Of a stretch of 64,000 nucleotides of DNA, positions 1 through 64,000 are shown piece after piece (position 1 is the first letter of the stretch; each line of letters opens with the position of its first letter). Location of the stretch: NCBI GenBank assembly GCA_035551475.1, contig DASZMX010000133.1:21205-85204 (forward strand). The letters run 5' to 3'. The translations under genes were made by a program, and so were the position numbers. A model generated the notes under the pieces. That model was given only the letters and a program-made list of their open reading frames with translations. It made no database searches and was not told the DNA's origin. Source of the DNA: Verrucomicrobiia bacterium (GTDB lineage: Bacteria > Verrucomicrobiota > Verrucomicrobiia > Limisphaerales > Palsa-1400).

Positions 1-568
1 ACAGAGCGTACGTGGCGACGACGATGAGATAACAAACGCCCAGCGGAAATCGGTCAAAGGCCAGCGCGCCGGCGACCGTGCCGCCGAGAATCGCCACCAG
101 GGTCAGCGCCTCGACCATGCCATTGGCTGTGACGAGGCGATCATTCGGCAGAATTTCCGGCAGGATGCCATATTTTGCCGGTGAATAGACGCACGCGCCA
201 ATGCCGACAACAAAATATCCCCACGCCGTCCAGCCCTGACCCGACGTGATGCTGACGGCGGCGAGAGCGGCGCCAATGAGCTTGATGAGATTGCCCCCCA
301 TCAGCCAATGCGTCTTGGCATAACGATCGTTCAGATAGCCGCTCAATGGCGCCAGCAAAACGTACGGAATGAAAATCAGGCTGGTGAAATAAATATTGGC
401 GACACTTTGCGCTTCGGCCGTGATTGAGCCTTCCCGCAGGCGCGTCATCAACGGCCCAAGAATGGCCATCAAAATGAAGTTATCGCCGAACGCGCTCAGG
501 AACTGGCTGGCGAGCAGCAGCGGATAATTGCGGGCGGCGCGGGGCGCAGATGGTTCGCTGGTGATCAC
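1..568 (-). CDS. MFS transporter, LplT-like (N-terminal 189 codons only; gene runs off the window start)
   Basis: Not in the ORF track because it has no stop in the window. My minus-strand translation from GTG at 568 reads VITSEPSAPRAARNYPLLLASQFLSAFGDNFILMAILGP...GACVYSPAKYGILPEILPNDRLVTANG. It is TM-rich and MFS/lysophospholipid-transporter-like, and the frame is open to position 1. Confidence 0.65.
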   Translation of the reverse strand, partial: MITSEPSAPRAARNYPLLLASQFLSAFGDNFILMAILGPLMTRLREGSITAEAQSVANIYFTSLIFIPYVLLAPLSGYLNDRYAKTHWLMGGNLIKLIGAALAAVSITSGQGWTAWGYFVVGIGACVYSPAKYGILPEILPNDRLVTANGMVEALTLVAILGGTVAGALAFDRFPLGVCYLIVVATYAL

Positions 569-579
569 AGCGCCCGGGG

Positions 580-1023
580 CTAGAGCCGCTTCTCGTCGGC
601 GTCGATATAATCCGTGAAGGTGGTTATATCGTCGCGATGGGACAAGCCAGATTCCGCCTTCCTCATTTTGAGGCGGGCGCGGGCGGAATCCTCGTCGTTG
701 CCGCGATTCAGGACGTACTGGTTGAAGGCCGCTTTTTCGGTTTCGGTTTTCTTGACATTTTGCGTAACCCAATCGGCGACTTGTCCATCGGTGATGGTAT
801 TCTTGACGACGGCGATAAAGTTCTCGGCGGTCAAGCCCGCCGTTTTGAGCCAGTGGCCATCGAAGCCTTTCGTGAAATTCTCCTGGTAATCGGCATGGAG
901 CTTTCCGGCCAGGTGCAGGCGGATTTTGTCCACGAATCGAGGAAGATAAACCCAGCCCGCCATCGTTTCGCGCACACTGCGCGGGTAAATGATTTGTTCC
1001 ATACGCTGTATGTAACACGACAT
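580..1023 (-). CDS. DUF5069 domain protein
   Basis: 147-aa ORF. The N-terminal pattern YPRSVRETMAGWVYLPRFVDKIRLH is one I recognise as DUF5069-like. Alternative start at M8 (1002). Confidence 0.55.
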   Translation of the reverse strand: MSCYIQRMEQIIYPRSVRETMAGWVYLPRFVDKIRLHLAGKLHADYQENFTKGFDGHWLKTAGLTAENFIAVVKNTITDGQVADWVTQNVKKTETEKAAFNQYVLNRGNDEDSARARLKMRKAESGLSHRDDITTFTDYIDADEKRL

Positions 1024-1097
1024 TGGCCAATTTCACGGCAAAAAGAACTCGAGCGGTGGAGAAACTTTGACAAAGTGGCAGGGTTTACGGCGCAGGC

Positions 1098-1766
1098 ATG
1101 CGGACTAGATTTAACAAATGGATCGCCGTCCTGGCGCTATTGGGCCTGATGGTCGGGATTTGGCTGGCGCTGCCTCCGAAAACGCCGGCGACGCTCCCGG
1201 TCTGCATTCTGCCTCAGGGAACGACGGCGCAAGGACCGGCGCCGTTGCTGGATCATTTTTTGTATTCCAGATGGAGGTGGCTGGCGAAAGTCACGAGGAT
1301 GATCGTTGGGCCACGGCGGCAAATCGTTCTCGGCATCCAATTCCTTGAATCGTCCGAAACCATGTCCGCCATCGCGCGCGAGTATGCTTTGGGAACGCCG
1401 CTGGCGGAAAGCAATAACGTGGCCGTGTGGATGCCGGCGGCCAGCGCCTGGCCCGGGCCGCGTGGCGCCTTTAAGCTGGTGAGCGCTCCGCGCATCACGA
1501 CCGCGGATCGCCTGGCCGCGATGGTCAGCGCAGGAACTTTCGCCGCCGGATTTTATGCGCATCTCCTCAGCGACACAGTCGATCTCACGGCTCGCGCACA
1601 AGTCACGGGCGCGGAATCATTCGCGGCGACGGTCCGCGCGCGGCTGTCGTATAATCACATATTAGTCTTGCTGGACACGCTCGATCCCGACCACGCCACG
1701 AACCGCACAGTGATGGTGGTTACTGCGGATGAAATCGATGCGAAGGGAAACAAGGTTGCGCATTGA
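1098..1766 (+). CDS. hypothetical membrane-anchored/exported protein
   Basis: 222-aa ORF with an N-terminal hydrophobic segment (WIAVLALLGLMVGIWLAL). No catalytic motif recognised. It sits directly upstream of the sugar cassette. Confidence 0.5.
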   Translation: MRTRFNKWIAVLALLGLMVGIWLALPPKTPATLPVCILPQGTTAQGPAPLLDHFLYSRWRWLAKVTRMIVGPRRQIVLGIQFLESSETMSAIAREYALGTPLAESNNVAVWMPAASAWPGPRGAFKLVSAPRITTADRLAAMVSAGTFAAGFYAHLLSDTVDLTARAQVTGAESFAATVRARLSYNHILVLLDTLDPDHATNRTVMVVTADEIDAKGNKVAH

Positions 1767-1801
1767 ACTTTGGGGCGGCGCCCGCCATACTGCCGCTTCC
1801 A

Positions 1802-2857
1802 ATGAGCATATTGATTACGGGCAACATGGGATATGTCGGTCCGAGTGTGGTGCGTCAATTGCGGCACAGCCGCCCGGAAGAATTATTGATCGGCTACGAC
1901 ACCGGCTACTTTGCCAACGCCATGACGTCGAGCCTGCTGTTTCCTGAATGCCAGTTGACAGCGCAGCTCTTCGGCGACGTGCGCGGGATTCCCGAAGGCG
2001 TCTTTGACGGCGTGGACGCGGTCGTGCAATTGGCGGCGATCTCCAACGACCCGATGGGCAATGCCTATGAAGCGGTGACGCGGGACATCAATCACGATGC
2101 GAGCATCGACATTGCGCAAAAGGCCAAAGCGGCCGGCGTGAAAAGTTTTGTCTTCGCCTCCAGTTGCAGCGTCTATGGCTTCGCGGAGGACGGCGCGCGC
2201 AATGAGAGTTCCGCGGTCAACCCGCTGACGGCTTATGCGCGCAGCAAAGTGGCGACGGAAACAGATTTGCAGACGCTGGCGGATAAGAATTTCAAGGTGA
2301 CCTGCCTGCGTTTTGCCACGGCCTGCGGCATGAGTCCGCGGTTGCGGCTCGATTTGGTTTTGAACGATTTCGTGGCCAGCGCCATCGCGGCGAAGAAAAT
2401 CACCATCCTGAGCGATGGCACGCCGTGGCGCCCCTTGATCAACACCAAGGACATGGCGCGGGCGATTGATTGGGCCGTGGGACGCAATCCGGCGTCCGGC
2501 GGCGAGTATTTGATTGTCAATGCCGGGAGCGACGAATGGAATTATCAGGTCAAGGATTTGGCCGCTGCCGTCCGCCGGCAGATGCCGCACGTCGAAGTTT
2601 CGATCAACCCGGAGGCGCAACCGGACAAGCGCTCCTATCGCGTGGATTTCTCCCTCTTTCGGCAGCTGGCGCCCAAGCATCAGCCCATTCACAGCCTCGA
2701 CGGCACGGTGCGGGAATTGCGCAGCGGCCTGGAGCAGCTTGGATTTGCCGACGCCAATTTTCGGGAATCGCGGCTGATTCGGCTGAAAATGCTCAACGCC
2801 TTGAAAACATCCGGCAGTTTGACGGACGATCTTTACTGGAAACCCATTACGCCCTAG
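1802..2857 (+). CDS. NAD-dependent epimerase/dehydratase (extended SDR)
   Basis: Rossmann motif ILITGNMGYVG at the N-terminus and catalytic YARSK (YxxxK). Start moved to ATG 1802 (M14 of track ORF 1763..2857). Confidence 0.8.
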   Translation: MSILITGNMGYVGPSVVRQLRHSRPEELLIGYDTGYFANAMTSSLLFPECQLTAQLFGDVRGIPEGVFDGVDAVVQLAAISNDPMGNAYEAVTRDINHDASIDIAQKAKAAGVKSFVFASSCSVYGFAEDGARNESSAVNPLTAYARSKVATETDLQTLADKNFKVTCLRFATACGMSPRLRLDLVLNDFVASAIAAKKITILSDGTPWRPLINTKDMARAIDWAVGRNPASGGEYLIVNAGSDEWNYQVKDLAAAVRRQMPHVEVSINPEAQPDKRSYRVDFSLFRQLAPKHQPIHSLDGTVRELRSGLEQLGFADANFRESRLIRLKMLNALKTSGSLTDDLYWKPITP

Positions 2858-2869
2858 CTTCAGCCCGAT

Positions 2870-4300
2870 ATGCAGAATAATCCCGCGGAACTTAAAGCCG
2901 AAATTCTCCGCCTGACCAAAGAATTTTCGCGCCTCACTCACGGCGCCAACCGCCCGGGTTACGAAACGCCGAATGAAGCGGCGCAACGTCCGAAATTTGT
3001 GGCGGGACAAACGACCGTTCCGTACGCGGGCCGAGTGTTTACGGAGGACGAAGTATCCGCGGCGGTTTCGGCCACGTTGGATTTTTGGCTGACGCTGGGG
3101 AAAGAAGGCGAGGCGCTGGAGGATGGGCTGGCGAAATTCCTGGGCGTCAAGAAGAGCGTGCTGTGCAATTCGGGCTCCTCGGCCAACCTGCTGGCGGTGT
3201 CCGCGTTGTCGAGCCCCAAGCTGGGCAACCGCCGCCTGCAACCCGGCGACGAGATCATCACGGTGGCGGCGGGTTTTCCCACCACGGTCGCGCCCATCGT
3301 GCAAAACGGGTTCGTGCCTGTGTTTCTGGACAACGACCCGAACACGCTCAACGCGCGCGTGGATCAGCTGGAGGAAGGCTTCACTCCAGGCAAAACGAAA
3401 GCCGTGATCTTCGCGCACACGCTGGGGAATCCATTCGACCTGTCGGCGGTGACGGCATTCTGCCGGAAACACGAGTTATGGCTGATCGAGGACAACTGTG
3501 ATGCGCTGGGCTGCACTTACGACGGCAAATTCACCGGAACCTTTGGCGATCTTTCCACCCAATCGTTTTATCCGCCGCACCACATGACGCTCGGTGAAGG
3601 CGGCTCAGTCAACATCGTCCAGAGCTTGAAATTCAAGTCCATCGTGGAGAGTTTCCGCGATTGGGGCCGCGATTGCTGGTGCGCCAGCGGCGTGGACAAC
3701 ACCTGCGGCAAGCGCTTTGACTGGCAGTTGGGCGATCTTCCAAAAGGCTACGATCACAAATTCATCTATTCGCATTTCGGCTACAATTTAAAGCCGCTCG
3801 ATGTGCAAGCCGCCATTGGCCGGGTGCAATTGGAGAAATTGCCGCAATTCATCCAGGCGCGCATTGACAATTGGGAATACATGCGGCGCGGGCTGGCCGA
3901 TCTCGAGGAATTTTTCACTTTCATGCTTCCCACCCACGCGACAGCCTGGACGCCTAAAGGGTTCACCTGGGACGCTTCCGGGCATCGTACGGTCTGCTCC
4001 TGGTTTGGTTTCATGTTGCGCGTGAAGCCCGGCGCGCCCTTCAGCAAATTTGAATTTGCCCGGCATTTGGACCAAAGCAAAATTGGCAACCGCATGCTTT
4101 TCGGGGGAAATCTCGTCCGGCAGCCGGTGATGACGCAATTGAAGAAGGACCGCCCGGAATCGTTCCGCGTTGTCGGCGATCTGGCGGGGGCCGACAAAAT
4201 CATGCAGGAAGCGCTCTTCATCGGCGCTTATCCTGGCCTGACGCACAAGATGCTCGACTACGTCATCGACACGATTCATAAATTCTGCCGTTGTTTCTGA
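2870..4300 (+). CDS. RfbH/DdhC (E1)-like PMP-dependent sugar 3-dehydrase, DegT/DnrJ/EryC1 family
   Basis: 476 aa with VPYAGRVF, CNSGSSANLL and ITVAAGFPTT. In SFYPPHHMTLGEGG a His sits where DegT aminotransferases carry the Schiff-base Lys, as in E1-type 3-dehydrases. Confidence 0.8.
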   Translation: MQNNPAELKAEILRLTKEFSRLTHGANRPGYETPNEAAQRPKFVAGQTTVPYAGRVFTEDEVSAAVSATLDFWLTLGKEGEALEDGLAKFLGVKKSVLCNSGSSANLLAVSALSSPKLGNRRLQPGDEIITVAAGFPTTVAPIVQNGFVPVFLDNDPNTLNARVDQLEEGFTPGKTKAVIFAHTLGNPFDLSAVTAFCRKHELWLIEDNCDALGCTYDGKFTGTFGDLSTQSFYPPHHMTLGEGGSVNIVQSLKFKSIVESFRDWGRDCWCASGVDNTCGKRFDWQLGDLPKGYDHKFIYSHFGYNLKPLDVQAAIGRVQLEKLPQFIQARIDNWEYMRRGLADLEEFFTFMLPTHATAWTPKGFTWDASGHRTVCSWFGFMLRVKPGAPFSKFEFARHLDQSKIGNRMLFGGNLVRQPVMTQLKKDRPESFRVVGDLAGADKIMQEALFIGAYPGLTHKMLDYVIDTIHKFCRCF

Positions 4301-4303
4301 GCA

Positions 4304-5341
4304 ATGCCCGGCGCGCTCCCCATCGCGGACTTGGAGCATGTGCTGGCGCAAACCGCGCCGGAATGGGAGCAAATGCGCGGACGCCGCCTGTTTGTGTCGG
4401 GCGGAACGGGTTTTTTCGGGCGGTGGCTTTTGGAAAGTTTCCTTTTGGCCAACGAACGGCTGGACCTCGGCGCCGAGGCTCTCGTCTTGACGCGAGATGC
4501 GGCGGCATTTCTGCATAAAGCGCCGCATTTGGCGGACCGTTCCGCGCTTCGTTTTCACGAGGGAGATGTCCGCGACTTTTCGTTTCCACCGGGAAAATTC
4601 GACGCGATTATTCACGCGGCGACCGAGGCGAGCGCCAAATTAAATGACGAGAATCCGGGGCTCATGCTGGAAACCATCGTGGAAGGCATGAAAACCATGG
4701 TGAAATTCGCCCGGGCCTGCGGCGCCGGGACAATGCTCTTGACAAGTTCCGGAGCAGTCTATGGCGCGCAGCCGCCGGACCTTGAGCGGACGCCGGAGGA
4801 TTTCATGGGCGCGCCTGATGTGTCGGCGGCGAACGCGGCCTACGGCGAGGGAAAACGCGTCAGCGAACTGCTGGGGCAGATCGAGTCACGGCGAGGGTTG
4901 AAAGTGAAAATCGCGCGCTGCTACGCTTTCGTCGGGCCGGGGTTGCCGCTCGACGCGCATTTCGCGGTGGGCAATTTTATCCGGGACGCGCTGGCGGGGC
5001 GCCCAATTGTCATCCAGGGCGACGGCACGCCGGTGCGCTCTTATCTTTATGCGGCGGACCTGGCGGTCTGGTTGTGGAAGATTCTTTTTGCGGGCGCAAG
5101 CGGGCGACCGTATAACGTGGGGTCAGCCGCTCCGGTGTCGATTGCCGAAACCGCGGCGGCAGTGGCCCGCGCGCTGGGCAGTTCCAGCCGCATCATAGTA
5201 AACCAACAGCCGGTCCCGGGCCGAAAGCCAGCCCGCTACGTGCCGGAGACAACCAGGGCCGAGCGGGAGCTGGGCTTGCGGGCTTGGATCGGGCTGGATG
5301 AAGGCATCAGGCGCACGGCGCAATGGAATAAAAATTCATGA
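4304..5341 (+). CDS. NAD-dependent epimerase/dehydratase or sugar ketoreductase (SDR)
   Basis: 345 aa with Rossmann motif VSGGTGFFGRWL and YGEGK (YxxxK). Starts 3 nt after the previous stop. Confidence 0.75.
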   Translation: MPGALPIADLEHVLAQTAPEWEQMRGRRLFVSGGTGFFGRWLLESFLLANERLDLGAEALVLTRDAAAFLHKAPHLADRSALRFHEGDVRDFSFPPGKFDAIIHAATEASAKLNDENPGLMLETIVEGMKTMVKFARACGAGTMLLTSSGAVYGAQPPDLERTPEDFMGAPDVSAANAAYGEGKRVSELLGQIESRRGLKVKIARCYAFVGPGLPLDAHFAVGNFIRDALAGRPIVIQGDGTPVRSYLYAADLAVWLWKILFAGASGRPYNVGSAAPVSIAETAAAVARALGSSSRIIVNQQPVPGRKPARYVPETTRAERELGLRAWIGLDEGIRRTAQWNKNS

Positions 5342-7140
5342 CACGAGTCGCTGATTATATATTTGACTATTTGGTGAAATCCGGCGGCCAGCATGTTTTC
5401 GTGGTCACGGGCGGCGGCGCCATGTTCCTGAATGACGGTCTGGCGCGTTGCGGCGGCTTGCAATACGTCTGCTGCCACCATGAGCAGGCATGCGCGATGG
5501 CCGCAGAGGCTTATGCGCGCATTTCGGGAAAAATGGGCATCGTCAGCGTGACGACCGGGCCCGGGGGCATCAACGCGCTGAACGGCGTATTTGGCGCCTA
5601 CACCGATTCGATTCCCATGCTGGTCATTTCCGGGCAGGTCAAACGCGAAACCTGTCTGGCCGCGTATGATTTGCCCGCGTTGCGCCAGCTGGGCGACCAG
5701 GAGGTGGACATCATTCGCATGGCGCGCGGCATCACCAAATACGCGGTCCTCGTGCAGGACCCGCTCACGATCCGCTATCATTTGGAGCGCGCGGTTTACA
5801 TGGCCACTCATGGACGCCCCGGCCCTTGCTGGCTGGATATTCCAGTGGACGTGCAATCGGCCATGATCGAGCCGGAACGGCAGAAGGGCTACAATCCCAA
5901 GGACGACGAACCGCGCATCGACGGGTGGGCTCTCGCCAAGACCTGTCAAAATATTATCGCGCATGTGCAGCGGGCGGCGCGCCCCGTCATCATGGCGGGC
6001 ACGGGCGTGCGTTTGGCGGGCGCGGTTGATTTATTTGACACTGTTACCAAAAAGCTGGGCATCCCGGTGACGACCGCGTGGACGGCGGTGGATTTGGTGG
6101 CGACGGATAATCCTTTGTTCTGCGGGCGGCCGTGCAGCATTGGCGATCGGTCGGGCAATTTCACCGTGCAAAATTCCGACGTGCTGCTGGTGTTGGGCTC
6201 GCGGTTAAATATCCGGCAGGTGAGTTACAATTGGAAGGATTTCGCGCGGAATGCGTACGTCGTGCAGGTGGATATTGATCCGGCGGAAATGAAAAAGCCC
6301 ACGATCAAGCCGCATCTGGCGGTGGAATCCGATTTGAAGCCTTTTCTGGAGGAATTCAACCGGCAGATTGACGCCGCAGGGGTCAAAGCCAGCCATCACA
6401 GCGGCTGGCTGGCGTGGTGCCGGGAGCGCGTGGCGCGTTATCCGGTGGTGCAGGAGAAACATCGCACGGGCGCCATGATCAATCCTTATCATTTTCTGGA
6501 CGTGCTCATCCGCAAACTTAAGGCCACGGACACCGTGGCGTGTGGCGATGGGTCGGCTTGCGTGATTCCTTTTCAAGTGGCGTACATCAAAAAAGGGCTG
6601 CGTTTATTCTGCAATTCCGGCGACGCCTCGATGGGTTATGACATCCCGGCGGCGGTGGGCGCGGCGTTTGCCGACCGGTCGCGCCGGGTGATTTGTCTGG
6701 CGGGCGATGGCAGCGGCCACTTCAACATTCAGGAACTGCAAACGATCGTCCAGCATCAGCTTCCAATAAAAATATTCGTCCTCAACAACAACGGCTACCT
6801 TTCGATGCGCATGACGCAAGGCGGCTTTTTCAAGGGGAATTTTATTGGCGAAAGCCCGCGCAGCGGCATCTCCTTCCCCGATTACACCAAAGTGGCGCAA
6901 GCTTACGGCCTGCCCGCCAAGCGAATTGAAAAAGGTGATTTCGCCGCGCAGATTGACGAATTTTTGGAGGCAGAAGGCCCGGGCGTCTGCGAAGTTATTT
7001 TGGATCCCGAGCAAGGGTTCGAGCCGAGGTTAAGCTCGAAGCAATTGCCGGACGGGCGAATTGTGACGGCGCCTTATGAGGATATGGCCCCGTTTCTCAG
7101 CCGCGAGGAATTGGCGGAAAATATGTTTGCCGACAAATGA
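5338..7140 (+). CDS. thiamine diphosphate-dependent enzyme (acetolactate synthase large-subunit-like; YerE-like by context)
   Basis: 600 aa. PYR domain HEQACAMAAEAYARISGKMGIVSVTTGPGGINAL and ThDP-binding motif GDGSGHFNIQELQT...VLNNNGY. ATGA overlap with the upstream stop (5338-5341). Confidence 0.8.
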   Translation: MTRVADYIFDYLVKSGGQHVFVVTGGGAMFLNDGLARCGGLQYVCCHHEQACAMAAEAYARISGKMGIVSVTTGPGGINALNGVFGAYTDSIPMLVISGQVKRETCLAAYDLPALRQLGDQEVDIIRMARGITKYAVLVQDPLTIRYHLERAVYMATHGRPGPCWLDIPVDVQSAMIEPERQKGYNPKDDEPRIDGWALAKTCQNIIAHVQRAARPVIMAGTGVRLAGAVDLFDTVTKKLGIPVTTAWTAVDLVATDNPLFCGRPCSIGDRSGNFTVQNSDVLLVLGSRLNIRQVSYNWKDFARNAYVVQVDIDPAEMKKPTIKPHLAVESDLKPFLEEFNRQIDAAGVKASHHSGWLAWCRERVARYPVVQEKHRTGAMINPYHFLDVLIRKLKATDTVACGDGSACVIPFQVAYIKKGLRLFCNSGDASMGYDIPAAVGAAFADRSRRVICLAGDGSGHFNIQELQTIVQHQLPIKIFVLNNNGYLSMRMTQGGFFKGNFIGESPRSGISFPDYTKVAQAYGLPAKRIEKGDFAAQIDEFLEAEGPGVCEVILDPEQGFEPRLSSKQLPDGRIVTAPYEDMAPFLSREELAENMFADK

Positions 7141-7208
7141 CCGCAGGGAGCGGAAACATTTATTCGTGCCATCCGCGGTGTTCGTGATAAATTTAGATTT
7201 TTCCAGAT

Positions 7209-8297
7209 ATGAATCGTGATGATTTTGAAGATTTGTTCGTTCTCGAAATGACGAACAACCACCTCGGCAGCCTGGAGCGCGGGCTGAAGATCGTGGAGCA
7301 GCATGCCAGAATCGTGCGCTTTAATAATGTCCGCGCGGCGATCAAACTCCAATTTCGCGACATCGACACGTTCATCCATAAGGATTTTCGCGAGCGCTCG
7401 GACATCCGTTACATCAAACGTGTGACGGAAACGAAAATGTCGAAGGCGGATTACGAAACGCTCGTTAACGCCATTCGCAAATACGGCTGCATTCCGATGG
7501 CGACGCCGTTCGACGAGAAATCAGTCGATTGGTGCGTGGAGTTCAACATGCCGCTGATCAAGGTGGCGAGCGCCGACAGCAATGATTGGGTCTTGCTGGA
7601 GAAAATTGCGAAAACGAAAAAGCCGGTGCTGGTGTCGATTGGAGGATTGACGCTGAAAGACATGGACGACATGGTGACGTTTTTCGAAAACCGCAACATC
7701 CCGCTGGCGTTGAACCATTGCGTGGCAGCTTATCCGCACGAGGACGCAGAATGCGAGTTGAGCCAGATCGATTTCCTGCGGAACCGCTACCCGAATCACA
7801 CCATCGGCTATTCGTGCCACGAATACCACGATTGGACGTCGTCGATCATGATCGCATACGCGAAAGGCGCACGAACGTTCGAGCGGCATATCGATATCGA
7901 AGAAGACGGCGCGCCGGTGGCAAAGTATTCCTCGTTGCCCGCGCAAATCGACACCTGGTTCAAGGCCTTCAACAAGGCCAAGGAAATGATCGGCAATTCC
8001 GATGCGCATCGCAAAATTCCGTTGGAAAAAGAAACCGCCTATCTGGACACGTATGTGCGCGGCGTTTATGCGAAAACTGATTTGAAGGAAAATCAGCAAT
8101 TGCTCGAAGAAGACATCTACATGGCAATTCCCCTGCGCAAAGGCCAGATTTCGTCGCGCGAGCTGATGCTCGGGCGTTATGGGCACCGGATGCTGAAGGC
8201 GTGCAAAAAAGATGAGCCGATCACCATCGACATGCTGGACACGCCCTACGCCTACGACGAGCGGTTGAAGCAGGACATCCTGAAACGCGGCATTTAA
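7209..8297 (+). CDS. N-acetylneuraminate synthase (NeuB/SpsE) family protein with C-terminal SAF-like domain
   Basis: 362 aa. NeuB-like pattern LEMTNNHLGSLERGLKIVEQHA...IKLQFR, PFDEKSVDWC, IKVASADSNDWVLLEKIAKTKKPVLVSIGG, GYSCHEY, FERHID. Divergent from the canonical SDH/EKH motifs. Confidence 0.7.
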   Translation: MNRDDFEDLFVLEMTNNHLGSLERGLKIVEQHARIVRFNNVRAAIKLQFRDIDTFIHKDFRERSDIRYIKRVTETKMSKADYETLVNAIRKYGCIPMATPFDEKSVDWCVEFNMPLIKVASADSNDWVLLEKIAKTKKPVLVSIGGLTLKDMDDMVTFFENRNIPLALNHCVAAYPHEDAECELSQIDFLRNRYPNHTIGYSCHEYHDWTSSIMIAYAKGARTFERHIDIEEDGAPVAKYSSLPAQIDTWFKAFNKAKEMIGNSDAHRKIPLEKETAYLDTYVRGVYAKTDLKENQQLLEEDIYMAIPLRKGQISSRELMLGRYGHRMLKACKKDEPITIDMLDTPYAYDERLKQDILKRGI

Positions 8298-8303
8298 TAC
8301 ATC

Positions 8304-9137
8304 GTGAGCGCCACCACCGCCCAGCCACCGGCCGAGAAGAAAAGCTTTCTGCATTTTCTGGATTCCCTGCCCCTCTTCCATGTGCTGGTGCGGACGTTGC
8401 GTCTGCGCCAATTGGCGGGCGCAATGCTGCGGATGAAACCGCGCGTGGGAACGCTCCCGAAAAGCGGCGCGCGCTATCGCTGCCGTTATCTGGAAACCAT
8501 TTTGCTGGCGGACGAGTTGTTCAAGCGCAACGTCTATCTGGAGGCGTTGGCCGCGAAACCGATTTCCACGTTTGTGGACCTTGGCTGCAACGTGGGCCTG
8601 TTTCCGGTCTTATTGACAGAGTTAACCGGGCGCCGCGATTTGCGCGGCTTGTTGATCGACGCCAATCCACAAATGGTCGAGGAGGCGACCTGGCACGCGG
8701 CCACGAACGATTTGAAGCAAGTGATCCCGGTGTTCGGCCTGGCCGGCGCGGCCAATGCGGGACAAAGCGTGGATTTCTATTTGCTGCCGTCGAATTTAGG
8801 GTCGTCGCAATTCCCCGTTTATGAGCCCGGCAAGCCGCAAAAAGGCGCGTGGAAAAAAGTGACGGTGCCGTGCGTCGATGTCGAAACCTTGTGGGTGAAG
8901 CAATTTGGCGATGTCCGCTGCGACATTTTGAAGATGGACATCGAGGGCTCGGAAAAAACCTTTTTGGAGACAGACAAGAAATTTCTGCAACGGGTGGACG
9001 CCATCATTCTGGAATGGCACAAGTGGATCGTCACGCGCGAGCAGGTGGAAGCCATGCTCACCGCGCAGGGTTTCAAGCTGGTGCAAGTGCTGGAGGAATT
9101 GGGGCAAACCGGCATCGCCTGGTACCGCCGGTCATGA
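8304..9137 (+). CDS. FkbM-family SAM-dependent methyltransferase
   Basis: 277 aa with FVDLGCNVGLF (SAM-binding glycine motif) and KMDIEGSE, both typical of the FkbM family. GTG start 6 nt after the NeuB-like stop; the exact start is uncertain. Confidence 0.7.
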   Translation: MSATTAQPPAEKKSFLHFLDSLPLFHVLVRTLRLRQLAGAMLRMKPRVGTLPKSGARYRCRYLETILLADELFKRNVYLEALAAKPISTFVDLGCNVGLFPVLLTELTGRRDLRGLLIDANPQMVEEATWHAATNDLKQVIPVFGLAGAANAGQSVDFYLLPSNLGSSQFPVYEPGKPQKGAWKKVTVPCVDVETLWVKQFGDVRCDILKMDIEGSEKTFLETDKKFLQRVDAIILEWHKWIVTREQVEAMLTAQGFKLVQVLEELGQTGIAWYRRS

Positions 9138-10409
9138 TTTCTTTTCGAGATTAGGCAGGAACACTGTCAATACGCCGATCAACGGCAAAAAGGAGCAGAC
9201 CAGAAAGACCACCTTAATGCTGGTGGCGTCGGCCAGCCACCCCAGCACCGCCGAGCCCATCCCGCCCATGCCGAAAGCCAGCCCGAAGAACAAGCCGGCA
9301 ATCATCCCAACTTTTCCCGGAAGCAATTCCTGCGCGTACACCAGGATGGCGGAGAACGCCGACGCCAGGACAAAACCCACCACCACGGAAAGGGCCGCGG
9401 TCCAGTAGAGCGAGACGTGCGGGAGCAGCAGCGTGAAGGGAGCCGCGCCCAAAATCGAGACCCAGATGACATATTTGCGGCCAATGCGGTCGCCCACCGG
9501 TCCGCCCACCAACGTGCCGGCGGCCACGGCAAACAGGAAAACGAAAAGATACATTTGCGCGTGGCGAATCGAGAGATGGAATTTGCTGATCAAGTAAAAC
9601 GTGTAATAACTCGACATGCTGGCCAGGTAAAAAAACTTGGAGAACATCAGCGCGATCAAGACCGCCAATGAAATGGTGACTTGCCGGCGGGTTAGCGCAT
9701 CCGCCGCGTGGCCGCCCTTCCCCTGCCCGCGGCGGTGCAAGCGAAACAAGTTCCGTTGATACCAGCCGCCCACTTTGGTCAGGGTGATTATGCCGCCAAA
9801 GGCGACGATGGAGAACCAAGCCACCCGCGATTGTTCACCGCTGGGCGCGATCACCAGCGCGGCCAGGAGCGGCCCCAGCGAACTGCCGAGATTGCCGCCC
9901 AGTTGGAAAAGAGATTGCGCGAATCCCCGGCGCCGCCCTGCGGCCATGTATGCGACGCGCGACGCCTCTGGGTGAAAAACGGAAGATCCGACGCCAATGA
10001 GCGCCACCGACATGAGAACAAACGCATAACGATTGGCGAGCGACAATAAAATCAATCCGACCAGCGTGCAGCACATGCCCGCCGCCAGCGAATAGGGATG
10101 CGAGCGCCGGTCCGTGTAAAAGCCGACCACCGGCTGCAAAATCGACGCTGTCAACTGGAAGGTCAAGGTGATGAGGCCGATCTGCGCAAATGAGAGATGG
10201 AAGTTTTCTTTGACCAGCGGATAGATGGACGGGATCAGCGATTGAATGATATCGTTGAGCAGGTGGGAAAAACTGATGGCGAGAAGAACACTTAAAACTG
10301 TGTTCTCCGCCGAAATCTCGCTGGTTTTGCCGGCCTTCTCCGCCCATTCCGCTCGCACAGGCCCAGAATAGCGGCTTTGGGCGACGGTGGCAAATGCGGG
10401 AGATTGCAA
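9132..10409 (-). CDS. MFS transporter, Fsr (fosmidomycin resistance)-like
   Basis: 425 aa and polytopic. ISFSHLLNDIIQSLIPSIYPLVKENFHLSFAQIGLITLTFQLTASILQPVVGFYTDRR matches the Fsr-type MFS N-terminal signature. Its convergent 3' end overlaps the FkbM gene by 6 nt. Confidence 0.8.
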   Translation of the reverse strand: MQSPAFATVAQSRYSGPVRAEWAEKAGKTSEISAENTVLSVLLAISFSHLLNDIIQSLIPSIYPLVKENFHLSFAQIGLITLTFQLTASILQPVVGFYTDRRSHPYSLAAGMCCTLVGLILLSLANRYAFVLMSVALIGVGSSVFHPEASRVAYMAAGRRRGFAQSLFQLGGNLGSSLGPLLAALVIAPSGEQSRVAWFSIVAFGGIITLTKVGGWYQRNLFRLHRRGQGKGGHAADALTRRQVTISLAVLIALMFSKFFYLASMSSYYTFYLISKFHLSIRHAQMYLFVFLFAVAAGTLVGGPVGDRIGRKYVIWVSILGAAPFTLLLPHVSLYWTAALSVVVGFVLASAFSAILVYAQELLPGKVGMIAGLFFGLAFGMGGMGSAVLGWLADATSIKVVFLVCSFLPLIGVLTVFLPNLEKKS

Positions 10410-10454
10410 CCGCTATTGACACGCGGGGCGCTTTTCGCTTTTGTCCTGCGAGCA

Positions 10455-11780
10455 GTGAAGAAGTTTTTCAAATCGATCGAAGGCTCCATCGTCGCGCCGC
10501 AGGGATTTCTGACGACGGGGGTTTTTTGCGACATCAAACGCCTCGGCACAGGCAAGGGCTCCAATCGCGGAGCCAAACGCGACCTCGCGCTAATCGTCTC
10601 GGAGGCGCCGGCCGCCGTGGCGGGAACATTCACCACCAATCAGGTGTGCGCCGCGCCGGTGAAATTATGCGCCGCGCGGTTAAAAAGCGGCGTTGGACGC
10701 GCCATCGTGGTGAACTCGGGAAATGCCAATGCCTGCACCGGCGCCCGCGGGAAAAAAGACGCCGAGGCCATGGCGGACCAAACCGCGAAGATTTTGGGGC
10801 TTCCGTCGCGCGAGATATTTGTCGCCTCCACCGGGCGGATCGGCGTGCTGCTGCCCATGCCCAACGTGCAGCGCGGGATCGCGGCGGCCGCCCAGGCGCT
10901 TGGGGCATCGAACGATCACGCCGCGGCAGCGGTCGAGGCCATCATGACGAGCGATACACGGCCCAAGCAAGCGGCCGTGGAATTTACCTTGGGCGGGAAG
11001 ACTGTGCGCATCGGCGGGATGTGCAAAGGCGCGGGCATGATCCAGCCGGGGATGAGCGCCACCGGCGCGCGGCCGGCGCTGCGTTCGCTGCATGCGACCA
11101 TGCTTTGCTTCCTGACGACGGACGCCGCGATCGACGCGCGCACGCTGCAGGTCGCCGTCAACGAGGCGGTCGCACAAAGTTTCAATCGCATTACCGTGGA
11201 CGGCGACATGAGCACCAACGACACGGTTTTAATTCTGGCCAACGGCCGGGCCGGCTGCGCGCCGGTCCGAAAAGGCACAAAGGAAATGGAAGTTTTCCAG
11301 GCGGCGCTGAACCAGGTGACGTTGGAATTGGCGCGCAAAATTGTGCTGGACGGCGAAGGCGTATCGCGCTTCGTGACGGTGCGGCTGACAGGAGCCAGAA
11401 CCCCTGCCGACGCCGAGTCCGCGGCCCGTTCCGTGGCGAACAGCGCCCTGGTGAAAACGAGTTGGCACGGCGGCGATCCGAATTGGGGCCGAATTCTTTG
11501 CGCGCTGGGCTATTCGAGCGCCCATATCGCCGAGGAAAAAATTGACGTGGGTTACAGCCTTCCGGGCGCGCGGCAGGTTTTGTATTCGTTGAAAGGCGGA
11601 CGCCCGACCAACGCGACTTTTGCCGCGTTGTGCAAAGTGGCGGGCGAGAAGGAATTTGACCTGCACATCAATTTGCACATCGGCAAATCAAGCGCGCTGA
11701 TGTATGCGGCGGATTTGACGGAGGAATATGTGGATTTTAACAAAGGCGACGTGACTGATCCGGCGTCGCTGGGCGGCTAA
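10455..11780 (+). CDS. argJ: bifunctional glutamate N-acetyltransferase / amino-acid acetyltransferase
   Basis: IVAPQGFLTTGV N-terminus, TNQVCAAPV, and the autoprocessing site context HATMLCFLTTDA. Start moved to the in-frame GTG at 10455 (V27 of the track ORF); the 10377 start would overlap the divergent MFS gene. Confidence 0.85.
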   Translation: MKKFFKSIEGSIVAPQGFLTTGVFCDIKRLGTGKGSNRGAKRDLALIVSEAPAAVAGTFTTNQVCAAPVKLCAARLKSGVGRAIVVNSGNANACTGARGKKDAEAMADQTAKILGLPSREIFVASTGRIGVLLPMPNVQRGIAAAAQALGASNDHAAAAVEAIMTSDTRPKQAAVEFTLGGKTVRIGGMCKGAGMIQPGMSATGARPALRSLHATMLCFLTTDAAIDARTLQVAVNEAVAQSFNRITVDGDMSTNDTVLILANGRAGCAPVRKGTKEMEVFQAALNQVTLELARKIVLDGEGVSRFVTVRLTGARTPADAESAARSVANSALVKTSWHGGDPNWGRILCALGYSSAHIAEEKIDVGYSLPGARQVLYSLKGGRPTNATFAALCKVAGEKEFDLHINLHIGKSSALMYAADLTEEYVDFNKGDVTDPASLGG

Positions 11781-12626
11781 ATGGAAAAATTAATCGCCAA
11801 AGCGGGCGCCCGGGGCCGGATTTTCGTGGTGAAATACGGCGGCAGTTTCATGGATTCGCCTGATCCAGCGGTGCGCGAAGGAGTGGCGCGGGATGTTGTC
11901 GCATTGCAGGCGGCGGGAATTTTGCCGGTGGTGGTGCATGGCGGCGGCAAAGCCATCACACGCGCCATGGAAGAGGCGGGCGTCAAGGCTAATTTTGTGC
12001 AAGGCATGCGCGTGACGGATGAAAAAACGTCCGCCGTCGTGGAGCGGGTCTTGTCGAACGAAATCAATCCGGAAATAGTCGCCACGATGAAAAAATTGGG
12101 CGGCAAAGCCCAAGGATTTTCGGGGACGGAGATTTTTCGGTGCGAGAAATTGTGGCTGCGCGACAGCGCGGGCGAAAAAGTGGACGTGGGTTACGTGGGT
12201 GACGTCACCGGAGTGGACGCGACCCAGCTGCGCGACACCTTGGCGGGAGGGCTGATACCGGTGATCAGCCCCACAGCGCGAGGCGGTGACGGGAAAATTT
12301 ATAATTGCAACGCAGACGTCGCGGCGGCGCAGGCGGCCATCGCTCTGGGCGCGCATCGGCTGGTGTTCTTGAGTGATGTGCCGGGTTTGCTGCGCGATCC
12401 GCAGGATCCGAAAACATTGATCTCACATTTGGCCGAAAGCGAGGTCATCGAATTAAAACGGGCCGGCATTATTGACCGGGGCATGATTCCAAAGGTTGAC
12501 AGCGCGGTGGCGGCGCGACGGGCGGGGGTAAAAGAGGTTTTATTTCTGGACGGTCGCGTGAGCCATGCGCTGTTGCGGGATATTTTCGCCGATGAAGAAA
12601 CCGGAGGAACAAAAATTGTTTCCTAG
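11781..12626 (+). CDS. argB: acetylglutamate kinase
   Basis: 281 aa with VVKYGGSFM and VVVHGGG motifs (amino-acid kinase family). ATG lies immediately after the argJ stop. Confidence 0.9.
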   Translation: MEKLIAKAGARGRIFVVKYGGSFMDSPDPAVREGVARDVVALQAAGILPVVVHGGGKAITRAMEEAGVKANFVQGMRVTDEKTSAVVERVLSNEINPEIVATMKKLGGKAQGFSGTEIFRCEKLWLRDSAGEKVDVGYVGDVTGVDATQLRDTLAGGLIPVISPTARGGDGKIYNCNADVAAAQAAIALGAHRLVFLSDVPGLLRDPQDPKTLISHLAESEVIELKRAGIIDRGMIPKVDSAVAARRAGVKEVLFLDGRVSHALLRDIFADEETGGTKIVS

Positions 12627-12692
12627 AAGGCGGCGCCGCCTCATGGCAGGATACCGATTCATGAAAAAACCAAACGACGGACGGACACGGGC

Positions 12693-13985
12693 ATGAGAAC
12701 GATTGTCCCCGCCCCGGCCGCGGAAGTTCGCAACGAGCTGCAAACGGTGCGGGAGCTTTTCGAAAAAAATGTCATCCCAACGTACGCGCGCTTTGATCTC
12801 GCGCTGGCGCGGGGCGAAGGCTCCTCGGTCTGGGACATGCACGGCAAACGCTACCTGGATTTTGGCGGCGGCATCGCCGTGTCGGGGTTGGGTCACGCGC
12901 ACCCGGAAGTAACCCAGACGTTAATTGAGCAGTCCCAACGCCTCGTGCACGTTTCGAATCTCTATTATCACGAGCCGCAAGGCCGTTTGGCGCAACGGCT
13001 GGTCAGCTTGATCGGCCCGGGAAAAATGTTTTTCTGCAACAGCGGCGGCGAAGCCAATGAGGGCTTGTTCAAGCTGGCGCGAAAGTTCGGCCATGACGAA
13101 GGGCGTTTCGAAATTTTGACCGCGGAAAATTCCTTCCACGGTCGCACGCTGGCGGCGATTGCGGCGACCGGCCAGCCGAAAGTGAAAAAGGGCTTTGAGC
13201 CGATGGTTCCCGGATTTCGCCATATTCCTTACAACGACCTTGCGGCGGCGCGCGCCGCCCTTTCGCCGGCCACGGCGGCCATCCTGATCGAGGGCGTGCA
13301 AGGCGAAGGCGGAGTTACTGCGGCCACGCCAGAGTATCTGCTTGGATTGCGAAAACTGTGCGATGAAAAAAATTTGCTGCTGCTGATGGACAGTGTGCAA
13401 TGCGGCTATTTTCGGACGGGCCGTTTTCAAAGTTTTCAACGGATTTTGGAGAATACGCCGGGGGCCGATGCGAGGGGATTTTTGCCGGACGGAATCTCGA
13501 TGGCCAAGGCCCTGGGCAACGGTTTTCCGATAGGCGCGTTTTGGGTGCGCCAGCCCCACGCGGATTTGCTGGGAGCGGGCAGCCATGGCACAACGTACGG
13601 CGGATCCCCTCTGGCCTGCGCGGTGGCGCTGAAAGTTTTGGAAATTGCGGAGCGGGACCGGCTGGCCGACAATGCGCGCCAGGTGGGAGCATTTTTGCAG
13701 GAACGATTGCAGCGCGTGGCGAACAAATATCCCAAAGTGGTGCGCGAAGTGCGCGGGCTGGGGCTGATGCTGGGCTTGGAACTGGCGGAAGGCATTCAGG
13801 AATTTGCCGCCAGCGACAAATCGGCGGCCGTGCAATTTATCAATCGCTTGCACGCTGCGGGGCTTTTGGCTATTCCAGCGGGAGCGCGAGTGATCCGGAT
13901 TTTGCCGGCGCTGAACCTGCGCGAAGCGGAGGCGGCGGAAGGCGCAGACATTATTGAAGCAACTGCGGGGAGACTAGCTGCATGA
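12693..13985 (+). CDS. argD: acetylornithine aminotransferase (class III aminotransferase)
   Basis: 430 aa with FCNSGGEANEGLFKLARK, LLLMDSVQCGYFRTGRF and GTTYGGSPLACA, in arg operon context. Confidence 0.85.
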   Translation: MRTIVPAPAAEVRNELQTVRELFEKNVIPTYARFDLALARGEGSSVWDMHGKRYLDFGGGIAVSGLGHAHPEVTQTLIEQSQRLVHVSNLYYHEPQGRLAQRLVSLIGPGKMFFCNSGGEANEGLFKLARKFGHDEGRFEILTAENSFHGRTLAAIAATGQPKVKKGFEPMVPGFRHIPYNDLAAARAALSPATAAILIEGVQGEGGVTAATPEYLLGLRKLCDEKNLLLLMDSVQCGYFRTGRFQSFQRILENTPGADARGFLPDGISMAKALGNGFPIGAFWVRQPHADLLGAGSHGTTYGGSPLACAVALKVLEIAERDRLADNARQVGAFLQERLQRVANKYPKVVREVRGLGLMLGLELAEGIQEFAASDKSAAVQFINRLHAAGLLAIPAGARVIRILPALNLREAEAAEGADIIEATAGRLAA

Positions 13986-14878
13986 AACATTTGTTGAGCT
14001 TGGAAAAATTGCCGCGCGCGGACATGGAGGCGATCCTGTCGGCTTCGGCCATCATGAAGGAGCAACGCGGCCGGCACTCCTTTCAACCGTTGGCGGGGCA
14101 GAATTGGGCGCTGATTTTTTCCAAGGCCTCCACGCGCACGAGGGTGTCGTTTGAAGTGGGCGTGCGGGAGTTGGGCGGACAGACGCTGTTCCTCAGCGCC
14201 AACGATATTCAATTGGGCCGCGGCGAGCCGATCAAGGACACCGCGCGCGTGCTGGGCCGGATGGTGAACGGCGCCATTATCCGCACGTTCGCGCAAAGTG
14301 ATGTGGAGGAATTCGCGAGCTATTCAGGCATTCCAACCGTGAATGCGCTCACGGATGAGGAGCATCCCTGCCAGATTTTGACGGACATTTTCACGTACCA
14401 GGAAAAACGCGGCTCAATCAAAGGGAAACGCGTCGTGTTCATTGGCGACGGCGCCTGCAACGTGCCGGCGTCCTGGATTTTCGCCGCGCAAAAATTGGAT
14501 TTTGAATTGCGCATTGCCGCCCCGAAAAAGTTTCAGCCCACGGCGGAATTTCTCGCCCGCGCCGGCGGCAAAACCATTTGCACCGAAGACGTCCTCGGAG
14601 CGGCCAAGGGCGCCGACCTGCTCTACACCGATGTGTGGGTGTCGATGGGAAAGGAAAGTGAGGCGGCGGAACGGCTGCAATCGCTGGCGGGCTATCAGAT
14701 TAATGAGGCGGCGCTGAAATTGGCCAAGCCCGACGTCCTGGTGATGCACTGCCTCCCAGCCTATCGCGGCAAGGAAATCGATGACGCCACGTTCGAGGCC
14801 AATGCGCCCACGATTTTTGACCAGGCAGAGAACCGGCTCCATTGCCAGAAGGCGATCTTGAACTGGATGGTGTCGTAA
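13982..14878 (+). CDS. argF: ornithine carbamoyltransferase
   Basis: 298 aa with the carbamoyl-phosphate motif SKASTRTRVSFE, HPCQILTD, DVWVSMG and HCLPA. ATGA overlap with the argD stop. Confidence 0.9.
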   Translation: MKHLLSLEKLPRADMEAILSASAIMKEQRGRHSFQPLAGQNWALIFSKASTRTRVSFEVGVRELGGQTLFLSANDIQLGRGEPIKDTARVLGRMVNGAIIRTFAQSDVEEFASYSGIPTVNALTDEEHPCQILTDIFTYQEKRGSIKGKRVVFIGDGACNVPASWIFAAQKLDFELRIAAPKKFQPTAEFLARAGGKTICTEDVLGAAKGADLLYTDVWVSMGKESEAAERLQSLAGYQINEAALKLAKPDVLVMHCLPAYRGKEIDDATFEANAPTIFDQAENRLHCQKAILNWMVS

Positions 14879-14888
14879 AGGCCGCCGC

Positions 14889-15722
14889 CTACTTGGGGGC
14901 GGCAAGTTGGGCTTTCACTTCCGCGATGGATTTGGCGATGGTTTCCTTGTCCGGCGAATACTTTTGCAACTCGGTAAGATCCGCCAGCAATTGCTGCCGG
15001 TTCCCCTCCTCCTTGTCGAGCAAGACCAGCTCGCCGTAAATCTGGTCGCAATCAATCGGGTCGGGTTTATCCCCGCGGGCCTCGTGGCGGTTCCATTTTT
15101 CCAACGCGATATGGAAAAGGTTGCGCGCAGTCCGGGGGTCGTTTTTGACATGCGCGTAAATACGGCCCAGCGCGGTCAGAATGTCCACGTTGTCTGGATT
15201 GGCGCGCAAGCCTTCGCGCAGGAAAGCCTCCGCCTCCTGCGGTTGTTTCAAGCGGGACAGCCAATAGGCGCCGGTGATGTAGCTGTCGGGATCCTGGGGA
15301 TCGAGCGCGGCGGAGAGCTTGAGCCACGGGAGCATCTCGCGCTCGTTCCCCCCAGAGAGATGCGTGTGCTCGGTGGGGTAAAAGTTCCGCCCAAACTTGT
15401 CAATAAAATCTCGTGGCGCCCCCAGGAAATTGCCTTCCTCTTCCTCGTGATGCTCATCATGGCCGGGCTCCTCGGCGGCCATGTGGGAATGGCCGCCGCC
15501 GCGCGGATGGTCGAAGATGCCGGGATAAAAACCGCTGTGAAAATAAGCGTCCGCCTTGGCGAAGAAATGATGCGCAAAGAGGCGGCGGCTGTCGCCCAGC
15601 AGCGACACCAGCAGGCTGGCGGAATTGCCGGCGCTATTATTGACCTCTTGAAAATACGGATCGAGGGTGGTGGCGAGGGTAAAACAGCACACGGCAATAA
15701 GCGCGAGCAAGGCCTTTTTCAT
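14889..15722 (-). CDS. exported TPR-repeat protein with His/Glu-rich segment
   Basis: Start moved to ATG 15722 (MKKALLALIAVCCFTLATT signal/anchor), which forms an ATGA overlap with the permease stop. Contains HPRGGGHSHMAAEEPGHDEHHEEEEG and TPR-like repeats (EAEAFLREGLRANPDNVDILTALGRIYAHVKNDPRTARNLFHIALEKW). Confidence 0.7.
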   Translation of the reverse strand: MKKALLALIAVCCFTLATTLDPYFQEVNNSAGNSASLLVSLLGDSRRLFAHHFFAKADAYFHSGFYPGIFDHPRGGGHSHMAAEEPGHDEHHEEEEGNFLGAPRDFIDKFGRNFYPTEHTHLSGGNEREMLPWLKLSAALDPQDPDSYITGAYWLSRLKQPQEAEAFLREGLRANPDNVDILTALGRIYAHVKNDPRTARNLFHIALEKWNRHEARGDKPDPIDCDQIYGELVLLDKEEGNRQQLLADLTELQKYSPDKETIAKSIAEVKAQLAAPK

Positions 15723-16498
15723 ACCGTGAGGGCTTTGCGGCGAAAGATCCCCCAAGCCAGGGCCAGCAGGAAAACTGAATACAGCGCCCCGTAAAGGGTC
15801 GCCCCCTCCACCGCCAGCGCCGTGACCGGGGCGTGGTTATGGACAATGATCTTGCGGATGTCGAAGAACTCGAGATGCGGAATAAAATAATAAAGCGCGT
15901 AAGTGATCGCGCCTTCAACCCCGCCAATGCCGGCGGCGATGCGATTTAAATATTGGCCGGCGAAAAGCAATCCGATGATGACGATGAAACAAATCGTGGC
16001 GTTGGACGACGGCGCGGTGAAAACAACGGAACCCAGCAGGACCATCGCCGTCACAATGCCGAGGCAAATCCAGTGCAGCCAGACCGCCTGAAAATAAGGC
16101 GTAAACGCCAGGGCATGCTCGCGCGAGCCAATGATGACGCCGTAGAAAAAATAGAACAGGAGCAGGGAAATGCCGCAGGCCAGCCAGCAGCCAACGAATT
16201 TGCCGCCGATTAATTGCGCGCGAGTGACCGGTTTGGCGAGGAGCGGAAAAATCGTGCGGCTTTCCCGCTCGGCGGGGATTTGCCGCGCGGCCGTCGTGAT
16301 GGCAATGACCAGCGAGCAAACCCAGATCAGCAAGAGACAAATCTCCTTGAGGTAGCGGACGATCTGCTCGTCGTTGAAAATGTTGGCGGAGCCAAGGATG
16401 AGGGTAAGCAAGGCGGTCAGGACGAAAAGCACGTAAAAATCCTTGCGGCGATAAAGCTCCTTGATGACGACCCCAGCCAAAGCGAAGACGTTATTCAT
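15719..16498 (-). CDS. ABC-2 type transporter permease
   Basis: Start moved to ATG 16498 (MNNVFALAGVVIKELYRRKDFYVLF), 2 nt after the ATPase stop. About 6 predicted TM segments; ABC-2/NosY-like size and layout. Confidence 0.75.
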   Translation of the reverse strand: MNNVFALAGVVIKELYRRKDFYVLFVLTALLTLILGSANIFNDEQIVRYLKEICLLLIWVCSLVIAITTAARQIPAERESRTIFPLLAKPVTRAQLIGGKFVGCWLACGISLLLFYFFYGVIIGSREHALAFTPYFQAVWLHWICLGIVTAMVLLGSVVFTAPSSNATICFIVIIGLLFAGQYLNRIAAGIGGVEGAITYALYYFIPHLEFFDIRKIIVHNHAPVTALAVEGATLYGALYSVFLLALAWGIFRRKALTV

Positions 16499-16500
16499 TG

Positions 16501-17256
16501 TCAAGATGACGGTTGCGCGGAATAGCCGATGATTTTCAAAAAAATCTGCTCCAGGTTGCACTGGTATTGCTGGAGGAGAGCCTCCACCCTGCCCTCCACG
16601 CGCAGCCTCCCTTCGTGCAGGATGGCGACGCGATCGCAGACGGTTTCGACTTCGCCCAGTTCGTGCGACGAGAAAAAGACCGTTTTGCCCTGATCCTTGA
16701 GACGTTGGATGATCTCGCGCACTTTCATGCGGCCGAGCGGGTCGAGGCCGCTGGTCGGTTCGTCGAGGATCAGGAGGTCGGGATTGTTAATGAGCGCCTG
16801 GGCCAGACCCACGCGTTGCTGCATGCCTTTGGAATACGTTTTAATCAGGCGTTTGCGGGCGCCTTCCAATTCCACCAGCTTCAACACATCCGCAATGCGC
16901 TGCTCCCGTTCGGCGCGGGGGATTTTAAAAATTTTCGCGTAGAAGCGGAGCAATTCCTCGGTATTGAGAAATTTGTAGTAATAAGTCAGCTCCGGAAGGT
17001 AGCCGATTCGCTGGCGGGCGATGGGTTTGCGCACATCGACGCCAAAGATGGAGGCCGAGCCGGACGTCGGATTCACGAACCCCAGCAAGACGTTCATGGT
17101 GGTGGTTTTGCCCGCGCCATTGGGGCCGAGAAAGCCGAAAACCTCGCCTTGCTGAATGCGCAAATTGAGGCCGTCCACCGCGAGCTTGCTCTTCCCACGC
17201 AGGTCGCGGCTGGGGAATTCCACGCGCAAATCGGCAATTTCGAGCACGGCGTTCAC
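16501..17256 (-). CDS. ABC transporter ATP-binding protein
   Basis: Walker A GPNGAGKTTT, signature YSKGMQQR, Walker B LLILDEPTSGLD. Start is ambiguous (TTG 17289, GTG 17256 or GTG 17247); 17256 is given. Confidence 0.85.
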   Translation of the reverse strand: MNAVLEIADLRVEFPSRDLRGKSKLAVDGLNLRIQQGEVFGFLGPNGAGKTTTMNVLLGFVNPTSGSASIFGVDVRKPIARQRIGYLPELTYYYKFLNTEELLRFYAKIFKIPRAEREQRIADVLKLVELEGARKRLIKTYSKGMQQRVGLAQALINNPDLLILDEPTSGLDPLGRMKVREIIQRLKDQGKTVFFSSHELGEVETVCDRVAILHEGRLRVEGRVEALLQQYQCNLEQIFLKIIGYSAQPSS

Positions 17257-17314
17257 ACAGCAAGAATATGACCAATCAACATAATTCAAAGCGCAAAAAG
17301 CCGGAAACCCGGCT

Positions 17315-19474
17315 TTACGTGCAGTAGCTGCTGATGGCCTGGCGCCAGGAAGGGGCCAAGGTTGTTTCGGGGCGCAGCCAAATCTGCCGGTGCATCCAGG
17401 CCATGGAATCGGCGTCCGAAAGAATGATCATTTTTTCATCGGGGCGAAGTTCGTCAAACCCGCGCACGATGAGCTTTTCCGCGATCCATTTGACGTCAGG
17501 CCCGCTGGCGCCGATTTTCGCCAGGGCCTGGGCGGATTCCGGATTGAGCTGGGCTTCGCGCAACATCGAGACGTGGATGGCGTTCAGATATGGATCAACG
17601 ACGCTTTGAATGAGATGCGGAATCTGGGGCCCGGCCGCCTCGTCTTGTTCGGCCAGAGCCAGACGGGTTTGGAGCGCGACCAATTCCGGCGGAGGCGAGG
17701 TTTCCTCCGGAGTCAGGAAGAGGCCGAAATCCTTGGCAATATCGCCCCAGCGGGCGCGGCTGGTGAAAACGCTCAGCGGAATCGCCAGCGCCATGCCCAG
17801 GAACAAGGGCAGAAACCAAAAAAATGTGTTGGGCATAAACCACAAGATGATTCCACCCCACCCCAAACCAATGGCGGTTTGCCACCAATGCTGGCGCAAG
17901 GCATAGGCCCAGGAATTGCCTTCCGCGGTGCGGGTTTGCGTTCCCCAATCAATCGTTTTGCCGCGCAGAATGGTGAAGACGAAACGCGTGTGCCAGAGCA
18001 TTTGCAGCGGCGCGTGCAGCGTGGAAAATGCTGTTTCCGCAATGGTGCCCACAAGAATATGCGCCATGCCGCCAAAAGCCTGCCGACGCTGGTGGTCGAA
18101 GAAGGCGTCAATCACCGCGAGAACGCGCGGCACCAGCAGGACGCCCATGCAAAGGAGGAACACGAGAAAAGCGTGGGCGGCGGCATCGAGATCCAGGTCC
18201 GCCATCCAGCTATGCACGGTGATTTGCGAGAGGCCGATGGCGCTGGTCAAAAGCCACATCCAATAAAACGTGACGAGAAAGGCGAGCCAAAGCGGACTGG
18301 CGAGATACCCGAAAATTCCCTGCACCAAATGGATGCGGCTGATGCCATGCAAACCGCGCGCCCCGAGCACCATCATGTGCTGGAGATTGCCCTGGCACCA
18401 CCGCCGGTCGCGCTTGGCATTCTCAATCATGTCAGGAGGCCCCTCCTCGTAGCTGCCATCCAATTGCCACGCCAGCCACACCTGGGAATTTTCGCGCAGC
18501 AACAAAGCAGCTTCCACAAAATCGTGCGAGAGAATGAAGCCGCCGAAGGGTTTGCGCCCGGGCAATTGCGGCAGCGCGCAAAATTTCATGAACGTCTCGG
18601 TGCGAATAATGGCGTTGTGCCCCCAATAATTCGCAAAACCCTCGGACCAATGGTCGAGCCCGCGAATAAAAATCGGCGTGTAAAACCGATTGGAAAATTG
18701 CTGCATGCGCCCGAACAGCGAGCGCGCGTTGAAAATGCCGGGCACCGTTTGGATGAGGCCGCTGGCGGGATTGGCCTCCATCAAATTCACAAGATTCACG
18801 ATGGTGCGCCCATGCATGACGCTATCGGCGTCGAACGTGATGAAGTAACGGTAGCGCTGGCCCCAAACGCTCAAAAATTCCCGGATATTGCCGGACTTTT
18901 TGCCCTCGTTGTCCACCCGGCGCCGGTAATAAATGCGGCTCATGCCGCCCGTTTTCTGGATGAGTTTTTGCCAGGCCTTTTCCTCCTCGATCCATTTTTC
19001 CGGATCGGTGGAATCGCTCAGGATAAAAAAATCAAAGCGCTCCACCTGCCCCGCGCTTTTCAGGGAATTATAGGTGATGCGCAGGCCCTCGTACACGCGC
19101 GTAATATCTTCGTTGTAGATGGGAAAAAGAATGGCGGTGTTCGCGGCGGGATCGATGGGATCATCCGCTTGAATGGAAGCCGGCCGATGCACCAAATCAA
19201 TGCGGCGCAAAACGAAACCATAAAGCGCGTGCATGAAGCCAATCGCCGCGAAGAAAAAAAGCAGGAAAAATAAAACCAGCAGAATGGTGCGCGAGCCCGA
19301 CCACCCTGTGCGCCACAAAAGATCAGCGAAAAACACCGACACAAAACACGTCAAGAACATCGCCAGGGAATACAAGCTGAACAGACGCAGCCCGCGCACC
19401 ACCGGGGAAGCGGGCGTCAGGATCAGCCGTGAGGCGGCTTCGGCGGCAGGCATGGTCTCCGGCTCCGAAATCAT
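17315..19474 (-). CDS. opgH: glucans biosynthesis glucosyltransferase H (GT2, OpgH/MdoH)
   Basis: ILFPIYNEDITRV, GKKSGNIREF, ITFDADSVM and RDRRWCQGNLQH (QxxRW-type), flanked by multiple TM segments. Start moved to ATG 19474 (MISEPET), 2 nt after the upstream stop. Confidence 0.85.
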   Translation of the reverse strand: MISEPETMPAAEAASRLILTPASPVVRGLRLFSLYSLAMFLTCFVSVFFADLLWRTGWSGSRTILLVLFFLLFFFAAIGFMHALYGFVLRRIDLVHRPASIQADDPIDPAANTAILFPIYNEDITRVYEGLRITYNSLKSAGQVERFDFFILSDSTDPEKWIEEEKAWQKLIQKTGGMSRIYYRRRVDNEGKKSGNIREFLSVWGQRYRYFITFDADSVMHGRTIVNLVNLMEANPASGLIQTVPGIFNARSLFGRMQQFSNRFYTPIFIRGLDHWSEGFANYWGHNAIIRTETFMKFCALPQLPGRKPFGGFILSHDFVEAALLLRENSQVWLAWQLDGSYEEGPPDMIENAKRDRRWCQGNLQHMMVLGARGLHGISRIHLVQGIFGYLASPLWLAFLVTFYWMWLLTSAIGLSQITVHSWMADLDLDAAAHAFLVFLLCMGVLLVPRVLAVIDAFFDHQRRQAFGGMAHILVGTIAETAFSTLHAPLQMLWHTRFVFTILRGKTIDWGTQTRTAEGNSWAYALRQHWWQTAIGLGWGGIILWFMPNTFFWFLPLFLGMALAIPLSVFTSRARWGDIAKDFGLFLTPEETSPPPELVALQTRLALAEQDEAAGPQIPHLIQSVVDPYLNAIHVSMLREAQLNPESAQALAKIGASGPDVKWIAEKLIVRGFDELRPDEKMIILSDADSMAWMHRQIWLRPETTLAPSWRQAISSYCT

Positions 19475-19476
19475 AA

Positions 19477-20046
19477 TCAATGGGTGCGAATGAAAATGAA
19501 AATGAGGATCAGGATAAAGAGCGTCCAAGTGGAGAAAACCGACACTTGCAAAAAGCGGGTCTGAGTCAACTCCACGATGGCGCCCATCGGGCCCAGATCA
19601 AGTGGGCGCGGATCCATGCGCGCGAGCTGAAATTCCGGCCCGGCGCGCAGGTAGGCTTCGCGCATGGCGGTGACGAATTCCTCGGGCCACGGCCCTGGCG
19701 CCAGAAACTGGTCCTGCCAGCGCCCGGGCATGTCAGCGAGGATCAGCGCCAGCCGGCCGCGCGTCGGCAGCATATTCTTGGTTTCGGGCGTGGCGCCGAG
19801 AATCTCCTCAAACCACTTGATGATGAGCCGGTCCATTTCCTCCACGGCCAGCTCGGTCGGGGTCAGGTTGGGCTCGGCCGCGGCGCGTTCCATGGCGCGA
19901 TCAAGCACATGCAAGACGAGCTTGCCGAGAACGACTTTATTGCGCAATTGCAACGCGTAGAAGTAGCGCTCCACCTTTGCATAGGCGGCGTTCCATTCTC
20001 CCAGCGGACGGCCCCCCGCTCCTGCGCTCACGGGCAAGACGCTCAT
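19477..20046 (-). CDS. hypothetical tail-anchored protein encoded between opgG and opgH
   Basis: 189 aa from ATG 20046 (ATGA overlap with the opgG stop at 20043-20046). Soluble helical-looking body with a single C-terminal TM (VFSTWTLFILILIFIFI). No family recognised. Confidence 0.6.
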   Translation of the reverse strand: MSVLPVSAGAGGRPLGEWNAAYAKVERYFYALQLRNKVVLGKLVLHVLDRAMERAAAEPNLTPTELAVEEMDRLIIKWFEEILGATPETKNMLPTRGRLALILADMPGRWQDQFLAPGPWPEEFVTAMREAYLRAGPEFQLARMDPRPLDLGPMGAIVELTQTRFLQVSVFSTWTLFILILIFIFIRTH

Positions 20047-21617
20047 GGCTGATTCAGGAGGTCGGTCCATGTTTCAGTGACGGCTTTGTCGTGGCGCGTC
20101 AAGGTGCAACGGACATCAATGGGATTTTCATCTTTACGATCCAGCTTGAGCATCACGCGCCACGCGCTGGCGCCGGGAATTTTGAGCGCCTGGGTGTCGA
20201 TGATCACGCCGTTGTCGCTGCAACTGGCAATCACTTGCGGCGGATCCGCTTCGGACAAGGCGGCCAGCGCCGGACCGTCAAAATCAATGGCGATCTGGCG
20301 ACGATGGGCCGAAACCGTGTCGCCCCCCACGCGCGTATTGACAACCTTGTTGGTGGAAAGCTTCAAATCGGTTTCGCTGGTCCATTCTTGCGTGTAGCCG
20401 AAACGCAAAGGGCGCAGCGGGAGCGGCATTTGTTTCGGGCTCCAAAAAGCGACGATATTATCCAAGCCTTCGTAGCGGGTGCTCAACTCGACGAGGTTAA
20501 CTTCGCCTTCCCCCCAATTGCCGTGCGGCTGCACCCAAACGCTCGGGACGTGATGGTAAAAATTGAACAAGTCTTCGTAGGCGGCGAGATCGCGATTCCG
20601 CTGGAGCAGGCCAAATCCCACGAGATTCGTCGTGAAAAAGCGCTGGTGGATGAGGCGCGGCGGATTATCCAGCGGGCGCCAAAGCATTTCGCCATTGCCA
20701 AAACTCATGAGCAGCCCGTCGCTGTCATGCACCGCGGAGCGATAGTCGTTGAACCGCGCCTCTGAAGCCGGGCCAAACCAAAACATGCTGGTGAGCGGGG
20801 CCAGGCCAAGCGTGGCGGTGGGCAGGCGATTGGGGTCGGCGGCGTGAATGTTGACGCGTTCGCGCAGAAATAAAACGGCGTCGATGTCCGCCACGGTGGT
20901 TTCGCCAGGACGAATGCGAAACTCATAGGCCCCCGTGCAACTAACGCTGTCCAGCAGCGCGAAAAGGTGGAGCGGGTCGTCCTTGCCTTCGGGTTTGCCG
21001 AGCCACCAATCCGTGAAGATGGGAAATTCCTCCGAGCGATCTGATTCGCCGCAATCCAGCGCCAGGCCGCGCGCGGATTGACCGTAGCGCTGCCCCTTGC
21101 CCAGCAGCCGGTAATAGCTCGCGCCCAGAAAGGCGCCCAACTCATCCATGCGCCCGGGATCATTCAGCGCGCACAAGACCCGAAAACCGGCATAGCCGGT
21201 ATTGGCCGGAACCTGCTGTTTAAAGCGGTGGGCGCCGTAATCAAAAAAATCGGAAACGAACCGGATGTCCTGGACATGGCCGGGCACGAATTCATTCACG
21301 CGCACCGGTTCTTCATACAGATACCCGGGATGGAAAAACTCGACCATGTACGGCGATTTGCCGTCGTTCCACAGCGCGCGTTCCCGGCGGAAGCGAATTT
21401 CACGATAGGCGTCATAATCCAGCTTATCGGCCTTGAGGAATGCCGGGAGATCGGCCCGCGGCGAATGAAACGGGCGCCGGGCGCGATCGAGGGCGGCCTG
21501 GGCGACGTATTCGAGGTTAATATTCGCCGGGCGGATGGTCGCCAGCGTGGCGAGCGCGGTGGAGAAGAAGAGGATTCCCACCCGCAGTTGGAGTGAGCCA
21601 AAGTTGCGTTGATGCAT
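20043..21617 (-). CDS. opgG: periplasmic glucans biosynthesis protein (OpgG/OpgD, MdoG family)
   Basis: C-terminal 524 aa of the 777-aa track ORF, from ATG 21617: signal-like MHQRNFGSLQLRVGILFFSTALATLA, then LDYDAYREIRFRRERALW and FFHPGYLYEEPVRVNEF. The upstream 253 codons are antisense to the ABC ATPase gene and were rejected. Confidence 0.85.
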   Translation of the reverse strand: MHQRNFGSLQLRVGILFFSTALATLATIRPANINLEYVAQAALDRARRPFHSPRADLPAFLKADKLDYDAYREIRFRRERALWNDGKSPYMVEFFHPGYLYEEPVRVNEFVPGHVQDIRFVSDFFDYGAHRFKQQVPANTGYAGFRVLCALNDPGRMDELGAFLGASYYRLLGKGQRYGQSARGLALDCGESDRSEEFPIFTDWWLGKPEGKDDPLHLFALLDSVSCTGAYEFRIRPGETTVADIDAVLFLRERVNIHAADPNRLPTATLGLAPLTSMFWFGPASEARFNDYRSAVHDSDGLLMSFGNGEMLWRPLDNPPRLIHQRFFTTNLVGFGLLQRNRDLAAYEDLFNFYHHVPSVWVQPHGNWGEGEVNLVELSTRYEGLDNIVAFWSPKQMPLPLRPLRFGYTQEWTSETDLKLSTNKVVNTRVGGDTVSAHRRQIAIDFDGPALAALSEADPPQVIASCSDNGVIIDTQALKIPGASAWRVMLKLDRKDENPIDVRCTLTRHDKAVTETWTDLLNQP

Positions 21618-21740
21618 TCGTTGCAATCGTCGGCTGAGTATAAGACAAACCTGGGGTAAAATGCGAGCCTCGTTTGCTTGCCTTTGGATCGGACGCCGTT
21701 TCGACTGTGCAAACCAAGGCAGCGTGCTATTGTCCCGCGC

Positions 21741-22514
21741 ATGGACATACCGCCCCTCGCGCCCGCCATCCCCGCGCCGCTGATCGAGGTCCTTGGATTG
21801 ACAAAGCTCTACGGCGAATTCACCGCCGTGAAAGAATTGTCCTTCGCCGTGCGGCCGGGTGAAGTCATCGGTTTGGTGGGGCCCAATGGCGCCGGCAAAA
21901 CCACCACACTCCGCTGCCTGGCAGGCATCATCCCGCCGTCGCGCGGCGCCGTTAAAATTTGCGGTTTCGATCTCAGCCAGGCCCCCATCGAGGCCAAACG
22001 CCGGCTGGCGTTTTTCCCCGACGAGCCGCGCCTGTTCGAATATCTGACAGTCGAACAGCACCTGGCTTTCACCGCGCGGATTTATGGCGTGGCGGATTGG
22101 AAGGCGCGAAGCGGGCCGTTGCTCCAGGAATTGGAAATCGCAGATAAAGCGGACAAGCTGCCGGGGGAATTGTCGCGCGGCATGAAACAGAAACTGGCGA
22201 TTGCCTGCGGATTCCTGCATGCGCCGGAAGTGATTTTTCTGGATGAGCCGTTGACGGGATTGGATCCGATTGGAATTCGGCGGATGAAAAATTCCATTTT
22301 CCAGCGGGCCCAAAAGGGCGCGGCCATCCTGATCAGCTCGCATCTGCTCCATTTGCTGCAGGAGGTGTGTTCGCATGTGCTGATTTTGAAGCAGGGCGAA
22401 AAGGTGATCGATGGCACGCTCGAGGAAGTGCGCCAGCGCTATTCGGAAGCGGGCGCGGCCGATCTGGAAGAAGTCTTTTTCCGCGCGACCGGGGAAAGCG
22501 AGGCGAAGACGTGA
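21741..22514 (+). CDS. ABC transporter ATP-binding protein
   Basis: Start at ATG 21741 (MDIPPLAP...IEVLGLTKLYGEF). Walker A GPNGAGKTTTLRC, signature LSRGMKQK, Walker B VIFLDEPLTGLD. Confidence 0.85.
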   Translation: MDIPPLAPAIPAPLIEVLGLTKLYGEFTAVKELSFAVRPGEVIGLVGPNGAGKTTTLRCLAGIIPPSRGAVKICGFDLSQAPIEAKRRLAFFPDEPRLFEYLTVEQHLAFTARIYGVADWKARSGPLLQELEIADKADKLPGELSRGMKQKLAIACGFLHAPEVIFLDEPLTGLDPIGIRRMKNSIFQRAQKGAAILISSHLLHLLQEVCSHVLILKQGEKVIDGTLEEVRQRYSEAGAADLEEVFFRATGESEAKT

Positions 22515-24259
22515 TTGCGCAAGCGCTGTTCTTTTATCAATTCCACTCGATCAAGAACCGGCTGACGGCGCGGGTGCGCCGCATGAAAGAACCGCGTTAC
22601 TTGTTCGGCGCGGTGGCGGGAGCGGCGTATTTTTATTGGTTTTTCTTTCGCAATTTCAATCACGGCGACGGGCCGATGCGGCGGGCATTCTTCGGGGGCG
22701 ATCCCGAAATGCTCCAAGGCGTATATGCGCTGATATTGCTGGCGTGGGTTCTGTTGACATGGATTTTTCACCGCACCCGGGCAACCCTGGCCTTTACGGA
22801 ATCAGAGGTGGCATTTTTATTTCCAGCGCCGGTGACACGTGAGCAATTGCTCCATTTCAAACTGTTGCGTTCGCAATTCGCCATTCTTTCCAGTTCGCTT
22901 CTGATGGCTTTTTTGCGCTTCGGCGGAAGCCATTTTTGGATTTCGTGGCTGGGTTGGTGGATCATCCTGGCCACCCTCAACCTTCACATTCTGGGCAGTT
23001 CATTTGCCGTCACGATGTTGATGGATCGCGGCATTTCCAACGCGCGCCGGCGGATCATATCCCTGGCCGTCATCGTGGCGGCGGGCGCGGGCCTGGCTTG
23101 GTGGCTGCGCAATTCATTTCCGGCGCCACCGCTTGTTGAGCCCGGAGCCGATGCGGCAACGATTTTTGCGCACTATGTCAACTACGCGGTTAATTCAGGC
23201 CCCCTGCCCTATCTGCTTTTTCCGTTCAAGCTCCTGAGCGCGCCATTCCTGGCGCGTAACGCAGGCGAATTCATCGCCGCGCTGCCGGGGGCGCTGGCGA
23301 TCATGGGATTGCATTATCTTTGGGTGATGCGGGCCAATGTCGCGTTTGAAGAAGCCTCCGTGGACGCGGCGCGACGAACGGCGGAGCGCGTGGCGGCGAT
23401 TCGCTCGGGCAACTGGCAGGCAGCCAATCCCGCCAAAAAACCAGGCCGCTCGCCTTTTCGCTTGGACGGCGCCGGATTCCCAGCGATGGCGCTGATGTGG
23501 AAGAACGTCATTGCCGCCAGCAACATGATCACCATCCGTTTCTGGATTATGCTGGCATGGCTGACGGTGGTCAGCGGCTTCATTTTCCGGTCGCAAATTC
23601 ACAGCGGAGCCGCGCTGGCGCTTACCTCCATGATCGGATTGCTGCTCGGGTTTTCCGTGGCCATGGGGCCGAGCCTGCTCCGCAATGATTTTCGGCAGGA
23701 TCTGCCGGCGGCCGATCTTCTGAAGAGTTTTCCGCTGGCGGGCTGGGAAGTGGCGCTGGGCGAAGTGCTGGCCCCCGCCGCCATATTAACCGCCGCGCAA
23801 TGGCTGCTGCTCATTCTCGCGCTGGTATGCTGTCCGGGCCAATGGGACAAGCACGCGCTTCCCTTGGGAACCCGGGTGGGCTGCTTCGTGGCGGCTGCCC
23901 TGGTTTTGCCCGCCGTAAATTTCGCCAACTTGATTATTCGCAATACCGCCGCGCTTTTCGTGCCGGCCTGGTTTCAGCTTGGCAAAGACGGCCCGCGCGG
24001 CATTGAAAACACCGGCCAGCAGCTAATACTCGTCCTGGGCCAGACTCTCGCTCTGGCGCTGATGCTGATCGTCCCTGCGATAGCCTTTGCCGTGGTATGG
24101 TTTTCCACGTCGCTGTTCGTCGGCCCGCTCATTGCGCTCGCGTTGGGAGGATTGGCGGCGCTCGCGGCGCTCGGCGGGGAAGCGGCGCTGGGCCTGCGCC
24201 TCATGGGGTCCATGTTCGAACGTCTCGATCTGTCAAAAGAACAATTCTCCGCTGAATAA
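22511..24259 (+). CDS. large polytopic membrane protein, putative ABC-exporter permease partner
   Basis: 582 aa from GTG 22511 (GTGA overlap with the ATPase stop), with more than 10 hydrophobic segments. The N-terminus VIAQALFFYQFHSIKNRLTARVRRMKEPRY resembles the uncharacterised putative-ABC-exporter family. Confidence 0.6.
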   Translation: MIAQALFFYQFHSIKNRLTARVRRMKEPRYLFGAVAGAAYFYWFFFRNFNHGDGPMRRAFFGGDPEMLQGVYALILLAWVLLTWIFHRTRATLAFTESEVAFLFPAPVTREQLLHFKLLRSQFAILSSSLLMAFLRFGGSHFWISWLGWWIILATLNLHILGSSFAVTMLMDRGISNARRRIISLAVIVAAGAGLAWWLRNSFPAPPLVEPGADAATIFAHYVNYAVNSGPLPYLLFPFKLLSAPFLARNAGEFIAALPGALAIMGLHYLWVMRANVAFEEASVDAARRTAERVAAIRSGNWQAANPAKKPGRSPFRLDGAGFPAMALMWKNVIAASNMITIRFWIMLAWLTVVSGFIFRSQIHSGAALALTSMIGLLLGFSVAMGPSLLRNDFRQDLPAADLLKSFPLAGWEVALGEVLAPAAILTAAQWLLLILALVCCPGQWDKHALPLGTRVGCFVAAALVLPAVNFANLIIRNTAALFVPAWFQLGKDGPRGIENTGQQLILVLGQTLALALMLIVPAIAFAVVWFSTSLFVGPLIALALGGLAALAALGGEAALGLRLMGSMFERLDLSKEQFSAE

Positions 24260-24337
24260 TTTCAGGCAAAGCCTCAGCCGCTATCGCCAGCGGCTTGTGA
24301 TTGCCTTTTGCGAAGGGTTGGCGGATTGTCTGGGGCC

Positions 24338-25258
24338 ATGGCAGAAGCACAGAATCCGGCCCCGGCGCCGCTCTCGAAACGGGCGATTTTTTTTCGCCGG
24401 CTGCTCAGTTTTGTCATTCTCTGGACGGTTTTGCTGGGGGCGTTGTTCTCCGGGCAGAAGGTTCTGTCCGACTACGTGTTCATCGTCATCTTGCTGGCGC
24501 TGGCGGCGGCGGGCTTGATTGAGTTTTACGGGATGGTCAACAAGCTGGGCCTGGTCTGTTTTTCCAAATGGGGCATCGGGGCGGGCGCGCTGCTGCTCGG
24601 CGCAACGTTTTGTTATATCTCCGGCGAATTTGGGAAGGCCGCGCCACCCTCGCGCGTGAATGATTTTGAGACCAGCCTCTTCATTCTGTTCGTGTTGGGA
24701 TTGTGCATCAGGCAGTTCCTGGCCAAGCACAACACCGCGGGAATTGTCGCCATTTCCACCACGCTCTTCGGGCTGATGTATATTCCCTGGCTGCTGAACT
24801 TCATCCAAAAAATCAACTTTTTCGGACGCGGCGTGGAAGGAAATTATTATGTTCTCTATTTCGTGCTGGTGACGAAATTCAGCGATTGCGGCGCCTACGC
24901 GGTGGGCTCTCTCATTGGCAAGCACAAGATGATTCCGCGCATCAGCCCCGGCAAAACGTGGGAAGGATTTGGCGGCGCGATCCTGGTTTCGACGGGCGCC
25001 AGCGTGATCTTTTACATCGCGGCGCCGGGGCATTTGTTTGGCATGAAAATGCTGCACGCGCTCATTCTGGGTGTGATCCTCAGCACGGGTGCGGTGATCG
25101 GAGATCTGATCGAATCGCTGTTCAAGCGCGAAGCCGGCCTGAAGGACTCCGGTCATTTATTTCCGGGCATCGGCGGAATCCTCGACTTGCTGGACAGTTT
25201 GCTCTTCAATGCTCCTCTCATGTACCTCTATCTGCGGCATGTCTTAACCAGGCCATGA
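24338..25258 (+). CDS. cdsA: phosphatidate cytidylyltransferase
   Basis: SDCGAYAVGSLIGKHKMIPRISPGKTWEGFGGA signature; polytopic. Start moved to ATG 24338 (the track ORF begins at TTG 24308). Confidence 0.85.
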   Translation: MAEAQNPAPAPLSKRAIFFRRLLSFVILWTVLLGALFSGQKVLSDYVFIVILLALAAAGLIEFYGMVNKLGLVCFSKWGIGAGALLLGATFCYISGEFGKAAPPSRVNDFETSLFILFVLGLCIRQFLAKHNTAGIVAISTTLFGLMYIPWLLNFIQKINFFGRGVEGNYYVLYFVLVTKFSDCGAYAVGSLIGKHKMIPRISPGKTWEGFGGAILVSTGASVIFYIAAPGHLFGMKMLHALILGVILSTGAVIGDLIESLFKREAGLKDSGHLFPGIGGILDLLDSLLFNAPLMYLYLRHVLTRP

Positions 25259-26391
25259 AAAACGTCGTTCTTCTCGGCTCGACCGGCTCCATCGGCGTCA
25301 GCGCCACCAAAGTTGTCGATGATTTGCCCGGACAAATCCGACTTGTCGGGTTGGCTGCGGGCAACAACGCGGAGTTATTGCTTGCGCAAACTCACAAATA
25401 TCAGCCCGATTACATTTCCATTTCCGATCCGGCCAAGGTTGCCGAGCTGGAGCGCACGGTCGGCTTCAAGACCCGGGTCGGTTGCGGCGCGGCGGGATTG
25501 CTCGAATTGGCGACGCTGCCCTCGGCTGACATTGTGCTGATTGCCATCGTGGGCACGGCGGGATTGCAGCCGGCGCTGGCCGCCATCCGAGCCGGCAAGG
25601 ATATTGCCGTCGCCTCCAAGGAAATCCTCGTGATGGCGGGGGAAATCGTGATGCACGAAGCCCGCCGGCACGGTGTGCGCGTGCTGGCGGTGGATAGCGA
25701 GCATTCCGCCATCTTCCAATGCCTCGATGGCAAACCGCCCGCGTCAGTGCGGGCCTTGTGGTTGACAGCTTCGGGCGGCCCATTCCGCCAGACGCCCAAG
25801 GAAGAATTCACCGCCATCACGGTGGAGCGGGCCTTAAAACACCCCTCATGGGTGATGGGCCAGAAAATCACCATTGACTCAGCCACGCTGTTCAACAAAG
25901 GGCTGGAGATGATCGAAGCGCGCTGGCTCTTCGACATTGAGATGGACCGCGTCCGGGTGGTGGTGCATCCGCAAAGCGTGATTCATTCCATGGTGGAATT
26001 TGTGGACGGCTCCATGCTCGCGCAGATGTCCACCCCGGACATGTGTCTGCCCATCCAATACGCGCTCACCTACCCCGAGCGGCGACGCAGCGAGCGTGTG
26101 CAAACCAACTTGGCGCGACTGGGGCAACTGACCTTCGAGGAGCCGGATGAGGCGCGATTCCCGGCGTTGCAACTAGCGCGACGGGCCGGCGAGGTGGGAG
26201 GCACTCTTCCGGCGGTGTTGAACGCCGCGAACGAGGTGGCCGTCAGCGCCTTTGTGCAACGGCGGATTGGTTTTCCGCAAATTAGTGAAGTGGTCGGGTG
26301 TGTGATGGAGCGGCATGAAATCCAGGCGCAGCCGAGTCTGGAGCAAATTCTGGCGGCGGACGCGTGGGCGCGGAAGGAAGCCGCATGTTAA
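25255..26391 (+). CDS. dxr: 1-deoxy-D-xylulose 5-phosphate reductoisomerase
   Basis: MKNVVLLGSTGSIGVSATKVV N-terminus, LAVDSEHSAIFQCL and NKGLEMIEA. Start ATG 25255 forms an ATGA overlap with the cdsA stop. The 562-aa track ORF is an out-of-context N-terminal extension. Confidence 0.9.
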   Translation: MKNVVLLGSTGSIGVSATKVVDDLPGQIRLVGLAAGNNAELLLAQTHKYQPDYISISDPAKVAELERTVGFKTRVGCGAAGLLELATLPSADIVLIAIVGTAGLQPALAAIRAGKDIAVASKEILVMAGEIVMHEARRHGVRVLAVDSEHSAIFQCLDGKPPASVRALWLTASGGPFRQTPKEEFTAITVERALKHPSWVMGQKITIDSATLFNKGLEMIEARWLFDIEMDRVRVVVHPQSVIHSMVEFVDGSMLAQMSTPDMCLPIQYALTYPERRRSERVQTNLARLGQLTFEEPDEARFPALQLARRAGEVGGTLPAVLNAANEVAVSAFVQRRIGFPQISEVVGCVMERHEIQAQPSLEQILAADAWARKEAAC

Positions 26392-26445
26392 ACTGCTTGA
26401 AAACCCGCGAGAGTTCAGGCGAAATCAGCGCGGCTCTTTAGCTCT

Positions 26446-26913
26446 ATGAATCTTGGCGATATTCTGAATCTCGATAACATCATGCCGGAGTTGAAGGCAA
26501 CCAACCGGTGGGAAGCAATTGATGAGACGATCCAAAACCTTGTCAATACCAACAAGATCAAGCCAGAGCATCGGGAGGCCATCATCGCGGTGGTGAAAAA
26601 ACGGGAATCCTCCATGAGCACGGGCATCGGCTTCGGCATCGGCATTCCCCACGCCTCCACCGATCTTATCGGGAACGTCGTGGGCGTCCTCGGGCGTTCG
26701 ACCAAGGGCATTGATTTTGACGCGCTGGACAATCAACCCGTGAACCTGGTGATGCTGTTCCTCGTGCCCCAAGGCCAGTTTCAAAAACACCTGCATACGC
26801 TGGCCAGCATTGCCAAGCTGCTTCACATCAAAGAATTTCGCCAGGAGCTTGAGCAGGCGCCGGACGCCCAGGCAATGTTCGACATCATCAAAAAGTATTC
26901 CACGCCGAAATAG
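26446..26913 (+). CDS. PTS EIIA (fructose/nitrogen-regulatory PtsN type) domain protein
   Basis: 155 aa. ILNLDNIMPELKATNRWEAIDE and the phosphorylatable-His context GIGFGIGIPHAS are typical of EIIA-Ntr. Confidence 0.7.
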   Translation: MNLGDILNLDNIMPELKATNRWEAIDETIQNLVNTNKIKPEHREAIIAVVKKRESSMSTGIGFGIGIPHASTDLIGNVVGVLGRSTKGIDFDALDNQPVNLVMLFLVPQGQFQKHLHTLASIAKLLHIKEFRQELEQAPDAQAMFDIIKKYSTPK

Positions 26914-26935
26914 GCGGGGCTGAAAAATTCCTGCC

Positions 26936-28663
26936 GTGCTTCTTCGCCTTCTCCAGCGCCAATTGCGCCAGGCTGTGTCCGCCGTTCTGCCGGACGCCGA
27001 CCTTGCGTCGGTCCAGATGCGCCCCGCCGCGGAAGCGCGCTTCGGCGATTATCAAAGCAATGCGCTGATGGCGCTGGCCAAAGCGCGCAAGATGAATCCC
27101 CGCCAGCTCGCCACGGAAGTGGTCGCCAAGCTGGACGTGACTGCCTGGTGCGAGCCGGTGGAAATTGCCGGCGCGGGCTTTCTGAATTTTCGCCTGAAAA
27201 CCGAGGCTATCGTGGGAGCTTTGCGCGAGGCGGCCCAAGGCGGCCCTCTCTTTTTTGAAAAGGCAACGGCGCCGCGAACCATTATCGTTGACTTCAGTTC
27301 GCCGAACATCGCCAAGCCGATGCACGTGGGCCACATCCGCTCCACCGTGCTGGGCGATGCGCTGGCGCGCACCCTGCGGTTGCTGGGGCATCGCGTGATC
27401 ACGGACAATCACATCGGCGATTGGGGCACGCAATTTGGCAAATTGCTCGCCGGCTGGAAAACGATTTTGGATCGGGCGGCGTTGCAGGCGGACCCCATCG
27501 GCGAGATGGAGCGGATTTACAAACAGATCAATCAAGCCTGCGAGACGAATCCGGCCACGCTCGAAACGGCGCGCCAGGAGTTAGTGAAGCTCCAGGCGGG
27601 CGACGCCGAAAATCTGGGAATCTGGCGGGAAATGATCGCGTTGTCGGAGAGCCAGTTTGAGCGGATATACACACGGCTCGGCGTGAAGTTTGATTACACC
27701 TTGGGCGAAAGTTTTTACAATCCCCGTCTGCGCTCGACGGTGGACGAACTGGCGCAGAAAGGCATCGCCATCCAAAGCGAGGGCGCCCTGGTGGCGTTTT
27801 TTGCGGGGAACCCGGAACTCAAAGATCACCCGGCGATCGTGCAAAAAAGCGACGGCGGCTTTAATTATGCCACGACCGATCTGGCGACGTTGCAATACCG
27901 CGTGGAAGGCGGATCCTGGGGCGGTGCGCCGGACGAAATTATTTATGTGACAGGCGGTCCGCAGCAGCTTCATTTTAAGCAGGTCTTCGACATCTATCGA
28001 CGCTGGCATCCGGAGGTGCAGGCGCGGCTTGCGCACGTCTGGTTCGGCTCCGTGTTGGGCGAAGACGGCAAGCCTTTCAAGACCCGGTCCGGCGAAACTG
28101 TGCGCCTGGAGGATTTGCTGGACGAGGCGGAGGAGCGGGCGCTGCAAGTCGTGACGCAGAAAAACCCGGATTTATCCGAAAGCGAACGGAAGGAAATCGC
28201 GCGAGTTGTGGGATTGGGCGCGATCAAGTACGCGGATCTCGCGCAAAACCGGCAGAGCGATTACGTTTTTAGCTGGGACAAAATGCTCGCGCTGCAAGGA
28301 AACACGGCTCCCTATTTGTTATATTCCTATACACGGGTCAAAAGCATCTTTCGCAAGGACGGCGAACGGTCCGGCCCGTTGGCGAACTTGGTTTTGTCGG
28401 CGCCGGAAGAATTCGCGCTGGCGCGGCACATGCTGAATTTCGGGCTGGCGCTGGAAGCGACGGCAGAAGAGCACCGCCCCAATTACCTTTGCGCCTACCT
28501 TTTCGAGTTATCCGGACATTTCGCCCGGTTCTACGAGGCGTGTCCGGTGTTGAAGGCGGATGGCGCCGTCAAGCAATCCCGTTTGACCTTGTGTGATTTG
28601 ACCGCGCGTGTCTTGCGGCAGGGTTTGGAGGCCCTGGGCATCGAGACGACCGAGCAAATGTAA
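26936..28663 (+). CDS. argS: arginine--tRNA ligase
   Basis: 575 aa. HIGH-type motif SSPNIAKPMHVGHIRSTVLGD and the C-terminal anticodon-binding domain ending EQM. GTG start. Confidence 0.9.
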   Translation: MLLRLLQRQLRQAVSAVLPDADLASVQMRPAAEARFGDYQSNALMALAKARKMNPRQLATEVVAKLDVTAWCEPVEIAGAGFLNFRLKTEAIVGALREAAQGGPLFFEKATAPRTIIVDFSSPNIAKPMHVGHIRSTVLGDALARTLRLLGHRVITDNHIGDWGTQFGKLLAGWKTILDRAALQADPIGEMERIYKQINQACETNPATLETARQELVKLQAGDAENLGIWREMIALSESQFERIYTRLGVKFDYTLGESFYNPRLRSTVDELAQKGIAIQSEGALVAFFAGNPELKDHPAIVQKSDGGFNYATTDLATLQYRVEGGSWGGAPDEIIYVTGGPQQLHFKQVFDIYRRWHPEVQARLAHVWFGSVLGEDGKPFKTRSGETVRLEDLLDEAEERALQVVTQKNPDLSESERKEIARVVGLGAIKYADLAQNRQSDYVFSWDKMLALQGNTAPYLLYSYTRVKSIFRKDGERSGPLANLVLSAPEEFALARHMLNFGLALEATAEEHRPNYLCAYLFELSGHFARFYEACPVLKADGAVKQSRLTLCDLTARVLRQGLEALGIETTEQM

Positions 28664-28668
28664 CGCGC

Positions 28669-29442
28669 TCAGGCGCCCTCGCCTGCTTTGGATTGCACGG
28701 GATTCTTCAGGATGGCTTTGCCGTATTCGCGGTTCAGTTGCGCGATGAAGTCGAGGCTGATTTCCTTGGGGCAAACAGCTTCGCATGAGCCCGTGACGGT
28801 GCAGGCGCCAAATCCTTCGCTGTCCATCTGGCTGACCATGCTCAGGGCGCGCCGCACACGCTCCGGTTTGCCTTGGGGCAGCGTGGCCAGTTGGGAAACT
28901 TTGGCCGAAACAAACAGCATGGCGGAGGCGTTTTTGCACGCGGCCACACACGCTCCACAGCCAATGCACGCGGCGGCATCCATGGCTTTGTCAGCATCGG
29001 TCTTGGCTACGGGAATGGCATTGCCATCCGGCGTTCCGCCCGTGTTGATGGAAACAAATCCCCCAGCCTGAATGATGCGGTCGAAGGCGCTGCGGTCGGT
29101 GACCAAATCGCGCAGCACAGGAAAAGCGCGGGCCCGCCACGGCTCAATCACAATGGTGTCGCCATCCTTAAAGCGGCGCATATGCAGTTGACAGACCGTC
29201 GTGCCCTTTTGGCCGCCATGCGCCACGCCATTGATCATCATGGAGCAGGTGCCGCAAATGCCTTCCCGGCAATCCGAGTCGAAGGCGATGGGCTCCTCGC
29301 CCTTCGTCATCAGCCCCTCGTTGACGACATCCAGCATTTCGAGAAACGACATGTCGGGGCTGACATCGGGCGCGGCGTAAGTGGCGAGGTGACCGTCGCT
29401 GTCTTTGTCCTTCTGCCGCCAAACTTTTAGAGTAAGGTTCAT
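28669..29442 (-). CDS. sdhB: succinate dehydrogenase/fumarate reductase iron-sulfur subunit
   Basis: Three Cys clusters: [20 protein letters not shown] and [16 protein letters not shown] overlap with the sdhA stop. Confidence 0.9.
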
Positions 29443-31352
29443 TTGTAGCTGCGCGTGCTCATGTGGACCTCCTCATAGACGAGGGGTTCCTTGTTCAAAA
29501 TGGGCGGTTTATCCGAGCCGGCGAATTCCCAGGCCGCGACATAGGAAAAATTCTCGTCGTCGCGCTTGGCTTCGCCTTCCTCGGTTTGAAATTCCGTGCG
29601 GAAATGGCCGCCGCACGATTCGCGCCGATGCAGCGCGTCCTGGCAGGTCAGCTCCGCGAACTCCAGGAAATCGGCGACCCGTCCGGCATGCTCCAAGTTC
29701 TGATTCAACTCGCCGTTTTCGCCGACGACTTTCACGTTTTTCCAAAATTCCTCGCGCAACGCCGGGATTTGCCGCAGCGCTTCCTGCAACCCTTTTTCGT
29801 CCCGGGCCATGCCGCATTTTTCCCACATGATATGGCCCAGCTCCTTGTGAAAGGAATTGACGGTGCGTTTGCCGTTGATTGACAGCAGCCGCTTCGTCAG
29901 CGCCGCGACATCGCCGAGCGCGCGCTGGAATTCCGGCTGGTCGGCTTTCGGCTTCGCCTGCTTGGAGGTGGCGAGGTAATTGGCAATGGTGTAGGGGATG
30001 ACAAAATAACCGTCCGCCAGTCCCTGCATGAGCGCGCTCGCGCCGAGGCGATTGGCGCCGTGATCGGAGAAGTTTGCCTCGCCCAGGACGAAGCAGCCTG
30101 GGATCGTGCTCATCAAATGGTAATCCACCCAGAGCCCGCCCATCGTGTAATGGACCGCGGGATAAATGCGCATCGGCGTCTTGTACCCATTCTCGCCGGT
30201 GATCTTCTCGTACATGTCAAACAAATTGCCGTAACGCTCGCGCACGCCGTTCTCCGTCAACCGCTTGATGGCGTCGGCGAAATCGAGGTAAACCCCTTTG
30301 CCGCCCGGGCCGACTCCCCTGCCCTCGTCGCAGGCTTCCTTGGCCGCGCGAGAAGCAATGTCGCGCGGAGCGAGATTGCCAAAGCTGGGATATTTGCGCT
30401 CCAGGAAATAATCGCGCTCGCTCTCCGAAATTTCCCCCGGCGCGCGCTTGTCACCTTTGGCTTTCGGCGCCCAGACGCGTCCGTCGTTGCGCAGCGATTC
30501 GGACATCAATGTCAATTTCGACTGATGATCCCCGCTGACGGGAATACAGGTCGGATGAATTTGCGTGTAACAAGGGTTCGCGAACGCGGCGCCTTTCTTG
30601 TAGGCGCGCCATGTGGCGGTGACGTTGCACCCCTTGGCGTTGGTGGAGAGGTAAAATACATTGCCGTAGCCGCCAGTTGCCAGCACCACGGCATCCGCCG
30701 CATGGGAAGTGACCTGGCCGGTGACCATGTCGCGCACTATGATCCCCTTGGCATGGCCATTGACGAGCACGAGATCGAGCATCTCGGTGCGCGGAAACAT
30801 TTTGACTTTGCCGGCGCCAATTTGGCGGGACAACGCTTGGTACGCCCCCAGCAGCAATTGCTGGCCGGTCTGGCCGCGCGCATAAAAGGTGCGGGAAACC
30901 TGGGCGCCGCCGAACGAGCGGTTGGCGAGCAACCCGCCGTATTCCCGCGCAAACGGCACGCCTTGCGCCACGCACTGGTCAATAATATTAACACTGACTT
31001 GAGCGAGGCGATAGACGTTGGCTTCACGGGCGCGAAAATCGCCGCCCTTGATGGTGTCGTAAAAAAGCCGGTAAACGCTGTCGCCATCGTTTTGGTAATT
31101 CTTCGCGGCATTGATGCCGCCCTGGGCGGCAATGCTGTGGGCGCGGCGCGGACTGTCCTGGTAGCAAAACGCCTTCACGTTGTAGCCCAATTCGGCCATG
31201 GTGGCCGCGGCCGACGCGCCCGCCAGGCCGGTGCCGACGACAATGATGTCGAATTTGCGTTTGTTCGCCGGGTTGACCAACTTCAGATCAAAGCGATGGC
31301 GATCCCATTTCTGCGCCAGCGGGCCCTCGGGAATTTTGGAGTCCAATTTCAT
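29439..31352 (-). CDS. sdhA: succinate dehydrogenase/fumarate reductase flavoprotein subunit
   Basis: Start moved to ATG 31352 ([10 protein letters not shown]), an ATGA overlap with the sdhC stop. FAD motif [13 protein letters not shown], then [12 protein letters not shown] and HYTMGG. Confidence 0.9.
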
Positions 31353-32053
31353 GAAATCACTTTGAAGAGAATCGCCAGCGGAATAGAGCTGTAGCCGAGC
31401 CAAATCGCCACCGATCCCCACACGGCGGCGCGATCCAGGCACGCGCCATAAGGCCGCTTTTTCCAACCCAGCGACTGAAACATCGCGCTGACCCCGTGGC
31501 TGAGATGCAGGCACAGCAAGCCCACGGCAATCACGTAAAACAAGGCGACGACGGGATTGCTGAAGCCGACAATCATCATGTGATAAACATCGTGCCGGCC
31601 CTCCTTGTCAAAGAATTCGGGATGAGCGTCGAAGTTTTTGCCGGTGAAATTGATGGACTGCACCATCACCGTGTAATGCAGCAAATGGTAAACAATGAAA
31701 AACGCCACGATCACCCCGCTCATGAACATCGTGCGGGAAGCGTAACTGGCGGCGGTCGGCTTCCAATCCGTGTAACTCACCGGGCGCGCGGCGCGATTCT
31801 CGCGCGTCAAACTAATGGCCGACCAAATATGCACAATGATAATGGCGAGCAGAATCAAGCGCACCGGCCAGAGCAATTCCACATTGGTTTGCAGCAGGTT
31901 GCCGTAACGGTTGATTGCCTCCGGCCCGAGGAAGATTTGCAGGTTGCCCGCGAGGTGCCCGATGACGAAAACGAAAAGGGCGGCGCCAGTGCCGGCCATC
32001 AAATATTTTTTGCCCAGCGAAGAACAAAACAGATTGCGGAGAAGATTCGTCAT
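31349..32053 (-). CDS. sdhC: succinate dehydrogenase cytochrome b subunit (b558-type)
   Basis: 234 aa with 5 TM segments and conserved His residues; first gene of the sdhCAB order. Confidence 0.8.
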
Positions 32054-32156
32054 TTGAATACTTTGGCGTCGGGTGCCATGTCTTTCAGATAATCTAATAA
32101 CTCAGGCAATCGAGTCAATGATGTTAAGCAATTATTAGACCGGAGCTTGACCAAGC

Positions 32157-35100
32157 TCAATCCGCCTTATTGCGCGCGGCCGCTTTCAGCATGCGGTAGG
32201 GCTCCGACCACGCGTCAAAGCGGCAGATTGCTTGACTCGCGCACTTGTCGCAGGCGTGCTCATCTCCCTTTTGAAACGGATTCGCCCGGATGGCTCCGGC
32301 GTAAATTTCGCGTCCCATGCGGCGCAGCTGCGCTTCCACATCATCGAGCAATTCCAGAAAGTTCTCGCCGCGCATGGCGTCGGCGTTATTGGCATGAGGC
32401 TGGCCGTCATTTCTAATCCGGTAATTGAATTGCGTCCCTACCGAAGCCCCGCTCGCATCCAGCTTGCGGACATGGGAGAAATCGAACCGGCCGGCATGTT
32501 GAAACGAGAGCAGGCGCGACGCGGCGCGGTTGGTCAGAGCCTCCTGCCGGTTTTGTCCACGCGAGATGACGCCGCGCAGGCTCACATAAAACATCCCCGC
32601 CGGGATTAAACGGCTCACCCCGAAAAGGGCGCGGGAATCCTTCAGTTGCCGCAGCGCGGCTAGGTAAGCGGCCAATTGCAATCGCAAGCCATGCGCCATA
32701 AATGTGGCGTCAAGCTTGCGCTCGCTGGACTTGTAATCCAACACCACCGCGAGGGCTTCTTCAGAATCGGGAAGCCGGGCCAGGTCGATCCTGTCAATAA
32801 TTCCACGAAAGATGAGGCGGCGCCCGTCCCCCAAATCAATTTCCCAGGCGGGCAGCGGACGGTCCTCCCCGCCGAAGGCCAACTCCACGGCGCAGGGATC
32901 GAATTGATATTGCTTCATCCAGGCAATGCTGGCGGCGACGAATTCTCCGAGCGACTCGGCGACCGTGCGCGCCGCAAATCGCGCCTGGGGATGCGACTCC
33001 AGCAGGCCGTCGCGAAAACGCCCCGCCAAGTCCTCCACGATTTGCCGGACGCGCTCCCGGCCTTCATCCGGCGATATGTCGCGCCACTGTTTGTTCTCGG
33101 CGCGCAACTGATCGTGAAAGGCCGCCAGCGCCGCATGCTGAAAGCTGCCGCGTTCGCGCACATCCAATTCAAAAATCTGCCGCTCCTCCGCGCGCAGGCC
33201 GGAGCGCGTGAAAAATTTGAAAGAGCAGGCCGCGTAATCTTCCAACCGGCTGACGGAAGTCTTCAGCGCCGGCCCGTAAAGCTGCCCGGTGAGATCGGCC
33301 AGGGTCTCGGGCTCGCGGCCCGCCATCGACTCCATCTGCTCCCGCAACCGCGCGAAACCAGGCCGCGCGAGCACGGCATCCAAGTTGATGGGGAGCGCTC
33401 CGCTTTGGCTCGCTTCCACCAGATGGTCGGCCAATTCGGCGGCATGCTCCGCCTCGCGCCAATCGGCTCCCGCGAATTTTTCCACCGTGATTTCCGGGAA
33501 AAGCTTTTGCAGGCGCGCAAAAAAAGGCGAGGGGTTGAGCGGCGAATCCGCGGCGTCATGTTCGGCGCAAGTCACGATGAGGCGCTCGTGAGAACGGGTG
33601 CAGGCGATATACGCCAGAAATTGTTCGCGGCCCAGCCACTGCAAACGGGTGGGCCCGGTGTTGATACGCTCCATCCGTAATTCATCCCGATCGCTTTCGC
33701 TGAGCAGCGAAGCCAAACGCGGCGGCGCAGGGAACACGGTTTCGTTCATGCCCAAAACCAAAACGAGTTTTAGCTCCGGATTGCGCGAGCGATCGATGGC
33801 CCCGATCAAAACCTGGTCCAGCGCCGGCGGAATGACGCCGACGGTTAACCCAGTCAACCCGGCTTCGATAATCTGCATCCAATCGCGCAGCGGCAGCGTC
33901 TCCGCGCCAAACGCCAGCGCCAAGTCATCCAGCAAAATGTTCATCTGTTCCCAAACGGTCGCATGGACGCTTTCGCTGGCGCCCCATTCCTCAACGCGGG
34001 CTTCGACACGCAAGTCGCGCCACAATTGACGCAAGGCCTCGGCAATGGTTTCGCCCGTCGGCGGGAAAAGGCCGCCTTCCTGGACCGCGGCGCGAAAACG
34101 GGCAAACGGTGGCATCCATTGCTGCCGCAAGCGTTCGGCTGCCGCGACGGTTTCGTCATCGCCGGGGAGCGGCTTGAACCAAACCTCGCCTTTCCAGCCG
34201 CGCCGCAGCGCCTCATTCTCGAGCCGATCCACCGCGTTCGCGTCGGCGGAAACCAAACCCGATTTTAAAGCCCCAAACCAATCGTTATGCGCCCAGTCAA
34301 ATGCCGTCGCGCGCAACGTGTCGCGGGTTAGCTCCGCCAGCGGATGATGCGAAGCCGACTCGCGTCGATCCAAAAAATAAGGAATGCCATAGCGCGCGAA
34401 CACCCGCGACAAATGCTCGCCGTAGCCTTCCATCTTCCGCACCAGGACGGCAACATCACGATACCGGCCGCCGGACCGCACGAAGCGAAGAATTTCCTGC
34501 GCGGCAAACACCGCTTCCATCTCCGGGTCGGAGCAAACGGCCAGACGCATGGCGGCGGAACCGGCAAACGGAACGGGCGCCGCCCAATGTTGCTCCAAAT
34601 GGCGCAAATCCGGGGTGTGGGCGAAACGCCCCATTATATCGGCGTCCACCAGCGTTTCCTCCGTCACGACCGCTCCCGGAATTTTGCGCAAGCGCAGCCA
34701 GCATTCCTGGCGGGTTTGGTCAATGCCGGTCCAAAGAGAAAGCCATGACGTGTTCGCCTTGGCGGCCACGGGGTCGAGGCAAAAGGCCAGCGTCACGTCC
34801 TGACCGTGAGGCGCCACGGCCGCCAGAAGCGCCACTTCCTGCGCCGACATTTCGGCAAATCCATCCAGCCACAACGCGGCCACGGGGAAGGCGCCGGGCT
34901 CGGTTTTTTCCAGCGCGCGGGTCGCAAGGTCGAGCAAGCATTCTGGATCGTGCACGCGGTGTTGCTCCAGCCACGCCAGGTAATCTTCGAGGAGGAGGCC
35001 AAGATCGTGCAGCTTGCGCCGCAAAGCAGGGTTCAATTCCGTCCGGGCGGCGAGACGCGCGAGGCCGGCGGGAGTGTATTGACGGCGCTGCCATTGGCGC

Positions 35101-35474
35101 AATTCCTGGCTAAGATCCTGCGCAAACCTTGCCAGGCCGCTCTCGCGAAATATTTGCAGATCCTTCCGGCGCGCCAAAATCGCGCGCAAAGCCATAATTC
35201 GGCCCTGCTCCGACAACAGAGCGTCGAGGGGTTGACGTTGTTGCTCGAGAACGAATTGAGCGAGGCGTTCGAAGGAAAGAATCCGCAGCCGCGTGTATCC
35301 GCCCAAGGCTGGGTCGCTCAACAATTGACGTTCCAGTTGAAAAGTCGCCTGCTTGGGCGCAATGAAAATCAGCGGGGCGCCTTCAGGTTCCGCCAGCAGA
35401 AGGCGGCGCGCCTCCGCCAGGCAGGAAAAAGTTTTTCCCGCCCCGGCTCGTCCCAATAGAAAACGCGCGCGCAT
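32157..35474 (-). CDS. AddB/RexB-like helicase-nuclease subunit (PD-(D/E)XK nuclease with Fe-S cluster cysteines)
   Basis: Walker A GRAGAGKT at the N-terminus (start taken at M10, 35474). C-terminal nuclease motif GIIDRID...VLDYKSS. Cys pattern AACSFKF ... CDKCASQAIC (C...CxxCxxxxxC), as in the AddB iron staple. Confidence 0.75.
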   Translation of the reverse strand: MRARFLLGRAGAGKTFSCLAEARRLLLAEPEGAPLIFIAPKQATFQLERQLLSDPALGGYTRLRILSFERLAQFVLEQQRQPLDALLSEQGRIMALRAILARRKDLQIFRESGLARFAQDLSQELRQWQRRQYTPAGLARLAARTELNPALRRKLHDLGLLLEDYLAWLEQHRVHDPECLLDLATRALEKTEPGAFPVAALWLDGFAEMSAQEVALLAAVAPHGQDVTLAFCLDPVAAKANTSWLSLWTGIDQTRQECWLRLRKIPGAVVTEETLVDADIMGRFAHTPDLRHLEQHWAAPVPFAGSAAMRLAVCSDPEMEAVFAAQEILRFVRSGGRYRDVAVLVRKMEGYGEHLSRVFARYGIPYFLDRRESASHHPLAELTRDTLRATAFDWAHNDWFGALKSGLVSADANAVDRLENEALRRGWKGEVWFKPLPGDDETVAAAERLRQQWMPPFARFRAAVQEGGLFPPTGETIAEALRQLWRDLRVEARVEEWGASESVHATVWEQMNILLDDLALAFGAETLPLRDWMQIIEAGLTGLTVGVIPPALDQVLIGAIDRSRNPELKLVLVLGMNETVFPAPPRLASLLSESDRDELRMERINTGPTRLQWLGREQFLAYIACTRSHERLIVTCAEHDAADSPLNPSPFFARLQKLFPEITVEKFAGADWREAEHAAELADHLVEASQSGALPINLDAVLARPGFARLREQMESMAGREPETLADLTGQLYGPALKTSVSRLEDYAACSFKFFTRSGLRAEERQIFELDVRERGSFQHAALAAFHDQLRAENKQWRDISPDEGRERVRQIVEDLAGRFRDGLLESHPQARFAARTVAESLGEFVAASIAWMKQYQFDPCAVELAFGGEDRPLPAWEIDLGDGRRLIFRGIIDRIDLARLPDSEEALAVVLDYKSSERKLDATFMAHGLRLQLAAYLAALRQLKDSRALFGVSRLIPAGMFYVSLRGVISRGQNRQEALTNRAASRLLSFQHAGRFDFSHVRKLDASGASVGTQFNYRIRNDGQPHANNADAMRGENFLELLDDVEAQLRRMGREIYAGAIRANPFQKGDEHACDKCASQAICRFDAWSEPYRMLKAAARNKAD

Positions 35475-35530
35475 GCTTGCGGAGATAGTATCATATCTCA
35501 CCGCCGCGACGTAAGGCGGTTATTGCAAAT

Positions 35531-37273
35531 TTGTGGCCATTGCTTTTTCCAAGCATTCGCTATCATGGCGCCGTGGCAAGCGCGACCAACGAAAACGATC
35601 CGGACAACGGACTGCGCCGTTTCACGCGTGGGCCGGCGCTGGCAATCTTGCTGTTTCTCCTGGTGGCCTGCGTTTTTTTGCCGGCGCTGAAAAATGATTT
35701 CATCGATTACGACGATCCGGCGTTCGTAACTGAAAATTCCATTGCGCAGCAAGGTTGGACTTGGGCGGGCGTGGTGTGGGCGTTCACCGGCGTGGTGCAG
35801 GCCAATTGGCATCCCATCACCTGCCTGTCCCATCTGACAGATTGCGAATTGTTCGGATTAAAACCGTGGGGGCATCACCTGACGAGCGTGCTGCTTCATG
35901 CCCTCAACGCCGCCTTGCTTTTTGTGTTGCTGCGGCAGTGGACTGGATCGACTGGCCGAAGTTTTTTTGTGGCGGCGGCGTTCGGATTGCATCCCTTGCG
36001 GGTGGAATCGGTGGCGTGGGTGGCTGAAAGGAAAGACGTCTTAAGCACGTTTTTCCTGTTCTTGACGCTATTTGCCTATCGCGCGCACACGCAAGGAAAA
36101 CGGTGGGCGTATGCCGCCGCCTTATTTTGTTTCGCGTTGGGCTTGATGTCGAAGGCGATGCTGGTGACGCTGCCGTGCCTTTTGCTGTTGCTGGATTACT
36201 GGCCCTTGCGACGTTGGCAACGCGATCGCGCCGGAGCTTTAATCCGGGAAAAGATTCCGTTCGTCCTCTTGACCGTCGCAGCCTGCATCGTCACGTTGCG
36301 CGTGCAAAGCGGCGCGGGAGCGGTCATATCGGGAGGACGCATCGGCCTCGGCGAGCGCCTTGCCAATGCGGTGTTATCGTGCGGGAAATATCTCGGCAAA
36401 ACATTTTGGCCGCAAGACTTGGCTCTCCCCTACCCTTATCCCAAGGAATGGCCAATGGGAACCCTCATCGCGGCCGGCGTTATTTTGCTTGGCGTGACGA
36501 TCTTCGTAGTGACGCAATGCCGGCGCCGCCCGTCCTCTGCGGTGGGCTGGTTTTGGTTTTTAGGAACGCTGGCGCCGGTGATTGGGTTGGTGCAAGTGGG
36601 CGGTCAGGCGATGGCGGATCGTTATACTTACATTCCTCAAATTGGCCTCTTCATCCTGCTGGCGTGGCTTGTGGAGAAACCGCCTGCCGCGTTGCGCTGG
36701 GCTGCGGCCGCCGCCTTGGTGATTTGCGTTCTCTTGACCCAGCGGCAGTTGAATTATTGGCAAACCACCGGCACGTTGTTTCGGCACACCTTGGAGGTGA
36801 CGGAAAACAATGCGCCCGCGATGACGCTGGTTGCCGCCTCGCTCGACGAAGAAGGCAAGCCGCGCGAGGCTCTCGCCCTGTACGAAAAAGCCCTGGCCAT
36901 AAACCCCGCAATGGATGCGGCGCGGAATAAATACGGCCTGCTCTTGCAGGCCGAGGGGCGCGTCGATGAAGCGGCCGCCCAGTTCGCCTTAGCCGGCAAC
37001 GCGCAACGCGCCCAGAATGCCAATGCCAACGTGGTGGAAAATAATCTGGGCGTCATGTTTGCCAGCAAAGGCCAATTGGACGAGGCAGAGATTCATTTTC
37101 GGCGCGCGCTCCGCCTAAAGCCGGACGATGCCAGCGCCTGGGCGAACTGCGGGCTGTTGAGTTTGGAGCGCGGCCAGACCAACGAAGCCATCGCCAATTA
37201 TCAGAAAGCCGTCGCGCTCGATCCCCATCTTTCACTCGCGCAGGAGCAACTTCGAAAACTGCAGGGGCATTGA
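35531..37273 (+). CDS. polytopic PMT/TMTC-like glycosyltransferase-fold membrane protein with C-terminal TPR repeats
   Basis: 580 aa with FIDYDDPAFVTEN and HPLRVESVAWVAERKDVL motifs, about 10 TM segments, then TPR repeats (ALYEKALAINPAMDAARNKYG..., AIANYQKAVALDPH). TTG start, uncertain. Confidence 0.7.
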   Translation: MWPLLFPSIRYHGAVASATNENDPDNGLRRFTRGPALAILLFLLVACVFLPALKNDFIDYDDPAFVTENSIAQQGWTWAGVVWAFTGVVQANWHPITCLSHLTDCELFGLKPWGHHLTSVLLHALNAALLFVLLRQWTGSTGRSFFVAAAFGLHPLRVESVAWVAERKDVLSTFFLFLTLFAYRAHTQGKRWAYAAALFCFALGLMSKAMLVTLPCLLLLLDYWPLRRWQRDRAGALIREKIPFVLLTVAACIVTLRVQSGAGAVISGGRIGLGERLANAVLSCGKYLGKTFWPQDLALPYPYPKEWPMGTLIAAGVILLGVTIFVVTQCRRRPSSAVGWFWFLGTLAPVIGLVQVGGQAMADRYTYIPQIGLFILLAWLVEKPPAALRWAAAAALVICVLLTQRQLNYWQTTGTLFRHTLEVTENNAPAMTLVAASLDEEGKPREALALYEKALAINPAMDAARNKYGLLLQAEGRVDEAAAQFALAGNAQRAQNANANVVENNLGVMFASKGQLDEAEIHFRRALRLKPDDASAWANCGLLSLERGQTNEAIANYQKAVALDPHLSLAQEQLRKLQGH

Positions 37274-38313
37274 GAACCGTTGCCTCGCCACCTGCCCGCG
37301 GCTACAGTGGATTGGTGATTGATTTGAATGAAGCGGAGTTTGTCACACGCACGCCTTTGCCGCCCGCCACGCGGGATGCGCTGTCGCAGGAAATTATAAA
37401 CCTCAAAAAGCGGCTGAACGCCGTAATTCTTGCGCATAATTACCAGGTTCCCGAAATCCAGGACGTGGCGGATTTTGTGGGCGATTCGTTGGGCCTTTCG
37501 CAGCAGGCCGCCAGAACCGAGGCTGAGGTGATTGTTTTCTGCGGCGTTCATTTCATGGCGGAAACGGCGAAAATTCTGAATCCCAACAAAATTGTCATCC
37601 TGCCCGACAAGGACGCCGGTTGCTCATTGGAAGAAAGCTGCCCCGCGCCGAAATTAAAGGCGCTGCAAGACACCAACCCAAACTTTTACACGATCGCCTA
37701 CATCAATTGCAGCGCGGAGGTGAAGGCCCTGAGTGACGTCATTTGCACCAGCGGCAACGCGGTGAAAATTGTCCAGGCCACGCCGCCGGAGCGCGATATT
37801 TTGTTTGTCCCGGACGAGAATCTCGGCGCCTGGGTGATGGAGCAGACCGGGCGGAAAATGACGTTGTGGCGCGGCAATTGTTATGCGCATGTGGAATTCA
37901 CCCATGCCAGCATCACCCGCCTGCGCCGCGAATTTCCCGACGCTCCGTTGGTGGCGCATCCCGAATGCACGCGCGCGGTGCGCATGCTGGCCAATGAAGT
38001 TTGTTCGACGGAGAAAATGGTTGATTACTGCCGGCGCAGCCCGGCGCCGGTTTTTCTCATTGCCACCGAGGCCGGCATGATTCATCGCCTGCAAAAAGAA
38101 TGCCCGGGCAAACGGTTTGTGCCGGCGCCCACGGAAAATTGCCGCTGCAACGAATGCCGGTTCATGAAGATGAACACGCTGGAAAAACTGCGCGATTGCA
38201 TGGAGCGCCTGGAGCCGCGCATTGAGTTAAGCCCGGAGATTATTTCACGCGCGCGGGCGCCCATTGAGCGGATGCTGCAAATTTCCGCGCAGCCGCTGGC
38301 CAACGCCGGCTGA
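37270..38313 (+). CDS. nadA: quinolinate synthase
   Basis: LKKRLNAVILAHNYQVPEIQDVADFVGDS, FCGVHFMAETAKIL, and conserved Cys residues. The true start is probably internal (for example GTG 37315). Confidence 0.85.
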   Translation: MRTVASPPARGYSGLVIDLNEAEFVTRTPLPPATRDALSQEIINLKKRLNAVILAHNYQVPEIQDVADFVGDSLGLSQQAARTEAEVIVFCGVHFMAETAKILNPNKIVILPDKDAGCSLEESCPAPKLKALQDTNPNFYTIAYINCSAEVKALSDVICTSGNAVKIVQATPPERDILFVPDENLGAWVMEQTGRKMTLWRGNCYAHVEFTHASITRLRREFPDAPLVAHPECTRAVRMLANEVCSTEKMVDYCRRSPAPVFLIATEAGMIHRLQKECPGKRFVPAPTENCRCNECRFMKMNTLEKLRDCMERLEPRIELSPEIISRARAPIERMLQISAQPLANAG

Positions 38314-38318
38314 GCCCG

Positions 38319-38789
38319 TCAATACAACATTTTGTCCGGTTTTCCGCGCCACTCGCCAAAAACCTGGAGCGCTTCGTCGCGCAACAACTGCGTCATCGGC
38401 ACCGTTCGGTCTTCGAGCGCGCGCGGCAGTTGCTCGTAAAACGTCGCGTCGTCAAACCCGATGGCGGCGGCGTCATGCCGGGTGTTCGCGTAAAAAATTC
38501 GCCGCACGCGCGACCAATAAATCGCGGCCAGACACATGGGGCACGGCTCGCAGCTCGTGTAAATATCACAATCGTCGAGGCGAAACGACCCGAGCGTGGC
38601 GCAAGCGCGCCGGATGGCATTGACCTCGGCGTGAGCCGTGGGGTCATTGGTCGATACGACTTCATTCCAACCGCGCGCAATAATCTTATCGTCAAGCACA
38701 ATGATCGCGCCAAAGGGGCCGCCGGCATTGCTTTGCATGCCTTGCCGCGACAAACGCACAGCCTCTGCCATGAAATCGTTATGATTCAT
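38319..38789 (-). CDS. CDA-fold nucleoside deaminase (guanine deaminase GuaD-like / TadA-like)
   Basis: 156 aa with zinc motifs HAEVNAI and CEPCPMC; overall GuaD-like layout. Confidence 0.75.
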   Translation of the reverse strand: MNHNDFMAEAVRLSRQGMQSNAGGPFGAIIVLDDKIIARGWNEVVSTNDPTAHAEVNAIRRACATLGSFRLDDCDIYTSCEPCPMCLAAIYWSRVRRIFYANTRHDAAAIGFDDATFYEQLPRALEDRTVPMTQLLRDEALQVFGEWRGKPDKMLY

Positions 38790-38791
38790 TT

Positions 38792-40048
38792 CTATTTTGC
38801 GAGATGGGCCACGCGCCCCGCCAAAACGTTGCGTTGTTGTTGCAGGGCCTGACGCCCCGCGTCGCCCGTCGCAGGCAAGGCTTGCAGCATTTGATCGATC
38901 AGGGAGATCCGCTGATTGATTTGCTCGGCGGACAAACTGGGATCGGCGTGCAATGCGAAATCCTGATTGCCGTCAGCCACGTGAAAGCTTTGGAAACTCG
39001 AAATGCCCGGCGGCGCTTCCTGGCCGATCTGATATTGCCCGCCGCCCATAAAGGGCGCCATGCGTTGGACCAGCCAGTCGGGAAGTTGATTGTTTTTCGC
39101 CAATTCCAGCAGCGTGCTGCGCGCCTGCGGGTTATCAGCCGCCAATTCCGAGAGGGCTTCGGCGCCCGGATTTTGCGTGCTGCCCGCGGCGCCCTGCGCC
39201 ATTTGGATGAGACCATTGAGGCCGCTGCCGTCGGGAAGTTGCGCCAGGGCGATGGCGGAATAATAAGGCCACTTCGTGGCGTATTGCGTGAGATCTGCGG
39301 TGACGTCCACGCCGGCGGCGGCTTGACTGGCGAGAATTTGAAAAAGCGGCCCAACGTCCACGCCACCCAATTGGCCTTGCGCCGCCACAGAAAGTTGCTG
39401 GCGCGCGGCGCCGAGAATCGATTCCTGATATTGCGGATCCATCACCTTCGAAAGCGCGGCGAGGTCCGTGGGATAAGGCGTGGTTTGCAAAATCTGCGTC
39501 AAAGCGTCATTGGCTTCCGGTCCGCCGATTTGCGACAAGGCATCAATCAGTCCCGCCCGCAACGTCGGATAACCCAACGGATTGTGGCCGCCGGACGAGG
39601 GATAAGCGACATCCTGGTTCTTCGCCAGAAATTCTTTGATGATCGGCGTCGAAGCCGGGCCCGCGCGCACCAGATCTTGCAAGGCCTGCTTCCAGGCCTG
39701 GGCCTGCGCATCGGTCACAGGCGTGGCTGGATCAAGCGTTGCCATGCCGGCCAGCGATTGTTTTGGGTCAGGAGGAGGCGGCGCGGCCACGGGAATGGGA
39801 GCCTGCATCGGAGCCGCCGAGACCGGCGCCGCAGTCTGGTCGGCTGCCGCCGGCGCCGCCGAAGTTTCCGGCGCCGAAACTGGCGTGGGCGCAGTGACCG
39901 GCGGCGGCGACGATGGCGCCGAGCCCTGGGATTTTTTATACGCGACAGCGGCGCCGATGACAACCACCGCCGCGATGATCGCGATGACGACGGGCGAAAA
40001 ACTCCGCGGCGCAACCGGTTGTTGGGAAGATTTGCTCACCTGCGCCAC
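38792..40048 (-). CDS. hypothetical membrane-anchored protein with Pro/Ala-rich linker and HEAT-like helical repeats
   Basis: 418 aa. N-terminal TM (VVIAIIAAVVVIGAAVAY), an approximately 70-aa P/A/S-rich low-complexity tract, then helical repeats (LIDALSQIGGPEANDALTQILQ). Its stop lies 2 nt before the deaminase start. The opposite-strand 427-aa ORF is Arg-rich junk. Confidence 0.55.
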   Translation of the reverse strand: MAQVSKSSQQPVAPRSFSPVVIAIIAAVVVIGAAVAYKKSQGSAPSSPPPVTAPTPVSAPETSAAPAAADQTAAPVSAAPMQAPIPVAAPPPPDPKQSLAGMATLDPATPVTDAQAQAWKQALQDLVRAGPASTPIIKEFLAKNQDVAYPSSGGHNPLGYPTLRAGLIDALSQIGGPEANDALTQILQTTPYPTDLAALSKVMDPQYQESILGAARQQLSVAAQGQLGGVDVGPLFQILASQAAAGVDVTADLTQYATKWPYYSAIALAQLPDGSGLNGLIQMAQGAAGSTQNPGAEALSELAADNPQARSTLLELAKNNQLPDWLVQRMAPFMGGGQYQIGQEAPPGISSFQSFHVADGNQDFALHADPSLSAEQINQRISLIDQMLQALPATGDAGRQALQQQRNVLAGRVAHLAK

Positions 40049-40096
40049 TTTTACCGGGCTTGTCTCCGCAATGCAAGCCGCCCATAATCGCGCGCG

Positions 40097-40513
40097 ATGA
40101 ACACAAGTGTATTTCCAGCCCGGCGATTGCTGGGAGCGGTGGGATTGATCGTGGCGGCGATCCTCTTACTGGCCTTGATTTACAATAATATTTTGACCGC
40201 CCGGGCCCCGCAAATGACGCCGGGCAACGCGGTGCATATTATCGAAGCTGCCCGGGCTTACACCCATGATTTGCGCGCCGCGCACCAGCCGATTCCGTTG
40301 ACGATCGATTTAACGAATCTGGTCGCGCTCAAATATCTTCAAGCAGCCGACGCCGCACCCTTCAACGGCCTGCAAGCCACGCTTTCCCTCGTCGCGACCA
40401 ACCCTGCCGCGTCTTCAGTGTTGATGCGCGTGCGCAACCCGGACGGCAGCGCCACGCTTCTTCTCACCGACGGCACCTCCCGCGAGACGCCCGCCGGCCA
40501 GCCGGCTCAGTAA
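40097..40513 (+). CDS. hypothetical small membrane-anchored protein
   Basis: 138 aa with an N-terminal TM ([19 protein letters not shown]). No recognised motif. Divergent from 38792..40048. Confidence 0.45.
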
Positions 40514-41532
40514 GCCGCCTGGACGCCTTTGACGGAACGCTTTTTCATCCACGGCATCAAACCGCGCAGGCGTTCGCCGACTTTTTCGATGGAATGCTTT
40601 TCGCCGGCCTTCAACAAGGCATTATACTTTTTGTAGCCGCCGTTGTATTCGTTGACCCAGCCCTTGGCGAATTTGCCGGATTGAATCTCTTTCAACGCCG
40701 CTTTCATCCGCTTCTTCACGCTCGCGTCGATGATCTTCGGGCCCACGCTCACGTCGCCCCACTTGGCGGTTTCGGAAATGGAGAAGCGCATGCCGCTGAT
40801 GCCCGCTTCGTTCATCAAATCAACGATGAGTTTCAACTCGTGCAAACATTCGAAATACGCCATCTCGGGCTGATACCCGGCCTCGATCAGCGTTTCGTAC
40901 CCGGCAATAATCAACGCCGAGGCGCCGCCGCAAAGCACGGTTTGCTCGCCGAATAGATCGGTTTCGGTCTCTTCCTTGAAGGTGGTTTGAATGACCCCGG
41001 CGCGCGTGCCGCCAATGCCCTTGGCCCAGGCGAGCGCAATTTGCTTGGATTTCTTGCTGGGATCCTGGAAAACCGCGATCAACGCCGGCACGCCTTTGCC
41101 CTCGACGAATTGGCGGCGGACAATGTGTCCGGGTCCTTTGGGGGCGACCAGGATGACGTTCACGTTCTTCGGCGGCACGATGGTTTTGAAATGAATCGAA
41201 AAACCATGCGAGAACAACAACGTCTTGCCGGCGGACAGGTTGGGCGCGATGTCCTTTTCGTAAGCCTTGGCCTGCTTAGTGTCGGGCAAAGCGACAAAAA
41301 TGACATCCGCGCGGCGCACTGCTTCGCCGGTGGAGAAGACTTCAAAGCCCTTGGACTCGGCGACGGGCTTGGATTTGCTGCCCTCGTACAAGCCGATGAT
41401 GACATTGCACCCGCTGTCTTTGAGATTAAGCGCGTGCGCGTGGCCTTGCGAACCGAAGCCGAGGACGGCAAGCGTCTTGTTCTGCAAATTCTTCAGGTCG
41501 GCGTCGTTATCCGAATAAACTTTAGCTGGCAT
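40507..41532 (-). CDS. ilvC: ketol-acid reductoisomerase
   Basis: 341 aa; [21 protein letters not shown] motif; class I KARI length. Confidence 0.9.
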
Positions 41533-41558
41533 ATATAATATGGAGTTGTGCCTGGGAT

Positions 41559-42032
41559 TTATTTTCGGGCCAGGGCGATCTTTCCCGTCCGGGTCAATTC
41601 TGTGACCCCGAAACCTTCCATCAAATGGAGGAATTTTTCGATCTTGCTTTCGTTCCCGGTGATTTCGATGGTCAGGCTCTTGGCTTGGACATCGACGATT
41701 TTGGCCCGGAAAATATCAGTGATCTGCATGATTTCAGCGCGCGCCCGGGCGTCCACGCCCACCCGCACCATCACCAGCTCGCGGTCAATGAAATCCGACT
41801 CGCGAAAATCGTGGACTTCCAGGACATTGACCAGCTTGTTCAACTGTTTGACAATCTGGTCCAGGGTGGCGTCATCGCCCACCGTGACGATGGTCATGCG
41901 CGAGACATTGGCGTCCTGCGTGGGCGCCACGTTCAGGGTGTCAATATTATAGCCGCGGCCGCTGAACAGCCCGGCAATGCGCGTCAACGCGCCAAACTTG
42001 TTTTCCACCAGCACCGATATGGTATGTCGCAT
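41559..42032 (-). CDS. ilvN: acetolactate synthase small (regulatory) subunit
   Basis: ACT domain [33 protein letters not shown]. Start taken at ATG 42032 (the track ORF starts at TTG 42041, inside the terminator U-tract). Confidence 0.85.
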
Positions 42033-42039
42033 ATAGAGC

Positions 42040-42069
42040 AAAAAACCCGCGTCCCAGAGGAACGGCGGG
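42040..42069 (-). terminator. intrinsic terminator / attenuator immediately upstream of ilvN
   Basis: Minus-strand sequence CCCGC-C-GTTCC tct GGGAC-GCGGG followed by TTTTTTG: a 10-bp GC-rich stem with one bulged C, a 3-nt loop and a U6 tract. It lies 7 nt before the ilvN ATG and 33 nt after the leader ORF stop. Confidence 0.65.
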
Positions 42070-42102
42070 CGACCTGTGAATCAGACAATGTCCCAGGCCG
42101 CG

Positions 42103-42156
42103 TCAGTCGAGGACGACGACGCGAACAACTGCGGCCAGGCTGATCCAGTAATTCAT
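42103..42156 (-). CDS. candidate Val-rich ilv leader peptide (17 aa)
   Basis: My translation is ATG AAT TAC TGG ATC AGC CTG GCC GCA GTT GTT CGC GTC GTC GTC CTC GAC TGA = MNYWISLAAVVRVVVLD*. Five Val codons fall within seven positions, followed by the terminator at 42040-42069. Too short for the ORF track. Confidence 0.5.
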   Translation of the reverse strand: MNYWISLAAVVRVVVLD

Positions 42157-42207
42157 TCGCGCTGAAACTAGCAACCGCACGACGCTAGGTCAACCATCAT
42201 TTTCGCG

Positions 42208-43698
42208 TCAGGCGCGCTTTCCGAAAAGCCGGTTAATCTTCGCTTTGACAGAGGAATCCATTTGGATGAGCGGCGGCCAGGCGCGCTTGAAACCTTCGCC
42301 GGGAAGTTTCTTGGTGGCGTCGATGCCCATTTTGCTGCCGACCGCGAACTCCGTTGTGGCGTGGTCCAGGACATCGGCGGGGCCCTTGGTGAAAATAGTG
42401 TCACGCGACGGCTCAGTGGTTGCGCCAATGCGGAAAAGCACCTGGCTGGTGTTGTGCACATCCACATCCTCGTCCACCACCACAATATATTTGGTGAACA
42501 TCATTTGGCCCATGCCCCACAGCCCGTGCATGATCTTGAACGCTTGCATGGGATACGTTTTTCGAATGCTGACAAAGACCAGATTGTGAAAGACGCCTTC
42601 CGCCGGAAGCGCCAAATCCACCAGCTCCGGGAAATTCATTTTGAAGATCGGCAGAAAAAGTTTAACGCTCGCGGCGCCAATATGGAAATCCTCCATCGGC
42701 GGAATGCCGACAATCGTGGCCGGATAAACTGCGTCCGCCCGGTGTGTAATGGCTGTCAAATGAAAGGTCGGATATAGATCGGCCAGGGAGTAATATCCGG
42801 TGTGATCGCCAAACGGGCCTTCCGTGCGCAACGGCTCCGTGGGATCGACATATCCCTCCAGGACGAAATCCGCGTCGGCGGGAACTTCCAGGTCGTTGGT
42901 CACGCACTTGACCAGCTCAACGGATTTCTTGCGCAGGTAACCAGCCAGCAAAAATTCGTCCAATCCGTCGGGCAGCGGCGCCGTGGCGCAGAAAGTGAAA
43001 ACGGGGTCGCCGCCGAGAAAGACGCTGACGGGCATGCGCTGCCCGGTTTCGTAATAGCGTTTGCCGTGGCGCGCGGCCACTTTGTGCAATTGCCAGTGCA
43101 TGCCGGTGGATTGCCCGTCGTAAACCTGCATGCGGTACATCCCGACGTTGCGCGCGCCCGTGTCCGGATCCTTGGTGACCACACAGGGCAGCGTGATGAA
43201 ACGACCGGCGTCGTCCGGCCAGCATTTAAGGATCGGCATCTCGGCAAGCGTCGGGCACGCCTCGGCCGCTCCCCTGCCCGGTTGATCGAGACGGATTACC
43301 TTTTCCTGACAGGCGCCGCGATTGACCATCTTGGGCCGGGCATGGCGCAACTCAAGGGCCGTGCCCAGCAACTTGATGGCTTCGCCAAAACTTTCCGGCG
43401 GCTTGGCTTTAATGATCGCGCCCAATTCCGCCGCGGCCGCCTCCACCGTATCAGCGCCCAAACTCATGGCCATGCGCCGCGATGATCCGAGGGCATTGAT
43501 CGCCAGGGGAAAAGGTGAGGGCCGTCCGTTAATGGTCGGATGTTCGATCAGCAACGCCTTGCCGCCGCCCGGCAGCTTCATCTCGCGGTCGGCCAGTTCA
43601 GTGATTTCCAACTCCGTCGCGAGCGGTTGCGCAATGCGCTTCAGATCGCCCGCTTTTTCCAGGGCTTGCACAAAATCGCGAAACGAATGAAACGCCAT
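42208..43698 (-). CDS. UbiD-family (prenyl-FMN-dependent) decarboxylase
   Basis: 496 aa. N-terminal FRDFVQALEKAGDLKRI, then GMYRMQVYDGQSTGMHWQLHK and FGDHTGYYS, typical of UbiD/menaquinone-pathway decarboxylases. Confidence 0.85.
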   Translation of the reverse strand: MAFHSFRDFVQALEKAGDLKRIAQPLATELEITELADREMKLPGGGKALLIEHPTINGRPSPFPLAINALGSSRRMAMSLGADTVEAAAAELGAIIKAKPPESFGEAIKLLGTALELRHARPKMVNRGACQEKVIRLDQPGRGAAEACPTLAEMPILKCWPDDAGRFITLPCVVTKDPDTGARNVGMYRMQVYDGQSTGMHWQLHKVAARHGKRYYETGQRMPVSVFLGGDPVFTFCATAPLPDGLDEFLLAGYLRKKSVELVKCVTNDLEVPADADFVLEGYVDPTEPLRTEGPFGDHTGYYSLADLYPTFHLTAITHRADAVYPATIVGIPPMEDFHIGAASVKLFLPIFKMNFPELVDLALPAEGVFHNLVFVSIRKTYPMQAFKIMHGLWGMGQMMFTKYIVVVDEDVDVHNTSQVLFRIGATTEPSRDTIFTKGPADVLDHATTEFAVGSKMGIDATKKLPGEGFKRAWPPLIQMDSSVKAKINRLFGKRA

Positions 43699-43832
43699 GC
43701 GCGTATTAAAGAGTTCCCGCGCCCAAGTTCAAAGTTCAAAGCGCTGGCAGGAAATCACCTACCGGCGCGGCTGAGAACCCCGGAGAATGTTTCCGGTTGG
43801 CGCCGCGAAGCCCGTGGATGAGGGTTGAAAAA

Positions 43833-44960
43833 ATGTTATCACCGAATTCGGACTTGAACATTAAAGACGGGCCGCAGATGGCCCGCCTCGCGCAGTTACG
43901 CTACGTCTCGCACACCGAGGCGGGCATTCGGCGGCAAAAGGCCGGCGCTGCTTTTAAATATTTCGGTAAGGATGGCAAACTCATCGATGATCCAGCTTGC
44001 TTGCGGCGCATCAAGGCGCTGGCTATTCCTCCGGCGTGGCGCAACGTCTGGATCTGCCCCTTGGAAAACGGCCATTTGCAAGCCACCGGGCGCGATGATC
44101 GCGGGCGCAAGCAGTATCGCTATCACCGGCGCTGGCGCGAAGTGAAAGATGACACCAAATACAATCGCATGCTCGCGTTCGCCCAGGCGCTGCCGAAAAT
44201 TCGCCGGCGCGCGGCGCGGGATTTGCGCCCGCATGGCTTGCCCAAGAACAAGGTCATGGCCACGGTGGTGCGCCTGTTGGAGTCAAGTTTGATTCGCGTG
44301 GGCAATGATGAATACGCCCACGACAATCATTCTTACGGCCTGACGACCATGCAGAACCGCCACGCGCGCATCCATGGCGCCACGATTCAATTCCATTTTC
44401 GCGGGAAAAGCGGCAAGGAACACACGGTGGAGATCCACGACGCGCGCCTCGCAAAAATCGTGCGCGCATGCCGGGACATTCCGGGGCAGGATTTATTCCA
44501 ATACCTCGACGACGATGGCCAGCGGCATCATGTTCGCTCCGAGGATGTCAACGAATACCTGCGCGAAATCAGCGGCGCCGATTTCACCGCCAAGGATTTC
44601 CGCACCTGGGCGGGCACCATTCTGGCCGGCATGGCTTTGCGGGAATTCCAAAAATTTGATTCGCAGGCGCAGGCCAAAAAAAACCTGGTGCAGGCCATTG
44701 AATCCGTGGCGCGCCGGCTCGGCAACACTCCGGCAATCTGCCGGAAATGCTATATTCACCCCGAAATCCTGGACGGTTATTTGCAAGGCGCGACGGTCGC
44801 CACCGTGCGGCGCCGAGCCGAATCGGAATTGCGCTCGAATCTGCACCAATTACGCCCCGAAGAAGCAGCGGTCGTAGCCTTCCTCGAAAAACGCCTCGCT
44901 CGCCAAAAGGAGCCGCTGGAGAAAACGCTTAAGCGCAGCTTGCGTCAGCTCAAAGGTTAA
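43833..44960 (+). CDS. DNA topoisomerase IB (poxvirus-like bacterial type)
   Basis: LRYVSHTEAGIRRQKAGAAFKYF, IPPAWRNVWICP, GRDDRGRKQYRYH, FRGKSGKEH, and active-site Tyr context ICRKCYIHPEILDGY. Start is uncertain (TTG 43797, ATG 43833 or ATG 43878). Confidence 0.8.
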   Translation: MLSPNSDLNIKDGPQMARLAQLRYVSHTEAGIRRQKAGAAFKYFGKDGKLIDDPACLRRIKALAIPPAWRNVWICPLENGHLQATGRDDRGRKQYRYHRRWREVKDDTKYNRMLAFAQALPKIRRRAARDLRPHGLPKNKVMATVVRLLESSLIRVGNDEYAHDNHSYGLTTMQNRHARIHGATIQFHFRGKSGKEHTVEIHDARLAKIVRACRDIPGQDLFQYLDDDGQRHHVRSEDVNEYLREISGADFTAKDFRTWAGTILAGMALREFQKFDSQAQAKKNLVQAIESVARRLGNTPAICRKCYIHPEILDGYLQGATVATVRRRAESELRSNLHQLRPEEAAVVAFLEKRLARQKEPLEKTLKRSLRQLKG

Positions 44961-45164
44961 GCGCATCGGGCGGTTCCAGCTTGCGCGCCAGAAGAATCAA
45001 TACCGCTCGCGTGATGTCCTCCGCGGTTTGCGCAGCGCATGTTTGTCGTCGCGCTACTGGGTAAATACGAGAGTCGCAAACGCGCTCTCCGACCAGCGCA
45101 AGCTTCGACCTACCTCGGAAATAAATCTCCTCGCCAGCGCCGGTGAAATTTCCAATGCTGCGCG

Positions 45165-45818
45165 ATGCCCAAGTGGGTCAAATTCATCATTGCCCTCGCG
45201 TTGCTGCCGGTCTGCCTGGCGACCGCGCAAACGGTGTGGCAGGTCTTTGTCTTGGGCAGCGCCTCGGACCGGGTGTGGCTGCCCATGCTCGCGGGCGCCG
45301 CGGCGTGGATTGTCATTTTTCTGCTGTTGCCCAAACCGATGTGGATTTATGTGCTGGGCCACGAACTGACCCACGCGGTCTGGACCTGGGTATGCGGCGG
45401 CCAGGTGAAAAGGCTCAAAGCCACCTCGGAAGGCGGCCATGTGCTTACCACCAAAAGCAATTTTGCCATCGCCCTCGCGCCGTATTTTTTCCCGTTTTAC
45501 GCCGTGCTGGTGGTGTTGGTGTTTCTCGTGGGCGATTTGATCTGGTCATGGCGGGGCGTGTATCTTCCATGGTTTCACTTCTTTTTGGGCGCGGCCTATG
45601 CGTTTCACCTGACGCTGACCTTCGAGATCCTGAAAGTCCGGCAGACGGACATCACGAGTCAAGGCTATTTATTTTCGAGCGTCGTGATCTTTTTGGGCAA
45701 TGCGCTCGTGCTGATTCTCGGCATTCCCCTGCTGACGGGGCACGATCTTTTTCACGCGCTGGGGCGCTGGCTGACGAACAACCATGAGATGTTCCACCGC
45801 GTCGCGCGGCTGATCTAG
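45165..45818 (+). CDS. polytopic membrane protein with HExxH motif (putative M50/DUF3267-like zinc metalloprotease)
   Basis: 217 aa with about 6 TM segments. HELTHAVW sits at the end of TM2-3; no other family signature recognised. Confidence 0.5.
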   Translation: MPKWVKFIIALALLPVCLATAQTVWQVFVLGSASDRVWLPMLAGAAAWIVIFLLLPKPMWIYVLGHELTHAVWTWVCGGQVKRLKATSEGGHVLTTKSNFAIALAPYFFPFYAVLVVLVFLVGDLIWSWRGVYLPWFHFFLGAAYAFHLTLTFEILKVRQTDITSQGYLFSSVVIFLGNALVLILGIPLLTGHDLFHALGRWLTNNHEMFHRVARLI

Positions 45819-46783
45819 CAGGTTACTTCCAAAAATTTGGCCGCGCCGTCAGCGCGCACCGAGGCGGCGCCGGAATCCGCCGGGACAAGGCAAAACTGTC
45901 CGGCGGCCAACTCCACTGCGCCTCCCGGCGCGGCGACCCGCACCGCCCCGGAGACGACGCCGATAATTTCCATGCGTCCGGCCGGCAAGGGCAGCGTTTC
46001 CGCCCCGCCCAATTCCCGCAGGCTCACAGTAAAGAGTTTATCCTGCACCAGCGGGCGCACCCGTCCCGGATGGCCGGGTTCCGAGTTCGCGGGAAGAAGT
46101 CCCGGCTCGAAATCTTGAAAATCGATGCTGGCCAGCGATTGCGCCACATGCAGGTCGCGCGGCCGGCCTGCGGCATCCACGCGATTCCAGTCAAACACAC
46201 GATACGTCGTGTCCGAATTTTGCTGGATCTCGAAAATGACAATATCCGCCCCCAACGCATGGACGCGCCCACTGGGCAAAAACATCGCGTCGCCCGCGCA
46301 CACCGGGATGCGATGAAAGCAGTCGGCCACGGTTTGGCTGGCCAGTTTGCGCTCGAATTCCGCCCGATCCACGCCGCGCTGCAGGCCGACATACAACTCC
46401 GCTTTTGGCCCCGCCTGCGCGATATACCACATTTCCGTTTTTGGTTCTCCGCCCAATTCGGCGGCTTTTTGCGCCGGCGGATGAACCTGGAGAGATAGCG
46501 TTTGCTGAGCGTCAATAATTTTAACCAGCAGCGGAAAACGGATGGCAGCGGGCCGATCCGCGCCCAGCATCGCGGCATGGTTGTCGCGCATGACATCACC
46601 CAGGGTGCGGCCTTGCAGCGGGCCGTTGGCGATCACGCTTTCGTCGCCGGGGCGGTCGCTGATTTCCCACGATTCGCCGATCGGTTTTCCGGGGGGCAAC
46701 GATTTGCCGTAAAGGGTTGCCAGATTGCGCCCTCCCCAAATGCGTTCCTTCAAAATGGGCTTGAAAATGAGCGGGTATAGCAT
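45815..46783 (-). CDS. manA: type I phosphomannose isomerase (mannose-6-phosphate isomerase)
   Basis: MLYPLIFKPILKERIWGGRNL N-terminus, GESWEISD, LSLQVHP; cupin fold. Confidence 0.8.
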   Translation of the reverse strand: MLYPLIFKPILKERIWGGRNLATLYGKSLPPGKPIGESWEISDRPGDESVIANGPLQGRTLGDVMRDNHAAMLGADRPAAIRFPLLVKIIDAQQTLSLQVHPPAQKAAELGGEPKTEMWYIAQAGPKAELYVGLQRGVDRAEFERKLASQTVADCFHRIPVCAGDAMFLPSGRVHALGADIVIFEIQQNSDTTYRVFDWNRVDAAGRPRDLHVAQSLASIDFQDFEPGLLPANSEPGHPGRVRPLVQDKLFTVSLRELGGAETLPLPAGRMEIIGVVSGAVRVAAPGGAVELAAGQFCLVPADSGAASVRADGAAKFLEVTC

Positions 46784-46789
46784 GCGTTT

Positions 46790-47809
46790 CTAACTCCCGT
46801 TGGCGTGGCCGTTGACCGCCGGCTCCGCGTTTTTCTCGACGGGGGGCTTCGGCTCCAGAAAGTGGCCGTAACTCCGAAATTTTTGGTAGCGGGCGCGCAG
46901 CCGCTCAGCGCCGGAGAGCTTCTTCAACTCATCAAGATTGCGCACCAACGCCTCCCGCAGCGCGTCGCTCGCGCCTTCCAGGCTGTTGTGCGCGCCGCCC
47001 AGCGGTTCAGGCACGATTTCGTCCACCAGTTTTAGATCGCGCAATTCGCGGGCGGTGATGCGCAGAGCCGCGGCCGCTTTTGGCGCCGCGGCGCGGTCTT
47101 TCCACAAAATGGCGGCGCATCCCTCCGGGCTGATCACCGAATAATAGGCATTCTCCAAAATCAGCACGCGATCCGCCACGCCAATTCCCAGCGCGCCGCC
47201 GGATCCGCCTTCCCCGATCACCGCCGCGATGATCGGCGTTTCCAGCAGCATCATTTCGCGCAGGTTCACGGCGATGGCCTCGGCGATGTGCCGTTCCTCG
47301 GCGCCGATGCCGGGATAAGCGCCGGCGGTGTCAATCAAAGTGATAATAGGGACGCAAAATTTGTCCGCCAATTTCATCAGGCGCATCGCCTTGCGGTAGC
47401 CTTCCGGGTGAGCCGAGCCGAAGTTCCGCCGGATTTTCTCCTTGGTGTCGCGCCCTTTTTGCGTGCCGAGAACGAGGACCTTGTGCGCGCCCAATTCGGC
47501 GAATCCCCCGACGATCGCATGATCATCGGCGAAAAGACGGTCGCCGTGCAGCTCGGTGAAATTTTTAAAAACGGAGCCCGCATAATCCAAAGTGAAGGGC
47601 CGCAACGGATGACGGGCGATCTGCACCCGCTCCCAAGGTGTGAGGTTGGCAAAAACCTGGCGGCGGGTTTCGGCGATTTTTTTCTCAATGGCGGCAACTT
47701 CCTGCTCGAAGCTGATGCCCATGGCGTGCGTTTCCGGATGCTTTCTCAGTTCCTCCAGCTTGCGTTGCAACTCAACAATCGGCTTCTCAAAATCAAGCTG
47801 ATGCTTCAT
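46790..47809 (-). CDS. accA: acetyl-CoA carboxylase carboxyltransferase alpha subunit
   Basis: Start moved to ATG 47809 (MKHQLDFEKPIVELQRKLEEL). RHPLRPFTLDY, FGSAHPEGYRKA and IGEGGSGGALG motifs. Confidence 0.9.
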   Translation of the reverse strand: MKHQLDFEKPIVELQRKLEELRKHPETHAMGISFEQEVAAIEKKIAETRRQVFANLTPWERVQIARHPLRPFTLDYAGSVFKNFTELHGDRLFADDHAIVGGFAELGAHKVLVLGTQKGRDTKEKIRRNFGSAHPEGYRKAMRLMKLADKFCVPIITLIDTAGAYPGIGAEERHIAEAIAVNLREMMLLETPIIAAVIGEGGSGGALGIGVADRVLILENAYYSVISPEGCAAILWKDRAAAPKAAAALRITARELRDLKLVDEIVPEPLGGAHNSLEGASDALREALVRNLDELKKLSGAERLRARYQKFRSYGHFLEPKPPVEKNAEPAVNGHANGS

Positions 47810-47858
47810 TAGGCCGGAAATGTACAATCCGCCGCCGCCCGCGCGCAACGGGAATTTT

Positions 47859-48572
47859 TCAAGTCAACGGCACGCTGGAAAAAATCTTGGTGTCCTGCCG
47901 GCATTCCAAAATACGCCCGAACGGCGTGCGCGCGCCCGTTTTTAGAGACTGGCGCAGCGCTTCCTCCTTGCCTTCGCCCGCCACGAGCGCCCAGACATTT
48001 TTGGCTGCGCAAATCGCCGCGTACGTCAACGTGATGCGGCGCGGCGGCGGCTTGGGCGAATTGTCCACATAGACGTAAGGTTCGCGCGAGTTTTCCACTT
48101 CAGGCGTCGCATTCGGCATCAGCGACGCGGTGTGTCCGTCGGGGCCAATTCCCAGTAAAACCAAATCCAGCACGGGCAAGCCATCTGGTCCCGCCGGAGC
48201 GACCCGGCGCAATTCGGCGTTCGCCGTTTCCACGGCGGCGGCCCCCGATTCCCCGCGCACACGATGAATATGATCCAGCGCCACCGCCAGGGGTTGAAAG
48301 AGATTCTCGTCCGCCGCCCGGAAATTGCTCTCGGCGTCATCAGCCGGCACACAACGCTCATCCACCCAAAAGAAATGCGCGTGGCTTAAACTGATTTTCT
48401 GGCGGCGCGATTCCTCGGCCACGGCGGCAAAAAAAGCGGGGGCGATGCGCCCGCCGGACAGCGCCACTGTATGCAATTTGCCTGATTTGGCGGCTAATTG
48501 GAGCCATTCCCGCGCCACGGCATGGGCCAATTCTGCGTCGTCGTGGAAAAATCTGAATTCACAATTCTTCAT
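47859..48572 (-). CDS. pgl: 6-phosphogluconolactonase
   Basis: Start moved to ATG 48572 (MKNCEFRFF). ALSGGRIAP and LLGIGPDGHTASL motifs. Confidence 0.85.
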   Translation of the reverse strand: MKNCEFRFFHDDAELAHAVAREWLQLAAKSGKLHTVALSGGRIAPAFFAAVAEESRRQKISLSHAHFFWVDERCVPADDAESNFRAADENLFQPLAVALDHIHRVRGESGAAAVETANAELRRVAPAGPDGLPVLDLVLLGIGPDGHTASLMPNATPEVENSREPYVYVDNSPKPPPRRITLTYAAICAAKNVWALVAGEGKEEALRQSLKTGARTPFGRILECRQDTKIFSSVPLT

Positions 48573-48765
48573 AGATGCTTCGCCCAGAAAACCTAAACGC
48601 ATTGCGTGGAATTGGCGACGGTAATTTCCCCTACCCTGCGATAAGCTGTTCTACTCGTTGCTCATATAAAGCTACGATAGACGATTGGCGGAGATGAGCT
48701 ACAAAGGTTACATAGAGCAAACGGCCACCCTCCTTGGCTGAGTTGTCTCCACAACAAACGAAACT

Positions 48766-51700
48766 ATGCAACGAAAAGCAATCGCTGGCGTTCTCACCGC
48801 CGCACTCACATTCGTCGCTGGACTCACCGTCCAGGCCCAGTCACCTTATTCTCAGGCCGTCACCAGCCTCAATCCGGTTGGTTACTGGCCTTTGAACGAA
48901 ACCGTCCAGCCGCCACAGCCCTTTGCGCAAAGTCTCGTGGCCAGCAATCTCGGCTCCTTGGGCGCCGCAGGCTCCGGATACTACGGAGCTTGGTATCAGC
49001 CCTCCGGCAACACTTGGTATCTTACCAATAACATCATGCAAGTTCCGGCGGTCACCGCCCCGTTCGACAACAGTGTCGCAATGGTCTGCGGCGGACCTGG
49101 CCAATATGTCATCGTCCCGCGCAACACCAATGGCGTCGCCAACCCGGCAATTACGCTAAATCCGCCGTTCTCCATCGAAACCTGGCTGAAAATCGGACGC
49201 ACCACCAGCGCGCTGGGCGACATCGTCAGCCAGGGCGGCTTCGCCAACCTGAACACCGGCGGTTCCAATCCCACCAACCAATTTTACGGCGGCCCCTCGG
49301 TCGGCGCCTGGGCGGGCGTCGAACTCGGGCAATACCAGGATTACATTTTCCTGATTTGCCAGGCCACCAACGCCCAGAGCAAAGCCAATGAACTCGATTC
49401 CAGCGCCTACAATGCCGGAAAGGGATTTCATGTCGGCGATTGGGTGCACATTGTCGCCACTTTCGACGGCACGAAGGAAACCCTCTACACGAATGGCGTC
49501 CTTTGCGCGTCGAAAAATATCGGCAATAACGGCGCCGGCATCAAATACGTCCCCGATCCCACCACGCCGCTCATGATCGGATCCGGCAGCGAGGTTTCGG
49601 TTTCCTATGGCACTCCCTATGTCGGGGATATGCATGACGTGGCCATTTATCCGACGGCGCTGACTGCTTCCAGCGTCCTGACGCACTATCAAACCGCCTA
49701 CGGCACGAATGGAACTTATGGCAGCAGCTATCCGACGGCTGTTCTCGCGGACAACCCTTCTCTCTATTACCGCCTGAATGATCCGCAAACTGCGACCAAC
49801 GCCGGTTACAACAGCGCCTCCTTCCCGGTGGCCAATAACTACGGTGTCATCGGCGCCGCCGGCAACGGCGTGTATCAGCCCGGCACGACGCCGGGTGTCG
49901 CCGGCGCTCCGTATTCCGGCTTCGGCGCGAACAACCGCGCGGTGGCGATCAACGGTTGGTTCGGCGCGGTGGATGTCGGCGGCGGCAATTTGCCGGCCGA
50001 GCTGAATCCCACCAACACCTCGCCATTGACGGTCGTGAGCTGGTTCCGCGGCAACCCCGCCGATTCCCCGGCCCGTTTCCAGGAAATCGTCGGGCACGGC
50101 GACAACTCCTACCGCTTGGCCTTGAGCCAGACGGCGGCGGATAATCATTTCAATCCTGGCCCCGGGCCGGAACTCGGATTCACCGATCCGCTCGACGTTC
50201 GCACCAATGGTTGGGCCTTGAACGATGGCGCCTGGCACATGGTCGCGGGCGTATCCGACGGCACCAACGATTATCTCTACCTCGACGGCGTGCTCGCCAA
50301 GAGCGGAACGAAAGCCGGCGGCATCAACATCGTCGGCTCGCCGACCGATTTGTTGCTGGGCGGCGATTCGCAATATACCTACGCCAGCACAGGCACCTAC
50401 AATTCCATCCGCAACTTCGATGGCGAAGTGGGCCAGGTGGCTTTCTGGACGAACGCGCTCTCGATGACGCAAATCCAAACCTTGTTCAACGCGGCGCAAG
50501 TTCCGCCCTTGATTCACCTGCAACCTGCGGGCGTCACCAATAATCAAGGTCAATCCGTGAGCCTGACCACGAAGTTCACGGGCTCAAGCCTGACCTATCA
50601 ATGGTATATCAATAACGCGCCATTTGGCGGGCAGACCAATGCCACCCTGTCCTTGAACCCGGCGAACTTCACTAATAGCGGCAGCTATTATGTGATCGCC
50701 TCCAATCCCTACGGCAACGCCACCAGCGCCGTGGTGAACGTGCAAATCTTCGGCCCACCGACTATCCAGGCCCAGTCGCAAGCCAACCTGCAAATCTTCG
50801 CAGGCGTCAACCCCACACTATTCATCAACGCGGGCGGCCCCTCTCTCCAATACCAATGGACGAGCAATGGCATCGCGATTGCCGGCGCCACCGGCCCGAC
50901 TTACACGATCAACAACGCGCAAGTCTCGGCTACCTACAACGTGACCGTCTATAACTTCGCGGGCACCAACATGGGATCGCCGGTTTCACTGACCGTCGTG
51001 CCGCAGCCTACCGCTCCTTATCCGCAGGCCGTCCTGGCCGACGGCCCGATTGCCTACTATCGCCTGGATGAAACCAGCGGCACAACGGCGTTCGATATGG
51101 TTGGTGGTTACAATGGCATTTACACGAACGTGGCCCTGGCCTCGGACACCAGCTACAGCGCTGGCGGCGGCACGGCTAACTCGGATCCCAATGAGCTCGC
51201 CCCTGAATTCGGGACGCTTACCTCCAGCAATAGCTATGTCGGCTGGATTCCCACCAACCTCGATTTCGCCGTGCCGAATGGCGGCAATGGCGAATTCTCC
51301 GTGGAATTGTGGGGCTATGAATTCCTCGACTTCACCGACTCCGGTCTGGTGGCGCTCGGTTACGGCAACGGCGGCGAGGAGTTCGCCCTCGATCTCGGCG
51401 CCACGGGCCACGCCCTGCGCTTCTACGTGCGCAACGCCGCTGGAACTTCCTTCGGCGCGGCCAGCACTTATGTGCCCAACACGGGTTGGCATCATATCGC
51501 CGCCGTGTGCGATGAGGCCGCCGGTCATACCTACCTGTATGTGGACGGCGTAGTGGTCGCCACGGGCACGATTCCGGCGGGTTCCGGCATTCTGTCGGAA
51601 AAGTCTCCGCTCTCCATCGGCGCCCGCCAATCCGGCCAGTTCACGGCGTTCGACGATCAGTTTATCGGCAACCTCAGCCAGGTCGCCCTTTATAAAAAGG

Positions 51701-53487
51701 CGCTGACCCAGAGCGAAGTGATTGCGCATTATGACGCGGTGGGCATCGCTCCCACGGCGCAAATCGTGCCCGACAACTTGAACACCAACCAAGGCGCCAA
51801 TGTGACCTTCACGGTGTCAACTACAGGGACCGGCCCGTTTTCGTATCAGTGGGCGGACAACAGCGGCAATCCTGTCGGAACGAATGGCCCGGCGCTAACG
51901 CTCTTGAATGTGCAAGGCAGCCAGGCTGGCCAATATTCGGTGACGGTGACTGGCGCCGATGGTTCCACCACCGCCTACGCCAACCTCCAGGTTGGCCAAG
52001 GGCCGCCGGCCATCGTGACGGACATCAGTCCGTTGACTCAGACTGTGGAGTTATATTCCGGCCTGTCCCGGGTTAGCTTCAGCGTCGGAGCGTCGGGCAC
52101 CGCGCCGTTCTCCTATCAATGGTATCAGAATGGGCAAAAAATCAACGGCGCCACGAGCAATACCTACACCTTCAATGCGCTCGCGGGTACCAACACTTAC
52201 TATGTGGCCGTCACTAATTCCCAGAGCGGCGGCGTGCCTACACTAAGCAGCACCGCGACGGTGATTGGCATTGCGCCGCCGATGTTGAATCCGGCGAGCT
52301 ACGCGCATCGTCTCAAGATCACGTTCCCCGGCTACCTCGGGTCGCCGCTGACGAACTTCCCGGCCTTGGTGACGCTGAGTCCGAGCATTCCCGGCTTCTC
52401 CTATGGCGACTTTAGCGCGGGCAACGGCGCTGATCTCCGCTTCACGGACGAATCCGGCACGGCGGAATTGCCCTATGAAATTGACGAATGGAATCCGGCG
52501 GGCGCCTCAAAGGTCTGGGTGCAAATCCCGCTTCTCAACGGATCCAACATCTGGGCCTACTGGGGCAACTCGGCTGACACCAACGCGCAAGCCTGGAGCA
52601 CCGATGGCAGCGTCTGGACGCCGGAAGGATACCAGATCGTTTATCACTTGAAGGAAGGCGCGCTGCCGTTCGCCGACAGCACCGGCCAGCATCCGGCCAC
52701 CAACGGTCCGGCGCCAACGGCCGGCACGGGCATCGTCGGTCGGGGCGGCCTCTTCAATGCCTCCTACATCTCGCCCGGCGCGGTCACCTTGAGCAATCAG
52801 TTCACCACCTACGCGTGGATCAACCTGCCGGCCAATACCACCCAGATTCAAACCATCTGGGCGAATGCGGTGGGCGGGTTCGGTGGCAATGGTTTCGCCC
52901 TCTTTGTGGATAGCTACAATACGGGCGACCTCAGCATTCATGCCGCGAACGGCAATGGCGCGGGCGGCGGCGAAGAGCCCCAATCCTCAGCCGGCACAGT
53001 GACGACCGGCCAATGGCATCAAGTGGCGGCCACCTGGGATCAACCGGATAATTCCGTGGTGGTCTATCTCGACAACCAATTGGTCTTGTCGAACACGGTG
53101 GTGCAAAACTTCGCCCTTACCAACACCCTGGAACTCGGCTCATTTGTGGATGGAGCCTTCGCGTTCCACGGCAGCATGGACGAAGCGCGCATCCAGTTTG
53201 GCATCGCTTCGCAGGCGTGGATTGCGGCGACCTATGCGAACATCGCGAACAACGCAAGCTTCATCAGCTACGGCGTAGGCCCGACCCTCACCATCGTTCC
53301 GTCCGGCAATGGATATCAAATCTCCTGGTCGGCCGCGGATGGCCCTCTGCAATTGATCACGACGACAAGTTTGACGCCGCCGATCGATTGGACGCCGGTC
53401 ACCACCACGCCGACATTGACGAATGGCCAATATGTCGTGCAAGTGCAAGCGGAAGCTGGAACCAGCCACTTCTTCGCCTTGCAGTAG
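48766..53487 (+). CDS. giant secreted multidomain protein: 4 LamG (concanavalin A-like lectin) domains, 4 Ig-like domains, DUF2341, conserved C-terminal beta domain
   Basis: 1573 aa with signal peptide [26 protein letters not shown]. LamG starts [24 protein letters not shown] and [13 protein letters not shown], with ends such as [17 protein letters not shown]. Ig-like repeats carry LTYQW/LQYQW/FSYQW/FSYQW. DUF2341-like [22 protein letters not shown]...DLRFTDESG...LPYEIDEWN. Ends ...HFFALQ. Confidence 0.8.
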
Positions 53488-53502
53488 GATCATGATACAA
53501 TC

Positions 53503-53538
53503 GCGGGCGCCGGCCCAAACCGGCGCCCGCGCTTTTCG
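53503..53538 (+). terminator. intrinsic terminator-like hairpin between the giant LamG gene and the pseudopilin gene
   Basis: Perfect 11-bp GC stem GCGGGCGCCGG / CCGGCGCCCGC (53503-53513 and 53520-53530), loop CCCAAA, followed by GCTTTTCG. It lies 16 nt after the stop at 53487. Confidence 0.65.
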
Positions 53539-53551
53539 TAGGAGTCATAAA

Positions 53552-54496
53552 ATGAACTTAGGAAACGGCAAATACAACCAACGCCGCGGCTTCACCTTAA
53601 TCGAGTTGCTGGTCGTCATCGCGATTATTGCCATTCTCGCGGCCATGCTGCTGCCCGCCTTGGCGCTCGCCAAACAAAAGGCGCAAGCCGTCAAGTGCAT
53701 GAGCAACACCAAGCAGATGATGCTGGCGTACAAAATGTACTCCGATGATTTCCAGGGAAAGCTCGTCCCCAACAACGAGTCCAAGACCGCCTCAGACACC
53801 GCGGTGGATCTCACTAAACAGACGCCTGGCTGGGTTTCCGGCTGGCTGGATTACGCGGACGCGCAGGGCGACGATACGAACATTGACTATCTAATCAATC
53901 CGCAATACGCCGCTCTCGGGCCGTACGTGAAAAATTCCGCTCTCTTCAGGTGCCCGGCCGACCAAAGCCGGGACGTCAATGGCCAATCGCGCGTGCGCAG
54001 CTACTCCATGAGCCAGGCGGTTGGGCCCAATGTTCTCGGATCGAAAGGCCCGGATTCCGCCGGCAGCTATCAGGGTGGCTGGCTCACCGGAGCCCCGAAC
54101 TCTCCGCAGAACACCTACAATGTGTACATCAAAGAAACAGACGTCGGACGGCCCGCCCCTTCCAGTTTGTTTGTGTTTCTCGATGAACATCCGGACAGCA
54201 TCAACGACGGCTCTTTCGCCGTGGAAATGCCGAACAGCGTCAAGAATACGCTCTGGATTGACCTCCCGGCCAAATATCATGGCAATGCCTGCTGCTTCTC
54301 CTTTTTTGATGGCCACTCCGTCATTCACCATTGGGTGCAGCCCAAAAATATTCCCGAGATCACCAATCAGCCGAAGGATCCCAACAACCCGATTTACGAG
54401 GCGGGCGATCCCGACATCTTGTGGCTGGCGGGTCACGCTTCCGCCAAGCCGGATGGCACCGTGCCGTTTCCGCTGCCTCCCAATTATAATTTCTGA
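53552..54496 (+). CDS. prepilin-type N-terminal cleavage/methylation domain protein (DUF1559-like pseudopilin)
   Basis: Start at ATG 53552, preceded by GGAG at 53541. [39 protein letters not shown] is the canonical G|FTLIE type IV pilin-like leader. The C-terminal FFDGHSV motif is typical of the pseudopilin-like family expanded in Planctomycetes/Verrucomicrobia. Confidence 0.85.
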
Positions 54497-57225
54497 TGTT
54501 ACGCCAGGCAATTTTCGGTTTCATAAGTTGGATCATGGTTTCAGGCGCAGTGGCGGCTCCACTGGCCACGCCCCAAGTCGATGCCTATGACGTCCGGGTC
54601 GGGACGGAGACCTTCTCGCCCCTTTACAAGTTCACCACCAACACCGCTCTGGTGGAAACCGCCAACGTCATTCAAGGCTTGGGCAGCGACGTGATCAAAT
54701 TCTATTTAGGCAGCGACACCACCAAGCAATCCGGCCTGTCACTAACCTCCAAGATCACCAACCTCGTCACGCTGGCCCGCGATGAGCCATCCTACCGCAA
54801 AGTATTCGACATGCCGTTTCGGAATTTTGTGTTTTGGGCCTATCCGTTTTCCAATCCGGATGCGCCTTTTCAGAACGGCTACACGACCGCGGAGGCAAAT
54901 AATGATTATCGTGAAATTTATGATCTTACTCGGTACTTGCTGACCAATTATAACGGCTCAGGCAAGACGTTTTACCTCGGTCATTGGGAAGGCGATGGCT
55001 ATTTTGCGCCTTGGTCCACCAATCCCACGCCCACCGCCATCCAAGGCATGATCGGCTGGCTCAATAACCGCCAAAAAGCGGTGGACGACGCCAAGCGCGC
55101 CACGCCGTTCCACGACGTGATGGTTTATAATTACGCCGAATGCAACCGCGTGCGCGATGCCATGGTAAATCCGCCCACGAGCAATGAGCGCGTGATCAAC
55201 ATGGTCATTCCTTACGTGACCAATCTCGATTACGTGTCCTATTCATCTTATGACGCCCAGAACCTAAGCCTGGCCAACATGACAGCCACGCTGGATTACA
55301 TCGAGGCGCGTATTCCCACCAACAAAGCTTCCGTCATTCCGGGCGAGCGCCTCTTTATCGGCGAATACGGGTTCGCCAATTCCGGGAACAACACCGCCCA
55401 ACAGGAGCCTCTCACTCGCTCCTATATCCAGCGGCTGTTAAACTACGGCTCCAAAGGATTTCGCTTCATTCTATTTTGGGAGGTCTATAACAACGAGCCC
55501 GGCCTAAGCTTTGAATTGATCGACTCCAACAACGTCGCGGTGCCCAATTATTTTCTGCATCAGCGCTTCATCAATCAAGCGCGCCTTCTGACGGCCCGGT
55601 TCAATGAGACCAACGGCCGGCTCCCCAACGACGCCGAATACGTCGGGCTGGTGACGCCGACGTTGAATCAACCTTTTCCGGCGCCAATCAGCCTCTCCAT
55701 GTCGAGCCTCGGCTCGACGGTATGGAACGCCTCCACCGCATCCATCACCGGCAGCCTCGTGCAGGGAATTTATGGCGACGATCAGGCGGTAGTCCGAGCC
55801 TTTTGGGGCCGGCAGAACGGGGGCAACAATGCGTCCGCCTGGGAAAACAGCGCGCTGCTTGGCGTCAATACCAACTTCAACGCAACGGCGTTTTCCACGG
55901 TCATCACCAATCTCGCACCAGGCGGAAATTATTTCTTCACGTTCGAGGCCAGCAACGCGACCACGACGGCGTGGGCCCCCGTAAAACCACTTTCCACGGC
56001 TGGGCTGAATCCGCCGGATTTCTCGCATCGCCTCAAAATCACCTTTCCCGGTTTCCAAGGCTCCGCTCCATTGACCAATTTCCCGGCGCTGGTGTCTTTC
56101 AGCGCGAACACGCCCGGATTTTCCTATGGCCAATTCGCGTCACCTACCGGCGGCGACTTGCGTTTTGCGGACAGCGGCGGATTGACCGAGTTGCCGTATG
56201 AAATGAATCAATGGAACCCGGCCGGGACCTCCACCATCTGGGTGTTGCTGCCATCGCTGGCCAGCGCGACGGATTCGATCTGGGCTTACTGGGGAAATCC
56301 CGCCGCGACCAATCCACCCGCTTACACCACGAACGGCGCGGTCTGGCAGCCCAATCACATTGCCGTGTGGCACCTCGAGCAGGGCGGCTTTCCCTATCTT
56401 GACAGCGCTGGCCATTATCCGATCGCGGGCGGCGTCGCGCCGGCGGGCACGGCGGGATGGATTGGCGAGGGCCAATCGTTCAACAGCGATTATTTGGACG
56501 CAGGCGCCGTGAACCTGGGCAACACCTTCACGCTCTCCGCTTGGTTTTATCTGCCGCCTGGCGTCGCGAACATTCAAACTCTTTTCGCCAACAAACACGG
56601 CGGTTGGAACACCGACGGGGTCTCGCTCTACGTTGACACCTACAACACCTCAGATCGCGCGGTTCTCCTCGAAACGGGCGACGGCACTGGAGGCGTCACC
56701 GCTCAATCGCCTTCGGGCGCCATTAGCGATGGCCATTGGCATTTCGTCGCCGCCACCGTGGATCGCGTCAATGGCGTCGGCCAAATCTACGTGGATGGCG
56801 TCAATCAAACCCAGAGCAATCCCGTGCAGGTAAATTTCGCCAACCAAGCCGATCTCAACCTGGGGCGTTTCACGGACGCCAGCTTTCCGTTTCGCGGCTT
56901 GATGGACGAGGTCCGCATCACGGCGGGCCTGGCCACGCCAGACTGGATTCAGGCGGCCTGGATGAACACGGCCTCGAACGCGACCTTTGCGGCCTTCTCG
57001 GCCATCAATCCGCAACCGTCCCTGCTCCTGCTTTCTTCCGCGGCCGGCGCCACAGTGACCTGGCCTGCCGATACGGGCGTGTACGAGCTTTTTTCCGCCA
57101 CCAACCTCGCTCCGCCCGTGACGTGGGAAGCTGACACAAACACGCCGCAATTAATAAACGGCCAGTGGCAACTCTCGCTTTCCAGCACGGATGCCACCCG
57201 CTTCTATCGCTTGCAGGCGCGCTAA
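54496..57225 (+). CDS. secreted protein: unclassified glycosidase-like N-domain + beta-sandwich + DUF2341 + LamG + conserved C-terminal domain
   Basis: 909 aa with signal peptide [23 protein letters not shown]-domain carries FYLGHWEGDGYF and LFIGEYGFANSG (two conserved Glu about 130 aa apart, GH clan A-like). DUF2341-like [23 protein letters not shown]...DLRFADSGG...LPYEMNQWN. LamG end FRGLMDEVRITAG. Ends ...RFYRLQAR. The ATG overlaps the pseudopilin stop (TGATG). Confidence 0.75.
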   Translation: MLRQAIFGFISWIMVSGAVAAPLATPQVDAYDVRVGTETFSPLYKFTTNTALVETANVIQGLGSDVIKFYLGSDTTKQSGLSLTSKITNLVTLARDEPSYRKVFDMPFRNFVFWAYPFSNPDAPFQNGYTTAEANNDYREIYDLTRYLLTNYNGSGKTFYLGHWEGDGYFAPWSTNPTPTAIQGMIGWLNNRQKAVDDAKRATPFHDVMVYNYAECNRVRDAMVNPPTSNERVINMVIPYVTNLDYVSYSSYDAQNLSLANMTATLDYIEARIPTNKASVIPGERLFIGEYGFANSGNNTAQQEPLTRSYIQRLLNYGSKGFRFILFWEVYNNEPGLSFELIDSNNVAVPNYFLHQRFINQARLLTARFNETNGRLPNDAEYVGLVTPTLNQPFPAPISLSMSSLGSTVWNASTASITGSLVQGIYGDDQAVVRAFWGRQNGGNNASAWENSALLGVNTNFNATAFSTVITNLAPGGNYFFTFEASNATTTAWAPVKPLSTAGLNPPDFSHRLKITFPGFQGSAPLTNFPALVSFSANTPGFSYGQFASPTGGDLRFADSGGLTELPYEMNQWNPAGTSTIWVLLPSLASATDSIWAYWGNPAATNPPAYTTNGAVWQPNHIAVWHLEQGGFPYLDSAGHYPIAGGVAPAGTAGWIGEGQSFNSDYLDAGAVNLGNTFTLSAWFYLPPGVANIQTLFANKHGGWNTDGVSLYVDTYNTSDRAVLLETGDGTGGVTAQSPSGAISDGHWHFVAATVDRVNGVGQIYVDGVNQTQSNPVQVNFANQADLNLGRFTDASFPFRGLMDEVRITAGLATPDWIQAAWMNTASNATFAAFSAINPQPSLLLLSSAAGATVTWPADTGVYELFSATNLAPPVTWEADTNTPQLINGQWQLSLSSTDATRFYRLQAR

Positions 57226-57234
57226 AGCCCCCGG

Positions 57235-59709
57235 TTGACGGGAACGCCGCGCGGACTTAGAATTGACACGATCAAAACGCATCGTCAGCTCATACCGCTT
57301 CTAACCGTATGGCTTCTCGCTGGGGCCACAACTGCGCGCGCTGTTCCGCAATTGTCGCAACTCAATGCCGGGCAACTTTGGCAGCGGCTGGAATTCAACG
57401 CCCTGGGCGTTCCAACTTTTGGGAATCCATTCGACCCTGCCAGCATCGCCGTCGATGCGACGTTCACACTGCCCTCCGGGCGCAAGATCACCACGCCGGC
57501 GTTCTGGTATCAGGAATATCAGCGCACTCCCTCCGGCGCTGCTGAAGCTGACACACCGGTTGGCTTTCCGACGTGGCGGATTCGTTTTACCCCGCCGGAA
57601 GCGGGCGCCTATTCCTTAACCGTGGTGGTGCAAACAAACGGCCACTTTTCCAGCTCCACGCAAGCTGCCTTCTCCGTGCCCACTAACGCGCCGAACATCC
57701 GCCATGGCTACGCGGGTCTCGCGCCGGGCCATCAGTATTTCCAAACCGGCGACGGCCAACCACTGCGCTTAATCGGCGAGAACGTCTGCTGGTACGACAA
57801 CAGCACTTACGATTACGATAAATGGTTTTCCCACATGACCAACGCCGGGGAGAATTACGCCCGCATCTGGATGTGCCCGTGGGCGTTTGGCTTCGAAGAC
57901 ACCGCCACGTCCCGCACGAATTATGCCCAGCAACCAGCATGGCAGTTGGACACAGTCCTGCAGGAAGCGGAACAGCGCGGCATCTACATATTGCTCTGCC
58001 TCGATTATCACGGGATGTTCGCCACGCAGCCGGACTATTGGGGCGGGAATAATCTCTGGCCGCAGAATCCCTACAACGCGGCCAACGGCGGTCCGTGCGC
58101 CGACCCGAATAGCTTTTTTACCAATACCGTCGCCGCCAATATTTATCAGAAGCGCCTGCGTTATCTGGCGGCTCGATACGGCTATAGCCAGAACCTTCTC
58201 GCCTGGGAATTGTTCAATGAAATCGACAACGATTACGCCTATCTCAATCCGTCGGACGTGGCGTCGTGGCACGCCACCATGGGCGCATGGTTGCACACGA
58301 ATGACCCCTTTGGCCATCTCGTCACCACCAGCTTGACCGGGAGCAGCGACCGTCCGGAAATTTGGTCGCTGCCACAATTGGACTTTGCCGCCTACCATTC
58401 TTACGCGGAGGCGAGTCCATCCACGAAACTTTCCGCCATTGCGCAATCTTTTTGGCAGCGTTACGGCAAGCCGGTGATGATCGGCGAATTCGGGACCGAT
58501 TCCACTGGTTGGGCGCGCGCCAACGACCCTCTTCTGCGCGGCTATCGACAGGGGATTTGGGGTGGCGCATTAGGCGGCTCCGTGGGAACGGCAATGTCGT
58601 GGTGGTGGCAAAATATTGATAGTGAAAACGATTATCCCGACTACACGGCTTTGAGCGCCATCTTGAGCCGCACCGGCTGGGGCGTGGGCGCATGGACGAA
58701 CATCATCTTCCAAACCGCCGGCGGAGCGCCGCCCACGGTCGGCGCGTTGATTCCGGGCGGCCAGCCTTTCAATGTGACGCTGCCTCTTAGCGCCGGCTGG
58801 GGCGTCATGGATTCCGGCGCCTTGGCGGTGGCAGACAACCAAGCCGGTGGCTACTCTGCGCCGGTTTTGAATGCATTCGTGCACGGTATTTGGCACGCCG
58901 ATTTGAAAACGCCTTTTCAACTCAACGCCTGGCTCACGAATAATGCGCGTCTCGTCCTGCATTTGAATTCCGTTTCCACCGGCTCAATTATGGCGGTGAA
59001 CGTCGATGGCAAACAGGTGTTCAGCACGAACCTCGTCGATCTGGACGGCACGTACAATGTCGATGAAGAATACAACACGGATATTCCCGTAAACCTTCCC
59101 AGCGGCCAGCACACCATCAACGTCACCAACCTCGGCAATGATTGGTTCTGCCTGGATTGGGTGCGGCTGGAAAATGTGTTGCCTGCGGCCTACGCCGCGG
59201 GCTGGGCGCCTTCACCCGCTTCCATTGGGTTGCGGGGCGCGCACGAATCATTGCTGTACGTCGTCGCGCCCGGCGTGTCGTTTCCCGCCAATGCGACCAC
59301 GACCAACCTGCCCTTGCAACATACCACCTCGATCACGCTCACCAATTGGCCGGATGGAAAGTTCGTTGCCGAATGGAAGGACCCCGCTACGGCGCGTTCG
59401 CTCGGCATTGTTCAGGCCGCGGCGGCTCACGGCGGCCTCACGCTGCCCCTGCCCGATTTTACGGAAGACGTCGCGGGCATTGTTTACTCGCCTCCGCAAT
59501 TGGCGCCGTTTTCCAGCGCGAGCGCGGGCGGCTTTCAATTCTCCTTTCACTCGGAAACTGGCGGCCAATATGAAATTCAAACCTCCTCCAATTTATGGGG
59601 CTGGACGCCATGGCTCAACGTGACGAACACCAACGCCGCCATGCAGGTGACGGCGCCATTCTGGCCCGCGACGCCTGGCGCGTTCTTCCGCGCGCAGAAA
59701 ATTCAATGA
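57235..59709 (+). CDS. secreted DUF5060 + GH5-type (clan GH-A) glycoside hydrolase with C-terminal beta-sandwich modules and conserved C-terminal domain
   Basis: 824 aa with signal LIPLLTVWLLAGATTARA. DUF5060-like N-domain (FTLPSGRKITTPAFWYQEY...WRIRFTPPEAGAYSL). Catalytic motifs NLLAWELFNEIDN (acid/base NE) and PVMIGEFGTD (nucleophile E). Ends ...GAFFRAQKIQ. TTG start, uncertain. Confidence 0.75.
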   Translation: MTGTPRGLRIDTIKTHRQLIPLLTVWLLAGATTARAVPQLSQLNAGQLWQRLEFNALGVPTFGNPFDPASIAVDATFTLPSGRKITTPAFWYQEYQRTPSGAAEADTPVGFPTWRIRFTPPEAGAYSLTVVVQTNGHFSSSTQAAFSVPTNAPNIRHGYAGLAPGHQYFQTGDGQPLRLIGENVCWYDNSTYDYDKWFSHMTNAGENYARIWMCPWAFGFEDTATSRTNYAQQPAWQLDTVLQEAEQRGIYILLCLDYHGMFATQPDYWGGNNLWPQNPYNAANGGPCADPNSFFTNTVAANIYQKRLRYLAARYGYSQNLLAWELFNEIDNDYAYLNPSDVASWHATMGAWLHTNDPFGHLVTTSLTGSSDRPEIWSLPQLDFAAYHSYAEASPSTKLSAIAQSFWQRYGKPVMIGEFGTDSTGWARANDPLLRGYRQGIWGGALGGSVGTAMSWWWQNIDSENDYPDYTALSAILSRTGWGVGAWTNIIFQTAGGAPPTVGALIPGGQPFNVTLPLSAGWGVMDSGALAVADNQAGGYSAPVLNAFVHGIWHADLKTPFQLNAWLTNNARLVLHLNSVSTGSIMAVNVDGKQVFSTNLVDLDGTYNVDEEYNTDIPVNLPSGQHTINVTNLGNDWFCLDWVRLENVLPAAYAAGWAPSPASIGLRGAHESLLYVVAPGVSFPANATTTNLPLQHTTSITLTNWPDGKFVAEWKDPATARSLGIVQAAAAHGGLTLPLPDFTEDVAGIVYSPPQLAPFSSASAGGFQFSFHSETGGQYEIQTSSNLWGWTPWLNVTNTNAAMQVTAPFWPATPGAFFRAQKIQ

Positions 59710-59743
59710 TGCGCCGCGCCGTCCAAGGCGCTACGGTTTTCCC

Positions 59744-62638
59744 ATGATACGCTGGTTCGCCGCCCTTTGCCTTGCGGCTTGCGCCTGCTGTCAAGCGCTT
59801 TCCGCGCAGCCGCTCTACACGCTCGTGGCTGGGGTGGACCAATTTGAAGGGTCGTCTGCGGCGTGGGGCCTTCTGCAAACCAACGGCTTTGTCGTGGCCG
59901 AACCTTCCTTCAATGACTTCTCCGAGGCTTACGCCAGTTCGCCGTTGCCCGTCTTTATCACACCTGATTCCGCCTGGGACGCCTACGTCAGGATTGTGCA
60001 ATTTGGCCTCAACCGCGCCCGGTTGGCGGAGGCCCCGCGCCTCGCGGCGTTCTCTCATCAATTGTGGTCGGCCGCGCGCGCAAAGTCCCAGAGTGAAGGG
60101 CCGGATTTTGCGGTGCTCGCGTCCTATGCCGCCATCGGCTTGGGATTGCAGGACGAAAATTTTGCCGACGATTTGCCCAAGGGAGAAAAACACATTATCG
60201 AAGCGCTGCGGGCCGGCGCCGGGACGGTCGAACCCGGCCTCGGCGGAGCGCTGGCAGCCGCTGCCTTCCGGGCGCCCGCCCAAATCGCCGGCGATAATCA
60301 GTTGGCCGGCTGCTTCGCCGCTCGGCAATGGTATGGCACAGTGGTCTTCCGCTTGTCGGATGCCCGCGAAACGCGTCTCGCCCTCGATTTGGCGTGGCTC
60401 ATTCAAAGCGACCCCGCCCTCTTTCAGGCGTGGGGCGCCTTAACGGCCCGCGACGAGGCGCTGTGCGGCCCAGCGACGGATGGCGATGTTGTCAACTATC
60501 TGGCCATCGCGAAAGGCTTTGACCCGTCCGATCCGCATCAGCCCCTGGAAAGTTGGCGCAATGCGCTGCAAAAAAAACTGCCCGACCCACAGGTCAATGA
60601 CCAATTCCTCCCCGCCGATGACAAAACGCATTTTGCCTCGCTGATCAAGGGCTTCCGCCTCTTGCCCCCGCGCCCGTGGCTGAATGATTTGCACGCCACG
60701 AATGAGTTCACCAATTCCCTCGCGGGCCAGTCTTTGGCGCTCCTCTCGCATTTGCGTGATCCGTTGCCCAACTCCGCCCCGCCAGCCCTTCGCACGCCCG
60801 CCTGGCTTGACCTGCAACGCTGGACGGCGTTGGGCGCCTGGGCGGATTGGCCGCGCACATGGGATCTTCCCGGCAAGACCAATGCCGAAACGAAGGAACC
60901 TGACAGTCGGCCCCCAGGAGTGGTGGCGCCATATCCGCATTTTTTTGCCGGCCTGGCTCAAGCCTGCCGGCGCGCCGCCAGCGCGCTGCACGACCCTGCA
61001 TTTGACACTTTGGCGCATGATTACGCCGTGGTGTGTGATCGGCTGGCGGAGCTTGCGAAAAAACAGTTGGCCGCGATCGCGCTGAATGCGGATGACCTCC
61101 GTTGGATTCGTGACTATGGCGCCACCCTGCAAAAATTCCACCTAAGCTCAGAAACCGACGCCAGCGACTTCCCGGTCATTGCCCGCCTCTCTTCCGATCC
61201 AACCGACGATCAAAGCGCCTACACTTGGGACGCGCCGCCCGAGGCCTTGTACATCATCCTGCCAACGGCGGCGCGCGTGCAGCTCTATCGCGGCGCGATC
61301 TTCAGCTTTCGCCACGCCGCGCGGCCTGCGTCCGCGGTGGGGCCAGGAGCCGAACCGCCGGCTCCGCCCGACTTCACTCGCGCCTTCCGCGCCAAAAAAA
61401 CTCTGACGGATTTGTTTTCCGATTTGGCCGATGACACGCGCGAGCGCGACCCGGATATGCCGGCCATTGTCCAGGAATTGCAAAATCGCATCGCGGACTC
61501 CGACGTGCCCGACTTAATTCGGCTGCTTGCCGGTCTCGAGGAGCCCTCGACCGCCTATGCCATTTCATTGGCTGGCTTGATGGGGAAAATGAATTGGAAA
61601 CCGTGGCAAGCCAATTTGTTGCACGTGATGGAAACCAACGAGGCTGCCCTCCCATCCATCGCTGCGATCTTGCAGGATCATCCCGAAGCCGTCGACGCTG
61701 ATTACCTCTGCGCCAATTTCGCCCGGCAGCCGGCGGCGGCGCGCGTGGTTTATTGCCGCTTATTGCGCAAACAAAATCCCACGCCAGAAATTGCGGCCCT
61801 CCTCTGCCGCGCCACGCGCGACGAGAATGAGGACGTCCGCTGGTGCGCTATTTTGGGCGTCCGCGAGTTGCAGTTGACAAACTCGGCCGCGCGGGAAGCC
61901 CTGCTGAAATGCGCCTCTGACACCAACGCCTATGTCGCCGCCGCGGCGATTCGCGCCTTGTCGAAGCTAAATCTCCGCGACACGGCTCCTCTGCTCCTGG
62001 ACCTTCTCCAGCAACGTCGCGCGCTGCCGGCGCCGGCCCCGCATCCGATGGATGAGGCGGTTGTGGCGCGCCGCATGTTGCTCACCGGCGAGGATCCGGA
62101 CGATCTCGAACAGCGTTCCATCCTGATTTCGCAACGCGCACCCGCGCTCCTCCGGCGCGGCGAAATCGGCGCGGCTCCCCAGGATGAGTTGGCCCAGGCG
62201 CTGGGACATTTCCAATACCCGCCCGCCACCGAGCTGCTGTTCAGCCTGCTCGACGGCCCGTTCGCGGCTTCGGCGGTGAAGGCTCTGGACCAATTGGCGC
62301 CGGAGCGCATCCGAAATCAATTGCTTGACACCGCCTGTGACATGAAACGCCCGGCTGCGGAACGCGATGTTGCCTTGCGATTGCTGATGCAGACGGCGCC
62401 TTCCTCTGCCACGGCGCGTCGTCTGGCCCCGTTATTGGATGACAATACCGAGGTGGAATTGGACCAGGCGAATCGTCCGGGAAGCCGCCGGTTCGTCTGG
62501 AAGGTTTCCGACCGCGCCGCTTCCACCGTGGCGCATTTGCTCGGCAAAACGCCGCCGCGTTTCAATCCGGTGTTCGCCGCGCCCGCGAATGCAGGCCCCG
62601 AACAAGCCCGGCAATGGCTGAAAGAAGCGGCGCCGTGA
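59744..62638 (+). CDS. secreted DUF3160-like protein fused to C-terminal HEAT/ARM-like repeats
   Basis: 964 aa with signal MIRWFAALCLAACACCQALSA. DUF3160-like elements LLQTNGFVVAEPSF...PVFITPDSAWDAY, VVAPYPHFFAGL and VQLYRGAIFSFRH. C-terminal HEAT-like repeats (DENEDVRWCAILGVRELQ, DTNAYVAAAAIRALSKL, FAASAVKALDQL). Confidence 0.6.
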   Translation: MIRWFAALCLAACACCQALSAQPLYTLVAGVDQFEGSSAAWGLLQTNGFVVAEPSFNDFSEAYASSPLPVFITPDSAWDAYVRIVQFGLNRARLAEAPRLAAFSHQLWSAARAKSQSEGPDFAVLASYAAIGLGLQDENFADDLPKGEKHIIEALRAGAGTVEPGLGGALAAAAFRAPAQIAGDNQLAGCFAARQWYGTVVFRLSDARETRLALDLAWLIQSDPALFQAWGALTARDEALCGPATDGDVVNYLAIAKGFDPSDPHQPLESWRNALQKKLPDPQVNDQFLPADDKTHFASLIKGFRLLPPRPWLNDLHATNEFTNSLAGQSLALLSHLRDPLPNSAPPALRTPAWLDLQRWTALGAWADWPRTWDLPGKTNAETKEPDSRPPGVVAPYPHFFAGLAQACRRAASALHDPAFDTLAHDYAVVCDRLAELAKKQLAAIALNADDLRWIRDYGATLQKFHLSSETDASDFPVIARLSSDPTDDQSAYTWDAPPEALYIILPTAARVQLYRGAIFSFRHAARPASAVGPGAEPPAPPDFTRAFRAKKTLTDLFSDLADDTRERDPDMPAIVQELQNRIADSDVPDLIRLLAGLEEPSTAYAISLAGLMGKMNWKPWQANLLHVMETNEAALPSIAAILQDHPEAVDADYLCANFARQPAAARVVYCRLLRKQNPTPEIAALLCRATRDENEDVRWCAILGVRELQLTNSAAREALLKCASDTNAYVAAAAIRALSKLNLRDTAPLLLDLLQQRRALPAPAPHPMDEAVVARRMLLTGEDPDDLEQRSILISQRAPALLRRGEIGAAPQDELAQALGHFQYPPATELLFSLLDGPFAASAVKALDQLAPERIRNQLLDTACDMKRPAAERDVALRLLMQTAPSSATARRLAPLLDDNTEVELDQANRPGSRRFVWKVSDRAASTVAHLLGKTPPRFNPVFAAPANAGPEQARQWLKEAAP

Positions 62639-63598
62639 CTATTGGCCGTAATCCTGCCAAATCCAGCGCAGGATGTCCGGCATGATGGCGCCGCCGTGAT
62701 TATCAGAATGCTGGCCGCCGCCCCACACATGATTGATTTTATAGCGCGGGCCGGGGTCATTGCGGCGATCGGCATCCGTGTTGGCGAAATTGAGCGCCGC
62801 CAAAATCTGCTGGTTGGCCAGAAACCAATTTCCGAAACCATTATCAAGGTCATGCGAGCCGTCCTGGAGAAAAATGCTCAACGGACGGATGACGTTCTTG
62901 CGGATCAAGGTCGGATAAATTTCGCCGCCTGAAATCATCGGCTCGCCATTGGTGGCCGGGCGATAACCGATCGACGTAAAACTGCCAATGCAGCTAATGA
63001 CCTTGCGAAATTGGTCGGGCCGATGCCAGGCCGCCGTAAACGCGCAAATGGCGCCACTGCTCGTGCCGCCGATTGCCCGCCCGGCGGGATCCTTGGTGAT
63101 GTTATATTTTTTCGTCATTTCCGGCAGCATCTCGTCCACCAGAAAACGGCTATAGCGGTCGCTTACCGAATCGTATTCGAAAGAGCGATTGTTCGGATTC
63201 CCGCCTGGCCCCTCGCGATACGTGTCCCCCTTCGCGCCGGGGGTGATGAACAGGCCAATCGTCACGGGCATTTCCTTTTTCGCGATCAGATTTTCCATCA
63301 CCTGCGGAATATGCAGCGACCCTTTTTCGGATGTGGCCCTTTGACCGTCTTGAAAGACCAGCAAACACGCCGGTTTGGCCGCGTCATATTGGGCCGGCAC
63401 ATAAACCCAGTATTCCCGCACCGTATTGGAGAAAATCTCGCTATGTAACAGCATGGGACCTTCCAAATGCCCTTTGGGAACGCCCGCTTGCGGCAGGGAA
63501 TCCGGGCCTAATTCATACTTGACAATTTGATTGGTGTCCGCCGCAACCGCGACGCCCGCTGTCGCCAGCAAGGCGCAGATGAAGGAAAATATTTTCAT
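62639..63598 (-). CDS. secreted esterase-family alpha/beta hydrolase (enterochelin-esterase/CE1-like)
   Basis: 319 aa with signal MKIFSFICALLATAGVAVA. YWVYVPAQYDAAKPACLLVFQDG and the nucleophile elbow GGTSSGA. Confidence 0.75.
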   Translation of the reverse strand: MKIFSFICALLATAGVAVAADTNQIVKYELGPDSLPQAGVPKGHLEGPMLLHSEIFSNTVREYWVYVPAQYDAAKPACLLVFQDGQRATSEKGSLHIPQVMENLIAKKEMPVTIGLFITPGAKGDTYREGPGGNPNNRSFEYDSVSDRYSRFLVDEMLPEMTKKYNITKDPAGRAIGGTSSGAICAFTAAWHRPDQFRKVISCIGSFTSIGYRPATNGEPMISGGEIYPTLIRKNVIRPLSIFLQDGSHDLDNGFGNWFLANQQILAALNFANTDADRRNDPGPRYKINHVWGGGQHSDNHGGAIMPDILRWIWQDYGQ

Positions 63599-63686
63599 GG
63601 GTGCGACCGAATTAAACGCCCCGCCCCGGAATGCGCAAGAACTTTTGCCTTTGCAGTTCGGGAGTTTGCCCTACCTTGAAATCAAC

Positions 63687-64000
63687 ATGCGTATCACACC
63701 TTTTTTGCCCGCCGTCGCGTGCGCCGCGTTGCTTGCGGGTTGCGGAACGTCGTCCGAAACTCCCCAGAAACCCGCCGCCGCTGCCCCGCCCGCTCCCACC
63801 AGCCTCGTCGATTTCCAGAAACTGGCCGCCGCGCATCACGCCATCATCAGCGTGCCGAATTTTGAGGCGTCCACGAACGCCATTGCGGCCGCGGTCAAAT
63901 CCACCATCCACGATGCGGAGTCGGCCTTGGATGCCATTGGCAAGCTCACGCCGGCGGCCGCGAATTTTCAAAATACCGCCGTCGCTTTGGATGACGTCAA
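63687..64000 (+). CDS. lipoprotein, N-terminal fragment (possibly an M3-family oligopeptidase); continues past the window end
   Basis: Not in the ORF track (no stop in the window). My translation from ATG 63687 reads MRITPFLPAVACAALLAGCGTSSE..., with lipobox LLAGC. ...LTPAAANFQNTAVALDDV resembles the N-terminal region of thimet/Dcp-type M3 peptidases; the family call is weak. Confidence 0.55.
   Translation, partial: MRITPFLPAVACAALLAGCGTSSETPQKPAAAAPPAPTSLVDFQKLAAAHHAIISVPNFEASTNAIAAAVKSTIHDAESALDAIGKLTPAAANFQNTAVALDDV

Follow-up and report, generated by a model that had tools for sequence, protein, structure and literature searches.

Gene B of this Verrucomicrobial locus encodes a pilin-like protein that occupies a conserved slot between the genes of two large secreted proteins, A and C, which are putatively sugar-binding or sugar-cutting, and the synteny of B with A and C is a new result. 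Of 11 B homologs sampled (at least 47% identical), ten sit immediately upstream of a C ortholog, and 30 of 56 informative C-ortholog loci have a pseudopilin gene directly upstream. The adjacency of pseudopilin and enzyme genes is thus strongly conserved for this orthogroup, and the lack of enrichment that a preliminary description of this DNA had named as its refutation was not observed. Because B is absent from the remaining 26 C loci, C does not generally need it, and we concluded that B is a common but dispensable accessory of a cassette whose hosts are soil Verrucomicrobia.

Locus layout and the encoded proteins

Genes A to E and their associated features were placed as follows in the window, by which we mean the whole 64-kb stretch of DNA that was analysed.

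48766..53487, + strand: gene A, 1573-aa secreted protein (Pfam and translation)
53260-53484, + strand: copy of the C-terminal tag domain in A
53502..53531, + strand: hairpin of 12 perfect G/C pairs with a loop of 6 nt, 14 nt past the stop of A and followed by CTTTTCG
53540..53544, + strand: AGGAG Shine-Dalgarno sequence of B, 7 nt ahead of the ATG
53552..54496, + strand: gene B, 314-aa prepilin-type H-X9-DG/DUF1559 pseudopilin-like protein
53552-53590, + strand: leader of B (M1-G13), ahead of the mature N-terminal helix and a ~250-aa globular domain
54278..54313, + strand: H243-x9-D253-G254 motif in B; H243, D253, G254 and H255 are invariant in a 54-sequence alignment
54494..54498, + strand: TGATG stop/start overlap of B (TGA, 54494-54496) and C (ATG, 54496-54498)
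54496..57225, + strand: gene C, 909-aa secreted protein with a predicted N-terminal clan GH-A TIM barrel
56998..57222, + strand: C-terminal tag domain in C, ~70 aa, ending in ...F[FY]R[LA]Q
57235..59709, + strand: gene D, DUF5060 and GH5 cellulase-family protein with a C-terminal tag as in A and C (Pfam); its start is 57352 in the public gene call
59482-59706, + strand: copy of the tag domain in D
59744..62638, + strand: gene E, DUF3160 and HEAT-repeat protein, last gene of the same-strand cluster (Pfam)

B carries a complete class-III prepilin signal, with a predicted cleavage site at G13|F14 (G at -1, F at +1) and E at +5, and its basic leader ending in Gly and its hydrophobic helix place it among the type IV pilin-like proteins. 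The N_methyl model PF07963 scored 39.9 bits (Pfam cutoff 21.2) and TIGR02532 scored 35.1 (cutoff 16.3), and PF07596 (DUF1559/SBP_bac_10) reached 28.5 bits against a gathering threshold of 23.3, matching profile positions 3-142 of 268 only. These scores bear out the earlier view of B as a DUF1559-type pseudopilin-like protein with a prepilin leader, and the PF07596 match, together with the H-x9-DG motif and the prepilin signal, assigns B to the H-X9-DG/DUF1559 proteins. The NCBIfam H-X9-DG model was absent among the 15 NCBIfam hits of B at E <= 0.01, this being a short model that HMMER filters may drop, and many B homologs bear the JGI name "prepilin-type processing-associated H-X9-DG protein". 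The sequence FFDGHSV, previously described as C-terminal, is present and forms part of the H243-x9-D253-G254 motif, but it spans residues 250-256 of 314 and is not at the extreme C-terminus. The GspG model TIGR01710 scored 38.6 bits, far from its cutoff of 88.85, over residues 12-76 only; with this score and no gsp genes nearby, B does not classify as the T2SS major pseudopilin GspG.

E+5 and the entire N-terminal assembly helix of B are invariant across the family, and further family-conserved residues are W94, W177, W235, W261, W291, D137, R147, R149, E212, D215, N218, D219, D237, H243, D253 and H255. The AlphaFold2 (AF2) model of B (pLDDT 88.7) shows a long N-terminal pilin helix and a ~250-aa globular domain, a predicted architecture of minor-pilin size. 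A PDB sequence search matched pilin helices to residues 7-66, and neither this search nor Foldseek of the AF2 model (E > 0.2 for the fold) found a solved structural neighbour of the globular domain.

As had been proposed, B is an orphan. It is the sole ORF with a prepilin motif in the six frames of the whole window, Pfam scans of ~45 ORFs spread over the window detected no T2SS/T4P component, and T2SS/T4P genes are also absent from the ~13 kb of contig past the two window ends (7.5 kb and 6 kb). Horizontal transfer of B alone was rejected, its GC (0.56) and GC3 (0.73) matching those of A and C-E. The family was likewise rightly described as massively expanded and of unknown function, with more than 8000 relatives in the database (PMC10632474, PMC8567305). 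Counts of 67 (PMC13274419) and 91 (PMC8567305) family genes per genome have been reported; Planctopirus has 68 copies, two of them essential (PMC10632474), and the N_methyl+SBP_bac_10 genes of Tuwongella are scattered, with signal-peptide genes at their flanks and their proteins in membrane fractions (PMC8567305).

The flanking proteins A and C have in common a C-terminal DUF2341-LamG-tag module. A consists of a Sec signal peptide, four LamG_3 domains, Ig domains, DUF2341 and the C-terminal tag, and in C a barrel is followed by a beta domain, DUF2341, LamG_3 and the tag. The barrel of C (residues ~30-395; AF2 pLDDT 91.2) has no Pfam or CAZy family match, and Foldseek aligned it with GH5_18, GH39, GH10 and GH17 enzymes (E 3e-8 to 1e-5, TM ~0.5). 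E165 (HWEGD) and E290 (GEYG), placed by eye after barrel strands 4 and 7, are invariant, and a predicted TIM barrel with conserved Glu after these strands makes C a putative member of clan GH-A. The suggestion that C is enzyme-like is thereby upheld, its N-terminal 430 aa forming the predicted barrel. The tag domain itself carries no annotation and occurs at the C-terminus of ~2000 diverse hydrolase clusters. An insensitive 3-sequence tag HMM, which missed the A orthologs in L166-L171, placed a tag-bearing gene beside a pilin-like gene in one of 80 background loci (L070, directly adjacent). A pilus lead on A and C from the NCBIfam "TafC fimbrial protein" model was rejected, since the match covers the LamG domain only; TafC belongs to the Tat-dependent fimbriae of haloarchaea.

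Synteny and distribution of gene B

The closest relatives of B (65-71% identity) are arranged in A-B-C order, and homologs with 47-53% identity likewise precede C, with a single exception. This position is kept to ~42% identity in at least 28 distinct loci. In 25 loci an A ortholog is found upstream of B/C, and in 12 others it directly precedes C. In twelve of the C loci without B the A-C pair is intact, and the 10 kb around those that were examined contain no B homolog. The hydrolases downstream differ by cassette, GH5 in the window and GH2, GH32, GH27 or GH97 elsewhere.

For comparison, 36 near-random PVC pilin-like genes (28-43% identity to B) served as a background set; they came from a contig profile scan with the B alignment, which keyed on the generic pilin N-terminus, and are not orthologs. 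The neighbours of these genes are very diverse. Among 31 pseudopilins in the slot upstream of C, 28 form one clade apart from the 36 random family members and the remaining three belong to a different H-X9-DG lineage, which suggests replacement. The C tree further suggests that B was added to an older module and lost several times.

The hairpin 3' of gene A and the B-C junction

The hairpin between A and B pairs 53502-53513 with 53520-53531 around its loop, and the T-run at 53533-53536 follows in the context C-TTTT-CG. It had been described as a perfect 11-bp GC hairpin with a short T-run, and both are real, but the stem is 12 bp. In its 81-nt context the predicted energy is -32.5 kcal/mol (z = -3.3; 1/200 shuffles folds as well). 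A dispersed REP-like repeat was rejected, since the 64 kb contain just one other perfect hairpin with a stem of 9 bp or more, and the two are unrelated. Rfam gave no matches at gathering thresholds anywhere in the window, hairpin included.

Of 38 distinct loci, 34 have a strong hairpin (stem of 11 bp or more, -20 kcal/mol or lower) 3' of A. It occurs whether or not B is present, and 11 of the 12 A-C loci that lack B have it. Nine of ten consensus pairs show compensatory changes, the hairpin remains beside A where a GH27 gene separates A from B, and nothing comparable occurs 3' of C. Based on these data, we assigned the hairpin to gene A as a conserved 3' element, and the proposal that it insulates B specifically is not sustained. 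In the 8 nt after the strong hairpins at least three T were counted in 13/34 and at least four in 4/34; classical intrinsic termination is therefore doubtful, and in the window itself 12 GC pairs are followed by only 4 T. Terminator-like sites show no overall enrichment between 47.5 and 64 kb (15 found vs 20.8 expected).

Intra-operon stem-loops set differential expression in systems such as pufBA and the malE-malF REP, as partial terminators or 3' stabilisers. The hairpin of A resembles these in being strong, conserved and placed directly 3' of the first gene in a same-strand cluster, presumably its most abundant one, with the downstream genes too close for a promoter of their own: it ends only 20 nt from the ATG of B, and a sigma-70 scan of the A-B interval found no promoter. 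Unlike them, it mostly lacks a U-tract, is not a dispersed repeat in the window and has no Rfam match.

At the other end of B, the stop codon was correctly described as sharing a base with the ATG of C, and the independent gene call of the public contig agrees on the 1-nt overlap. C lacks a preceding Shine-Dalgarno sequence; the Shine-Dalgarno region of B, AAGGAGTTAG, is conserved in L001, L004 and L005. These three loci and L086, the four closest relatives of the window, have a 4-nt ATGA overlap, whereas in the other 25 loci that carry a B-type gene B and C are 14-281 nt apart, bar one uncertain start call. The co-translation proposed for the TGATG junction thus has a real overlap behind it in the window and these relatives, but the overlap is not conserved elsewhere, and because of this confinement obligate co-translation is not a conserved property of the B-C pair.

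Possible roles of gene B

Our preferred reading, which we hold tentatively and at somewhat less than even confidence, is that B serves a conserved Verrucomicrobial A-B-C glycan-degradation cassette as its locus-specific accessory pseudopilin, docked to a T2SS/T4P machine. Genes A, B, C, D and E would be co-transcribed from a promoter upstream of A, with the GC hairpin after A acting as a partial transcription terminator or guarding the A segment against 3' decay, and either role would leave A in excess over B-E. B would be translated from its own strong AGGAG site, and in the clade of the window initiation at C, which has no Shine-Dalgarno sequence, would fall to ribosomes that have just terminated on B at TGATG. 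B would enter the inner membrane, where a prepilin peptidase encoded elsewhere would cleave it after G13, and would then serve as a specialised minor subunit of the cell's single T2SS/T4P-type machine. There it would link the Sec-exported LamG/DUF2341 proteins of the cassette to the pseudopilus or pilus for outer-membrane export or display. It would improve cassette function and would not be required, because related cassettes work without it.

Several known systems resemble this arrangement in part. PVC H-X9-DG/DUF1559 (PF07596) proteins combine, as B does, an N_methyl signal with a globular domain bearing an invariant H-x9-DG, and their genes lie away from T2SS/T4P genes with genes for signal-peptide proteins at their flanks (PMC8567305, PMC10632474); B differs in its weak, partial PF07596 match, and its orthogroup has a fixed A-B-C partner context that the family at large does not. 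In Verruconatronum alginivorum a pulG-like pseudopilin, one of 67 paralogs, lies inside an alginate-induced operon, with one T2SS encoded elsewhere and export of the neighbouring enzymes as its proposed role (PMC13274419). This too is a paralog embedded in a Verrucomicrobium polysaccharide-degradation cluster, but one from Opitutales, with alginate as substrate, PL-family neighbours and no A/C-type LamG-DUF2341 proteins described, and it was compared with B by description. The T2SS minor pseudopilins GspH/I/J/K and the minor pilins that accompany the tip adhesin PilY1 in T4P are likewise large pilin-like subunits that prime or cap a fibre and contact cargo or adhesins, and DUF2341 proteins have been annotated as type-IV-pilus-system components or tip-adhesin analogues and likened to PilY-type tip proteins (PMC4858521). 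B nevertheless matches the models of such subunits only over its N-terminal 25-65 residues, far below cutoffs, lies outside any gsp/pil operon and has a globular fold without a PDB match.

A wider scheme, which taken as a whole we consider doubtful, would make H-X9-DG pseudopilins cargo-specific adaptors that dock Sec-exported exo-enzymes to one T2SS/T4P-like machine. The ~70-aa tag (F[FY]R[LA]Q) of A, C, D and the diverse hydrolase clusters would be a sorting signal for the pseudopilin or the machine, and the A-(B)-C cassette would serve in these Verrucomicrobia as a marker of polysaccharide-utilisation loci, much like the SusC/D pairs of Bacteroidota.

Alternatively, though this is rather unlikely, B may be a glycan-capturing subunit of a retractile pilus or pseudopilus that pulls the polysaccharide of the hydrolases to or into the cell with no contact to A or C, each H-X9-DG paralog being a locus-tuned lectin. 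The conserved residues of B include many Trp, Asp, Asn, Arg and His, which fits a putative sugar- or metal-binding site, the A-C module can dispense with B as with an efficiency factor, and the downstream hydrolases vary between cassettes. Pilus-centred glycan attachment has moreover been proposed for Akkermansiaceae (PMC13174399), and a pseudopilin is co-induced with alginate lyases (PMC13274419). Yet a single B orthogroup is kept despite the changing hydrolases, which fits a constant partner (A or C) better than a changing substrate, and Foldseek found no lectin-like fold match for B.

It is less probable still that B never polymerises, its prepilin signal being a cleavable inner-membrane anchor for a periplasmic tether, chaperone or sensor of C that is made in step with C via the overlap. 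The TGATG/ATGA overlap in five related loci, the fractionation of family proteins with membranes and not supernatant (PMC8567305) and a globular domain much larger than in major pilins would agree with this, but the family-invariant E+5 and assembly helix are hard to explain without filament assembly, and in most loci the overlap is not conserved. That B is a scattered paralog inserted by chance between A and C and passively inherited, with the hairpin a terminator of A and B-E under their own promoter, accords with the scattering of the family around genomes (PMC8567305), the diverse neighbours of the 36 random family genes, the repeated loss of B and a hairpin that belongs to A, but is very improbable given a position held to such low identity across so many loci, a slot apparently refilled by a different paralog lineage, no promoter room in the 20 nt after the hairpin, the overlapping stop and start in the window and its closest relatives, and 54% occupancy upstream of C, far above chance if such genes make up ~1-2% of the genome.

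Pseudopilin paralogs within polysaccharide operons have been reported previously, and B is a test case that is useful but not unprecedented. Proteins with N_methyl and DUF1559/H-X9-DG are among the largest paralog families of Planctomycetota, Verrucomicrobiota and Lentisphaerota, and we know of no function or structure for any of them. The cassette offers an unusually clean handle on the function of the family, with one orthogroup, fixed candidate partners in A and C, natural A-C variants without B, another paralog apparently in the same slot at some loci, and a conserved RNA hairpin that predicts a measurable expression step. An adaptor or glycan-capture role, if true, would explain the expansion of the family and would also define how PVC bacteria, to our knowledge without Sus-like systems of their own, tie the breakdown of polysaccharides in soils to secretion or pili.

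The pseudopilin and its neighbours

Five closely spaced genes, A to E, occupy the plus strand of the locus:

A, 48766-53487, plus strand: 1573 aa; Sec signal peptide, four LamG_3 domains, Ig domains and DUF2341
B, 53552-54496, plus strand: 314 aa; prepilin signal and H-X9-DG/DUF1559 domain
C, 54496-57225, plus strand: 909 aa; signal peptide, DUF2341 and LamG_3
D, 57235 or 57352-59709, plus strand: 824 or 785 aa; DUF5060 and GH5
E, 59744-62638, plus strand: 964 aa; DUF3160 and HEAT repeats

The pseudopilin B, whose N-terminus is [13 protein letters not shown] followed across the break by [24 protein letters not shown], scored above threshold for Pfam N_methyl and for TIGR02532 and, weakly, for DUF1559/SBP_bac_10. 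Its sequence is identical to that of HWD21025.1, which comes from a metagenome-assembled genome of the Verrucomicrobiae. The preliminary description had recognized a prepilin-type gene with FFDGHSV, and both are present, but this string is not at the extreme C-terminus; it belongs to H243-x9-D253-G254, a motif invariant across 54 homologs. The family search gave at least 8000 scored candidates, all at E ≤ 0.001, many of them named 'prepilin-type processing-associated H-X9-DG protein'. The AF2 model, confident at pLDDT 88.7, has a helix of about 50 residues and a globular domain, about 250 aa long, in which regular secondary structure is sparse. PDB sequence and Foldseek matches were confined to the pilin helix (best fold E = 0.23), and thus the globular domain is represented by no solved structure. 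The H-X9-DG family is described as large and unexplained, with 68 paralogs in Planctopirus, two of them essential (PMC10632474).

Among H-X9-DG genes sampled at random, many were followed after 4-180 nt by a small ORF (~125-180 aa, no Pfam match), possibly an unannotated partner that recurs in this family. Examples from sampled loci (L-numbers):

L011, 7917-8456: small ORF after H-X9-DG gene
L020, 4895-5269: small ORF after H-X9-DG gene
L013, 10909-11370: small ORF after H-X9-DG gene
L010, 10919-11416: small ORF after H-X9-DG gene
L036, 10879-11262: small ORF after H-X9-DG gene
L008, 11020-11541: small ORF after H-X9-DG gene

No ORF other than B carried a prepilin motif in any of the six frames of the window. 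Pfam scans of ~45 ORFs across it, and gene calls for the flanking contig (7.5 kb and 6 kb), gave housekeeping genes but no T2SS/T4P components; the term 'orphan' is therefore apt. About 4 kb upstream of the cassette lies a bacterial type IB topoisomerase gene (43797-44960; Topoisom_I and Top1B_N_bact), a kind of gene uncommon in bacteria.

At their C-termini, A and C share a DUF2341-LamG-tag module some 400 aa long (tblastn identity 38-57%). Published annotation makes DUF2341 part of the type-IV-pilus system and compares it to PilY-type tip adhesins (PMC4858521). The tag, an unannotated domain of about 70 aa with the consensus ...G.Q.SW...G.Y.L..T.NL..P..W..VTN...NGQ.....F[FY]R[LA]Q, ends three secreted proteins:

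A, 53260-53484, plus strand: C-terminal tag
C, 56998-57222, plus strand: C-terminal tag
D, 59482-59706, plus strand: C-terminal tag

A profile of these three sequences matched 2149 representative proteins at E ≤ 1e-3, and in 114 of the best 150 the match ended within 3 residues of the C-terminus (26/30 for proteins of at least 600 aa). Carriers sampled included lipases/esterases, GH29+CE2, GH2+malectin, GH5+CBM35, GxGYxYP and DUF2341+LamG proteins. The domain resembles a sorting or anchoring tag placed at the C-terminus.

No Pfam family was found for residues 1-430 of C (54496-55785), for which a (beta/alpha)8 barrel was predicted with pLDDT 91.2. This barrel matched GH5_18, GH39, GH10 and GH17 structures (E 3e-8 to 1e-5, TM ~0.5), and E165 (HWEGD) and E290 (GEYG) were invariant; based on the model, the matches and the two glutamates, C is probably a glycoside hydrolase from a clan GH-A family not yet classified. 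Its N-terminal domain, predicted to be a clan GH-A TIM barrel, has about 970 database relatives, many of which stand alone as proteins of 380-670 aa, and may represent a new family of glycoside hydrolases.

Conservation of the cassette

The closest relatives of B (65-71% identity) all occurred as A-B-C. Eight homologs at 47-53% identity were located, six by look-up and two by contig match (P0034 to L094, P0017 to L148); seven lay directly upstream of a C ortholog, two of these with a GH27+NPCBM gene between A and B, and one was in an unrelated context. A metagenome scan with the C alignment yielded 80 C-ortholog loci, 56 of them distinct and with enough upstream sequence. A pseudopilin stood immediately upstream of C in 30 of the 56, A being visible as well in 25 of those 30; 12 had A and C without B, and 14 neither A nor B. 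The adjacency of pseudopilin and enzyme proposed earlier is thus conserved for the B orthogroup. In the random background set of 36 loci neighbours were very diverse, with LamG, F5/8C or GH-like domains in 3 or 4 of the 9 large flanking genes scanned.

In distance trees, calculated without support values, 28 of 31 C-adjacent pseudopilins formed one clade apart from 36 randomly sampled family members (neighbour joining). At three loci the position upstream of C held another H-X9-DG lineage, 38-39% identical to B and grouping with background paralogs:

L130, 2722-3630: other-lineage pseudopilin
L133, 2292-3212: other-lineage pseudopilin
L143, 4750-5652: other-lineage pseudopilin

Since the C genes of these loci nest among ordinary A-B-C loci in the C tree, this pattern suggests that another paralog took over the vacant position, a possible non-orthologous replacement. 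Loci without B lay at the base of the C tree and were also scattered within the B-containing clade, and from this placement B seems to have joined a module that already existed and to have been lost several times afterwards.

Upstream of several other cassettes stood a large sensor histidine kinase of the Reg_prop/Y_Y_Y type with one or two response regulators of the LuxR/GerE type, resembling the hybrid two-component regulators of polysaccharide-utilisation loci; no regulator adjoined A in the window. Downstream hydrolases of other cassettes differed (GH2, GH32, GH97, GH27), and as a whole the locus resembles a polysaccharide-utilisation locus whose A-(B)-C core stays constant. Variable elements included:

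L166, 1-2867: histidine kinase/regulators upstream
L168, 1-2819: histidine kinase/regulators upstream
L171, 1-524: histidine kinase/regulators upstream
L169, 5594-7879: GH27 (melibiase)+NPCBM between A and B
L171, 5579-7948: GH27 (melibiase)+NPCBM between A and B
L103, ~5924-8727: insertion of ~2.8 kb at the same place

The hairpin after A and the B-C overlap

The hairpin reported upstream of B is real, with a perfect all-GC stem of 12 bp rather than 11 (53502-53513 with 53520-53531, loop 6), 14 nt past the A stop. The stem is followed by CTTTTCG, an AGGAG Shine-Dalgarno and the B ATG, only 20 nt away. Only one other perfect hairpin of 9 bp or longer occurred in the window (15473-15498, 10 bp, loop 6); it lies in or between poorly defined ORFs (14889-15794). 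A strong hairpin (stem at least 11 bp, energy at most -20 kcal/mol) was found 7-53 nt past the A stop in 34 of 38 distinct loci, including 11 of the 12 A-C loci without B, and in L169 GH27 separates A from B, yet the hairpin still adjoins A. Its sequence varied among loci, with double compensatory changes at 9 of 10 consensus pairs, and nothing comparable followed C (2 of 57 post-C regions barely reached -20 kcal/mol). The hairpin is conserved and is a property of A, not of B; a role as insulator of B specifically is not supported, for it travels with A.

It is also doubtful as a canonical U-tract terminator, as among the 34 strong hairpins the next 8 nt held at least three T in 13 and at least four in 4. 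In the window the stem-to-B interval is too short for a promoter, so transcription of B-E would have to pass the hairpin or begin within the 3' end of A. The hairpin is most simply read as an element within the operon that would raise A relative to B-E, through partial termination or 3' protection.

The TGA of B (54494-54496) ends on the first base of the C ATG, and no Shine-Dalgarno of its own precedes C. The overlap was TGATG in the window and ATGA in the four closest relatives; at the other loci, leaving aside one doubtful start call, 14-281 nt separated B from C. Stop/start overlaps are frequent in compact operons generally. The translational coupling proposed from the overlap is plausible in the window clade, but across loci it is not a conserved trait of the two genes.

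Possible roles of the pseudopilin

The best-supported reading, which we hold tentatively, is that B is a peptidase-processed accessory pseudopilin linking LamG/DUF2341 proteins to a T2SS/T4P-type machine. B would be processed by prepilin peptidase and, if it assembles and contacts its partners, would connect the secreted proteins of the cassette to the cell's single such machine for export or surface display; its stoichiometry might be set below that of A by the hairpin and in step with C in the window clade. The same export hypothesis was previously put forward for a pulG-like pseudopilin (67 paralogs) of a cultured Verrucomicrobium, encoded within an alginate-induced operon with the T2SS elsewhere (PMC13274419); that pseudopilin and B both sit within a polysaccharide-degradation cluster. 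That B is instead a glycan-capturing pilin subunit has a precedent (PMC13174399) and seems to us somewhat unlikely. A non-polymerising membrane tether or chaperone is less probable again, and we give little credence to a passive hitch-hiker.

H-X9-DG genes of Planctomycetes are scattered and flanked by secreted-protein genes (PMC8567305), and with this and the Verrucomicrobium precedent B is a further case of a kind already on record. New are the conserved arrangement A-B-C, the hairpin tied to A, and naturally occurring variants in which B is missing or replaced, which together make the function of the H-X9-DG family more testable.
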